Part shown: piece after piece, positions 1 to 64,000 of the stretch
Position numbering within the stretch: the first letter of the stretch is position 1
Layout: each line of letters opens with the position of its first letter
Origin: Macrostomum lignano
Taxonomy: Eukaryota
Assembly (NCBI GenBank): GCA_002269645.1
Contig: NIVC01000327.1
Coordinates: 186,001-250,000, forward strand
Reading direction: 5' to 3'
DNA: 64,000 nucleotides
Notes under the pieces: model-generated
What the model was told of the DNA's origin: nothing
What the model saw: only the letters and a program-made list of their open reading frames with translations
The model's database searches: none
Made by a program: the position numbers and the translations under genes

Positions 1-1965
1 AGACTGAGAGGCAGACTCTGAGAGGGAGAGACTGAGAGGCAGAGACTGAGAGGGCGAGAGTAAGAGGGAGAGAGTGAGAGGGAGAGAGTGAGATGGAGAG
101 AGTGAGATGGAGAGAGTGAGAGGGAGAGAGTGAGATGGAGAGAGTGAGAGGGAGAGAGTGAGATGGAGAGAGTGAGAGGGAGAGAGTGAGAGGGAGAGAC
201 TGAGAGGGAGAGACTGAGAGGGCGAGAGTAAGAGGGAGAGAGTGAGAGGGAGAGAGTGAGATGGAGAGAGTGAGATGGAGAGAGTGAGATGGAGAGAGTG
301 AGATGGAGAGAGTGAGAGGGAGAGACTGAGAGGGAGAGAGTGAGAGGGAGAGAGTGAGAGGCAGAGACTGAGAGGGAGAGACTGAGAGGCAGAGACTGAG
401 AGGGAGAGAGTAAGAGGGAGAGACTGAGAGGGAGAGACTGAGAGGGAGAGACTGAGAGGGCGAGAGTAAGAGGGAGAGACAGAGAGGGAGAGAGTGAGAT
501 GAAGAAAGTGAGAGGGAGAGAGTGAGATGGAAAGAGTGAGAGGGAGAGAGTGAGACGGAGAGAGTGAGAGGGAGAGAGTGAGATGGAAAGAGTGAGAGGA
601 GAGAGTGAGATGGAGAGAGTGAGAGGGAGAGAGTGAGATGGAGAGAGTGAGATGGAGAGAGTGAGATGGAGAGAGTGAGAGGGAGAGAGTGAGATGGAGA
701 GAGTGAGAGGGAGAGAGTGAGATGGAGAGAGTGAGATGGAGAGAGTGAGATGGAGAGAGTGAGAGGGAGAGAGTGAGATGGAGAGAGTGAGAGGAGAGAG
801 TGAGATGGAGAGAGTGAGAGGGAGAGAGTGAGATGGAGAGAGTGAGATGGAGAGAGTGAGAGGGAGAGAGTGAGATGGAGAGAGTGAGATGGAGAGAGTG
901 AGATGGAGAGAGTGAGATGGAGAGACTGATAGGGAGAGACTGATAGGGAGAGACTTATAGGGAGAGACTGAGAGGGAGAGACTGAGAGGGAGAGACTGAG
1001 AGGCAGAGACTGAGAGGCAGAGACTGAGAGGGAGAGACTGAGAGGCAGAGACTGAGAGGGAGAGACTGAGAGGCAGACTCTGAGAGGCAGAGACTGAGAG
1101 GCAGAGACTGAGAGGCAGAGACTGAGAGGCAAAGACTGAGAGGCAGACTCTGAGAAGGAGAGACTGGTAGGGAGAGACTGAGAGGGAGAGACTGAGAGGC
1201 AGAGACTGAGAGGCAGAGACTGAGAGGGAGAGACTGAGAGGGAGAGACTGAGAGGGAGAGACTGAGAGGCAGACTCTGAGAGGGAGAGACTGAGAGGCAG
1301 ACTCTGAGAGGGAGAGACTGAGAGGCAGACTCTGAGAAGGAGAGACTGAGAGGCAGAGACTGAGAAGGAGAGACTGAGAGGCAGACTCTGAGAGGGAGAG
1401 ACTAAGAGGCAGACTCTGAGAGGGAGAGACTAAGAGGCAGAGACTGAGAGGGAGAGACTGAGAGGCAGACTCTGAGAGGCAGAGACTGAGAGGCAGAGAC
1501 TGAGAGGCAGAGACTGAGAGGGAGAGACTAAGAGGCAGAGACTGAGAGGCAGAGACTGAGAGGGAGAGACTAAGAGGCAGAGACTGAGAGGCAGAGACTG
1601 AGAGACAGACTCTGAGAGGCAGAGACTGAGAGGGAGAGACTGAGAGGCAGAGACTGAGAGGGAGAGACTGAGAGGCAGACTCTGAGAGGCAGAGACTGAG
1701 AGGCAGAGACTGAGAGGGAGAGACTGAGAGTCAGAGACTGAGAGGGAGAGACTGAGAGGCAGACTCTGAGAAGGAGAGACTGAGAGGCAGAGACTGAGAG
1801 GGAGAGACTGAGAGGCAGACTCTGAGAGGCAGAGACTGAGAGGCAGAGACTGAGAGGGAGAGACTGAGAGGCAGACTCTGAGAGGCAGAGACTGAGAGGC
1901 AGAGACTGAGAGGCAGAGACTGAGAGGCAGACTCTGAGAGGCAGAGACTGAGAGGGAGAGACTGG
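1..1965. repeat. GA-rich minisatellite, ~14-bp units (GAGAGGGAGAGACT / GAGATGGAGAGAGT / GAGAGGCAGAGACT)
   Basis: Direct tandem repetition; variant units cluster in blocks; runs off the window start. Confidence 0.95.
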
Positions 1966-2289
1966 CAGATAGAGATCAAGTACTAAGAGATCAATTGAGA
2001 AGCAGATTGGAAAAAGCAGAGAAAAAGGTGAAGTCAAAGTGAGCAATGCACTCATACTGCAGATCGAATAGCTGTCAGGGCGTGGTCGGCACAGACTGCC
2101 GGTCAATGGACAGCTCAGTAAAGAGAGTGATGGTCTTGGGAAATCACTGACGACATAAAAGGCATTATTCCAGATTTACAAAGGATACGGGAGAATCATT
2201 ATGTTGCCCTGGCGTTCGTGTGGGCTTTCCCAATTCAATGCAAGCGGTATTGTGATTGCGCCTCAAGATAAATTGAGTCAGGCCCTAAA

Positions 2290-3640
2290 ATGAATGCTTG
2301 AGTTAGGCGCCAAAATGGGTGCTTAGGTGAGGCACTAAATTAAAATGAGTGATTGATTGAGGCGCTAAATTCGGTGATTGAGTAAAGCGCTAAAATTAGT
2401 GATGCGCCAAAATCAATGACTGATTGAAGCGCCAAACTGAGAGGTTGAGGCGCTAAAATGAATGACTGATTGAAGCGCCAAACTGAGAGGTTGAGGCGCC
2501 AAAATGAATGACTGATTGAAGCGCCAAACTGAGAGGTTGAGGCGCCAAACTGAGAGAATGAGGCGCCAAACTGAGAGGTTGAGGCGCCAAAATGAATGAC
2601 TGATTGAAGCGCCAAACTGAGAGGTTGAGGCGCCAAACTGAGAGAATGAGGCGCCAAACTGAGAGGTTGAGGCGCCAAAATGAATGACTGATTGAAGCGC
2701 CAAACTGAGAGGTTGAGGCGCCAAACTGAGAGAATGAGGCGCCAAACTGAGAGGTTGAGGCGCCAAAATGAATGACTGATTGAAGCGCCAACTGAGAGGT
2801 TGAGGCGCCAAAATGAATGACTGATTGAAGCGCCAAACTGAGAGGTTGAGGCGCCAAATGAATGACTGATTGAAGCGCCAAACTGAGAGGTTGAGGCGCA
2901 AAATGAATGACAGATTAAAGCGCCAAACTGAGAGGTTGAGGCGCCAAAATGAATGATTGATTGAAGCGCCAAACTGAGAGGTTGAGGCGCCAAAGTGAAT
3001 GACTGATTGAAGCGCCAACTGAGAGGTTGAGGCGCCAAAATGAATGATTGATTGAAGCGCCAAACTGAGAGGTTGAGGCGCCAAAATGAATGACTGATTG
3101 AAGCGCCAAACTGAGAGGTTGAGGCGCCAAAGTGAATGACTGATTGAAGCGCCAAACTGAGAGGTTGAGGCGCCAAAATGAATGATTGATTGAAGCGCCA
3201 AACTGAGAGGTTGAGGCGCCAAACTGAGAGAATGAGGCGCCAAACTGAGAGGTTGAGGCGCCAAATGAATGACTGATTAAAGCGCCAAACTGAGAGGTTG
3301 AGGCGCCAAAATGAATGATTGATTGAAGCGCCAAACTGAGAGGTTGAGGCGCCAAAATGAATGACTGATTGAAGCGCCAAACTGAGAGGTTGAGGCGCCA
3401 AAATGAATGACTGATTGAAGCGCCAAACTGAGAGGTTGAGGCGCCAAAATGAATGATTGATTGAAGCGCCAAACTGAGAGGTTGAGGCGCCAAAATGAAT
3501 GACTGATTGAAGCGCCAAACTGAGAGGTTGAGGCGCCAAAATGAATGACTGATTGAAGCGCCAAACTGAGAGGTTGAGGCGCCAAAATGAATGATTGATT
3601 GAAGCGCCAAACTGAGAGGTTGAGGCGCCAAAATGAATGA
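2290..3640. repeat. Composite 46-bp minisatellite (AAACTGAGAGGTTGAGGCGCC + AAAATGAATGACTGATTGAAGCGCC)
   Basis: Tandem 21+25-bp subunits, each ending in GCGCC, with occasional 21-bp AGAAT variants. Confidence 0.95.
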
Positions 3641-4033
3641 AAATTTCAAAAACAACCACAAGTGAACCAGAGCTCACAAAGGACACAAGTTGAATGCAGA
3701 AACCGGCTTCCAAAAGGGATCGGATTAAAAAGCACTCAGCTGAGGGGGGCAATTCATTAGAATTGTAATCATAATTCGGAATCATGTGTGATAAATCATT
3801 TTTCAACTCGATGTGCGGAACGCATGGGCGGCGCACTTCTTGATCCTTATTGACCAAAATTCATCTCTCATTTTGAAGTAGCGAGCAAGCTGCTCCAGTG
3901 CTGATATGCTAATCGGCTTGGGGCTTGAGCTGTAAAAGTACATGCAAGCCCAGCAGATGCAATATTCTAGCGACCCTAGCAACCAGATGTGATACTATAG
4001 CGACCCTATACAAATATCATATCTGTAAGATTT

Positions 4034-4391
<358 letters not shown>

Positions 4392-4699
4392 CGCTTCGCT
4401 CGCTCTTTCTCGCTATCTACTATCAATAGCCAGGACCTGCACCGGAGCGGTTACGAAAATTAGATTTCTAGGTAGTTGCACGTACTCTTTTGCACTACTT
4501 GAGTAGTCTGATTTTCGTTCGGCATGGATAGGTTCCAGCAGGTACTTCCTCTGGATAAAAGCGCTTACCGCGCCCATTGGCTTTCCAGCTGCCTTAATCG
4601 TTTCCGGTGATCTTGTGTGCGTGCTTTCAGCTTGATTGGCTGCGGCAAGCAAGCTCGAAAGAGCTCGCTTCGCTCGCTTCGCTCGCTCTTTCTCGCTAT

Positions 4700-5010
<311 letters not shown>

Positions 5011-5624
5011 TTACCTATGATCAAGCACAAACAAGTAAGTATTTACCGTTATTCAATCGCCTTCCAATTCCCTAGAACTTCAAATCCGCCGCTCAGAGCA
5101 TTGCTGAGAAGTCAGCTCTATACTCAGTATTGACTCAGCCTTATAACTCCCCAGCTGGTTGCCCTTGGCAACTGGGATGTGAAACTTTTCCAAGCGACCA
5201 ACCGTCTCAACTTCTTTCTTCTTCTCCCTTTCCTAGTGGGCCGGCGTGAGGAGCCATTGCTGTTTGCTAAATTGCAAGGCAGAGCCAAGTAAGACCCAGC
5301 CCAGCAGGTGTATAATGTTATATTTATACTACTTAAAGCGTAGCGCAAGTCAATCAATGCTTGTAGAATCCGATGCTATTTTTAGAAACCAATTTTGGAT
5401 TTCACCCCCGCCAAGCAGAGCGAGTTGGTCAATGATGGCCTCTAATTAAGCTGTAAAAAAGGTACCTAGAAAATATAGCCCTTTTCAAAGTAGCGAGAGC
5501 ACTAGTGAAATCTCTATTTTGATCATAAACTGCGACTCACGCCTTAAAGTGGAATCAGTTTAACTTCATCTTTAACGGAATAGCAAGAAAAAATGATATT
5601 GAAGATGGGAGTGATAAAAAGGAG

Positions 5625-5895
5625 TGACAATGAGGAGAGTGACACTGAGTAGAGTTCCAATAATGAGAGTGACACTGAGTAAAGTGACACTGAGTAGTGT
5701 GACAGTGAGTGACACTGAGAAGAGTCTCACTGAGTAGAGTTACACAGAGTAGAGTGACATTGAGTAGAGTGACAGAGAATAGAGTGGCAATAAGGAGTGA
5801 CACTGAGTAGAGTGACACTGAGTAGAGTGACAGAGAGTAGAGCGACACTGAGTAGAGTGGCAGGGAGTAGAGTGGCAATGAGGAGTGGCAGTTAG
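5625..5895. repeat. 15-bp minisatellite (GAGTAGAGTGACACT)
   Basis: Degenerate tandem units. Confidence 0.85.
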
Positions 5896-6214
5896 AGACG
5901 AGACGATTTACATGGTCCCACATAGGCAAATCAATTTTTCCGAGTATGCAAAAGCCATCAATCATTTGAAAATTTGCAAATGCAAAAAACAGCACGATTT
6001 GAGGCCTGATTGATAACTGGCTACTCATCCACAATAATGGGGACACCTATCAAGACTATAATATTGAGTGTCAGTTCCAATTAGCAGGCTCAATATTCAT
6101 ACATCTGATAGGTGCTAAGGTTTAAATTGTATGAGTATATGAACGGCTTCCAACTAAAAAATAGTTTAAATTTTTTCTGCTCAACTAATCTGTACTTCAG
6201 TCGGTATAACTGCT

Positions 6215-6825
6215 AAGTGGACACAACAGTCCTCAGGTGGACACACACTGCACCTAAATGAACACACAATGCCTCTAGTGGACACAAAGTGCCTCTAAGT
6301 GGACACACGCTGCCTCTAAGTAGACACACGCTGCCTCTAAGTGGACACACGCTGCATTTAAGTGGACACACGCTGCATATAAGTGGACACACGCTGCATT
6401 TTAGTGGACACACACAGCTTTTAAGTGGACACACACAGCTTTTAAGTGGACACAGACAGCTTTTAAGTGGACACACGCTGCATCTAAGTGGACACACGCT
6501 GCATTTAAGTAGACACACGCTGCATTTAAGTAGACACACGCTGCCTCTAAGTGGACACACACACTGCATCTAAGTGGGCACACACAGCTTTTAAGTGGAC
6601 ACACAATGTCTAAGTGGACACACACACATCTTTTAAGTGGACACACAATGTCTAAGTGGACACACACATCTTTTAAGTGGACACACAATGTCTAAGTGGA
6701 CGCACACTAGATGGACACAAACTGCTTCTAAGTGAACACACACTGCCTCTAAGTGGACACACGCTGCATTTAAGTGGACAAAATGCATCTAAGTAGACAC
6801 ACACGGCCTCTAAGTGGACACACTA
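6215..6825. repeat. 21-23-bp minisatellite (TAAGTGGACACACGCTGCATT)
   Basis: Tandem units with an invariant TAAGTGGACAC core. Confidence 0.92.
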
Positions 6826-7375
6826 TTCCTTGAAGTCGAGACACGGGGTATTCATTCAATGAAAGAATCTTTGCTCACAAACCAAAAACAACAGAATTTT
6901 TGCTAAAGAGACAACAGAAACTTGATACACTTGCGCAGCTGAGGGCCATCCATTTATTTTTGGCAGTCATTTAGAATGATTAATAATGATTTCCCTAGGA
7001 CAATGTGGAAATATAAAAGCATGCACACATGAGAAAGAACCGCTCTATTGAAACCTACATGAATATGATGTATGTGGATATAAAACACAGACTAAATCGA
7101 CTCTTACTTAATCTTTTGTGTTCGACAAAGAGTAGTCGAAGATGAAATTGATCAGAAATTGCTTTTTTTCTTCCTTAGGGGATCGGTTCATTGTTCATAT
7201 CTCATATGACAACAGTTATGTAATTTAAGGTCTAATTATAGCTGACATTGCTTTGCTCTTTGAGCGAGCTTTGTTTAAGGCGGCGCTATTGACTAGTTGC
7301 TATTCTGAATTAGCAGTGGGGACTGGCATTAACAATCTCCACTCCTAGCTCTCTGTATGCATGGTTCATGTACTG

Positions 7376-9055
7376 TCCTCTCCTCTCTCCCCTCTCCCCT
7401 CTCCCCTCTCCTCTCTCCCCTCTCCTCTCTCTCCTCTCCCCTCTCCTCTCTCCTCTCTCCCGTGTCCTCTCTCCCCTCTCCTCTCTCCCCTCTCCTCTCT
7501 CCTCTCTCCTCTCTCCTCTCTCCTCTCTCCTCTCTCCTCTCTCCTCTCCCCTCTCCTCTCTCTCCGTGTCCTCTCTCCCTCTCCTCTCTCCCCTCTCCTC
7601 TCTCCTCTCTCCTCTCTCTTCTCTCTCGTGTCCTCTCTCCTCTCTCCTCTCTCCTCTCTCCTCTCCCCTCTCCTCTCTCCCGTGTCCTCTCTCCCCTCTC
7701 CTCTCTCCCCTCTCCCGTGTCCTCTCTCCCCTCTCCTCTCTCCCCTCTCCCCTCTCCTCTCTCCTCTCTCCCGTGTCCTCTCTCCCCTCTCCTCTCTCCC
7801 CTCTCCCCTCTCCTCTCTCCTCTCTCCCGTGTCCTCTCTCCCCTCTCCTCTCTCCCCTCTCTCTCTCTCTCTCTCTCTCCTCTCTCTTCTCTCTCGTGTC
7901 CTCTCTCCTCTCTCCTCTCTCCTCTCTCCTCTCCACTCTCCTCTCTCCCGTGTCCTCTCTCCCCTCTCCTCTCTCCCCTCTCCCGTGTCCTCTCTCCCCT
8001 CTCCTCTCTCCCCTCCCCCCTCTCCTCTCTCCTCTCTCCCGTGTCCTCTCTCCCCTCTCCTCTCTCCCCTCTCCTCTCTCCTCTCTCCTCTCTCTTCTCT
8101 CTCGTGTCCTCTCTCCTCTCACCTCTCTCCTCTCTCCTCTCTCCTCTCCCCTCTCCTCTCTCCCGTGTCCTCTCTCCCCTCTCCTCTCTCCCCTCTCCTG
8201 TCTCCTCTCTCCTCTCTCCCCTCTCCCCTCTCCCCTCTCCCCTCTCCTCTCTCCCCTCTCCCCTCTCCTCTCTCCTCTCTCCCGTGTCCTCTCTCCCCTC
8301 TCCTCTCTCCCCTCTCCTCTCTCCTCTCTCCTCTCTCTTCTCTCTCGTGTCCTCTCTCCTCTCTCCTCTCTCCTCTCTCCTCTCCCCTCTCCTCTCTCCC
8401 GTGTCCTCTCTCCCCTCTCCTCTCTCCCCTCTCCTCTCTCCTCTCTCCTCTCTCCCGTGTCCTCTCTCCCCTCTCCTCTCTCCCCTCTCCTCTCTCCTCT
8501 CTCCTCTCTCTTCTCTCTCGTGTCCTCTCTCCTCTCTCCTCTCTCCTCTCTCCTCTCCCCTCTCCTCTCTCCCGTGTCCTCTCTCCCCTCTCCTCTCTCC
8601 TCTCTCCTCTCTCCTCTCCTCTCTCCCCTCTCCTCTCTCCTCTCTCCCCTCTCCCCTCTCCTCTCTCCTCTCTCCTCTCTCCTCTCCTCTCTCCCCTCTC
8701 CTCTCTCCTCTCTCCCCTCTCCCCTCTCCTCTCTCCTCTCTCCTCTCTCCTCTCTCCCCTCTCCTCTCCCCCCTCTTATCACTCCCTTCTCCGCTCTCCC
8801 ACATTCACTTTCCCTCTCCCCCACCCTTCTCCTCCCTCCCCTCTCCTCTCCAACCCTATCCTCTCTCCCTTCTCCTCCCTCCCCTCTTTTCTCTGCCCTC
8901 TCCTCTCTCCCCTCTCCTCTCTCTTCCCTCCACTCTCTTCTTTCTTCTCTCCTCCATCTCCTCTCCCCATCTTATCTTTCCCCTATCTTCTTCTCTCTTC
9001 TGTCCTTTATCCCCTCTCTTCCCCTCCCTATCTTCTTCACTCCTCTCTCTCCCCT
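7376..9055. repeat. CT-rich polypyrimidine satellite with periodic CCGTGT/CTCGTGT marks
   Basis: Almost entirely C/T on the + strand. Confidence 0.95.
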
Positions 9056-9314
9056 TTAACTTTCACTAATCTGAAACACACCATACGCAACATATCGTTA
9101 GGGAGCAGCTCTTTGTCATGTTTCTAGCTCACTACTTGAAATTGGTTTACACTGCAGTATTTGCCTATTTGTTTTCGAATTCAAATTTGCTTCGTTTATT
9201 ACTTTTTAAGTAGCAAAACAAGATAACTATTGTTAAAATAGCATTTTTAGAAAAATATGAGTCACTACAACTCTTACTGAATACTACAGAAAACAGAAAC
9301 TATGAGTCACTAAA

Positions 9315-9605
9315 CATCTGTTAGACTTTATCTGTTAGACATCTGTTGGACATCTGTTAGACTTAGACATCTGTTAGACAGCTGTTACAAATTTGTTAGA
9401 CTTTATCTGTTAGACGTCTGTTAAACATCTGTTAGACATCTGTTAGACAGCTGTTAGACATCTGTTAGACATCTGTTAGATGTCTGTTAGAGATCTATTA
9501 AAGACCTGTTAGACATCTGTTATCCATCTGTTAGATGTCTGTTAGAGATCTATTAGACATCTATTAGACATTATTCATGCATCCACTAGATACATGTTAG
9601 ACAAA
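9315..9605. repeat. 11-bp minisatellite (GTTAGACATCT), copy 1
   Basis: Tandem units; same family as 12630-13500. Confidence 0.9.
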
Positions 9606-9729
9606 CAGAGGTTATGAGAAGTTTTGCAAAACCAAATGAAGCAATTCTGATGTGACTGAATATCAGGAATTTAGGCTTCAGTGAAGAGTAAAAGAGACAG
9701 CTAGGTCGAGGCCAGGGCTAGCGGAGGCT

Positions 9730-10052
9730 GGGGTACAGATGAAGAGGAAAAGCGGTCGCGAGCCCCTGTGCACCAGCAGCCGATGCAGCTTTAGGGACCC
9801 ATCACTGGAACCCACCAGGAGGCTGGGAGTCTGTGGGACGATGAAGAATGATGATAATCCAGATCTGCAGCGTTTGGGGGGAAGAGAGGGGAGGCAGACA
9901 GAGAGTTATAAATGTGGGACCAGATGCACACACAGGGTAGGACAGTCTCTCAGCTGCATCGCCAACACAGTTAGAGAGAAAGTTTTATTCTGAACTGCAC
10001 TTTTAATACTGGTAACAGGAGCCTGCAGACTGCTGATTTGCAGCACATTTGG
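9730..10052 (-). CDS. Candidate exons of a WD40/beta-propeller-like protein (10052-9934 and 9864 to ~9730)
   Basis: Acceptors ...ccctacag and a long polypyrimidine tract ...cgctgcag; a phase-2 GT donor at 9933 joins the exons in frame to give PNVLQISSLQAPVTSIKS...PTL-SGLSSFFIVPQTPSLLVGSSDGSLKLHRL. LLVGSSDGSLKLH resembles the WD40 LxSGSxDGTIKLW motif. The rest of the gene could not be assembled. Confidence 0.3.
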
Positions 10053-10077
10053 CTGTAGGGTGAGTTTGTTAAACCAG

Positions 10078-12300
10078 TGAGATTCAGTGAGTGAATGGCA
10101 CACAAAGTGAGTGAATGGCTCATTGAGAGTGAATGCCACACATTGAGAGTGAATGGCACAAATTGAGAATGAATGCTACACATTGAGAGTGAATGCCACA
10201 CATTGAGAGTGAATGCCACACATTGAGAGTGAATGCCACACATTGAGGGTAAATGGCACAAATTGTGAGTGAATGGCAAAAATTGTGAGTGAATGGCACA
10301 CATTGTGAGTGAATGACAACTTGTGAGTGAATGACAACTTGTGAGTGAATGACACAACTTGTGAGTGAATGGCACAAATTGTGAGTGAATGACACAACTT
10401 GTGAGTGAATGCCACACATTGAGAGTGAATGCCACAAATTGAGAATGAATGCCACAAATTGTGAGTGAATGCCACACATTGAGAGTGAATGCCACACATT
10501 GAGAGTGAATGCCACACATTGAGAGTGAATGCCACACATTGAGGGTAAATGGCACAAATTGTGAGTGAATGGCAAAAATTGTGAGTGAATGGCACACATT
10601 GTGAGTGAATGACAACTTGTGAGTGAATGACACAACTTGTGAGTGAATGGCACAAATTGTGAGTGAATGACACAACTTGTGAGTGAATGCCACACATTGA
10701 GAGTGAATGCCACAAATTGAGAATGAATGCCACACATTGAGAGTGAATGCCACACATTGAGGGTAAATGGCACAAATTGTGAGTGAATGGCAAAAATTGT
10801 GAGTGAATGGCACACATTGTGAGTGAATGACAACTTGTGAGTGAATGACACAACTTGTGAGTGAATGGCACACATTGTGAGTGAATGACAACTTGTGAGT
10901 GAATGACACAACTTGTGAGTGAATGGCACAAATTGTGAGTGAATGACACAACTTGTGAGTGAATGCCACACATTGAGAGTGAATGCCACACATTGAGGGT
11001 AAATGGCACAAATTGTGAGTGAATGGCAAAAATTATGAGTGAATGGCACACATTGTGAGTGAATGACAACTTGTGAATGAATGGCACAAATTGTGAGTGA
11101 ATGGCACAAATTGTGAGTGAATGGCTCATGTGAGTGAATAGCACACAAACTGAGTGAATTACTTATTGTGAGTGAATGACACAAAAAGTGATTGAATGGC
11201 ACATTTTGAGTGAATGGCACAAATTGTGAATGAATGGCACAAATTGTGAGTGAATGACACACATTGAGAGTGAATGGCACAAATTGTGAATGAATGGCAC
11301 AAATTGTGAGTGAATGACACAAATTGTGAGTGAATGGCACAAATTGTGAATGAATGGCACAAATTGTGAGTGAATGGCACAAATTGTGAGTGAATGACAC
11401 AACTTGTGAGTGAATGGCACAAATTGTGAGTGAATGGCTCATGTGAGTGAATGGCTCATGTGAGTGAATGGCTCATGTGAGTGAATAGCACACATTGAGA
11501 GTGAATGGCACACATTGAGAGTGAATGCAACACATTGAGAGTGAATGCCACACATTGAGAGTGAATGCCACAAATTGTGAGTGAATGCCACACATTGAGA
11601 GTGAATGGCACACATTGTGAGTGAATGACAACTTGTGAGTGAATGACACAACTTGTGAGTGAATGGCACAAATTTTGAGTGAATGACACAAATTGTGAGT
11701 GAATGGCACAAATTGTGAATGAATGGCACAAATTGTGAGTGAATGGCACAAATTGTGAGTGAATGGCTCATGTGAGTGAATGGCTCATGTGAGTGAATGG
11801 CTCATGTGAGTGAATAGCACACAAACTGAGTGAATTACTTATTGTGAGTGAATGACACAAAAAGTGATTGAATGGCACATTTTGAGTGAATGGCACAAAT
11901 TGTGAATGAATGGCACAAATTGTGAGTGAATGACACAACTTGTGAGTGAACGACACAAATTTTGAGTGAATGGCACAAATTGTGAGTGAATGACACAAAT
12001 TGTGAGTGAATGGCACAAATTGTGAATGAATGGCACAAATTGTGAGTAAATGGCACAAATTGTGAGTGAATGACACAACTTGTGAGTGAATGGCACAAAT
12101 TGTGAGTGAATGGCTCATGTGAGTGAATAGCACATAAACTGAGTGAACTGCTTATTGTGAGTGAATGACACAAAAAGTGAGTGAATGGCACATTTTGAGT
12201 GAATGACACAAATAGTGAGTGAATGGCACATTTTGAGTGAATGGCACAAATTGTGAATGAATGTCTCATTGTAACAGAATGACACTGAGGGTGAGTGAGT
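10078..12300. repeat. 20-bp minisatellite (GTGAGTGAATGGCACAAATT) with higher-order blocks
   Basis: About 110 tandem units; variant patterns recur in blocks. Confidence 0.96.
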
Positions 12301-12629
12301 AAATAGTGAATGGCAAAGTGCAGTAATGGTAACAATAAAGGAAACTTGAGTTCATGTAGGCTGTGATTACATAATTATCCAATAATGTGAGTGAATATGC
12401 AAACTTGCATTAATTATCTTTATAAAAAGCCATTGGCAGGAGAATAAGGTGAAACGCATTCGTAATGAGGTCATTTGGGGTTAACCCAAAGGGTGCAACT
12501 CGACACCAGCTGTGGGACTGCATCTAAAATGTATTGCAGTCCTGCTCGGCAACCGCTAGTGTCAGAAATGTTTCTTTCAGCCGGGAAAGAAACGTTTTAT
12601 CGGAGAAATTTGTGTTTCTGTCAACTATA

Positions 12630-13500
12630 TATGTTAGATATCTGTTAGATATTTGTTAGATATCTGTTAGATATTTGTTAGATATCTGTTAGACATTTGT
12701 TAGATATCTGTTAGACATCTGTTAGATATTTGTTAGATATCTGTTAGACATATGTTAGATATCTGTTAGATATTTGTTAGATATCTGTTAGACATATGTT
12801 AGATATCTGTTAGATATTTGTTAGATATCTGTCAGACATCTGTTAGATATCTGTTAGACATCTGATTGGACATCCGTTAGATATATTTTAGACATCTGTC
12901 AGACATCTGTTAGATACCTGTTAGACATCTGTTAGATATCTGTTAGATATCTGTTAGATATCTGTTAGATATCTGTTAGATACCTGTTAGATACCTGTTA
13001 GACATCTGATTGGACATCCGTTAGATATATGTTAGACATCTGTCAGACATCTGTTAGATACCTGTTAGACATCTGTTAGATACCTGTTAGACATCTGTTA
13101 GATATCTGTTAGATATCTGTTAGACATCTGTAACACATCTGTTAGATATCTGTTATACTGTTAGATATCTGTTAGATATCTGTTAGATATCTGTTAGACA
13201 TCTGTTAGACAGCTGTTAGACATCTGTTAGACATCTGTCAGACATCTGTTAGATACCTGTTAGACATCTGTTAGACATCTTTTAGATATCTTAGGCATCT
13301 GTTAGCTATTTGTTAGACAGCTGTTAGACATCTGTTAGACAGCTGTTAGATATCTGTTAGACGTCTGTTATATATCCGTTATATATCTGTTAGATATCGG
13401 TTAGATATCTGCTTGAAATATGTTAAACATGTGTTAGGTACCTTTAGACAAGTGTTAGACAGTCATCTGTTAGACAGCTGTAAGGCGCAGTTCTGTTAGC
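12630..13500. repeat. 11-bp minisatellite (GTTAGATATCT/GTTAGACATCT), copy 2
   Basis: About 75-80 tandem units. Confidence 0.95.
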
Positions 13501-13874
13501 AGGGGCAAAAGTTTGCACCAGATGAACATTAGATGAGCACCACGCACTGTGCGTAACTCATGCAATTATTTGGCGAACTGGCAATGCAAGAGAAGCTCAT
13601 ATAAAGCAAACCAATTTCTTGTGTTGGAATTGCAAACGATTGCCAAAAAGACCGAGAAACACACTTTATAAGCACTCTGTGAACTGCACCTTTCTGTTCA
13701 CTTTTCTTTCACATTTCCTCTTGACACTTTCCTTAGACGACTCGAGTGCAAACACAGCTCGGGTTCGGCTATGAGATCGGAGAGAGGACTGCACCGAAAA
13801 AAGAACTTGTGTTAAAATTGTAGGTGCAGGGTAGGCTAACTCTTTTGGGGAATTCTGTGATTCCATGGCTCATG

Positions 13875-14370
13875 GAGGGGAATGGCTCAAAGAGGGGAAT
13901 TCTGAGATGCTATGGCTCTCATAGAGGGGAATTCTGAGATGCTATGGCTCTCATAGAGGGGAATTCTGAGATGCTATGGCTCTCATAGAGGGGAATTCTG
14001 AGATGCCATGGCCCATAGAGGGGAATTCTGAGATGCTATGGCTCTCATAGAGGGGAATTCTGAGATGCCATGGCCCAAAGAGGGGAATTCTGAGATGGCT
14101 CAAAGAGGGGAATTCTGAGATGGCTCAAAGAGGGGAATTCTGAGATGCCATTGCTCAAAGAGGGGAGTTCTGAGATGCTATGGCTCACCGAGGGGAGTTC
14201 TGAGATGCTATGGCTCACCGAGGGGAGTTCTGAGATGCTTTGAGGCTCAAAGAGGAAAATTCTGAGATGCCATGGCTCATAGAGGAAAATTCTGAGATGC
14301 CATGGCTCATAGAGGGAAATTCTGAGATGCCATGGCTCATAGAGGGAAATTCTGAGATGCTATGACTCAC
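13875..14370. repeat. 30-32-bp minisatellite (ATAGAGGGGAATTCTGAGATGCTATGGCTCTC)
   Basis: Tandem units. Confidence 0.93.
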
Positions 14371-15458
14371 GATAGGTCAGTCTATCAAGCCAGTGTATTG
14401 TGTCATCTATCAATCAATTAAATCATTAAATCATTAAATTCCCGAACGTCTATTTTGTGCCCAATTTCTTGGCATCCTGTCGATTCTCACGAAAGCCTAA
14501 AAGCAAAAAATAACCCTCAGTTTGTGTCTCATGCAAGCAAGCTTGTGCTCAAAGTCAGCACCAACCAGCAGTCCCCAGCCAGATATGGTCTACCGCACAG
14601 ACCAGAGCATTTTGAATTAACGAATGAATGAAAACTGTCAGCCCTTACCCTTAAGTTTCTTATTTTTATGGCGACATAGGACGGCTATATGGAAGTGAGA
14701 ATTTTTATTGCAAGAGTAGCAACTGAGAGAGAGAGAGGCAGGAGAAAGGGAAAGGGCAGGGTGTGGCCTGAGTTCCGCGCAGCCGGGGTGACTCATTGCT
14801 GCACAACACACGCACAGTTAGTTGCTGTTGCTATAGGCAGGCCCGAGCTAAGAGAGCGGCCTACGGCCTAATTTCTGTGCATTATAGAGAGGCCCGAAAA
14901 AGTTGAATGCATTTAACAATGCTCCGTGCTCAGATGCATACAGGGAAGCAGAATCCAAGCAGGTCCTGTGGCGGTTGGTTGAAGAACAAGTCTCTATACT
15001 TCTAACTGCATGTACGCACGCTGCGGCATGGACAGTCCTGCCCAGGCATTGCCGACCTCCTCTACCTTTTAAAGCTACTCTCGACTCTCTTCTCTCCCTC
15101 TCCTTTCTCTTATGAAGTCCTTGCCAAGCAGTGTATATTATTAGGCACACACAGAGCTTACCTATTAGAGACTTTATTGACTGTACTTAAGGCCATCCCA
15201 TGCTGCCAAAGCCCCTGCCAATCAGCATGTAAGAGACGGACAGGACAGACAATAACTGGCACAGGAAAGGAAGGGCAGAGCGCGGAGACGCAAAGCATAC
15301 AATATAGTTAAAGATCCTATTGTCAATCGCTCTCGCCGTTTCGCCGTCCGGTCAAAAAAAACCCCGCAGACACACAAAAACTCACTTCGTTATTGCACTA
15401 TAATTCCAGTGTCAGAAACGCAAATAAATGATCGGCAGCTAACTGATCTCAATTGACG

Positions 15459-16004
15459 ATGATGCAACCAATGATGTCGCCTCCGAGTGCAGCTGGTCAG
15501 GCGTGTCCCAGGATCAAATGCGTGGTTGTCGGAGACGGCGGCGCCGGCAAGACCTGCCTGCTGTCAACTTACTCCAGAGGAGTGTTTCCCACCGACTACG
15601 TCCCCACAGTGTTTGATAACTACGACACAGTGGCTAGAGTTGATGGAGTTCCTGTGCAGCTGGGACTCTGGGACACGGCCGGCCAGGAGGACTATGACAA
15701 GCTGAGGCCGCTGAGCTATCCGCAGACAGACGTGTTCATCGTCTGTTTCAGCATCGGCAACAGGACCTCATTCAGCAATGTGTCAGACAAATGGCAACCG
15801 GAGTTGCAGAGCCACTCGCCAGGGACTCCGGTTCTGCTGGTTGGTACAAAGTGCGATCTAAGAGACGATCCCGACTTTGCCAATCACCTGCGACTGCACA
15901 ACCAGCGGGCGGTCACCAAGCAGGAGGCCAATGCCGTGGCCACCTCTATTGGAGCAATAAAGTACACCGAGTGCTCAGCTCTGAGAGGGGTCAACATCGG
16001 CCAG
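15459..16004 (+). CDS. RAC: Rac-like Rho-family small GTPase, exon 1 (182 codons)
   Basis: [15 protein letters not shown]-loop, YVPTVFDNY switch [40 protein letters not shown]. First ATG at 15459 follows an in-frame stop; donor CAG|GTGAGA at 16005. Confidence 0.95.
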
Positions 16005-16044
16005 GTGAGAGACGTCGGACCGAGGTTGAGATGAAGAGCATCTT

Positions 16045-17254
16045 TGGGGGCGTCGTCTTATTTGAGTGGGCGCCATTTCATTTGAGGGAGATGCCATTTC
16101 ATCTGGGGGCGCCATTTTATTTGAGGGGCGCCATTTTATTTGAGGTGGGGCGCCATTTTATTTGAGGTGGGGCGCCATTTCATTTGAGGTGGGGCGCCAT
16201 TTTATTTGAGGTGGGGCGCCATTTCATTTGAGGTGGGGCGCCATTTTATTTGAGAGAGGCGCGCCATTTAATTTGAAAGGCGCAAGTTCATTTTTGGGAG
16301 GCGCGCCATTTCATTTGAGGGAGGCGCGCAATTTCATTTGAGGGTGGCGCCATTTTATTTGAGGGGTGAGGGGGCGCCATTTCATTTATGAGGGCGCCAT
16401 TTCTTTTGAGGTGGGCCCCATTTTATTTGAGTAGGCGCCATTTCGTTTGAGGGGGCGCCATTTCATTTGAGGGGGCGCCATTTCATTTATGAGGGCGCCA
16501 TTTCATTTGAGGTGGGGCGCCATTTTATTTGAGTAGGCGCCATTTCATTTGAGGGGGCGCCATTTCATTTGAGGGGGCGCCATTTCATTTGAGGGGGCGT
16601 CATTTTATTTGAGGGGGCGCCATTTCATTTGAGGGGTGCCGTTTTATTCGAGGGGGGCGCCATTTCATTTATGAGGGCGCCATTTCATTTGAGGTGGGGC
16701 GCCATTTTATTTGAGTAGGCGCCATTTCATTTGAGGGGTCGCCATTTCATTTGAGGTGGGGCGCCATTTCATTTGAGGTGGGGCGCCATTTCATTTGAGG
16801 TGGGGCGCCATTTCATTTGAGGTGGGGTGCCATTTTATTTGAGGGGCGCAATTTCATTTGAGGGGGCGTCATTTTATTTGAGGGGGCGCCATTTCATTTG
16901 AGGGGTGCCGTTTTATTCGAGGGGGGCGCCATTTCATTTATGAGGGCGCCATTTCATTTATGAGGGCGCCATTTCATTTATGAGGGCGCCATTTCATTTG
17001 AGGTGGGGCACCATTTTATTTGAGTAGGCGCCATTTCATTTGAGGGGTCGCCATTTCATTTGAGGTGGGGCGCCATTTCATTTGAGGTGGGGCGCCATTT
17101 CTTTTGAGGTGGGGCGCCATTCCATTTGAGGTGGGGTGCCATTTTATTTGAGGGGCGCAATTTCATTTTTGGGAGGCGCGCCATTTCATTTGAGGGGTGA
17201 GGGGGCGCCATTTCATTTAAGAGAGGCGCCATTTCATTTATGAGGGCGCCATTT
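16045..17254. repeat. 20-22-bp minisatellite (GAGGTGGGGCGCCATTTCATTT) in the Rac intron
   Basis: About 55 tandem units with a GGCGCC core. Confidence 0.95.
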
Positions 17255-17813
17255 CGGGTCCATGAGAATTGCCCGCAGACAAATTGCCCGCCGAGATTTG
17301 CCCGCAGTGCAATTTGCCCGTGGAGATTTGCCCGCCGAGCTTTTCCCGCGGAGATTTGCCCGCAGTGCATTTTGCCCGTGAGCGAATTGCCCGTTGGATG
17401 AGTTTGGTTGAAAAAACGTGACAGTCTATGGTTCAAACCACCTCCTTCGTCGTATTGAAATCTATGGGATGGATGAGTTTGCTTGCTCCTTGGCTGAGAT
17501 AGCTCGCAAAAACCAATACTAAGCATTGGGAAGGCAATGCAGACAAAATCTGCCGCGTCGCTTAATGCGCTGCAGGAAAAAAGCATTGCGGGCAAACCTC
17601 GGCGGGCAACTCGCTCGCGGGCAAATTGCACTGCGGGCAAATCTCGGTGGGCAATTCTCGGCGGGCAAATCTCCACGGGCAATTCGCTCACGGGCAAAAT
17701 GCACTGCGGGCAAATCTCCGCGGGAAAAGCTCGGCGGGCAAATCTCCACGGGCAAATCTCCTGCGGGCAAATCTCGGCGGGCAATTCGTCTGCGGGCATT
17801 TCTCGTGCTCCCG
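17255..17813. mobile_element. Foldback/MITE-like element with ~140-bp TIRs built from ~15-bp (GAGATTTGCCCGCCG-like) subrepeats
   Basis: Left arm CGGGTCCATGAGAATTGCCCGCAGACAAATTGCCCG... matches the reverse complement of the right arm (...GGGCATTTCTCGTGCTCCCG) over ~140 bp. No clean TSD seen. Confidence 0.85.
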
Positions 17814-17906
17814 TGCATTGTACATTGATTACAGGGGCGATTTCTACTTACGAATAAAAAAACCAATAAAAACTTAGCTCGATCGATCCTTTCATAAAAA
17901 TCCCAG

Positions 17907-18029
17907 GTATTCGAAGATGCAATTCGATGCGTCCTGTGGCCCGAGCTGTTCCCAGTTGCCAGGCAAGGCAAGAGAGGCAAAGGATCAAGGAAAGGGTCGA
18001 GCAAGAAAAAGTCGTGCTCGATTCAGTGA
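17907..18029 (+). CDS. RAC: Rac-like GTPase, exon 2 (VFEDAIRCVL...polybasic...CSIQ*)
   Basis: Acceptor tcccag|GTATTC, phase 0, continuing NIGQ-VFEDAIRCVL as in Rac VFDEAIRAVL; K/R-rich tail and CAAX box; TGA at 18027-18029. Spliced protein 222 aa. Confidence 0.93.
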   Translation, partial: VFEDAIRCVLWPELFPVARQGKRGKGSRKGSSKKKSCSIQ

Positions 18030-18419
18030 GCAAAATTCTTGTGTTAGCAAAAATTGGTTTTATAGTTTTATTTTAATCTCTCAGCGCAATCGTCATGCCT
18101 ACTCTTAGTAGTTTGCTGGTTAAACTTCAAGTTTTTTTCGCAAAATTAGTTGTATTTATTTTCATGATGATGGCTTTCTGTGACTTCAACTGTTTAAACA
18201 AAATCTTTCCAATTCTGTTTACTATTGTGCTCTGTGTTATGTGGCCATATGTTAAGCAATATTTTCTAAATTTTTACAAAGCTTAGATTCAATTTTGTAG
18301 ATGTTCTTGTTGAACCAAAATTCTTCAGTTACTAATATGGATCCAAGTTTGATACAGAACTTGTACTTGACAATCAGCTGTTTAAATTTTTTATAACATT
18401 CGGTAGAACTGATAAATCT

Positions 18420-18945
18420 CAAGATCTGACACTGTCAGGGACAAATCCTGAGGATCTGACACTGTCAGGGACAAATCCTGAAAATCTGACACTGTCAGAG
18501 ACAAATCCTGAAAATCTGACACTGTCAGGGACAAGTCCTGAGGATCTGACACTGTCAGGGACAAATCCTGAGGATCTGACACTGTCAGAGACAAATCCTG
18601 AAAATCTGACACTGTCAGGGACAAGTCCTGAGGATCTGACACTGTCAGGGACAAGTCCTGAGGATCTGACACTGTCAGGGACAAATCCTGAGGATCTGAC
18701 ACTGTCAGGAACGAATCCTGAGGATCTGACACTGTACGGAACAAATCCTGAGGATCTGACACTGTACGGAACGAATCCTGAGGATCTGACACTGTACGGA
18801 ACGAATCCTGAGGATCTGACACTGTACGGAACGAATCCTGAGGATCTGACACTGTCAGGAATGAATCCTGAGGATCTGACACTGTACGGAACGAATCCTG
18901 AGGATCTGACACTGTCAGGAACGAATCTTGAGGATCTGACACCGT
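18420..18945. repeat. 30-bp minisatellite (ATCCTGAGGATCTGACACTGTCAGGGACAA)
   Basis: About 17 tandem units. Confidence 0.95.
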
Positions 18946-19554
18946 CAAGTTTCCAATTTGATAAGAAATTCTAAGGCAGTGCCATGCAAAAACAACCGCA
19001 TCTCTAAACGCTTCATTTTTGTACAATACTACTTTAAGTAATTGTTCTAAAAGACAATCAAGCAATTACATCTCCCAAGCATTTTCATCTGTTAACATGG
19101 GGAGACACTGTTACAACCTCCCAAAATGTTTAAATCTCTCTGACCTCAAAAACAACAAAAATTATTAAATGCCTAAAATTTAGTGTCTTTTTAATCGTCT
19201 ACTGGCCTTGCTGTGTTAATACAATCGCTTTTAGCTACTCAAAAAACCTCTACAGCCTACTCACTCAGTGCATTATAAGTAGTAGTAGTGTTTTATATTT
19301 GCAATAATAAACCAAAAAAATAAATCATTTGTAAAATCTCAGCAATTCATTAAATGGATTTCTAGGTTCATAGTACAAAAAAATTGGCAAAACGTTTTTT
19401 AAGAACGCTGACTTATTATCTTTATTTTTTTCTTTTAAAACACATGACATACAGTACTGGTACAAAGCATTAAGCCCCCTGCAGCTCTGCCATGTCGAGT
19501 GGCACAACTGATAGGTAATAATCATAGGCTTGTAGCATTGTTTATACAAGTGCC

Positions 19555-20235
19555 GATTGGTCATACAGTTGAATCGATCATACGCATACAATCATTCAAT
19601 GAACACCAGTGATAAGTGGTCATACAATCAGTCAATCAGTCATTCAATAAACATCAGTCATAAAACTGGTCATACAATCGGTCATTCAATAGGCATCAGT
19701 CATAAAACTGGTCATACAATCATTCATTCAATGAACATCAGTCACAACGCTAGTCATAAAACTGGTCATACAATCGGTCATTCAATAAACATCAGTCATG
19801 TAACTGATCATACAATCGGTCATTCAATAAACATCAGTCATATAACTGATCATACAAGCGGTCATTCAATAAACATCAGTCATATAACTGATCATACAAT
19901 CGGTCATTTAATAGCCATCAGCCATAAAACTGATCATACAAGCGGTCATTCAATAAACATCAGTCATATAACTGATCATACAAGCGGTCATTCAATAAAC
20001 ATCAGTCATAAAACTGATCATACAACCGGTCATTCAATAAACATCAGTCATAAAACTGATCATACAATCGGTCATTAAATAGGCAACGGTCATAAAACTG
20101 ATCATAAAATCGGTCATTAAATAGGCAACGGTCATAAAACTGATCATACAATCGGTCATTAAATAGGCAACGGTCATAAAACTGATCATACAATCGGTCA
20201 TTCAATAAACATCACTCATAAAAAACTGGTCATGA
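19555..20235. repeat. 42-bp minisatellite (TCATACAATCGGTCATTCAATAAACATCAGTCATAAAACTGA) abutting the API5 stop codon
   Basis: About 15 tandem units. Confidence 0.93.
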
Positions 20236-20243
20236 TGATTACA

Positions 20244-20769
20244 TCAACGGTTGCCGCTGCCGCTTGAACGCCGTCCAGCAGTCGCCGAGGCCACGGCGCC
20301 AGCCCCAGTGTACACATTATAGTACCTGGATCGGCCACCCCTAGCCGCAGAGCTGTGCTTTGGCATCGGGCCAACTGCCGAGCTGAACTTGCCAACTGGC
20401 GGTCGGTACACCGGCAGATCCACTGCTCGCCGTTTACGCGACGTTGTCGACCCGGCGGCGTCAGAGGAATCCCGACCCGGACGCTTTGTCGGTGAATCCA
20501 ACAGCAGTTCGTCGCTGTCCGACGGTCGAATATTTGGAGCGGCAATTCTGCGACGACTTTTCTGCTGGCCGCCCAGCAACCAGGAAGGCGTCAGGGCTGC
20601 AGCCGCCGATGATTCAGACTGACCCGGAGGTCGGCTTAGCAACTTAGGCAGCAGTAGGTATTCGATTAGGCGACAGATTTTCGATGTAGTTGCTAGGGCG
20701 ATTGAAATAGCTGACGAGTTTGTAGAATCGGATGACGGTTTTAACGACTGCTGATAGGACCGGCTGGCG
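20244..20769 (-). CDS. API5: Apoptosis inhibitor 5, terminal exon
   Basis: Acceptor cttcag| phase 2; VYRPPVGKFSSAV matches the API5 C-terminal IYNPPSGKYSSNL motif; R/G-rich tail; TGA at 20246-20244. Confidence 0.88.
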
Positions 20770-20869
20770 CTGAAGTACATTTGAGAATGAGAGTGTAGTA
20801 CATTATAATGTGCTGTATTAGTTATTAGCTTTTGTAACAATGTAGGCTGGGTGACAGTGTGATTCTACA

Positions 20870-21870
20870 GGAATATCGTATTTCTTGAATTTCAGGCATT
20901 TATGGAAATATGGGATTTCAGGTGTTTATGGGATTATGGGATTTCAGGCATTTATAGGAATATGGGATTTCAGGTGTTTATGGTAATATGGGATTTCAGG
21001 CATTTATGGAAATATGGGATTTCAGGTGTTTATGGGATTATGGGATTTCAGGCATTTATAGGAATATGGGATTTCAGGCATTTATGGAAATATGGGATTT
21101 CAGGTGTTTATGGGATTATGGGATTTCAGGCATTTATGGAAATATGGGATTTCAGGTGTTTATGGGATTATGGGATTTCAGGCATTTATAGGAATATGGG
21201 ATTTCAGGCAGTTATGGTAATATGGGATTTCAGGCATTTATGGGAATATGGGATTTCAGGTGTTTATGGGATTATGGGATTTCAGGCATTTATAGGAATA
21301 TGGGATTTCAGGCAGTTATGGTAATATGGGATTTCAGGTGTTTATGGGATTATGGGATTTCAGGCATTTATGGAAATATGGGATTTCAGGTGTTTATGGG
21401 ATTATGGGATTTCAGGCATTTATAGGAATATGGGATTTCAGGCAGTTATGGTAATATGGGATTTCAGGCATTTATGGGAATATGGGATTTCAGGTGTTTA
21501 TGGGATTATGGGATTTCAGGCATTTATAGGAATATGGGATTTCAGGCAGTTATGGTAATATGGGATTTCAGGCATTTATGGGAATATGGGATTTCAGGTG
21601 TTTATGGGATTATGGGATTTCAGGCATTTATAGGAATATGGGATTTCAGGCATTTATGGGATTATGGGATTTCAGGCATTTAAGGGATTATGGGATTTCA
21701 GGCATTTATGGGAATATGGGATTTCATGTATTTATTGGATTATAAGATTTCAGGCATTTAGTGGTATTGTGGTATTTTTATTGTTTCAAGGAATAACTGG
21801 ATTAAGGATATCTATGGGATTGTGGGATTTCGGATATTATTATGGGATCATGGGATTTCATAGGATTATG
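20870..21870. repeat. 20-bp minisatellite (ATGGGATTTCAGGCATTTAT-like) in the last API5 intron
   Basis: About 45 tandem units. Confidence 0.95.
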
Positions 21871-21943
21871 AGAATCAGATAATTATAGGACCAGTGCAGA
21901 TGGTAATCCGGAGTAACTCATTATTTTGCGCATACTTAATTAC

Positions 21944-22175
21944 CTCTGACAATGTTTTAAACGATTCTGCAGAGCATCAAAAGCGCCGGCGTTAGTACCA
22001 AAGTAGTCTTGCCTGGCCTGAGTCAGTCTATGCACAGCAAACAGTAGGCTTTCGATATGGGAAAAATTGTATTCGGTTGTTGATTTAGAAGAGCCATCCT
22101 CATGATGCGGCAGCTCAGAATCCAACTGGTTGAGAAGGCAGGATAGCTGCTGGTCTGTTGCTTTGAAGTCCGGAC
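21944..22175 (-). CDS. API5: API5 internal exon
   Basis: Phase 1 in, phase 2 out; NFSHIESLLFAVHRL matches API5 QFSYVECLLYSFHQL. Confidence 0.9.
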
Positions 22176-22254
22176 CTGAAAAATTCGTTATAAACAAAAT
22201 TACAAAGGATTTTACTGAGGTTCACAGCTACGATAGCCGTAATTAATATCACTT

Positions 22255-22530
22255 GACAACCGTTGCTACGGTAATCATAAACAAAAGTTTAATTTTAAAA
22301 AGCGTTCCTAGGGCAAACATAAATCATGGCAATAACTTAGTAACCGTTGCTAGGGTAAATAAAAATCTTGGCAATAACTCGGCAACCGTCGCTAGGGCAG
22401 ACAAATCTAGGAAATAATTTGGTAACCGTTGCTAGGGTAAATAAAAACCTGGGCATTACCTTGGCAACAGTTAAAAGGGTAAAAAAATCTTGGCGTTAAC
22501 TTGGCAACCGTTGCTAGGGTAAATACCTTG
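22255..22530. repeat. Degenerate ~40-bp repeat (GGCAACCGTTGCTAGGGTAAAT core) in an API5 intron
   Basis: Six to seven related units. Confidence 0.8.
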
Positions 22531-22612
22531 ACAACTGCTGTTAGTGTAAGGATACTTTATACCTTAGCAACGAGGCTATAAAAGAACTGTTTGTCATTAA
22601 AAAGCGACTTAC

Positions 22613-22754
22613 TGACATGAGAGCTCAGCTCAGCTAACTGCTGCATCAACTCCAATCTTGGCCGATCTCCATCAGCCAGCTCGGGCACCTGGCTGAGCTG
22701 CGGCAGCACCTTGTCGAGATAGTACGTCACGAACTTGTCCGAGATGATGCTTTT
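22613..22754 (-). CDS. API5: API5 internal exon
   Basis: Acceptor tcgcag|AAA, donor A|GTAAGT; KSIISDKFVTYYLDKVLPQL...LELMQQLAELSS matches API5 KNVHSTRFVTYFCEQVLP...LEVLKLLAEMSS. Confidence 0.92.
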
Positions 22755-22799
22755 CTGCGAAATGTTGGAGTTGAAAGCTTGATTTAGGGACCTTAATGG

Positions 22800-23030
22800 G
22801 GTAGACACCATTAATGAATAAGGTCATGACCTTGACCCAAAAACAATGACCCTGACACCATTAATGAATAAGGTCATGACCTTGACCCACATGTAATAAC
22901 CCTGCAACATTAGTGAATTGATGAATAAGATCATGACCTTGACCCACAACCTATGATCCTGACACCATTAGCGAATTGATGAATAAGGTCATGACCTTGA
23001 CCCACAACTTATAACCCTGACACCACTATT
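22800..23030. repeat. ~55-62-bp repeat (ATGAATAAGGTCATGACCTTGACCCA core) in an API5 intron
   Basis: Four related units. Confidence 0.85.
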
Positions 23031-23084
23031 ATTACAACCCAATACTCAAAACCCCGATGCGTAAAACAGCACAGCATGACTCAC

Positions 23085-23522
23085 CGACAGAAACGGCAAT
23101 GCCTGTCTAGCGCAGCCTCTCACTCGACCAACGCAGGCCAAGTCCTGGGGCTCGAACTCGGCACTGTCAGTTGGATCAATAGCATCAATAGCCTGAGCAC
23201 AGATTGCGTCAACAAGCCGCTGTCTACCGCTAACAGTTTGCATGCACTGTAGAGAGGCGAGAACTTTAATAAAACAAGTGAACTCGGCTTCTGTAACATC
23301 CTCAAGAGCTGTGGTGACTTGTTCAACAATTACTTCTTCAACTTCGGGCGTCATCTGGCAGCGATCGATGCAGAGGATCCGGTCGGAGAGGAAGCGAATG
23401 CAGCGACGGCGAGCGGCCTCGGGCAGGTCAGGGTGGCTCAGCTGAGAGAAGATGGCGCGTATTGATGCTTGAGCAGCTGAGCTGAGCACAGATAACAGGG
23501 ACTGTTCGACTAGAGACAGCTC
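23085..23522 (-). CDS. API5: API5 internal exon (146 codons)
   Basis: Phase 0/0; ALEDVTEAEFTCFIKVLASLQCMQTVSGRQRLV matches API5 VLEDVTGEEFVLFMKILSGLKSLQTVSGRQQLV. Confidence 0.95.
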
Positions 23523-23589
23523 CTGGTGATGGAGGTGAGAAGGCTAGATGAGCCAAATGCATACGAGTACATTGATTCCGTTGAACCTT

Positions 23590-23980
23590 TAGAATGGGAT
23601 TAAAAGCCCTTGGATGGAATTAAAGTCCCTTGGATGGGATTAAAATTAAAATTCCTTGGATGGTATTAAAATCCCCTGGGTGGGATTTAAACCCCTTGGA
23701 TGGGATTAAAATCACTTGGATGGGATTAAAATCACTTGGATGGGATTCAAATGCCTGTGGTGAGATTTAAATCCCTGGAATGGGATTAAATTACCTGGAA
23801 TAATTTTAAAATACCTATACCTGGAATGGGATTAAAATCCTTGGGATGTGGTTAAAATCCCTGGAATAAGATTAAAATCTCTAGGATGCGATTAATAATA
23901 TCTTTAGGATGGGATTGGACTAAAATCCCTGTTTTAGGATAAAATTTAGGATAAATATTTTCGATGGGATTATTCCAAAT
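23590..23980. repeat. 20-bp minisatellite (TGGATGGGATTAAAATCCCT) in an API5 intron
   Basis: Degenerate tandem units. Confidence 0.85.
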
Positions 23981-24046
23981 TATTGTATAGAAGGAATAAA
24001 ATGTTAGTAATGAAAGTGCCTACTCAAGCATAAAAACATGGCATAC

Positions 24047-24394
24047 CTTGTCATCGTCAGTTTGCATTAGCTGTACAAGTACATCGGACACTTTAGTAGC
24101 ATATTCGTTGATTCGATTTGAATCCTTATTCGACCTACTACTAGTGTTAGTAGTAGTAGTAGCACTGGAGCCCAAGCAGAGGCGAGGCAGGCCACTGATG
24201 ACTTGCCTTCGAGTTTGAGAGTCATCGTCTTCAACCAGATCGATTAGGGCATTGAAGGCGGCTTTCTGATGCGACTCAGAGATGTTTAGCCCAGGTAATA
24301 GACGACAGATAAGCTGGGCAGACAGGCGCTTGATGTGCGGTTCGGCACTTGCAGTGGCATACTCGGATAGTATTTTGTCAAATACTGAATCATT
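24047..24394 (-). CDS. API5: API5 5' exon (start-codon exon not resolved)
   Basis: KRLSAQLI...AFNALIDLVEDDDSQTRRQVISGLP...VSDVLVQLMQTDD matches the API5 N-terminal HEAT region; donor AAG|GTATGC. Acceptor is either cactag|AAT (24394) or ttcag|TA, the latter compatible with a short upstream MKLPEYLKLLDFK exon. Confidence 0.9.
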
Positions 24395-24589
24395 CTAGTG
24401 TGCGAGGTGAGAAAGGTGAGAGTATACTTTTAAAATCTAGTAATTTAAGGTACTCTGGCAACTTCATTTTCCCCGTGCCAGTTGCCAATTTAGAAAAAAA
24501 ATGAAATGATGTTATAATAAGTGAAAAAAAGTGCCATATGAATTGATATGATGGGATTGTTAGTTTATTATTGTTTGCAGCGTAGTGCA

Positions 24590-24810
24590 TGCGCCTTTGT
24601 CGGTTGACAGGGCGCGTTGCACTTTGGGGCTGGCTAGGGGGGGGGGGTTGGCGGGCGTGGCAGGGTCTGGCCGCCAGCCGGGCTTTGCGCGTGCCCCTGC
24701 CCCGAGCTCAGGGCTGGTTGGCTGCGGCCGGGCTAGCTTTGGCGCGGGTGCAGCCCCTCCCCCCCTAGGCGGGGTTTTGATTGGCTGGCCGGCGCGGCCA
24801 GTCTATTTTT
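24590..24810 (-). promoter_or_regulatory. GC-rich putative API5 promoter with a CCAAT box
   Basis: GC island in AT-rich flanks directly upstream of API5; GATTGG near 24779-24784 reads CCAATC on the API5 strand. Position-based inference. Confidence 0.35.
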
Positions 24811-25443
24811 AGGTAGTTTGTTTGTTTTGTTGGGCTTAGCCGGTGGGGCCGTCTGCCCCAGGGTTTGTGTGTTATTTATGGTGCGGCTCTGGGTCTTGCC
24901 CACTCCCTACGTGCTTTTTGGGTTTTGGTGTGCTCCGAGAAAGCAAGCGCAAGACGTGACGCAAGAAACAGCAACATTAGCTACTTCGATAAAAGAAAAC
25001 ACAAGAGCCTAATTGAGAAGAGTCTTTGAGAATTGAGAAGAAGTCAGAAACTGTGCTTGAGACCAACGAGAAAATCAATAAACATACGAACGGCAATTTG
25101 GCCACGGGTAAGCTGCCTGCTGCTTGAGTTCATTCTTTTCTGGGGAGCTTGTTAGGCTGCGGGAGGTTTGTGCTAGAGCGTCATAACGCCGGGAGAGCAT
25201 ATAGCGTATTGTAGTACTGTACCGGCTACTCTATATAGTGTGTACAACCTACAGTATCGAGACTAGAAGCACTCGAGAGTGTCACCACACCTCGAGCCGC
25301 AGCGTGAACTCTGAGTGTCACAAAATCAGAGGGATCGAACTATTATCGCAGAGCGTCGTCACGCCTGCTTGTATCCATAAAAGTACAGACAGAGTGTCAC
25401 TACGCCTGTATATTATTTATAATATTTATATTCTCGGGACTGG

Positions 25444-25866
25444 TGTAACGAGTCCGGTATATTTAATATTACTAGCGAAGAGAGAGAGTATTAGCAACGT
25501 ATATGGTTCAGCAGATACGTCTGTCAGTCCTGGACGATTTACTATACTCGGAGCATAAGAAATCTTACTGTCTTAGTATGAATGCGTACACTGGTGATCG
25601 GCTCTGATTATAATTATTGTATCTCACGTACATGCTAGGTTGATCTACGTCCCAGGCTGCCACACGCTTACAGAAAAAGACTAGAACTTACATGTTAAAA
25701 TTATGAGTCGCATTTCTTGGAAACGGAAACCAAATTAACAAAATACGTAATATTAAAACCCTAGAATAATTACGCACGTAATCTAAACAGCTAAGGATTT
25801 GAATAAAGTTAAAATACACCATGTTAATAAACTAGATTTGAATTACAGAATTTCCAAACCGTTACA
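25444..25866 (+). mobile_element. Solo LTR (Gypsy-like), 423 bp
   Basis: Termini TGTAACG...CGTTACA (7-bp inverted); 4-bp TSD CTGG at 25440-25443 and 25867-25870; AATAAA near 25802; no internal retroviral ORFs. Confidence 0.75.
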
Positions 25867-25948
25867 CTGGGCACCCAAACTGACCTGGGTTACAATAGCA
25901 GCATAGATAACAATCTTAGAGTTAAGAGAACAAATTTCTGCTTTTCAA

Positions 25949-26067
25949 ATATAGCCTTGGAAATATCCATCCTCAAGAATTTGGCTAGTTGCCAATGCAA
26001 TGGGCAACCAAAAATAGCCATTGGCAACTAGCCAAATTCCCGAGGATGGATATTTCCAAGGCTATAT
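25949..26067. repeat. 49-bp near-perfect inverted repeat with a 21-nt spacer
   Basis: ATATAGCCTTGGAAATATCCATCCTCaaGAATTTGGCTAGTTGCCAATG versus the reverse complement of 26019-26067: only two mismatches. Confidence 0.9.
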
Positions 26068-26939
26068 GGAAACCAAACCAAAAATAGCCATTGGCAACTG
26101 GATTTCCAACCTTAAAAGAAACCCAGTCTATTATGCTTCTTCACTTTGATTCTACATATGGCTTTGAATTGTTGATGTAATTTTGGAGAATCCATCGTGG
26201 GAGTTAGCATTTTTCCATTGTTTTACTCCATCCCAATGGTTAGTACAATCTATGGTCCCACTTATAGTTCCTGAGGAGAGGACTAAAGTTTCACTATGTC
26301 TACTTACTACTAACTAGATCATGCAATAAACTAGAGCCAATAAAACTTTTATTTCTTGGTTCATAAAAAGTCTACAATCTATAGCCATAATCTATAGCCA
26401 TATTAATTTTTTTTCTCATATGCGTCTTTGATTCATACCATTACTTAACTTTTAACATTTATACAAATTCAACTTTCTGCTAATATGATTAGTATAATAA
26501 TTTATGGCCTTGTCAAATGTTTGATTGAGGGCATACTAATGCAGCATTCAAATTTCCAATAAACAATGAGGCATTTATTGCACTGACTAGTGGAATTATA
26601 GATTCTTTTAAAAATGTGTGTTATGCCAAAAAGTTGCAAAATATCAATATAAGCAAAAAACTGTCATAGCATAGATAGGGAACAATTGAGCTTTAGCACA
26701 TATTATTATTTGGCTATAGAGAATAATAATTTTTGCACTAATAGGTTAACAAATTTGTTATTAATTTTGTAAGTGAATGACAAATTCATCATTAAAATGA
26801 ATGACAATATCAATGACCAAAGATGCAAAGAAAGAACAAAAATTCTTTCTCTAGCTCATGTATGCCAAAAACAAAATTACAATTTATAACTAAAATTTAT
26901 TGCTTCAAAAATTTCAATATTTAAAACTTATTGTAACTA

Positions 26940-27245
26940 TGTAACAGGCCTTTTAGCTCTTTCTAGAAATTCTGCTAATGCCACCAAAGTTATAACAGGC
27001 CTTTTAGCTCTTCTAGAAATCCTGCTAATGCCACCAAAATTATAACAGGCCTTTTAGCTCTTTCTAGAAATCCTGCTAATGCCACCAAAGTTATAACAGG
27101 CCTTTTAGCTCTTTCTAGAAATCCTGCTAATGCCACCAAAGTTATAACAGGCCTTTTAGCTCTTTCTAGAAATCCTGCTAATGCCACCAAAGTTATAATA
27201 GGCCTTTTAGCTCTTTCTAGAATCTTACTAATGCCACCAAAGTTA
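26940..27245. repeat. ~51-bp minisatellite (ACAGGCCTTTTAGCTCTTTCTAGAAATCCTGCTAATGCCACCAAAGTTATA)
   Basis: About 6 tandem units; single related units occur near 30770-30990 and 36140. Confidence 0.9.
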
Positions 27246-27719
27246 ATGTAGGACTTGCTTCTGTCCCTATAAATAATCCCACTGGTTAGCCACCTGGTTG
27301 TCCTTTTATTTAATTAATGTACCTTTGCACAAAAACTTGTACTCTTATTATTGGTTTTATATCTGCTTTTCTATCTACTTCTATTGGTAGCATCTACTTA
27401 TCTTATTAGTAGCATCTGTACATGTACTGTACTCTTTGGCCTGAGTGGTCTAATGGCACTGTCCACTCCTATAGGTTTTCTCTCAGTCCTGGGCATTCCC
27501 TGAATCAGAGAGTCACAGCCTTAGCGAATTCTCTGCCCTGGATTATATGCTTTGACATATAATAGGCCTAGTACAGGATCCCTATAGGCCATAGGCCAGA
27601 TCATGCTGAGTATATACCCAAACAAAAATTAAATAATTACAAATGCAAGCTGAGAAAAAATTGAATAGGCCTACATACTCATTCTCAAAATTATGCAAGT
27701 ATTGTGACAATAAATAACT

Positions 27720-29980
27720 TTTTTATGTTCCAACCCAGGACTTCAACGTGAGAACTTGGGCACCAGGTGGACGCTTCACTACACATTGGCGGACAAACGA
27801 GGTCGTGGAGGATTTGGAGTGCTGATCGGACCAAGGCTGCAGCAGAGCTGTCGCTGCAACTCCCTGTCCCCTTGGCTGCTTCGGGTTGACGTCTGGCTTC
27901 ACGGCCGGAATGCTTGCCTGTTCTGCAACCGGCCCAGCGCGGGCAGCCAGTCTGGCAGGACGACCCCAAGATTTGGCAAGCGAAGGAGGAGGTGGAGAGG
28001 CTCTGTCTGAGCAGACAGCCAACCCGCGAAGCAGAGAATGTACTGGCGGCTATCTATCTCAACATACATGCGCAACCTCCAAAATTCGGTCGGCCATGCG
28101 ACTTAGTTTTAACAAAAATGCGAAGTAGTTTTTGGCCAAAAATGCGACTTGCATGTAAAAAAAACCGTAAAACAAAATTAACGCAAGTTTGGGTAAACGG
28201 CAGGAGTAACTATGACTCTCTTTTTAAGCCAAAATGCCTCGTCAGCTACTTAGTACTACTACTTGGGTGTTTTAGGGTGGGAATTTTTGCGACTTTCTTG
28301 GTTGGTCGCCAAATCGGTCAGTCGGATCGGCCAACTGTTGCGCATGTATGTATCTCAAGCGCCAGCAGGCGGTCAGCCGGAACGGCCGACTGTTGCGCAT
28401 GTATGTATCTCAAGCGCCAGCAGGCCGCTGTTGACGACGCTATTCAGGCTGTCTCTGCTGCTGGGCCCGATGCCAGAGGGCGCGTGGCCTGGTCTGCCAT
28501 CAATGCTCTGACGGGACGAAAACGGCGCTTTGCGCTAAACCTGGCAGGCGACACTGCGGATGAGCGCAGAAATGAGCTGCGTGAGTTTTTCACCGCCATT
28601 GTCAACGCGCCGCCACCCCTGCTGCCAGATAACCTGACGCTGTCGCCGGAGACGCCGTTGCTGGCAGAGGAGAGTTTCAGTGTAGCCCCAGTCAGCACAG
28701 CCGACGTTGTGAAGCTCGCCCAGCTGTCACTGGGCGGCAAGGCGCTGGGTCCGGACAAGGTGCCCATCGAAGCATTGAAGCGCCCAGAGCAGAACGGCTT
28801 CCGACCCCATTGCAGCACAGTGACGCAGATCCTGGCTCTTCTCCGAGTCATCGAGGAGGCGCGGACTCGCCAGTCGATCCTGATTGTCATCTTTGTTGAT
28901 TTCAAGAAGGCGTTTGACTCGGTTGTCAGGGCTGCGCTCCCAATTGTGCTCCGTGCGTACAACGTGCCAGAGGCTGAGCAGCTGGTTTCCGCCATCATAG
29001 CGATGTACTGCGACACGAAAGCTGCTGTGACAACGCCGGACGGCCTATCAGATTTCTTCGAGACCTCCTCGGGGGTTCTTTAAGGAGATACGCTAGCGCC
29101 GTTCTTGTTCATGCTGGTGCTTAACTGGGTGCTGCGGACTGCACTTCCCTCCAACGACGATGACTTCCTGCTGCGGCGACGCGTGGGTCGACATCAACCG
29201 CAGAGGCGGCTCAGCGTGCTTGGTTACACCGACGATCTCGCCCTGCTGTCCTCTACCGTTGAGGGCGCCCAGCGACAGCTTGATCGACTGGTTGCTGTTG
29301 CGGCGAGTGTTGGCCTGATGATCAACGCACAGAAGACCGTCGTGCTGTGTGTGTCAGACGACATTGAGGCTGCTATCCTATGCCGAGGCGCTGACGGACA
29401 GGCAACGGAACCTTTTTGCGATGTCAGCATTTCTTCTACCTCGGTGGTCTGGTCCCTTACGTACGCGAGGATCTGCGTCGTCGCCGCGGGCTTGCCTGGG
29501 CTGCCTTCCGCTCTGTGAGGGCAGTCCTGCTGTCTGAGGCCCTTCCGGACCACCAGAGGGCGGCATTGTTCCAGGCGGTAGTCGAAATTGTTCTGCTTTA
29601 CAACCCCGAGACCTGGGCGCTGACAGACTTTTTCAAACATCAAGATCGGCGACGAGCGAGTCACCAATGTGGCACTCTATCGCCGCGCCGGCCTGGCCCG
29701 TCCAAGTGACCTGCTGCACCGTTGGCGACTTCAGCTGGCAGGTCATTTCATCCGCGCCGAGTCGTACTGCCCACAGCTGGTGCAGGAGGTGCTGCTGCTC
29801 ATGCTGCAGGCACCCTACCAGCGAGGACAGGCACGCACTCGGCGTTTCGTCGACTGCCTGCTGGCTAATGCCAGCGCCCCGGACTCTGCCAGCAAAGCAG
29901 CCTATGTTTGCACTTTGGCCTTGAGACGCACCCTGTGACACTAGAGACTATCCAGTGTACTTTGTTGTTGTTGTTTTTTG
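27720..29980 (+). pseudogene. Decayed non-LTR retrotransposon (RTE-like): APE endonuclease remnant plus reverse transcriptase
   Basis: FNVRT and GRGGFGVLI (APE-like); QNGFRP...FVDFKKAFDSV, GVL*GDTLAPFLF with a premature TAA at 29081-29083, YTDDLALL, LLYNPETWALT. Frameshifts and an apparent internal deletion; (TTG)n tail near 29961-29980; possible degenerate TSD TTGTGACAA at 27702 and 29981. Confidence 0.9.
28063..28350 (+). mobile_element. 288-bp MITE, TIR CATACATGCGCAAC, 8-bp TSD TATCTCAA, inserted in the LINE
   Basis: TSD at 28055-28062 and 28351-28358; removing the insert and its duplicated end restores LINE AAIY-LKRQQAAVDD. An 8-bp TSD points to the hAT or P superfamily. Confidence 0.92.
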
Positions 29981-31402
29981 TTGTGACAAAAAAATATCCT
30001 TTTTGAATTGCATAATGAACCAGACCCTTTTTAGCAGATAATTTCTTTGATTTTTTTATTGCAAGCTTAAACAACCTCAAAAGCTTGAAATTTATGCTTA
30101 AAAAACTTTTTTCAACTCTTTTCATCCTTTTTCTACTTTACAATAACTTTTCTGTGTGATTCTATAAAGTGCATGCTAGGTATGCATGCACACAATTTTC
30201 TTAGGAGTGATGCAGGCCAACTGTGTATGCCTACTTTTGGTGTGCAAAAAACAATAATTACTGCCTTAAATAAATCAAATGATGGTTAAATACTATGGCA
30301 AAATCCAAAAAGTTGGGATAAAATGGTAAAACAAATCTGTGGACATTTGATTGAAGGTAATGTATCTAAAAAGCCTTTTAAAAGACAGATAAGTCTTTTA
30401 AAATAGTTACAGATAAACACTATTATTTTCATGCTTTACATTGTTAAATAAAGTTGACCAATTTACAATTTTTTGTTTCACTTTTTTTCATTATTAAACA
30501 ATTAATTTTAAGACTTGTAGACCTTAGAGAAGGCTAATTTTTTCACTACTTACAAAACAGAGAGTATGTGTCTTACTTTTCATTTTATTCAAAAAGATGA
30601 AGGATTTCTAAGAATTTCTAAGTTTTTCTAAAACCACATAAACTTGCAAAAATTCATACTAATTTTAAGTGCAAAGTTTGCTAGCAAATATCTTTCTCTA
30701 AAAGTAAATATACTATTAATTCATTGTTGCAGAATGATCTTCAAGTTGTTTTAAGTTAATTTATGTCACAGGGGTTTTCCTCTGTCTTTATGAACAATCC
30801 CTCCGCTGGCACCAAAGTTGTGACAGGGCTTTTTCTTTCTTCTTAATAATATCCCACCACTGATACCAAGTTGTTGCTGGTGTTGGTTCTGTCCTCCAAC
30901 TATCCCACTAATTGCCACGAAGTTGTTACAGGTTTATATTTTTTTCTATTAAATTCTATTGTTGACACCAAATCTTGCCTTAATTCTTAACTGTTTCTTA
31001 GAACTTCATTCAAATAGTTCTGGGTAGCCTTCTTAGTAGTGTTTCTGGTAGCATTCTGGTAGCGTTTCTGGTAGCATTCTAGTAGCTTATGGCCTGAGGG
31101 TCTAGTACTGGTATATGTATTTCCTCTCTCCAGTCTGGGCGTTACTGAGATTAGAGGGTCACAGCGATTACTCTTAGTACTACCCTTTGCATACATGCGC
31201 AACTGCTGGCCGACCTGGCCGATTCGGCCACCGTAAATCGTGGCTGACCAGGGGTAAGTCGCAAAATTGAGTCAACCAAAAACAGAAAAACACAAGAACC
31301 AAGAAAGGCAAGAGGAAAGCGAAAGAAAGAGCAGTTCAGGGAAAATAATGAAGCAAAAGAAAAACAATTCGCAAAAGAAGCAAACTAAGTTGTAAAAATA
31401 AT

Positions 31403-32470
31403 CAGGTAAGTCGCAAAAAGGATCAGGTAAGTCGCAAAAAGGATCAGGTAAGTCGCAACAGGAATCAGGTAAGTCGCAACAGGAATCAGGTAAGTCGCAA
31501 AAGGGTTAGGTAAGTCGCAAAAAGGATTAGTTAAGTCCCAAAAAGGATTAGGTAAGTCGCAAAAAGGATCAGGTAAGTCGCAAAAAGGATTAGGTAAGTC
31601 GCAAAAAGGATTAGGTAAGTCGCAAAAAGAATCAGGTAAGTCGCAAAAGGATCAGGTAAGTCGCAAAAGGATCAGCTAAGTCGCAAAAGGGTTAGGTAAG
31701 TCGCAAAAGGGTTAGGTAAGTCGCAAAAGGGTTAGGTAAGTCGCAAAAGGGTTAGGTAAGTCGCAAAAGGATCAGCTAAGTCGCAAAAGGATTAGGTAAG
31801 TCGCAAAAAGGATTAGGTAAGTCGCAAAAAGGATTAGGTAAGTCACAAAGGGTTAGGTAAGTCGCAAAAGGATTAAGTAAGTCGCAAAAAGGATTAGGTA
31901 AGTCGCAAAAGGGATTAGGTAAGTCGCAAAAAGGATTAGGTAAGTCACAAAGGGTTAGGTAAGTCGCAAAAGGTTAGGTAAGTCGCAAAAAGGATTAAGT
32001 AAGTCGCAAAAAGGATTAGGTAAGACGCAAAAAGGATTAGCTAAGTCACAAAGGGTTAGGTAAGTCGCAAAAAGGATTAGCTAAGTCACAAAGGGTTAGG
32101 TAAGTCGCAAAAAGGATTAGCTAAGTCACAAAGGGTTAGGTAAGTCGCAAAAAGGATTAGGTAAGTCGCAAAAGGGTTAGGTAAGTCGCAAAAGGATTAG
32201 GTAAGTCGCAAAAAGGATTAAGTAAGTCGCAAAAAGGATTAGGTAAGTCACAAAAGGATTAGGTAAGTCACAAAGGGTTAGGTAAGTCGCAAAGGGTTAG
32301 GTAAGTCGCAAAAGGATTAAGTAAGTCGCAAAAAGGATTAAGTAAGTCGCAAAAAGGATTAGGTAAGTCGCAAACGGGTTAGGTAAGTCGCAAAAGGATT
32401 AGGTAAGTCGCAAAAAGGATTAAGTAAGTCGCAAAAAGGATTAGGTAAGTCGCAAAAAGAAGCAACTAAG
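31403..32470. repeat. 20-21-bp minisatellite (AGGTAAGTCGCAAAAAGGATT) inside the 2.8-kb element
   Basis: About 50 tandem units. Confidence 0.96.
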
Positions 32471-32619
32471 TCGCAATAAGAGGGAAGTAAGTCACAATCA
32501 GAGGCAATCAGGGGGTAGTAGGTGCAAGTGTGGCAGGAGAGCAAAAACAGAATAGAAGCCTTCAACCACAGACAAGATCTTTGAAATCAGAAGCCCGCGT
32601 CATTTCTTTAACTCTGGAG

Positions 32620-32670
32620 CAGGGGTTGGCAAACTCCGGCTCGCGAAGCCCCTCTATCTGGCCCTCGCCC
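32620..32670 (+). mobile_element. Possible orphan hAT-like left terminus (CAGGGGTTGGCAAACTCCGGC)
   Basis: Resembles hAT/Charlie CAGGGG..CAAACT termini; no partner end found. Confidence 0.35.
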
Positions 32671-32714
32671 CTCGGGTTCTTTGAAACTTCCTAACTTCGA
32701 GTAGCAAGGTTGGT

Positions 32715-33395
32715 GTCTCTTCAACTCTCATCTCTCTCTTCTTCTCTACCTTGCCTCCCCTCTTCTCTCTCTCCCCCCTTTTCCCTCTTCTCTCTCCTCT
32801 CATTTTTACTCTCCTCTCTTCTCCCCCTTTCTCTCTACCCTTTCTCCTCAATGCCCTCTTCTCTCCTCTTATCTTCAGCAAAAATATGTGCATATTTTCT
32901 TACTTCAAAGTAGAGGGAATAGAAGATTAGAGATAAGCAAACAGAGGAGAGGCGAGCGATGCGATGGGAGAAAAGATAGAAGAGGAGAGAAAAGCTGAGG
33001 GAGGAAAAAGAGATGAGAGAGAAGAGGAGATGAGAGAAAAGAGGAAAGAAAAGATGATGGATAAGATCAGAAGAGAGGAAAGAGGAAAGAGGAGAGAGTA
33101 GATGAGAGAAGAGAGGATAAAGAGGAGATGAGAGGAGAGTGAAGAGAGGAGAGATGAGAGAGTAGAAAAGAGAGGAGAGATAATGAGAGAGTAGAGTGGA
33201 GAGAGACGAGAGGGAAGATAAGATGAGAGAGTAGAGTGGAATGGAGAGAGACGAGAGGAGAGATAAGAATGTAGAGAGGAGACAGAAGAGATAGGAGAGG
33301 AGAGGAAAGAGAGGAGAGAGGAGAGGAAAGAGAGAAGGGATAAGGGATGAGAGAGAAAAGAAAAAGAGGATGAGAAGATTGAGGAATGGAGAGAA
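32715..33395. repeat. CT-rich tract followed by a GA-rich tract
   Basis: Polypyrimidine 32715-32870 and polypurine 32930-33395. Confidence 0.8.
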
Positions 33396-34282
33396 TTTGC
33401 AAAGGCCTCAAATCTTAGTTTAACATGCATTACTCCCATCTTTGCCTTTTTCCTAACTGTTAACAAGTTTTTGTTTGAGCATGACTTCAAATTTAGAATC
33501 TATGCAAAAATAGTTCCAGGAATTAGAATTCAGTGGTTTAAAAATCTGTGGGTTTTCACAGCTTGTATCTCTACTGGATTCGTATTCTGCATCTGATGAG
33601 CCATCTGAATCAGGGCTCTCATCTTCCATGCCAAATCGTCTAGCAAATCGTTCTTGAGCTATAGGTAGGGCCTAACACTGTATTCACTTCACTTACTTCT
33701 GGACATTCATGAATCATGACTTTTGTAGTATGCTCACTACACTGTACTGACAATTTACTAATTGCTTCATGCCGCCACTAGATGACATACTGATTAGCTG
33801 TTATAAAAACGCGGAATCTGCACGCAGCACTAATTAGCTGGCGAGGCATTTAGCTTTAAAAAATATAGTCATAGTTACTCCTGCCGTTTACCTAAAGTTT
33901 TTGCTTGGCTCTTTCATAGGTAAGTCGCATTTTTTATCGAAAACTAAGTCGCACGGCCAGCGTAATTTCAGAAGTTGCGCATGTATGACCCTTTGCATGA
34001 ATCCCAAGTGCAACCTTTAACCTTCTTCACAATACTCTTAGAAATGAACAATGGTCTGAGAAAGATTTATTGAACACATTTTGAGCTTATAGCTAGTGAA
34101 CAAGTTGTCTCTTCTTCCTCTCAGCCTGCTCCTATTTATACTATTCGAATGTGTATATTTTTAACAAATATCAAATATTTTATATTTATTTTCAACTATA
34201 TATAGAATATTTTGTAGAGTAAAACAAATTATTAGCGCAGATTCAAACTGTTATATTCCTAGAGACTATTAACCACATCTAC

Positions 34283-34531
34283 ATTTAATTGAACGATGCA
34301 TTTTACACAATACTGTGCATCTTCAGGTTTATTTTTGCAACTATATTGCTATCATTCTATCCCTGGACTTTGCCTCTTAATTTTTGGACCAACAACCATG
34401 TACTTCAAATATTGATTGAATTTACACCCCAAAATTTTGTATTTATCTATTGCCAATCTCACTTGTTTCTTTGACTCAAAAATAAACCAGAAGATGCACA
34501 GTATTGTATGAAATGCATCATTCAATTAAAT
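34283..34531. mobile_element. ~250-bp MITE-like element with ~54-bp TIRs
   Basis: ATTTAATTGAACGATGCATTTTACACAATACTGTGCATCTTCAGGTTTATTTTT versus the reverse complement of 34478-34531, with about 4-5 mismatches. Confidence 0.7.
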
Positions 34532-34992
34532 TAATTTAATGTTGATTTTTGCCTTCCTATTATCTTACTTGCTAAGCAAGCAACTTTACCTGAAATAAGT
34601 TGTTTTCTTTCATTTAAATATCAACTTGTATAGTATTAGTGTATATAATATGCTAATACTATGCCAAAATACTATGATATTAAGTACAAAATGTGAACTC
34701 AGCATCCAAATCAAATGCTTTTTGTAGCTTTATAAGGCAACAAATAACAATGAAATTACACTTAAATATGTATCATTGAAGTATGTATGCAGGAAAAAAA
34801 AATTTTTAAATTGCTTCAATAGAAGCTGAGTAAAATGCAATTTTTTGATCCTTATAAGAATTACAATGTGTTACCCAGCTTCCAAATCAGATGCTTACTA
34901 TATGCTTATTAAGCAACAAAGAACAATAAAATTACACTAAAATATGTATCATTGAAGTGTATATGCAATGGCTATTAAAACTAAGGCTATAC

Positions 34993-35565
34993 ACATAGTC
35001 AGGATGATGTACATTATGCCGGAAATTTCCGTTATACAATTGAAAATTTAATTTTTTTGGTCTACAATTGGCATAAAAATGAGGCAAAATATATTTGGCC
35101 TACCTTTTGGCATGATGCCGTGGCATAAATATGCCAAGTAGCGTACGCAAACTCCAACCTTCATGCCAAAGTTAATATTAACAATTGTTGGCATAACACT
35201 GTAACCTCAGAATGTTATTATAAAATCATAAAAACCATAAAACTTGTAAGATGAAAGTTCATAACTATTCGTGATTTATAAACATTTAAAATTCCACACA
35301 AACTAATTGTGTTAATTTTCTAAAAAAACTTAAACAAAAAATTGATTTTTGTTGGCATTATCTATAAGCCAATTTACTTTAAATGAAAACCACACATTTG
35401 TTAAATTTTTATTGTTAAAAAATGTGTAACACGCAAAAAAGGTCATTTATTGTCGTAAAGCCTAGAAAACCTGGCGTAAGTTCCTAGGACATAGTTCCTA
35501 GTGGCATAGATTTTTTAAAGGGACTTTTTATTCCGGCGTATACCATGACATGATCCTGACTATGG
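34993..35565. mobile_element. 573-bp MITE, TIR (A/C)CATAGTCAGGAT(G/C)ATGT, 8-bp TSD GGCTATAC
   Basis: TSD at 34985-34992 and 35566-35573; imperfect TIR similarity extends ~35 bp to GCCGGAA. Confidence 0.75.
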
Positions 35566-37244
35566 GGCTATACATGAATAATTTGGGTATCAGTCCACTT
35601 TGGCAACAACCATTTTGGCAACAAGTTATATTGGCAATAGCCAATTTGGCAACAACATTAATAATGTGTTTATTTTAATTTTTAAAGTGAGGTAATAGTC
35701 AAAGTCTTCACAAAGTTAAAACAAAGCAGTAAGAAATAAAAAACCAATCTGGTCTTCTTTATGCTTGTTGCATGGTCTTTTCCATTCCCAGAAAAGTCCA
35801 TTCCTGGAATATGTCCATTCCCATCTATAGCCTCTTGCAATTTGTGCATAGAATGTATTGTCTACATGTACCTACCAAACTGTACTTAATAACTATCTTA
35901 ACTTACTGTCACTCTGATAAAGGTGAATTGAGGATAGCACATGCAGCCAGCAGGCTCTCTAGAGTCCTCTTTCTTGTCAGCCAACCTTTCCCTACCTTTC
36001 CCTGAAGCTGTACATGCCAAGAATAACCACCAGCCTTGCTCCTACCCTTGCTTTCATTTCTTGCTTACGCTGTCACTGAAATGGCTATCACTGACATTGA
36101 TTTAACTTGTTATTGAAATAGTTGTTGCCAAATTGGTGTACTAGGCCTTTTAGCTCTTTCTAGAAAATCTCAATTGCTGACACTAAAGTTGTGCTAGGGG
36201 TAACTCTTTTTACTGAAATTGTCAAAGGGCTAAACTTTCTACACTATTCTTTAAGTTGGTAGCTGCCACCAGGATTACCCTATTAATAAATTATGAGTTT
36301 ATCAATTTTAGAATAATCCAAGGAATGTTTCTTAGAATTGATCTGAGTATATACCTTAGTATTTAGTCTGAGTATATTGTTCTTAGAATATTATTTTGCC
36401 CTTACAGTTTTTATCATTCTCTTGTTATTCCAGTAGCATTTATTATTGTTCTGGTAGCATTTATTATTATTCTGGCCTGAGTGGTCTATTGGCTATATTG
36501 GTATATGTATTTCATGTACTTTGCAAGTCCTTGGCATTACCAAGATCAAAGGGTCACAGCCTCCGATTATTCTTACACTTATTACTTCGGAACTATTTTA
36601 TATTTCTTATTACTCAATTCTCTCCCTCACAGTTGTATATACTATATATATTCTCATCTACTTCACTCTTATGTCTGCAAATGAATAACTTGGAAAACGG
36701 CTCCTCTTATATTTATTTGGAACACTCCTTTCTTTCTATGCTTACTTCTTTCATAGGAGCTGTACGAAGGCAAGTTGCTCTCTCTTTGGCTCAGATTGCG
36801 TCTATTTATACTAAATTATTCTGTAGTTTTAAACAAAAATTAATTTGCAAAAATATTTTGGAAAACATGTACATTATAACAAATTGTTTGCTTAGTATTT
36901 TGGCACGAGTTTAAAAGTATCAAATTGTAAAAATATAGATTGCCCTGCACATTGGTTTGTCATCAAAGTGGACTAATATTTAATTATTTGTGCTTTTATA
37001 GATGTTTCTAACTTTTTAAAACTAAAAAAAAATTATAGCTTTATTGCTTTCAAATTGCCAAAAATGAATTTTTAAAAAACTTGCCCTTGATTTTTGAATT
37101 TTGCCATATAAATAAATATGAAATCATCCAATAAGATAGTCATATATTAAGATAAATTTTCTTAAAGATGATTAAGTTAAAATTCTCTTCTTATTAGATG
37201 CTTTGGACTTAATAATCCTTAAAGTAAAGTAAAAAGTAACTCAC

Positions 37245-37926
37245 CTCAGATGATTTGTCAATGGACTGATTCTCCTTAATTCTGTTAAACATTGCATATA
37301 GCTGGTCAACTGGGTCACTGGGGCTGGTACTAATGCTATTTCCATCGTCATTGACTTCCATGACTTGGCTTGACACTGGGTCAAGACACCTAAAACAATA
37401 TTAATTATATGAAAATCGAAAATTACAAGAATAAAAAAACGTTTTTGATGCTATCAAGCTACTAAAGAAAATATACACAGTAGTTAAGGATCCGGAGAGA
37501 AAAGTTACAACTTAAGTGGAACACAGCAACAAAAAAGTCTCGCCTCGCCGCGATCAAACAAACACTGCAATGCAATGCTGACTGAACTTTTGGTTTTGCT
37601 ACTGCGATTTCAGCGATCTTAAAATTCTGCTTAAGCTTCAAAAAATTAAATTTCTAAAAACGATATTACGAAATAATAGTTGCATAATGAATTTAAATAT
37701 ATATACATCTAACACGGTTAAACATTAATTCAGAATTTAAAAATGCCTAAGTCATGTGTGCTGTTTTCTACGCTTTAATTTTATTATTGTTAGGCGCAAG
37801 TTTAATATTTTGTTTTCGTAGAACTCTTACAGAGCAAAGGACATCGGTCAAGTCATCTGAGGTGTCTATGAGACTCTGAATCAGACTATCACCCTCACCC
37901 ATCCAGATCGTGGCACACTTCGTCAT
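37245..37926 (-). CDS. Spliced gene of unknown function, three candidate exons (37926-37831, 37617-37544, 37389-37245)
   Basis: ATG after an in-frame stop; donors |GTAAGA, |GCGAGA (GC-AG), |GTGAGT; phases 0, 2, 0 are consistent and the spliced frame is open: MTKCATIW...LCS-IAEIAV...LIAAR-CLDPVSSQVME...DKSSE. No family recognised. Confidence 0.5.
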
Positions 37927-40558
37927 ATTAATTGGGAGTTTGTTTTGTTATGGTGACTGTATGAACATACAAAACGGTTATTTTGAAGGTCAACCTACAA
38001 TATAATATATAAAATACTATCTAAATGACTAAATTAAGTAAATAACTACTACTACTACATTATATATTAGATCAAGATGATCAATAATGTAACTTAACTT
38101 GTGGTGTAAATAATAAGATTTTACGCTGTAGGCCCCCTATGTAATGTAATTGTAGGCCTAAATAAATACAGTTATTAAACATAGAGACACTTAATCTAAA
38201 ATTGATAAAATTATACTTGGTAAGCCTAACTTATGTATGTTGTCTTGTCTATGTCATCAACCTTGACTCAATATTTATAACCTAATTTTTTGTTAATGCC
38301 ATGGTGATTGTTGATTTATTGATTAGGCCTAATAATAAAAGATCTTCAAGTTCCAATTTTTGCTACTTTTTAAACATAAAACTAGATAGTCAATAATGTT
38401 CCACTGTAAGGAGGGTCTAATAGTTTAGAAGTTTTGTCTTTTGAATAGGCAAACTTTTAATTTAGCTCTGTATGCATGATTTATTATCATGTTTAAAAAA
38501 AACACTAGGTCTAATATCCTCCATTTCATTGATTAGTTAACTTCATATCCATTTATTTTAAAAAGAGATTTTCATAGACAGCTAAGCTTATCTAGTGCAC
38601 TTCTAAAATATTAGCACACTTGATGTATTAGAGGTACTGAGGGGTAGCACACAAAACAAGCTAAGGAATTGCACATTAGATAGATAGGCCTACTACACTC
38701 CAGATCATGTAGTATGTGCCCAAAAATTTGGGCATGCATTGGCCTTGCACACCAAAAGTAGGTATGCACAGTTCTAGGTTGCGGATAGTATGCATGTACG
38801 TCGGAACTTTTCTGGTGTACAAAATGGCCACCCTAAGTTCTTGGCATACATAATCAGCGTATACAACCCCTGGCAAACTTTGTTGGCGTATACTATTGCT
38901 AAGTATTAGTGTACACAAGTAACATAGCCATTTATACTTTTTTGGCATACAAATTTTGGTGAATAAATTCATGCCATGCATGAAAATTTTAATATAAATT
39001 AACATTTTTACATAAAGTAACAGAAAATTGTCAGTAAAAAAATTTTGCTTTTTTGAACCTAACAATAAATAAAATTAGTGTAAATTTTTGCTAAGAGTAT
39101 CAATTTTGCATCATATTTTTTGTAGGTATAATTTAAGTTTGTTTAAATTGAAAATCTTTGTAATATTTTAAGAACACTTTTCATACAAAAGCCTTTCTTA
39201 GAAAACTCTACTCGTGAAAAAACCATATTACCTTTTTTAGGAATTTTTGGCGTACATTTTAGCACAACATTTTGTTTTTGGCATACATTGGCATACAAAG
39301 TCCTTGATGCCCGAATTTGGTCTGGCATACATAGATACATGATCCGCACACTGGGCACAGTTGGCATGCTGTACATCACTTCTAAGAAAATAGTATATAT
39401 ATACACACCCAGTGTGCACTTTATAGAATCACATGGAAGAGTTATTGTGAAGTAGAAAAAAGTTAATTTTTAGGCGTAAATTGTAACTTTTCAGTTTTTC
39501 AGTTTTTTTGTTTTCTTTTTTTCAGTTTTAAGTTTGTAATAGGGCATTTAAACAAATCTTTAGATCTATCAATTTTTCTAATGTAAATAGCATTGCCAAA
39601 AAAGCATAAAAATCAACCATATTATTTACCAATTTTTAAACAGTCCATTATGCAATAAAAAAAAGTCATTTATTGTGTAACATTGGCATAGTTTTGAAAA
39701 TGGGCATGTACTTAATTTTGGCATGCATTTGTAATTTTATTCAATTTTTGTTCAGGCATGCACCCAACATGATTTGGACTATAAGATAGATAGTGCACTA
39801 AAGAGATAGCACATGCTTGGAGGGTGGCATGTAGAAGACTTCTTGCTTACTGTATAATGTATTGAAAAGTTGCCCATTAAATATATCCTAATGAAAATTT
39901 ATTAGCAGAATCAGTAGTTAAAAATAAAAAAATTATTTATTTAAAAAATTCTATAAGTGGGTATACACTGATGAACCACTACTGCACTTCAAATCTCTAT
40001 CATTCTCTTCTAAGCAATTGGCAATTGGCATATTCCACTAGCATTTCTTGCAAAATGCTCATCATGCAGTGTGTTTTGCTTGGCCTAATTTATTCCTAGT
40101 TATTTTATTATCCTATATCACAGAATAGAATATGATAATGTTACCAGCAACCAAAATAATGTCAATTCATATGTCATTTTAATCATACTTTTAGTAGTTA
40201 AATATTTCTAACTTTGCTAAAAAAAGAGGGTATAAATAATGAAGAAGGTAGATAAGAAAGACCATTAAAAATGTTATGAGTAAATGGAGACTTTATAATT
40301 GCATAATTTCACTGCATTTAAATACCTAAGATAGCCTTTAAAAATAGTTTTTTTTCTAGCAATTTACCTTGTTGGATAATTATGGCATAATTGTTTACTT
40401 TATTAAATGAAAAAAAAAGTCTATTTTAATATCTAATTTTATATCTTTGTCTTTGCAATTCAATCTATAAATGTACTCTTTTTAGCATTCTCTTTCTAAA
40501 GCTGTTATGGTCACTCTATGAAGATTAAACTTAGTATTTAACTAAAAATTGAAAGAAA

Positions 40559-40741
40559 ATGTTGGCTAATTTTTTACAAAGAAGCTTTGCTTATGGCAGA
40601 GGCAGTTATCCTGTAGCCAAGTCTGAAGCAGCTTTGTCCAGAGATAATCAGCAATATCCATTACTGCAGCAGCAACAGCAGCAGTTATTGAGGTGCTGTG
40701 TCACCTTTTTAGATGATACAACTGCTGTGTTTGCATTTGAG
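40559..40741 (+). CDS. PTPN3/PTPN4 (Ptpmeg)-like FERM protein, exon 1
   Basis: GRGSYPVAKSEAALSRD resembles the PTPN4/Ptpmeg GRTYNVRASELARD leader; CVTFLDDT starts the FERM F1 lobe; donor GAG|GTGAGT. Confidence 0.85.
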
Positions 40742-40914
40742 GTGAGTTGACTTTGTATTGTTAATTGTCTTTGAATACATAATGTTCTGTATAAATTTGA
40801 GGTTTGCATATTTATTTGGACAAACAAGACAGGTCATGAAACATGATGCGAGTAAATGTCTGAAAATTATGTCAGTGTTGCTGTGCAAACTGCAGTCTTT
40901 TTTATTTAGAATTG

Positions 40915-41800
40915 CCTTGGAATCTGCAGTTTCTTAAATTATGAATCGCTTTGAATATGCAGTTTCCCTAATTAATAATTGCGTTGGAATCTGCAGTTTC
41001 CCTAATTAATAAATGCGTTGGAATCTGCAGTTTCCCTAATTAATAATTGCGTTGGAATCTGCAGTTTCCCTAATTAATAATTGCGTTGGAATCTGCAGTT
41101 TCCCTAATTAGGAATCGCCTTGGAATCTGCAGTTTCCCTAATTAGGAATCGCCTTGGAATCTGCAGTTTCCCTAATTAGGAATCGCCTTGGAATCTGCAG
41201 TTTCCCTAATTAATAATTGCGTTGGAATCTGCAGTTTCCCTAATTAGGAATCGCCTTAGAATCTAGAGTTTCCTAATTAGAAATCGATCTTAGAATCTAG
41301 AGTTTCCTAATTAGAAATCGATCCTTAGAATCTGCAGTTTCCCTAATTAGGAATCGCCTTAGAATATGCAGTTTCCCTAATTAGGAATCGCCTTGGAATC
41401 TGCAGTTTCCCTAATTAATAATTGCGTTGGAATCTGCAGTTTCCCTAATTAGGAATCGCCTTAGAATCTAGAGTTTCCTAATTAGAAATCGATCTTAGAA
41501 TCTAGAGTTTCCTAATTAGAAATCGATCCTTAGAATCTGCAGTTTCCCTAATTAGGAATCGCCTTAGAATATGCAGTTTCCCTAATTAGGAATCGCCTTG
41601 GAATCTGCAGTTTCCCTAATTAGGAATCGCCTTGGTATCTGCAGTTTCCCTAATTAGGAATCGCCTTGGAATCTGCAGTTTCCCTAATTAGGAATCGCCT
41701 TGGAATATGCAGTTTCCCTAATTAGGAATCGCCTTGGAATCTGCAGTTTCCCTAATTAGGAATCGCCTTGTAATCTGCAGTTTCCCAATTTAATAATCTG
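40915..41800. repeat. 34-bp minisatellite (GGAATCGCCTTGGAATCTGCAGTTTCCCTAATTA) in FERM intron 1
   Basis: About 25 tandem units. Confidence 0.95.
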
Positions 41801-42139
41801 CACTTTTCTAATTCTACTTTCCTATAAACTGTAGAAAGTTACCGAAGCTCCCTATGTTTATATCGCTGCATTAACTACATGCATTCAAATTATACATTCT
41901 GCAGGCTCTCTAGTCTGCTTTTAGTGTGGAAGCAGAAAGCCAAAAATGATGAACACAAGTTGATAAAGATAACAGTCTTTACAGTGTAGGCAAAGAAAAA
42001 TGGACTTATGTGCACGACGAAGGAAATAGCTGATTTTATCGAACAAAATAATGTTAGTTTTGACCGCAATTTGCTGTGCAAACATTCTAATTGAGTTTTG
42101 TATATCGCGTCTTTCCCTCTACGGTTACCATGACAACAG

Positions 42140-42244
42140 AAGGACGCACTAGGCTATGCGCTGTTGAATAACGTGTTTGACTTTCTCGGCCTGTTGGAAC
42201 GGGAATGCTTCGGATTGCAGTACACTGATGAGCGGGGCATTGCG
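42140..42244 (+). CDS. FERM gene exon 2
   Basis: KDALGYALLNNVFDFLGLLERECFGLQY matches FERM kG..Ll..V..hL.L.E.dyFGL; phase 0/0. Confidence 0.9.
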
Positions 42245-42339
42245 GTGAGTGAAACAAGTCATAATTTTCATTTTGATCTCCGTCTAGTCTCTTTTGTCTC
42301 ATCTAATCTCCATTGTAGATCTATACTAGTCCCTTCTGT

Positions 42340-42730
42340 GTCATGTAATTTTCATCGTAGATCTCTTGTCTCCTGTCTCATCTCCTCTGTCGTATAGATC
42401 TCTAGTCTCCTGTCTCATCTCCTCTGCTGTAGATCTCTAGTCTCTCCTGTCTCATCTCCTCTGTTGTAGATCTCTAGTCTCCTGTCTCATCACCTCTGGC
42501 ATAGATCTCTAGTCTCCTGTCTCACCTCCTCTGGCGTAGATCTCTAGTCTCCTGTCTCATCTCCTCTGGCGTAGATCTCTAGTCTCTCCTGGCTTTCACC
42601 CTGTCGTTCCCATCTTAGATCTGGATTTTCAGTTATTTCATTTCCATTCTCCCTCCTTATGCTATAATCTTTAGTCTCCTGTCTCTCATCTCTTACGCCG
42701 CATCTGATATCTCTAGGTCTCCTCTGTCCC
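42340..42730. repeat. ~33-35-bp minisatellite (GTAGATCTCTAGTCTCCTGTCTCATCTCCTCT) in FERM intron 2
   Basis: Degenerate tandem units. Confidence 0.85.
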
Positions 42731-43138
42731 ATCTTACGTGATTCATTTTTCTTCCTTGTTAGATATTAACAAGATTATGCAAAGTGTCTCGAAGTGGTAG
42801 TAATCTAGGCAATAGTAATGCGGTAGGCCTTGATTTTAATATTAGTATAGTATTATTATAATAGCAACAGTCTAAGCTTTGAAATTGCGCTCTTTCGGTA
42901 AGTTAGACTGTAGAAATTTATGTATCAAAATAGTAAATAGCCTTAATACACAGAATTTAGATAGAATAGCATGCTGAAATTTCTTCATAGAAAGTTTTCA
43001 TAAAGTAAAAGTATTGCGCTGCGCAGTTTACGTTGCTTTTATTGTTTCTCCGTTGTTTCATAGAAACCATAGGAAATGATTTTTAGACACTCGAAATTAT
43101 AAACTGCATTTTCTTAGTAATTTTGCTTTGATTTTCAG

Positions 43139-43184
43139 CATTGGATTAACGCGGATAAATCGTTGCAAAAACAGTTGAAACATG
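43139..43184 (+). CDS. FERM gene exon 3
   Basis: HWINADKSLQKQLKH matches FERM WLdp.K.i.KQlk; phase 0 in, phase 1 out. Confidence 0.9.
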
Positions 43185-43239
43185 GTGAGTACAATAGCGG
43201 CTCCATAATTCATAGTTTCATTTGTCGTTTTTTTTTCAT

Positions 43240-43895
43240 TGAATCGCCCCCCTTCTACCCTAAGAATCGCCCCTTATCTACCCTTGCAATCGCTCCTTAT
43301 CTACCCTGAGAATCGCATCTTATCTACCCTAAGAATCGCCCCTCATCTACCCTGAGAGTAGCCCCTCATCTATCCTGAGAATCGCCCCTCATCTACCCTG
43401 AGAGTAGCCCCTCATCTACCCTGAGAATCGCCCCTCATCTACCCTGAGAGTAGCCCCTCATCTACCCCGAGAGTCGCCCCTCATCTACCCTGAGAGTAGC
43501 CCTTCATCTACCCCGAGAGTCGCCCCTCATCTACCCTGAGAGTAGCCCCTCATCTATCCTGAGAATCGCCCCTCATCTACCCTGAGAGTAGCCCCTCATC
43601 TATCCTGAGAATCGCCCCTCATCTACCCTGAGAGTCGTCCCTCATCTACCCTGAGAGTCGCCCCTCATCTACCCCGAGAGTCGCCCCTCATCTACCCTGA
43701 GAGTAGCCCCTCATCTATCCTGAGAATCGCCCCTCATCTACCCTGAGAGTCGTCCCTCATCTACCCTGAGAGTCGCCCCTCATCTACCCCGAGAGTCGTC
43801 CCTCATCTACCCTGAGAGTCGCCCCTCATCTACCCTGAGAGTCGTCCCTCATCTACCCTGAGAGTCGTCCCTCATCTACCCTGAGAGTCGCCTCT
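43240..43895. repeat. 23-bp minisatellite (CCCCTCATCTACCCTGAGAGTCG) in FERM intron 3
   Basis: About 28 tandem units. Confidence 0.95.
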
Positions 43896-43919
43896 ACTCC
43901 GCCACCTTTGCAATTGCAG

Positions 43920-44277
43920 TTCTGTCGCGATTCTCCTTGCACTTTGGCGTCCGATTTTACGCATCGGACCCGTCGCGACTGCTAGAAGAGTACACCCGCT
44001 ACCAGCTGTTCCTGCAGCTGAGACGCGACCTCACCTCCGGCAAGCTGGTCTGCTCACCCGAATGCGCCGCTCTGCTAGTTAGCTTGGCTCTGCAATCCGA
44101 TTTAGGCGACTGCCAGCTCCCGTTAGCTGCTCAGCTAGACGAGTTTCAGGCTAAGCAGAAGCGAGCCAAACCTCCGTGCGACTGTTTTAAAGCCTGTCAG
44201 CGATTGAAGCTGGCCTGCGTGCCTGGCCAGACTGCAGCTCTGGAGGCCAGGGCGGCTGAGCTGCATGCCAGTCACAG
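43920..44277 (+). CDS. FERM gene exon 4
   Basis: FGVRFYASDPSRLLEEYTRYQLFLQLRRDLTSGKLVC matches PTPN4/Ptpmeg FRVKFYVSDPSRLQEEFTRYQ; phase 1 in, phase 2 out. Confidence 0.93.
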
Positions 44278-44292
44278 GTGTGTGTTTTTTCT

Positions 44293-44293
44293 G

Positions 44294-44368
<75 letters not shown>

Positions 44369-44390
44369 GTCTGTCTGTCTGTCTGTCAGT
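44293..44390. repeat. (CTGT)n microsatellite in FERM intron 4
   Basis: Tetranucleotide run. Confidence 0.95.
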
Positions 44391-44630
44391 CAGTCTGTGT
44401 GCCTGTCTCGGTTTGTCTTGTCTCTTACAGTCTGCCTGACTCCGTGTTTTTCTCTGTCTCTCACTCTCTCTACCACTTGGCCTTTCATTTTAGTTACGTC
44501 CGCCCGTTTTTGTGCCTGTCTTATGTGTTTAGCTTTCGTCTTTCCGACTGTAAAATTCTATTAGTTACTACTTGATTGCAGCAGTAGACTAGTGCGTATT
44601 TTTTAGTTTAAAAAATCCCCTAAATTTCAG

Positions 44631-44718
44631 AGGCTTATCGGCTGGCTGCGCAGAGCTGAGCTTCCTACTAGCGGCTAGGCAGCTGGATCACTACGGCTGC
44701 ATCATGTTCCCCGTTGTG
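44631..44718 (+). CDS. FERM gene exon 5
   Basis: RGLSAGCAELSFLLAARQLDHYG matches FERM GLspaeAE..yL..Ar.Le.YG; phase 2 in, phase 0 out. Confidence 0.9.
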
Positions 44719-44944
44719 GTGAGTACTGGCCTTAATGCATCCATTTGCAGATTTTTCTTTATTTCTACATTATTTAATAACTTGCTAGCTAATGGGAAAA
44801 ATCTGTTCCTGACTTTAAATGTCAATCAAAATACTTTCGTTCATAAATATTAACATCTGGTTGAATTCTATTTCTGTCGGCTGAATGCAATCTAAAATTC
44901 ATAAACCCCATACTCTGCGTAGAATTTCACCTTCGTTCTCACTA

Positions 44945-45365
44945 AATAGACAACCCATAGATACTCAGCAGCACCCAACAACCCAGTTCCAAACCTTATT
45001 GATAACACACTCATTCACTCAGCAGCACCCACCACCCCAGTTCCACAGCCATAGATAACACGCTCGCTCACTCAGCAGCACCCACCACCCCAGTTCCACA
45101 GCCATAGATAACACGCTCGCTCACTCAGCAGCACCCACCACCCCAGTTCCACAGCCATAGATAACATGCTCGCTCACTCAGCAGCACCCACCACCCCAGT
45201 TCCACAGCCATAGATAACACGCTCGCTCACTCAGCAGCACCCACCACCCCAGTTCCACAGCCATAGACAACACGCTCGCTCACTCAGCAGCACCCACCAC
45301 CCCAGTTCCACAGCCATAGATAACACGCTCGCTCACTCAGTAGCACCTACCTCCACAGTCATAGA
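44945..45365. repeat. 53-bp minisatellite in FERM intron 5
   Basis: ACTCAGCAGCACCCACCACCCCAGTTCCACAGCCATAGATAACACGCTCGCTC, about 7-8 copies. Confidence 0.95.
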
Positions 45366-45385
45366 TAACAATTCCACACCCACAG

Positions 45386-46090
45386 GAGAGCAATAAACAG
45401 TCAGCCCAATTAGGCGTCAACTGCTCTGGCTTGTCAGTATTCCGATCGGGCTCGCGTCAGAAGTTGTACGGCTGGGCTAATATAGCAGAGATCAGCTTTC
45501 GCAGGCGAAAATTCAGCGTACACATGTGCGATGCAAACAACAGTGTCGTAGAATTTCAATTAGCCAGTTCTCGTCTGTGCAAACTGGCCTGGCGAGAATG
45601 TGCTCAGCAGCATGCGTTCTTTAGGCTGCCCCACAACACGCATCATGGCCAACAGCAGTCTTTGTTTTCTCTGGGAGTGACTCAAGAATCCGCTTCTCTG
45701 TCTCCGCATTCTTCAATTGCCGCTGTGGTGGCAGCCAGACTGAATGCAGCTTTAGGCATTGTGGCTCAGCAAGCTTCGGCTATGGTTAGTCAAAGACGGC
45801 GCCGGGTAGTGCAGGAGCAGCAGCAGCAGCAGCAGCAACAGCAGAAGAAGCATCGCCAGCACCAGCATCAGCCGTTGCGTCGGGCGTTTCAACGATCGCC
45901 CTGGCGTCAGGCGCTCGAACCTGCAACTCCCGCTGCCGCCGCCGCCGCCGCGGCTTCCATTTCTGCGCGCGATCGACGGCGATTTCAGCTGACATTTGCG
46001 ACTACAACTGCGGCTGCCGCAACTGCGACTGCTACGGCTGCTGCCGCTGCTGCCAGCGGCGAGAGTCCAAGGTCGGTGGTCGAGAGACAG
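45386..46090 (+). CDS. FERM gene exon 6 (F3/PH-like lobe, then polyQ and polyAla low-complexity region)
   Basis: LGVNCSGLSVF...WANIAEISFRRRKF...CKLAWRECAQQHAFFRL is the FERM C-lobe signature; donor CAG|GTGAGG. Confidence 0.9.
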
Positions 46091-46114
46091 GTGAGGCTTC
46101 GGGGTTGGCGTGAA

Positions 46115-46250
46115 CTGCAGCTTGGAGAGTGAAATTGTGGGGTTTGGTGTGAACTGAAGCTTGGAGAGTGACATTGTGGGGTTTGGTGTGAACTGAAGCT
46201 TGGAGAGTGACATTGTGGGGTTTGGTGTGAACTGCTTGGAGAGTGACATT
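46115..46250. repeat. 39-bp minisatellite (GTGAACTGAAGCTTGGAGAGTGACATTGTGGGGTTTGGT)
   Basis: About 3.5 copies just after the exon 6 donor. Confidence 0.9.
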
Positions 46251-46504
46251 GTTATGTAGAGTCAAAAGCTCAGAGTGTCAGGGTGATAAGATCACAGTCT
46301 TCTAGTACCATGCTCAGAGTGACAAGTTGATAACGGTAGAGTGACCCAGTTTCAAATTGTTTCTTGTAAAAAAACTAGTTTTTGTGTATTCATATCTATC
46401 AAGTAGTATTATACAGTAGCTTGTATAGTATATAGAGTCATCTATCATAAAAATACTCTTCACAGCGGCCAGTTTTACTGCGTGGGCATGTAATTGCACA
46501 TTGT

Positions 46505-46580
46505 ATATAGCATGTACGTATATAGCATGTACGTATATAGCATGTACGCATATAGCATGTACGTATATAGCATGTACGCT
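46505..46580. repeat. 15-bp repeat (TATAGCATGTACGTA) x5
   Basis: Tandem units. Confidence 0.9.
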
Positions 46581-46614
46581 CTAGGCTTGTATCTTTCCAT
46601 GCCCTGCAATTCAA

Positions 46615-46650
<36 letters not shown>

Positions 46651-47424
46651 GCTAAAGCTCTTTTAGGCGCTCCCTGTCTGCCTCCCTCGCCCTCGCCCTC
46701 GCCCTTGCCCTCGCCCACTCTGGTCCATCTTGGAATCCGTTTCACACGGACCGTGTGTGGAGAGAGAGCGAGAGAGAGAGAGACGGCTAAAGGTTTACCC
46801 TTGGAGGGCAAGGGAGAAAATGTTGCGTGGGCGGATTGGAAGCGCAATAAACCCGATGGGTCTAGTAGATTTATTATTATTATTATTATGAATATTACTA
46901 GCTATATATATGTGAAGAAGAAATCAGCAATAAGAGTTTCTTTAGACTACTGGCTAAGACTTGAGTAAACTTCCGCAGAAGTTTAGACTGTTTTACAAAC
47001 TAATTTTACTGTGTTTATTTTAAGGCCAAGGAGAAAATAGCTACGATTTACTTGTATCCAGAAAAGTCTTCGTTTTCACTCCTTAATTGCCGATTAGTAA
47101 ACCTCTGCGTAGGCGGCGTGGGCGTTGGCGCCTGTTCCTGGCGCCGCGCTTCGTGTGCGTAGGCGGATCGGGCGCTAATGGGACATTCTTCTCTTGGGGG
47201 GGGGGGGGTGAAGAGAAGTTCTGTTTCTCCCGCTCGGAAAAACAGGAGAGAGCGGCTGCTGTGAGTCGCCGAGATTGGACAGTTCAGGGCGTTTGGGGTC
47301 AGTTTGGGATTGCGGCCCTGTGAGAACAGCTGCTCATTAAGCTGGCCCTGTTTTCCTGCCGCTTGTGAGCTCCTCATTTTGGCCTCACTTGGCCTTGCTC
47401 AGCTCCCACTGCCTGCAGTGCCTT

Positions 47425-47476
47425 GTCTATCCACCCATTTATCTATCTGTCTGCCTTCTATCTATCTATCTATCTG

Positions 47477-47519
<43 letters not shown>

Positions 47520-47550
47520 GTCTGTCTTCTATCTGTCTGTCTTCTATCTA

Positions 47551-47612
<62 letters not shown>

Positions 47613-47613
47613 C

Positions 47614-47667
<54 letters not shown>

Positions 47668-47784
47668 GTCTGTCTTCTATCTATATCTATCTATCTACGC
47701 TCGTATCTATCTATCTATCTATCTATCCATCTATCCATCTATCTATCTATCTATCTATCAATCTATCTATCTATCTATCTATCC

Positions 47785-47818
<34 letters not shown>
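47425..47818. repeat. (CTAT)n microsatellite
   Basis: Tetranucleotide run with variants. Confidence 0.95.
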
Positions 47819-48429
47819 TGATCCACCGGTCTTGTACCGTCTAGATACCCATATAAAATAGTAACACACCGGCTATACATAATTATCCGAGCACTGTTAT
47901 ACATCGCTATGTTATTTCTCAAAGCATCTCAGCTGCTTCAGAATGCAATCAATTATTCAGCTGAGTAGGAATCGCTCTTTCCCTCTCCTGATGTATTCGA
48001 AGTGAAGCTGTCAGCTTGAATATGCTTGTATAGCATGCAGATTATGTATGCATATATAAGCATATTAGTATTATTGCATTATCAAAACGCGTTCGGCTAT
48101 CCGCAAATGTACTTTTAGCGCTATCAATCCAACCAGCATCCCATTTCTGGGTGTAAACAGAATTTCTCTTTCCCCCCGTAGTTTGATCCTCCCGCCTCTC
48201 TATTCTTCTCTAGATGGGGCACTTTATTAAATGGGAGAGCAACTGAGGTGCCTCTAATCTAAGGGTAAAAGAGGAGAGATTTCAATAGCGCACTGTACTA
48301 TTCACAAGCCCCACTCTGGCCCAAGTAGCGATTCGTAACTTCATCTAGACTGGCTTGGCTCGGGACCCTGTGCACGCCCACGCATTCCCCTTTTTTCACA
48401 TACTCACACCCTCTCTCCCCATCTCTCCC

Positions 48430-51400
48430 CTATTCCCTATTTTCTCTCTCCACTCTTCTCTCTCCTCTCCTCTTTCTCCTCTTCTCTCCTCTCCTCTCCT
48501 CTCCTCTCCTCTCCTCTCCTCTCGTCTCCTCTCCTCTCTTCTCTCCTCTCCTCTCCTCCCCTCTCCTCTCCTCTTTCTCATCTCCTCTCCTCTCCTCTCC
48601 TCTCCTCTTTCTCATCTCCTCTCCTCTCCTCTCCTCTCCTCTCCTCTTTCTCATCTCCTCTCCTCTCCTCTCCTCTCCTCTCCTCTCTTCTACTCTCCTC
48701 TTCTCTCCTCTCCTCTCCTCTCCTCTCCTCTCCTCTCCTCTCCTCTCTTCTACTCTCCTCTTCTCTCCTCTCCTCTCCTCTCTTCTCCTCTTCTCTCGTC
48801 TTCTCTCCTCTCCTCTCCTCTCCTTTCCTCTCCTCTCCTCTCCTCTCCTCTTCTCTCCTCTCCTCTCCTCTCCTCTTCTCTCGTCTCCTCTCCTCTCTTC
48901 TCTCCTCTCCTCTCCTCCCCTCTCCTCTCCTCTTTCTCATCTCCTCTCCTCTCCTCTCCTCTCCTCTCCTCTTTCTCATCTCCTCTCCTCTCCTCTCCTC
49001 TCCTCTCCTCTCTTCTACTCTCCTCTTCTCTCCTCTCCTCTCCTCTCCTCTCCTCTCCTCTCCTCTCTTCTACTCTCCTCTTCTCTCCTCTCCTCTCCTC
49101 TCTTCTCCTCTTCTCTCGTCTTCTCTCCTCTCCTCTCCTCTCCTTTCCTCTCCTCTCCTCTCCTCTCCTCTTCTCTCCTCTCCTCTCCTCTCCTCTCCTC
49201 TCCTCTTTCTCCTCTCCTCTCCTCTCCTCTCCTCTCCTCTCCTCTCCTCTTCTCTCGTCTCCTCTCCTCTCTTCTCTCCTCTCCTCTCCTCCCCTCTCCT
49301 CTCCTCTTTCTCATCTCCTCTCCTCTCCTCTCCTCTCCTCTCCTCTTTCTCATCTCCTCTCCTCTCCTCTCCTCTCCTCTCCTCTTTCTCATCTCCTCTC
49401 CTCTCCTCTCCTCTCCTCTCCTCTCTTCTACTCTCCTCTTCTCTCCTCTCCTCTCCTCTCCTCTCCTCTCCTCTCCTCTCTTCTACTCTCCTCTTCTCTC
49501 CTCTCCTCTCCTCTCTTCTCCTCTTCTCTCGTCTTCTCTCCTCTCCTCTCCTCTCCTTTCCTCTCCTCTCCTCTCCTCTCCTCTTCTCTCCTCTCCTCTC
49601 CTTTCCTCTCCTCTCCTCTTCTCTCCTCTCCTCTCCTATCCTCTCCTCTTCTCTCCTCTCCTCTCCTCTCCTCTCCTCTCTTCTCTTCTCCTCTCCTCTC
49701 TTTTCCTCTCCTCTCCTCTCCTCTCCTCTCCTCTTCTCTTCTCTCCTCTCCTCTCCTCTCCTCTCCTCTCCTCTCCTCTCTTCTACTCTCCTCTTCTCTC
49801 CTCTCCTCTCCTCTCTTCTCCTCTCCTCTCCTCTCTTCTCCTCTCCTCTCTTTTCCTCTCCTCTCCTCTCCTCTCCTCTTCTCTCCTCTCCTCTCCTCTC
49901 CTCTCCTCTCCTCTCCTCTCTTCTACTCTCCTCTTCTCTCCTCTCCTCTCCTCTCTTCTCCTCTTCTCTCGTCTCCTCTCCTCTCCTCTCCTCTTCTCTT
50001 CTCTCGTCTCCTCTCCTCTCCTCTCCTCTCCTCTCCTCTCCTCTCCTCTCTTCTACTCTCCTCTTCTCTCCTCTCCTCTCCTCTCTTCTCCTCTTCTCTC
50101 GTCTCCTCTCCTCTCCTCTCCTCTCGTCTCCTCTCCTCTCCTCTCCTCTTCTCTCGTCTCCTCTCGTCTCCTTTCCTCTCGTCTCCTTTCCTCTCCTCTC
50201 CTCTCCTCTCCTCTCCTCTCCTCTCCTCTCTTCTACTCTCCTCTTCTCTCCTCTCCTCTCTTCTCCTCTTCTCTCGTCTCCTCTCCTCTCCTCTCCTCTC
50301 CTTTCCTCTCCTCTCCTCTCCTCTCCTCTTCTCTCCTCTCCTCTCCTCTCCTCTCCTCTCCTCTCCTCTCCTCTCCTCTCCTCTTCTCTTCTCTCGTCTC
50401 CTCTCGTCTCCTTTCCTCTCCTCTCCTCTTCTCTCCTCTCCTCTCCTCTCCTCTCCTCTTCTCTTCTCTCGTCTCCTCTCGTCTCCTTTCCTCTCGTCTC
50501 CTCTCCTCTCCTCTCCTCTCTTCTACTCTCCTCTTCTCTCCTCTCCTCTCCTCTCCTCTCCTCTCCTCTCCTCTCCTCTCTTCTACTCTCCTCTTCTCTC
50601 CTCTCCTCTCCTCTCTTCTCCTCTTCTCTCGTCTTCTCTCCTCTCCTCTCCTCTCCTCTCCTCTCCTCTCCTCTCCTCTCCTCTCCTCTCCTCTCCTCTC
50701 TTCTCCTCTCCTCTCTTTTCCTCTCCTCTCCTCTCCTCTCCTCTCTTTTCCTCTCCTCTCCTCTCCTCTCCTCTCCTCTCCTCTCTTCTACTCTCCTCTT
50801 CTCTCCTCTCCTCTCCTCTCTTCTCCTCTTCTCTCGTCTTCTCTCCTCTCCTCTCCTCTCCTCTCCTTTCCTCTCCTCTCCTCTCCTCTCCTCTCCTCTC
50901 CTCTCTTCTCCTCTCCTCTCTTTTCCTCTCCTCTCCTCTCCTCTCCTCTCCTCTCCTCTCCTCTCCTCTCCTCTCCTCTCTTCTCCTCTCCTCTCCTCTC
51001 CTCTTCTCTCGTCTCCTCTCCTCTCCTTTCCTCTCCTCTCCTCTCCTCTCTTCTCCTCTCTTCTCCTCTCCTCTCTTCTCCTCTTCTCTCGTCTCCTCTC
51101 CTTTCCTCTCCTCTCCTCTCCTCTCCTCTTCTCTCCTCTCCTCTCCTCTCCTCTTCTCTCGTCTCCTCTCCTCTCCTCTCCTTTCCTCTCCTCTCCTCTC
51201 CTCTTCTCTCCTCTCCTCTCCTCTCCTCTCCTCTCCTCTCTTCTACTCTCCTCTTCTCTCCTCTCCTCTCCTCTTCTCTCGTCTCCTCTCCTCTCCTTTC
51301 CTCTCCTCTTCTCTCGTCTCCTCTCCTTTCCTCTCCTCTCCTCTCCTCTCCTCTCCTCTTCTCTCCTCCTCTCCTCTCCTCTCCTCCTCCTCTCCTCTCT

Positions 51401-54400
51401 TCTACTCTCCTCTTCTCTCCTCTCCTCTCCTCTCCTCTCTCTCTTCTCTCGTCTCCTCTCCTCTCCTCTCCTCTTCTCTTCTCTCGTCTCCTCTCGTCTC
51501 CTTTCCTCTCCTCTCCTCTTCTCTCCTCTCCTCTCCTCTCCTCTCTTCTTCTCTTCTCTCGTCTCCTCTCGTCTCCTTTCTCTCTCGTCTCCTCTCCTCT
51601 CCTCTCCTCTCTTCTACTCTCCTCTCCTCTCCTCTCCTCTCCTCTCGTCTCCTTTCCTCTCTCTCCTCTCCTCTCTTCTACTCTCCTCTTCTCTCCTCTC
51701 CTCTCTTCTCCTCTTCTCTCGTCTCCTCTCCTCTCCTCTCCTCTCCTTTCCTCTCCTCTCCTCTCCTCTCCTCTCCTCTCCTCTCCTCTCCTCTCTTCTA
51801 CTCTCCTCTTCTCTCCTCTCCTCTCCTCTCCTCTCCTCTTCTCTCGTTTCCTCTCCTCTCCTCTCCTCTTCTCTTCTCTCGTCTCCTCTCGTCTCCTTTC
51901 CTCTCGTCTCCTCTCCTCTCCTCTCCTCTCTTCTACTCCTCCTCTTCTCTCCTCTCCTCTCCTCTCCTCTCCTCTCCTCTCCTCTCCTCTCTTCTACTCT
52001 CCTCTTCTCTCCTCTCCTCTCCTCTCTTCTCCTCTTCTCTCGTCTTCTCTCCTCTCCTCTCCTCTCCTCTCCTTTCCTCTCCTCTCCTCTCCTCTCCTCT
52101 CCTCTCCTCTCTTCTCCTCTCCTCCTTTTTCCTCTCCTCTCCTCTCCTCTCCTCTCTTTTCCTCTCCTCTCCTCTCCTCTCCTCTCCTCTCCTCTCTCTT
52201 CTACTCTCCTCTTCTCTCCTCTCCTCTCCTCTCTTCTCCTCTCTCTCGTCTTCTCTCGCTCTCCTCTCCTCTCCTCTCCTTTCCTCTCCTCTCCTCTCCT
52301 CTCCTCTCCTTCTCTCTTCTCCTCTCCTCTCTTTTCCTCTCCTCTCCTCTCCTCTCCTCTCCTCTCCTCTCCTCTCCTCTCCTCTCCTCTCTCTCCTCTC
52401 CTCTCCTCTCCTCTTCCTCTCGTCTCCTCTCTCTCCTTTCCTCTCCTCTCTCTCCTCTCTTCTCCTCTCTTCTCCTCTCCTCTCTTCTCCTCTTCCTCGT
52501 CTCCTCTCCTTTCCTCTCCTCTCCTCTCCTCTCCTCTTCTCTCCTCTCCTCTCCTCTCCTCTTCTCTCGTCTCCTCTCCTCTCCTCTCCTTTCCTCTCCT
52601 CTCCTCTCCTCTTCTCCCTCTCCTCTCCTCTCCTCTCCTCTCCTCTCTTCTACTCTCCTCTTCTCTCCTCTCCTCTCCTCTTCTCTCGTCTCCTCTCCTC
52701 TCCTTTCCTCTCCTCTTCTCTCGTCTCCTCTCCTTTCCTCTCCTCTCCTCTCCTCTCCTCTCCTCTTCTCTCCTCTCCTCTCCTCTCCTCTCCTCTCCTC
52801 TCCTCTCTTCTACTCTCCTCTTCTCTCCTCTCCTCTCCTCTCCTCTCCTCTTCTCTCGTCTCCTCTCCTCTCCTCTCCTCTTCTCTTCTCTCGTCTCCTC
52901 TCGTCTCCTTTCCTCTCCTCTCCTCTTCTCTCCTCTCCTCTCCTCTCCTCTCTTCTTCTCTTCTCTCGTCTCCTCTCGTCTCCTTTCCTCTCGTCTCCTC
53001 TCCTCTCCTCTCCTCTCTTCTACTCTCCTCTCCTCTCCTCTCCTCTCCTCTCGTCTCCTTTCCTCTCCTCTCCTCTCCTCTCTTCTACTCTCCTCTTCTC
53101 TCCTCTCCTCTCTTCTCCTCTTCTCTCGTCTCCTCTCCTCTCCTCTCCTCTCCTTTCCTCTCCTCTCCTCTCCTCTCCTCTCCTCTCCTCTCCTCTCCTC
53201 TCTTCTACTCTCCTCTTCTCTCCTCTCCTCTCCTCTCCTCTCCTCTTCTCTCGTTTCCTCTCCTCTCCTCTCCTCTTCTCTTCTCTCGTCTCCTCTCGTC
53301 TCCTTTCCTCTCCTCTCCTCTCTCTCTCTCTCCTCTCCTCTCCTCTCTCTTCTCTTCTCTCGTCTCCTCTCGTCTCCTTTCCTCTCGTCTCCTCTCCTCT
53401 CCTCTCCTCTCTTCTACTCTCCTCTCCTCTCCTCCCTCTCCTCTCGTCTCCTTTCCTCTCCTCTCCTCTCCTCTCTTCTACTCTCCTCTTCTCTCCTCTC
53501 CTCTCTTCTCCACTTCTCTCGTCTCCTCTCCTCTCCTCTCCTCTCCTTTCCTCTCCTCTCCTCTCTCTCCTCTCCTCTTCTCTCCTCTCCTCTCCTCTCC
53601 TCTCCTCTCCTCTCCTCCTCCTCTTCTCTCGTCTCCTCTCGTCTCCTTTCCTCTCCTCTCCTCTTCTCTCCTCTCCTCTCCTCTCCTCTCCTCTTCTCTC
53701 TCTCGTCTCCTCTCGTCTCCTTTCCTCTCGTCTCCTCTCCTCTCCTCTCCTCTCTTCTACTCTCCTCTTCTCTCCTCTCCTCTCCTCTCCTCTCCTCTCC
53801 TCTCCTCTCTTCTACTCTCCTCTTCTCTCCTCTCCTCTCCTCTCTTCTCCTCTTCTCTCGTCTTCTCTCCTCTCCTCTCCTCTCCTTTCCTCTCCTCTCC
53901 TCTCCTCTCCTCTTCTCTCCTCTCCTCTCCTTTCCTCTCCTCTCCTCTTCTCTCCTCTCCTCTCCTATCCTCTCCTCTTCTCTCCTCTCCTCTCCTCTCC
54001 TCTCCTCTCTTCTCTTCTCCTCTCCTCTCTTTTCCTCTCCTCTCCTCTCCTCTCCTCTCCTCTTCTCTTCTCTCCTCTCCTCTCCTCTCCTCTCCTCTCC
54101 TCTCCTCTCTTCTACTCTCCTCTTCTCTCCTCTCCTCTCCTCTCTTCTACTCTCCTCTCCTCTCTTCTCCTCTCCTCTCTTTTCCTCTCCTCTCCTCTCC
54201 TCTCCTCTTCTCTCTCTCCTCTCCTCTCCTCTCCTCTCCTCTCCTCTCTTCTACTCTCCTCTTCTCTCCTCTCCTCTCCTCTCTTCTCCTCTTTTCTCGT
54301 CTCCTCTCCTCTCCTCTCCTCTTCTCTTCTCTCGTCTCCTCTCCTCTCCTCTCCTCTCCTCTCCTCTCCTCTCTTCTACTCTCCTCTTCTCTCCTCTCCT

Positions 54401-55620
54401 CTCCTCTCTTCTCCTCTTCTCTCGTCTCCTCTCCTCTCCTCTCCTCTCGTCTCCTCTCCTCTCCTCTCCTCTTCTCTCGTCTCCTCTCGTCTCCTTTCCT
54501 CTCGTCTCCTTTCCTCTCCTCTCCTCTCCTCTCCTCTCCTCTCCTCTCCTCTCTTCTACTCTCCTCTTCTCTCCTCTCCTCTCTTCTCCTCTTCTCTCGT
54601 CTCCTCTCCTCTCCTCTCCTCTCCTTTCCTCTCCTCTCCTCTCCTCTCCTCTTCTCTCCTCTCCTCTCCTCTCCTCTCCTCTCCTCTCCTCTCCTCTTCT
54701 CTTCTCTCCTCTCCTCTCGTCTCCTTTCCTCTCCTCTCCTCTTCTCTCCTCTCCTCTCCTCTCCTCTCCTCTTCTCTTCTCTCGTCCCCTCTCGTCTCCT
54801 TTCCTCTCGTCTCCTCTCCTCTCCTCTCCTCTCTTCTACTCTCCTCTTCTCTCCTCTCCTCTCCTCTCCTCTCCTCTCCTCTCCTCTCTTCTACTCTCCT
54901 CTTCTCTCCTCTCCTCTCCTCTCTTCTCCTCTTCTCTCGTCTTCTCTCCTCTCCTCTCCTCTCCTTTCCTCTCCTCTCCTCTCCTCTCCTCTCCTCTCCT
55001 CTCCTCTCTTCTCCTCTCCTCTCTTTTCCTCTCCTCTCCTCTCCTCTCCTCTCCTCTTCTCTCCTCTCCTCTCCTCTCCTCTCCTCTCCTCTCCTCTCTT
55101 CTACTCTCCTCTTCTCTCCTCTCCTCTCCTCTCTTCTCCTCTCCTCTCCTCTCTTCTCCTCTCCTCTCTTTTCCTCTCCTCTCCTCTCCTCTCCTCTCCT
55201 CTTCTCTCCTCTCCTCTCCTCTCCTCTCCTCTCCTCTCTTCTACTCTCCTCTTCTCTCCTCTCCTCTCCTCTCTTCTCCTCTTCTCTCGTCTCCTCTCCT
55301 CTCCTCTCCTCTTCTCTTCTCTCGTCTCCTCTCCTCTCCTCTCCTCTTCTCTCCTCTCCTCTCCTCTCCTCTCCTCTCTTCTACTCTCCTCTTCTCTCCT
55401 CTCCTCTCCTCTCTTCTCCTCTTCTCTCGTCTCCTCTCCTCTCCTCTCCTCTCCTCTCCTCTCCTCTCCTCTCCTCTTCTCTCGTCTCCTCTCGTCTCCT
55501 TTCCTCTCGTCTCCTTTCCTCTCCTCTCCTCTCCTCTCCTCTTCTCTTCTCTCGTCTCCTCTCGTCTCCTTTCCTCTCCTCTCCTCTCGTCTTGTCTCCT
55601 CTGCTGTCTCCTTTTGTCTC
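48430..55620. repeat. (CTCCT)n satellite, ~7.2 kb, with higher-order variant blocks
   Basis: Pentamer run punctuated by CTCGT, CTACT and CTTT variants. Confidence 0.97.
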
Positions 55621-56454
55621 TTCCCTCCTCTCCTCCCCTCCCTTTCCTATTTCCATTAAAGCTCATTTCTCCCAATCTTCTTTCCGTGCGTCATTCTCGT
55701 AATTTCCCTTCACGCGCTTTATGCCCCGCGTTCTTGCAATCTTTTCAAAACCCAAAGCAATCTGTTTGTATCGTGACACCTTTTTATCCTTCCGAGCAGA
55801 TTCAAAAGAAGCGCCCAAGCCAGAATTGGTGGCAATTTCGATTTGATCAAGTTTCATGCTGAAACAGACAACTGAAAGCGCCTAAAAAGAATTGGAATTT
55901 TCTCAGCATCACTAGCACAAGACTAATTGGACTTAAAATGAAGCCATTTTCTCTAGGACTCTGGCTGTATAGCATCCGTTGCGTTTGATGCCTTTGAAGT
56001 CTTTTTCGAAGCCATCCTGCCCAAGGCTGCACGTCAGTCCGTATTAGTACTTGAACTTGGTCTAGTGCGCACTTGTAGTGTAGCAGTACAGTGCGCTAAG
56101 TTTCCTTGTTCCAGTTGCAACAGGGGGGCCTACACACTTTCTACTCGTATTATTACTGTCGATACTAAATGCCATTTTAGAATTGCTTAAAATGCTGTTG
56201 TGTACATCTCTCTCAGGCCGTCACACACACGGAGACAGACACAAGTATTCCCTCAGCTCCCTCTCTCCTCCCCCCATGCTGCCCAATCGGAATCCCCTCT
56301 TTTGCTTCATCAATTTTCCATCCTGACCTCCTCTCTCCTACCCCTGCCCTCCCACCCTTGCCTTAGTGTATAAACTTCAACATTTTCGTTCAATAATTTT
56401 TTCTACCTTATCTTATCTATATTTTTGAAGAAAAAAATTGCAATTAATCATAAG

Positions 56455-56761
56455 GTTAGTAAGTAGTATTGGCAGCGGCGACGGAGGAGGAAATGAATCG
56501 AAAAGCTGCTTTGACAATTTCGAAAGTTCAGTAGTGCCTGTCAGCGGTACTAATATTCATAATTATAATAGTAGTAATAATAAGCATCAATCAAGTCTGG
56601 CCATGTCCAGCATGACAGCAGCCAGTTATGTCGGAGTAGAGCAGCGCCTAGAGGCTGCTGAAGACTGTGTCGAAGACTGTCTGGATGGCAGTCAGCAGTC
56701 TAGCGGAGTCACCGCTGAGGAGATCCTGTCGTTGGAGGCTGTGCTGTCAGTGCCGGGCAAT
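56455..56761 (+). CDS. Candidate Ser-rich exon, possibly a downstream exon of the FERM/PTP gene
   Basis: Open non-repetitive frame (SSIGSGDGGGNESKS...LEAVLSVPGN) ending at a strong AAT|GTAAGT donor. Acceptor and link to exon 6 not resolved. Confidence 0.45.
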
Positions 56762-56779
56762 GTAAGTTGAACAATGGGC

Positions 56780-57860
56780 GATGTAGAGATTGAATTGATG
56801 AGGAATTAGTGTGCATACAGAGTGCGAGATGGAGAGAGTAGAGTGTAGGATAGAGATGAAAGATGGTAGTGTAGAGTGCGAGATGGAGAGAGATGTAGAG
56901 AGTAGAGTGTAGGATAGAGATGAGAGATGGTAGTGTAGAGTGTGAGATGGAGATGAGAGATGGTAGTGTAGAGTGTGAGATAGAGATGAGAGATGGTAGT
57001 GTAGAGTGTGAGATGGAGATGAGAGATGGTAGTGTAGAGTGTGAGATAAAGATAAGAGAGATATAGAGTAGAGTGTGGGATTGAGATGAGAGATGTAAAG
57101 TAGAGTGGAGATGGAGATGAGAGATGGTAAGTGTAGAGTGTGAGATGGAGATGAGAGATGGTAGTGTAGAGTGTGAGATGGAGATGAGAGATGGTAGTGT
57201 AGAGTGTGAGATAAAGATAGGAGAGATATAGAGTAGAGTGTAGGATTGAGATGAGAGATGTAGAGTAGAGTGGAGATGGAGATGAGAGATGGTAGTGTAG
57301 ATGCAGATGAGATGCAGATGAGAGATTTAGAATAAAGTGCGAGATATAGTAAGAGAAATACAGAGTAAGAATGCGAAATGGAGATGAGAGATGTAGAGCA
57401 GAGTGCTAGATAGAGGTAAGAGAGATTTATATTAAAGTAGTGCAAGATGGAGATAAGAGATAAAGAGTAGAGTGCGAGATGGAGATGAGAGTGATATAGA
57501 GTAGGTGCAAGATGAAGATAAGACAGATGTAGAGTAGAGTGCAAGATGGAGATAAGAGAGATATAGAGTAAGTGCAAGATGGAGATAAGAGAGATATAGA
57601 GTAGAGTGCAAGATGGAGATAAGAGAGATATAGAGTACAGTGCAAGATGGAGATAAGAGAGATGCAGAGTACAGTGCAAGACGGAGATAAGAGAGATATA
57701 GAGTAAGTGCAAGATGGAGATAAGAGAGATGCAGAGTACAGTGCAAGACGGAGATAAGAGAGATATAGAGTAAGTGCAAGATGGAGATAAGAGAGATGTA
57801 GAGTACAGTGCAAGACGGAGATAAGAGAGATATAGAGTACAGTGCAAGATGGAGAGTACA
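56780..57860. repeat. GA-rich degenerate minisatellite (~33-38-bp units)
   Basis: GAGATGGAGATGAGAGATGGTAGTGTAGAGTGT-type and AGTGCAAGATGGAGATAAGAGAG-type units. Confidence 0.9.
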
Positions 57861-58289
57861 GCATGAGTTTGCTAGATGATAGATGTGAATAGATTTAGAA
57901 TAGATAATTGGAGTCCCTAAAATGCAAGACGAATAAGTTCTCAAGCGCGCAAGAAGAGAGAGCAGTAAGGCATAATATTGGTAAAGGCAAGCGAAGGATT
58001 TTCGTCCTTATTAGGACAGGAAGGAACTTTCTGGGTGTCCTATCGAGACAGAAAAGTCATATAACCGAGCTCTCTAGCTGCCATAGCGGCTACCTCTGTC
58101 TGGCTTTCGTGTGTAATTAGTCAATTTTTTTTACCTTCGCTGCATTTTCTGAAGCTTTTATCTGTTCGATTCTAGAATTAGTTGCTTTTTCTGGTTTAGC
58201 TACCCTGTGCGTCTTAGTTGCTGTAGAGCAAAGTTTTTTTACTGTATGCTTTTCCAGGCTAGTTTTGCGATGATTAAGGGAGCTCATCC

Positions 58290-59848
58290 CTGTGCATTAC
58301 ACCAGATCCCAGTGCATTACATCAGATCCCAGTGCATTACATCAGATCCCAGTGCATTACATCAGATCCCAGTGCATTACATCAGATCCCAGTGCATTAC
58401 ATCAGATCCCAGTGCATTACATCAGATCCCAGTGCATTACATCAGATCCCAATGCATTACATAAGATTCCAGTGCAATACACCAGATCCCAATGCATTAC
58501 ATCAGATCCCGATGCATTACATCAGATCCCAATGCATTACATCAGATCCCGATGCATTACATCAGATCCCAATGCATTACATCAGATCCCAATGCATTAC
58601 ATAAGATTCCAGTGCAATACACCAGATCCCAATGCATTACATCAGATCCCGATGCATTACATCAGATCCCAATGCATTACATCAGATCCCAATGCATTAC
58701 ATCAGATCCCAATGCATTACATCAGATCCCAATGCATTACATCAGATCCCAATGCATTACATAAGATTCCAGTGCAATACACCAGATCCCAATGCATTAC
58801 ATCAGATCCCGATGCATTACATCAGATCCCAATGCATTACATCAGATCCCAATGCATTACATAAGATTCCAGTGCAATACACCAGATCCCAATGCATTAC
58901 ATCAGATCCCAATGCATTACATCAGATCCCAATGCATTACATAAGATTCCAGTGCAATACACCAGATCCCAATGCATTACATCAGATCCCGATGCATTAC
59001 ATCAGATCCCAATGCATTACATCAGATCCCAATGCATTACATAAGATTCCAGTGCAATACACCAGATCCCAATGCATTACATCAGATCCCGATGCATTAC
59101 ATCAGATCCCAATGCATTACATCAGATCCCGATGCATTACATCAGATCCCAATGCATTTCATCGGATCCCAATGCATTTCATCAGATCCCAATGCATTAC
59201 ATCAGATCCCAATGCATTACATCAGATTCCAGTGCAATACACCAGATCCCAATGCATTACATCAGATCCCGATGCATTACATCAGATCCTAATGCATTAC
59301 ATCAGATCCCAATGCATTACATAAGATTCCAGTGCAATACACCAGATCCCAATGCATTACATAAGATCCCGATGCATTACATCAGATCCCAATGCATTAC
59401 ATCAGATCCCAATGCATTACATCAGATCCCAATGCATTACATCAGATCCCAATGCATTACATCTGATCCCAATGCATTACATAAGATTCCAGTGCAATAC
59501 ACCAGATCCCAATGCATTACATCAGATCCTGATGCATTACATCAGATCCCAATGCATTACATCAGATCCCAATGCATTACATAAGATTCCAGTGCAATAC
59601 ACCAGATCCCAATGCATTACATCAGATCCCGATGCATTACATCAGATCCCGATGCATTACATCAGATCCCAATGCATTACATCAGATCCCGATGCATTAC
59701 ATCAGATCCCAATGCATTTCATCAGATCCCAATGCATTTCATCAGATCCCAATGCATTACATCAGATCCCAGTGCATTACATCAGATTCCAGTGCAATAC
59801 ACCAGATCCCAATGCATTACATCAGATCCCAATGCATTTCATCAGATC
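58290..59848. repeat. 20-bp minisatellite (ATCAGATCCCAATGCATTAC)
   Basis: About 77 tandem units with a recurring ATAAGATTCCAGTGCAATAC variant. Confidence 0.97.
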
Positions 59849-61291
59849 CTCTCCTCTCCTCTCCTCTCCTCTCTTCTCCTCTCCTCTCCTCTCCTCTTCT
59901 CTCGTCTCCTCTCCTCTCCTTTCCTCTCCTCTCCTCTCCTCTCTTCTCCTCTCTTCTCCTCTCCTCTCTTCTCCTCTTCTCTCGTCTCCTCTCCTTTCCT
60001 CTCCTCTCCTCTCCTCTCCTCTTCTCTCCTCTCCTCTCCTCTCCTCTTCTCTCGTCTCCTCTCCTCTCCTCTCCTTTCCTCTCCTCTCCTCTCCTCTTCT
60101 CTCCTCTCCTCTCCTCTCCTCTCCTCTCCTCTCTTCTACTCTCCTCTTCTCTCCTCTCCTCTCCTCTTCTCTCGTCTCCTCTCCTCTCCTTTCCTCTCCT
60201 CTTCTCTCGTCTCCTCTCCTTTCCTCTCCTCTCCTCTCCTCTCCTCTCCTCTTCTCTCCTCTCCTCTCCTCTCCTCTCCTCTCCTCTCCTCTCTTCTACT
60301 CTCCTCTTCTCTCCTCTCCTCTCCTCTCCTCTCCTCTTCTCTCGTCTCCTCTCCTCTCCTCTCCTCTTCTCTTCTCTCGTCTCCTCTCGTCTCCTTTCCT
60401 CTCCTCTCCTCTTCTCTCCTCTCCTCTCCTCTCCTCTCTTCTTCTCTTCTCTCGTCTCCTCTCGTCTCCTTTCCTCTCGTCTCCTCTCCTCTCCTCTCCT
60501 CTCTTCTACTCTCCTCTCCTCTCCTCTCCTCTCCTCTCGTCTCCTTTCCTCTCCTCTCCTCTCCTCTCTTCTACTCTCCTCTTCTCTCCTCTCCTCTCTT
60601 CTCCTCTTCTCTCGTCTCCTCTCCTCTCCTCTCCTCTCCTTTCCTCTCCTCTCCTCTCCTCTCCTCTCCTCTCCTCTCCTCTCCTCTCTTCTACTCTCCT
60701 CTTCTCTCCTCTCCTCTCCTCTCCTCTCCTCTTCTCTCGTTTCCTCTCCTCTCCTCTCCTCTTCTCTTCTCTCGTCTCCTCTCGTCTCCTTTCCTCTCCT
60801 CTCCTCTTCTCTCCTCTCCTCTCCTCTCCTCTCCTCTTCTCTTCTCTCGTCTCCTCTCGTCTCCTTTCCTCTCGTCTCCTCTCCTCTCCTCTCCTCTCTT
60901 CTACTCTCCTCTCCTCTCCTCTCCTCTCCTCTCGTCTCCTTTCCTCTCCTCTCCTCTCCTCTCTTCTACTCTCCTCTTCTCTCCTCTCCTCTCTTCTCCA
61001 CTTCTCTCGTCTCCTCTCCTCTCCTCTCCTCTCCTTTCCTCTCCTCTCCTCTCCTCTCCTCTCCTCTCCTCTCCTCTCCTCTCCTCTCCTCTCCTCTCCT
61101 CTCCTCTCCTCTTCTCTCGTCTCCTCTCGTCTCCTTTCCTCTCCTCTCCTCTCCTCTCCTCTCCTCTCCTCTCCTCTCCTCTTCTCTCCTCTCGTCTCCT
61201 CTCTCTCTCCTCTCCTCTCCTCTCTCTCTCTCTCTCTTCTCTCCTCTCCTCTCCTCCTCTTCCTCCTCTCCTCTCTCTCTCCTCTCCTCTC

Positions 61292-61334
<43 letters not shown>

Positions 61335-62945
61335 CTCTCCTCTCCTCTCCTCTCCTCTCTCTCTCTCTCTCCTCTCTCTCCTCTCCTCTCTCTCCTCTCC
61401 TCTCCTCTTCTCTCTCTCCTCTCTCTCCTCTCCTCTCCTCTCCTCTCCTCTCTCTCTCCTCTCTCTCCTCTCCTCTCCTCTCTTCTCTCTCCTCTCCTCT
61501 CTTCTCCTCTCCTCTCCTCTCCTCTCCTCTCCTCTCCTCTTCTCTCCTCTCCTCTCCTCTCCTCTCCTCTCCTCTCCTCTCTTCTACTCTCCTCTTCTCT
61601 CCTCTCCTCTCCTCTCTTCTCCTCTTTCTCTCTCCTCTCCTCTCCCTCTCCTCTTCTCTTCTCTCTCTCCTCTCCTCTCCTCTCCTCTCCTCTCCTCTCC
61701 TCTCTACTCTCCTCTTCTCTCCTCTCCTCTCCTCTCTTCTCCTCTTCTCGTCTCCTCTCCTCTCCTCTCCTCTCTCCTCTCCTCTCCTCTCCTCTCTCTC
61801 CTCTCCTCTCGTCTCCTTTCCTCTCTCTCCTTTCCTCTCCTCTCCTCTCCTCTCCTCTCCTCTCCTCTCCTCTCTACTCTCCTCTTCTCTCCTCTCCTCT
61901 CTTCTCCTCTTCTCTCGTCTCCTCTCCTCTCCTCTCCTCTCCTTTCCTCTCCTCTCCTCCTCTCCTCTTCTCTCTCTCCTCTCCTCTCCTCTCCTCTCCT
62001 CTCCTCTCCTCTTCTCTTCTCTCCTCTCCTCTCGTCTCCTTCCTCTCCTCTCCTCTTCTCTCCTCTCCTCTCCTCTCCTCTCCTCTTCTCTTCTCTCGTC
62101 CCCTCTCGTCTCCTTTCCTCTCGTCTCCTCTCCTCTCCTCTCCTCTCTTCTACTCTCCTCTTCTCTCCTCTCCTCTCCTCTCCTCTCCTCTCTCTCCTCT
62201 CTCTACTCTCCTCTTCTCTCCTCTCCTCTCCTCTCTTCTCCTCTTCTCTCGTCTTCTCTCCTCTCCTCTCCTCTCCTTTCCTCTCCTCTCCTCTCCTCTC
62301 CTCTCCTCTCCTCTCCTCTCTTCTCCTCTCCTCTCTTTTCCTCTCCTCTCCTCTCCTCTCCTCTCCTCTTCTCTCCTCTCCTCTCCTCTCCTCTCCTCTC
62401 CTCTCCTCTCTTCTACTCTCCTCTTCTCTCCTCTCCTCTCCTCTCTTCTCCTCTCCTCTCCTCTCTTCTCCTCTCCTCTCTTTTCCTCTCCTCTCCTCTC
62501 CTCTCCTCTCCTCTTCTCTCCTCTCCTCTCCTCTCCTCTCCTCTCCTCTCTTCTACTCTCCTCTTCTCTCCTCTCCTCTCCTCTCTTCTCCTCTTCTCTC
62601 GTCTCCTCTCCTCTCCTCTCCTCTTCTCTTCTCTCGTCTCCTCTCCTCTCCTCTCCTCTTCTCTCCTCTCCTCTCCTCTCCTCTCCTCTCTTCTACTCTC
62701 CTCTTCTCTCCTCTCCTCTCCTCTCTTCTCCTCTTCTCTCGTCTCCTCTCCTCTCCTCTCCTCTCCTCTCCTCTCCTCTCCTCTTCTCTCCTCCTCTCTC
62801 TCCTCTCCTCTCGTCTCCTCTTCTCTCTCCTCTCCTCTTCCTCTCCTCTCCTCTCCTCTCCTCTCTCTCTCCTCTCTCGTCTCCTCTCGTCTCCTTTCCT
62901 CTCCTCTCCTCTCGTCTTGTCTCCTCTGCTGTCTCCTTTTGTCTC
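59849..62945. repeat. (CTCCT)n satellite, second block
   Basis: Shares diagnostic variants with 48430-55620. Confidence 0.97.
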
Positions 62946-64000
62946 TTCCCTCCTCTCCTCCCCTCCCTTTCCTATTTCCATTAAAGCTCATTTCTCCCAA
63001 TCTTCTTTCCGTGCGTCATTCTCGTAATTTCCCTTCACGCGCTTTATGCCCCGCGTTCTTGCAATCTTTTCAAAACCCAAAGCAATCTGTTTGTATCGTG
63101 ACACCTTTTTATCCTTCCGAGCAGATTCAAAAGAAGCGCCCAAGCCAGAATTGGTGGCAATTTCGATTTGATCAAGTTTCATGCTGAAACAGACAACTGA
63201 AAGCGCCTAAAAAGAATTGGAATTTTCTCAGCATCACTAGCACAAGACTAATTGGACTTAAAATGAAGCCATTTTCTCTAGGACTCTGGCTGTATAGCAT
63301 CCGTTGCGTTTGATGCCTTTGAAGTCTTTTTCGAAGCCATCCTGCCCAAGGCTGCACGTCAGTCCGTATTAGTACTTGAACTTGGTCTAGTGCGCACTTG
63401 TAGTGTAGCAGTACAGTGCGCTAAGTTTCCTTGTTCCAGTTGCAACAGGGGGGCCTACACACTTTCTACTCGTATTATTACTGTCGATACTAAATGCCAT
63501 TTTAGAATTGCTTAAAATGCTGTTGTGTACATCTCTCTCAGGCCGTCACACACACGGAGACAGACACAAGTATTCCCTCAGCTCCCTCTCTCCTCCCCCC
63601 ATGCTGCCCAATCGGAATCCCCTCTTTTGCTTCATCAATTTTCCATCCTGACCTCCTCTCTCCTACCCCTGCCCTCCCACCCTTGCCTTAGTGTATAAAC
63701 TTCAACATTTTCGTTCAATAATTTTTTCTACCTTATCTTATCTATATTTTTGAAGAAAAAAATTGCAATTAATCATAAGGTTAGTAAGTAGTATTGGCAG
63801 CGGCGACGGAGGAGGAAATGAATCGAAAAGCTGCTTTGACAATTTCGAAAGTTCAGTAGTGCCTGTCAGCGGTACTAATATTCATAATTATAATAGTAGT
63901 AATAATAAGCATCAATCAAGTCTGGCCATGTCCAGCATGACAGCAGCCAGTTATGTCGGAGTAGAGCAGCGCCTAGAGGCTGCTGAAGACTGTGTCGAAG
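62910..64000 (+). repeat. Direct duplicate of 55585-56675 (offset 7325 bp), running off the window end
   Basis: No differences seen in the stretches compared; ORFs 55663-55857 and 55847-56032 recur identically at 62988-63182 and 63172-63357. Confidence 0.93.

What the first reader, a model, noticed from the sequence alone, without database searches (positions are those of the whole stretch)
28180..28255. DNA transposon carries the 28S rRNA H69-H71 segment with the R2/I-PpoI cleavage core destroyed (copy 1)
Seen: GGGTAAACGGCAGGAGTAACTATGACTCTC-TTTTTAAGCC-AAAATGCCTCGTCAGCTACTTAGT. The conserved eukaryotic 28S sequence, recalled from memory, is GGGTAAACGGCGGGAGTAACTATGACTCTC-TTAAGGTAGCC-AAATGCCTCGTCATCTAATTAGT: 29/30 identity on the left, about 21/23 on the right, with damage concentrated in TTAAGGTAG. 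Established: this is the I-PpoI site (CTCTCTTAAGGTAGC), the R2 retrotransposon insertion site, and next to the Pokey TTAA site. Inference: a TIR family captured rDNA at a cut site, and surviving copies are those immune to or scarred by an rDNA-specific endonuclease. The segment might act as a decoy, homology handle or source of rRNA-like small RNA. I know 28S-derived SINEs, but not this arrangement in an 8-bp-TSD TIR element.
Basis: partly seen in the sequence, partly recalled or inferred. Interest (0 to 1): 0.85.

Follow-up and report, generated by a model that had tools for sequence, protein, structure and literature searches.

The report
28S rRNA fragment inside flatworm transposon
Two copies of a cut-and-paste transposon in a Macrostomum flatworm genome carry a 65-80-base piece of the 28S ribosomal RNA gene, picked up once and now decaying; this is an ordinary capture of host DNA, and nothing shows that the damaged endonuclease site is more than an inherited accident.

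Summary
Window 28191-28254 matches the eukaryotic 28S H69-H71 region at 29/30 bases on the left and 21/23 on the right. TTAAGGTAGCC is replaced by TTTTTAAGCCA. Genuine rDNA contigs hit 28175-28254 at E about 1e-16.

The segment lies in the middle of a 288-bp non-autonomous TIR element (28063-28350). That element has perfect 14-bp TIRs and an 8-bp TSD, and it interrupts a LINE reading frame. A second, 2.8-kb copy (31190-33987, minus strand) has the same TIRs, its own 8-bp TSD and the same 28S piece in the same place. The host is Macrostomum lignano or a close relative.

Both copies share the core lesion (+TTT, -GGT) and a T-to-G change. Capture and core loss therefore happened once, before the copies diverged. 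Private changes do not cluster significantly at the core (6 of 9, P=0.052, window chosen post hoc). The 28S part is no better conserved between copies than the arms.

The best reading is captured "filler" host DNA in a Ds-like or Pack-type element, carried passively. The endonuclease-scar, immunity and decoy ideas are neither needed nor tested. Only two copies could be obtained, so a family-wide profile is still missing. Interest is low to moderate.

The parts
28063..28350 (+). Copy 1: 288-bp non-autonomous TIR element (MITE-like), inserted in a LINE reading frame
   Evidence: Perfect 14-bp TIRs at 28063-28076 and 28337-28350, flanked by the 8-bp TSD TATCTCAA. Removing the element, one TSD and the 55-bp duplication restores the LINE ORF ...ENVLAAIYL|KRQQAAVDDAIQ....
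28055..28062 (.). Left target-site duplication of copy 1 (TATCTCAA); the right copy is at 28351-28358
   Evidence: Read directly from the sequence.
28191..28254 (+). 28S rRNA H69-H71-derived segment of copy 1. This is the secure core; the blastn match begins at 28175.
   Evidence: cmscan RF02543 model positions 2214-2310, 16.6 bits. 29/30 and 21/23 identity. blastn E about 1e-16 to genuine rDNA contigs.
28221..28231 (+). Lesion replacing the I-PpoI/R2 core: TTTTTAAGCCA where 28S has TTAAGGTAGCC
   Evidence: Three-way alignment: +TTT and -GGT are shared with copy 2; -A and +A are private to copy 1.
28315..28425 (+). 55-bp x2 tandem duplication spanning the right end of copy 1 plus 19 bp of flank. 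It arose after insertion and accounts for the extra TIR at 28392-28405.
   Evidence: TRF period 55, 2.0 copies, 94% matches; third TIR match.
31190..33987 (-). Copy 2: 2,798-bp member or sub-family with the same 14-bp TIRs and the 8-bp TSD CAAAGGGT (33988-33995 and 31182-31189)
   Evidence: About 74% identity to copy 1 over 140 bp including the 28S piece, plus the right end.
33829..33893 (-). 28S-derived segment of copy 2, in the same position and orientation relative to the left TIR. It may continue to about 33811 (GTGCTGCGTGCAGATTCC).
   Evidence: cmscan RF02543 14.7 bits, model 2215-2313. 26/30 and 21/23 identity, middle TTTTTTAAAGCT. The downstream extension is not significant on its own.
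31386..32480 (-). 21-bp x54 tandem array inside copy 2, built on the family's subterminal motif TGCGACTT
   Evidence: TRF. All 50 exact TGCGACTT in the window lie in the two elements, in element orientation, against a chance expectation of about 1.

Best explanation
A non-autonomous cut-and-paste DNA transposon family with 14-bp TIRs, an 8-bp TSD and the TGCGACTT subterminal motif is present in a Macrostomum flatworm genome. The superfamily is probably hAT but is unproven.

The family acquired, once, a short piece of the host's multicopy 28S rDNA as internal 'filler'. About 65 nt are secure, and the original piece was possibly 80-120 nt. [quoted passage not shown]

The piece has since been carried passively between the two arms that the transposase needs. 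The master copy had already lost the TTAAGGTAG core through two small indels in a T/A-rich stretch (+TTT, -GGT) before the lineages of copy 1 and copy 2 separated. Both copies have since decayed at about the same rate in the 28S part as in the arms.

Shown: the homology, the element structure, bona fide transposition of both copies, and the shared ancestry of the lesion. Inferred: the capture mechanism, neutrality, and the superfamily.
For: - Homology to 28S is secure.
- Both copies have perfect TIRs and perfect but different 8-bp TSDs. Copy 1 splits an otherwise continuous LINE ORF, so these are transposed units rather than rDNA pseudogenes.
- The 28S piece sits centrally, between arms that carry the family motif TGCGACTT; all 50 occurrences in the window fall inside the two elements. 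This is the layout of internally deleted elements with filler DNA.
- Four changes relative to 28S are shared by both copies: G-to-A, +TTT, -GGT and T-to-G. This indicates a single capture and a single ancestral core lesion.
- Identity between the copies in ungapped columns is 57/63 in the 28S part, 68/77 in the left arm and 49/60 in the right arm. The 28S part shows no special constraint.
- Private changes do not cluster significantly at the core (P=0.052, post hoc).
- No other rDNA-like sequence occurs in the window.
- Precedent: maize Ds-like hAT elements carry filler DNA, sometimes captured from genes, attributed to replication errors during repair of excision breaks (PMC3260210).
Against: - Only two copies could be examined, so neutrality rests on small counts.
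- The largest lesion does fall on the 9-nt I-PpoI/R2 core, and 6 of 9 private events also lie in or next to it. This is borderline and could reflect slippage in the T/A run.
- No autonomous partner or transposase was found, so the superfamily and the gap-repair route are inferred.
Confidence: 0.72

Rival explanations
1. Endonuclease scar or immunity. Either the captured 28S piece was cut by an rDNA-specific nuclease (R2, an I-PpoI-like enzyme, or Pokey-type piggyBac) and repaired with errors, or copies with an intact site were eliminated by R2 insertion or cleavage. In either case only core-dead elements spread.
For: - The shared lesion (+TTT, -GGT) lies within about 3 nt of the R2 nick and the I-PpoI cut in CTCTCTTAAGG^TAGCC, while 29/30 and 21/23 of the flanking bases survive.
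- Metagenomic 28S genes are often interrupted just after CTCTTAAGG, which confirms the site as an insertion hot spot.
- R2 is known from Platyhelminthes (PMC5035012).
Against: - The lesion is one ancestral event shared by both copies. A single event landing in a 9-11-nt target within a 65-120-nt fragment has roughly a 10% chance expectation, and it was noticed after the fact.
- By event count, 2 of 4 shared events fall in the core window (P=0.43).
- No R2-type endonuclease or homing endonuclease was recognised in the window. The host LINE shows only an RT domain.
- The lesion sits in a T/A run that is prone to slippage.
Confidence: 0.08
2. Functional module. The 28S-like segment is kept because it does something for the element or the host, for example as a decoy for rDNA-binding proteins, a source of rRNA-like small RNA or piRNA, a homology handle to rDNA, or a transposase or host-factor binding site.
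For: - The segment is retained in two diverged copies (about 74% identity overall) with a 26-nt stretch identical in both.
- The copy 1 transcript would fold with the TIRs paired, z = -2.4.
Against: - Substitution-level identity between copies is no higher in the 28S part than in the left arm (57/63 against 68/77).
- The rRNA helices are partly broken, and cmscan scores are far below the gathering threshold.
- No expression or small-RNA data are available here.
Confidence: 0.05
3. Same passive passenger, different capture route. Two elements inserted close together in an rDNA unit moved as a composite (macrotransposition) carrying the intervening 28S, and the inner ends were later deleted. This replaces filler synthesis during gap repair.
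For: - Macrotransposition by paired hAT ends is documented for Ac/Ds (PMC3260210).
- rDNA is a frequent landing site for mobile elements.
Against: - No remnants of inner TIRs flank the 28S piece in either copy.
- No family member was seen in rDNA.
- The fragment boundaries are fuzzy and differ between copies because of later indels.
Confidence: 0.12
4. Chance resemblance, a dispersed rDNA pseudogene, or an assembly chimera that is unrelated to the transposon.
For: None beyond the sub-threshold Rfam scores.
Against: - blastn E about 1e-16.
- The same piece occurs at the same position in two elements at different loci, each with its own TSD.
Confidence: 0.01

Closest known systems
Ds-like (Ds-l4/Ds2) hAT elements of maize with filler DNA or captured gene fragments (PMC3260210)
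   Same: Short TIRs, 8-bp TSD and subterminal repeats, with an internal stretch of unrelated host DNA carried between the arms. Non-autonomous, and often inserted in other repeats.
   Different: Here the passenger is a piece of 28S rDNA and the host is a flatworm. The superfamily is not proven: the TIR begins CATAC rather than the hAT YARNG, and no transposase was found.
Pack-TYPE transposons (Pack-MULE, Pack-CACTA; PMC8903248 listed)
   Same: Non-autonomous TIR elements that capture and amplify host gene fragments.
   Different: Those are plant elements that mostly carry protein-coding exons. Here a 65-80-nt non-coding rRNA piece is carried, and only two copies were seen.
SINE28 (PMC4994717)
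   Same: A mobile element containing LSU rRNA-derived sequence.
   Different: SINE28 comes from the 3' end of 28S, is transcribed by Pol III and moves by retroposition. This element is a TIR/TSD DNA transposon carrying the H69-H71 region.
Fish R2 lineages with a 28S-derived sequence in the 3' UTR (PMC5035012)
   Same: A transposon that acquired a 28S fragment near the R2 site region.
   Different: There the fragment is linked to target choice of a non-LTR retrotransposon. A cut-and-paste element has no comparable role for it.
rDNA-site-specific elements: R2, the I-PpoI group I intron endonuclease, Pokey (established knowledge)
   Same: They act on the same approximately 15-nt stretch, CTCTCTTAAGGTAGC, that is altered in the captured piece.
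   Different: Those elements insert into 28S. Here a 28S piece sits inside a transposon, and the recognition core is absent.

Membership tests
Non-autonomous TIR DNA transposon with captured host DNA (Ds-like / Pack-type) | Terminal inverted repeats at both ends | tested here: met
   A 14/14 perfect TIR, CATACATGCGCAAC, in both copies.
Non-autonomous TIR DNA transposon with captured host DNA (Ds-like / Pack-type) | Target-site duplication of fixed length that differs between copies | tested here: met
   8-bp TSDs TATCTCAA (copy 1) and CAAAGGGT (copy 2). The empty site restores a LINE ORF.
Non-autonomous TIR DNA transposon with captured host DNA (Ds-like / Pack-type) | Internal segment homologous to a host gene, and no transposase ORF | tested here: met
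   28S homology. No Pfam or homologue support for any ORF in either copy.
hAT superfamily | 8-bp TSD | tested here: met
   The feature is not exclusive: P, Merlin, some Mutator, Zisupton and Novosib also give 8 bp (my own knowledge).
hAT superfamily | TIR terminus YARNG and TSD consensus nTnnnnAn | tested here: not met
   The TIR starts CATAC. The TSDs TATCTCAA and CAAAGGGT fit the consensus at most at one of the two positions. The consensus itself is from my own knowledge.
hAT superfamily | Autonomous partner encoding a transposase with BED finger and hAT dimerisation domain and the same TIRs | not testable with these tools
   None found among the window ORFs scanned with Pfam. The host genome is not searchable here.
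Eukaryotic LSU rRNA gene (Rfam RF02543) | Score at or above the gathering threshold (50 bits) | tested here: not met
   16.6 and 14.7 bits, and only model positions about 2214-2313 of 3401.
R2 / I-PpoI target site | Intact CTCTCTTAAGGTAGC core | tested here: not met
   Copy 1 reads CTCTCTTTTTAAGCC; copy 2 reads CTATATTTTTTAAAGC.
SINE28 / rRNA-derived SINE | [quoted passage not shown] | tested here: not met
   The segment is H69-H71, about two thirds of the way along the LSU model, and the element has TIRs and a fixed TSD.

The most novel reading that the evidence does not exclude
The family once carried a working mimic of the R2/I-PpoI target on dispersed chromosomal copies. Selection at the level of the transposon, through R2 insertion or cleavage of intact-core copies, left only core-dead lineages. 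If so, these elements would record a conflict between an rDNA-specific endonuclease and a DNA transposon, or would have served as extra-rDNA landing pads for R2.
Probability: 0.06. Interest if true: 0.65.

Novelty: new member of a known kind. Interest (0 to 1): 0.25.

Why it matters
As it stands, this is a clean annotated example of host-sequence capture by a DNA transposon in an animal. It has a practical consequence: rRNA-like hits in Macrostomum assemblies, RNA-seq or small-RNA data can come from this transposon family rather than from rDNA, and repeat libraries should flag the family.

It would matter more only if a genome-wide census showed repeated, independent destruction of the endonuclease core, or R2 insertions in family members. 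That result would reveal an interaction between an rDNA-specific retrotransposon or homing enzyme and an unrelated mobile element.

Tried and rejected
1. More copies through spurious ORFs. The fully open 95-aa frame across copy 1 and a 58-aa ORF in copy 2 (33453-33629, minus strand, which looked faintly like a transposase N-terminus) found no homologues and no Pfam family.
2. More copies by DNA scans. The 26-mer shared by both copies returned only genuine 28S genes and a few 28S fragments from metagenomes, none with the element's core. Element-specific patterns found nothing in GTDB genomes or IMG/VR. None of the searchable DNA collections is a eukaryotic genome collection.
3. Exact look-up of the window's Rho GTPase ORF, to fetch more of the host genome, found no record.
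4. Extending the homology. The upstream extension in copy 1 is marginal (4-8 of 500 shuffles with two 28S variants, not significant with the others). The upstream extension in copy 2 and both downstream extensions are not significant alone.
5. A strong hairpin or small-RNA precursor. There is only a modest fold (z = -2.4), driven by TIR pairing.
6. R2 identity of the LINE that hosts copy 1. Its RT is closer to the R2 RTs than to L1 among solved structures (1e-13 against 4e-4), but only an RT domain is detectable. The 3' region is short and looks like APE-type LINEs to me (inference). The clade was left unresolved.
7. Literature searches found no described DNA transposon carrying this 28S region. 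Absence from this library is not proof of novelty.

Full report
**What is there**

Window 28191-28254 reads GGGTAAACGGCAGGAGTAACTATGACTCTC-TTTTTAAGCCA-AAATGCCTCGTCAGCTACTTAGT. The Rfam eukaryotic LSU model (RF02543) aligns this stretch to its positions about 2214-2310. Its printed consensus is ...CGGGUAAACGGCGGGAGUAACUAUGACUCUCUUAAGGUAGCCAAAUGCCUCGUCAucUAAUUagUGAC.

- Identity is 29/30 on the left and 21/23 on the right. TTAAGGTAGCC is replaced by TTTTTAAGCCA.
- The Rfam score is only 16.6 bits (gathering 50), and the whole window has no gathering-level RNA family. This is a fragment, not a gene.
- The homology itself is not in doubt. The 26-mer GGTAAACGGCAGGAGTAACTATGACT occurs exactly in 42 metagenome contigs. 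Most of these are genuine 28S genes; a few (L025, L031, L034) are 28S fragments outside a normal rDNA context.
- blastn of those contigs against the window hits essentially only two places, 28175-28254 (E about 1e-16, 82% over 83 nt) and 33800-33900, plus one stray hit near 4650 that was not examined.
- Local-alignment scores exceed shuffles by more than 10 sd.
- By the usual helix numbering (my own knowledge), GGGAGUAACUAUGACUCUC is H69 and CGUCAUCUAAUUAGUGACG is H71.

**Context**

CATACATGCGCAAC occurs five times in the window, against a chance expectation of 0.03.

- Copy 1 is 28063-28350 (288 bp). It has perfect 14-bp TIRs and the 8-bp duplication TATCTCAA on both sides.
- Copy 1 interrupts a non-LTR retrotransposon reading frame. 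Removing the element, one TSD and a later 55-bp tandem duplication (28315-28425) restores ...ENVLAAIYL|KRQQAAVDDAIQ..., which leads into an RT domain.
- Copy 2 is 31190-33987 on the minus strand (2,798 bp). It has the same TIRs and a different 8-bp duplication, CAAAGGGT.
- Both copies are therefore bona fide transposed units.
- The 28S piece lies in the same orientation in both: 128 nt from the left end in copy 1 and 94 nt in copy 2.
- The arms carry a family-specific motif. All 50 exact TGCGACTT in the 64-kb window lie within the two elements, always in element orientation, against an expectation of about 1. A 21-bp x54 array inside copy 2 is an expansion of this motif.
- No ORF in either copy has Pfam or homologue support, so both copies are non-autonomous.
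- The host is Macrostomum lignano or a very close relative. A Rho-family GTPase ORF at 15453-16034 is 98% identical to a UniRef M. lignano protein.

**History of the segment**

A three-way comparison of the Rfam consensus, copy 1 and copy 2 gives four changes shared by both copies: G-to-A in GGCGGGAG, +TTT, -GGT, and T-to-G in CATCTA. Three events are private to copy 1 and six to copy 2.

- The 'destroyed core' is thus essentially two small indels that were already present in the common ancestor of the two copies. One capture and one core loss are enough to explain the data.
- The G-to-A change may not be damage. Many natural 28S genes carry that A, usually with the compensating C-to-U on the other side of the H69 stem, and some carry it without. 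The host 28S could not be retrieved.
- Of the nine private events, six lie in a 24-column window around the core (P=0.052). The window was chosen after seeing the data, and it consists largely of T and A runs where slippage is expected.
- By event count, 2 of 4 shared events lie in that window (P=0.43).
- Between the two copies, identity in ungapped columns is 57/63 in the 28S part, 68/77 in the left arm and 49/60 in the right arm. The 28S part is not specially conserved.
- The two halves of the 55-bp duplication next to copy 1 already differ at about 6% of positions. The insertion is therefore old, and part of copy 1's private change is post-insertion decay.

**Extent of the captured piece**

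About 65 nt are secure. blastn starts 16 nt further upstream in copy 1 (AAATTAACGCAAG against 28S AAATTCAAGCAAG). Copy 2 appears to continue downstream (GTGCTGCGTGCAGATTCC against GTGACGCGCATGAATGGATTAACGAGATTCC). Tested separately against shuffles, these extensions are marginal or not significant. The original fragment may have been 80-120 nt or more.

**Mechanism**

The layout is left arm, then unrelated host DNA, then right arm. This is the layout of internally deleted cut-and-paste elements with 'filler' DNA. Maize Ds-like elements carry such filler, sometimes from genes, and it has been attributed to replication errors during repair of excision breaks (PMC3260210).

rDNA is present in hundreds of copies, so it is a likely ectopic template. 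I therefore read the segment as a passive passenger captured once (inferred) and decaying neutrally; the small counts above are consistent with that. A composite or macrotransposition origin from elements resident in rDNA is a possible alternative route, but no inner TIR remnants support it.

The lesion does fall on the 9-11 nt cut by I-PpoI and nicked by R2. That site is a real insertion hot spot: several metagenomic 28S genes are interrupted just after CTCTTAAGG, and R2 is known in flatworms (PMC5035012).

Against the model:
- A single ancestral lesion landing there has roughly a 10% chance expectation, and it was noticed post hoc.
- The site is in the middle of the captured piece, not at its edge.
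- No R2-type or homing endonuclease was recognised in the window. The LINE that hosts copy 1 has an RT closest to R2 RTs among solved structures, but it shows only an RT domain and has a short 3' region. I left its clade open.
- The decoy, small-RNA and homology-handle ideas have no support. The copy 1 fold is only modestly better than shuffles and is driven by TIR pairing.

**Comparison with known systems**

It works like Ds-like or Pack-type elements that carry captured host DNA, and it meets their structural criteria.

- Membership of hAT is unproven. The 8-bp TSD fits, but the TIR terminus (CATAC) and the TSDs do not fit the usual hAT consensus, and no transposase is available.
- It is not SINE28, which derives from the 3' end of 28S and is a Pol III retroposon (PMC4994717).
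- It is not an R2 lineage with a 28S-derived 3' UTR.
- I found no description of a DNA transposon carrying this 28S region in the searchable literature. That is weak evidence of novelty.

**Limits**

No eukaryotic genome collection was searchable. Attempts to obtain more copies through spurious ORFs, metagenomes, GTDB genomes and IMG/VR failed. All inferences about family history rest on two copies.

**Verdict**

This is a new member of a known kind, of low to moderate interest. The decisive step is a genome-wide census of the family in Macrostomum assemblies, together with the host 28S and an R2 search.

Noticed in passing
window 28315-28425: A 55-bp unit made of the last 36 nt of copy 1 plus 19 nt of LINE flank is tandemly duplicated (94% identical). 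This produces a third, orphan TIR at 28392-28405. It shows that the insertion is old enough for the two halves to have diverged.
   Followed up: partly
window 31386-32480 (inside copy 2): A 21-bp x54 tandem array (unit TAAGTCGCAAAAAGGATCAGG) is built on the family's subterminal motif TGCGACTT. All 50 exact occurrences of that 8-mer in the window lie in the two elements. This looks like a transposase-binding-site repeat expanded into a minisatellite.
   Followed up: partly
window 48355-55659 and 59352-63187; also 32930-33400 inside copy 2: Very long, almost pure pyrimidine (CT-rich) low-complexity arrays have GC skew about -0.9 and give multi-kb stop-free 'ORFs' in several frames. The CT-rich block inside copy 2 is about 74% similar to them.
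   Followed up: no
window 15453-16034 and 43937-46132: An intron-free stretch encodes a Rho/Rac-type GTPase that is 98% identical to a Macrostomum lignano UniRef protein, which identifies the host. Exons of a FERM-domain gene (FERM_M, FERM_C) lie about 10 kb from copy 2.
   Followed up: partly
window 27735-30100: The degenerate non-LTR retrotransposon that hosts copy 1 has an RT whose best solved-structure matches are R2 proteins (E=1e-13) rather than LINE-1 (E=4e-4). No endonuclease domain was detected, and the clade is unresolved.
   Followed up: partly
L031 115-165 (soil metagenome contig Ga0173479_10047994): A 45-50-nt 28S H69-H70 fragment with a nearly intact R2/I-PpoI core (TTCTTAGGGTAGCC) sits outside any rDNA context. 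It is flanked on both sides by AGCCGGCCGGCC and by (TTAC)n and (GACC)n microsatellites. This is another organism with this same 28S piece dispersed.
   Followed up: no
L025 about 2000-2289; L001, L003, L005/L038, L011, L013, L016, L026/L041: L025 repeats a 28S fragment that ends at TTAAGGTA. The other contigs listed are metagenomic 28S genes interrupted within or just after the CTCT(C/T)TTAAGG stretch by unrelated sequence (in L013 the break comes earlier, directly after GACT). These look like R2-type insertions or introns; L026 and L041 have a short 5'-junction duplication.
   Followed up: no
L002, L004, L006-L008 and many others: Natural 28S genes with GGCAGGAG nearly always read CTCTTTTAAGG. 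This is a compensatory A-U for G-C exchange at the base of the H69 stem. A few (L009, L034, L036) have the A with the unchanged C.
   Followed up: partly
window 33453-33629 (-): A 58-aa ATG-initiated ORF (MEDESPDSDGSSDAEYESS...SWNYFCIDSKFEV...) lies inside copy 2, just downstream of the 28S piece. It has no homologue and no Pfam hit, so whether it is a remnant of a transposase N-terminus is unknown.
   Followed up: yes
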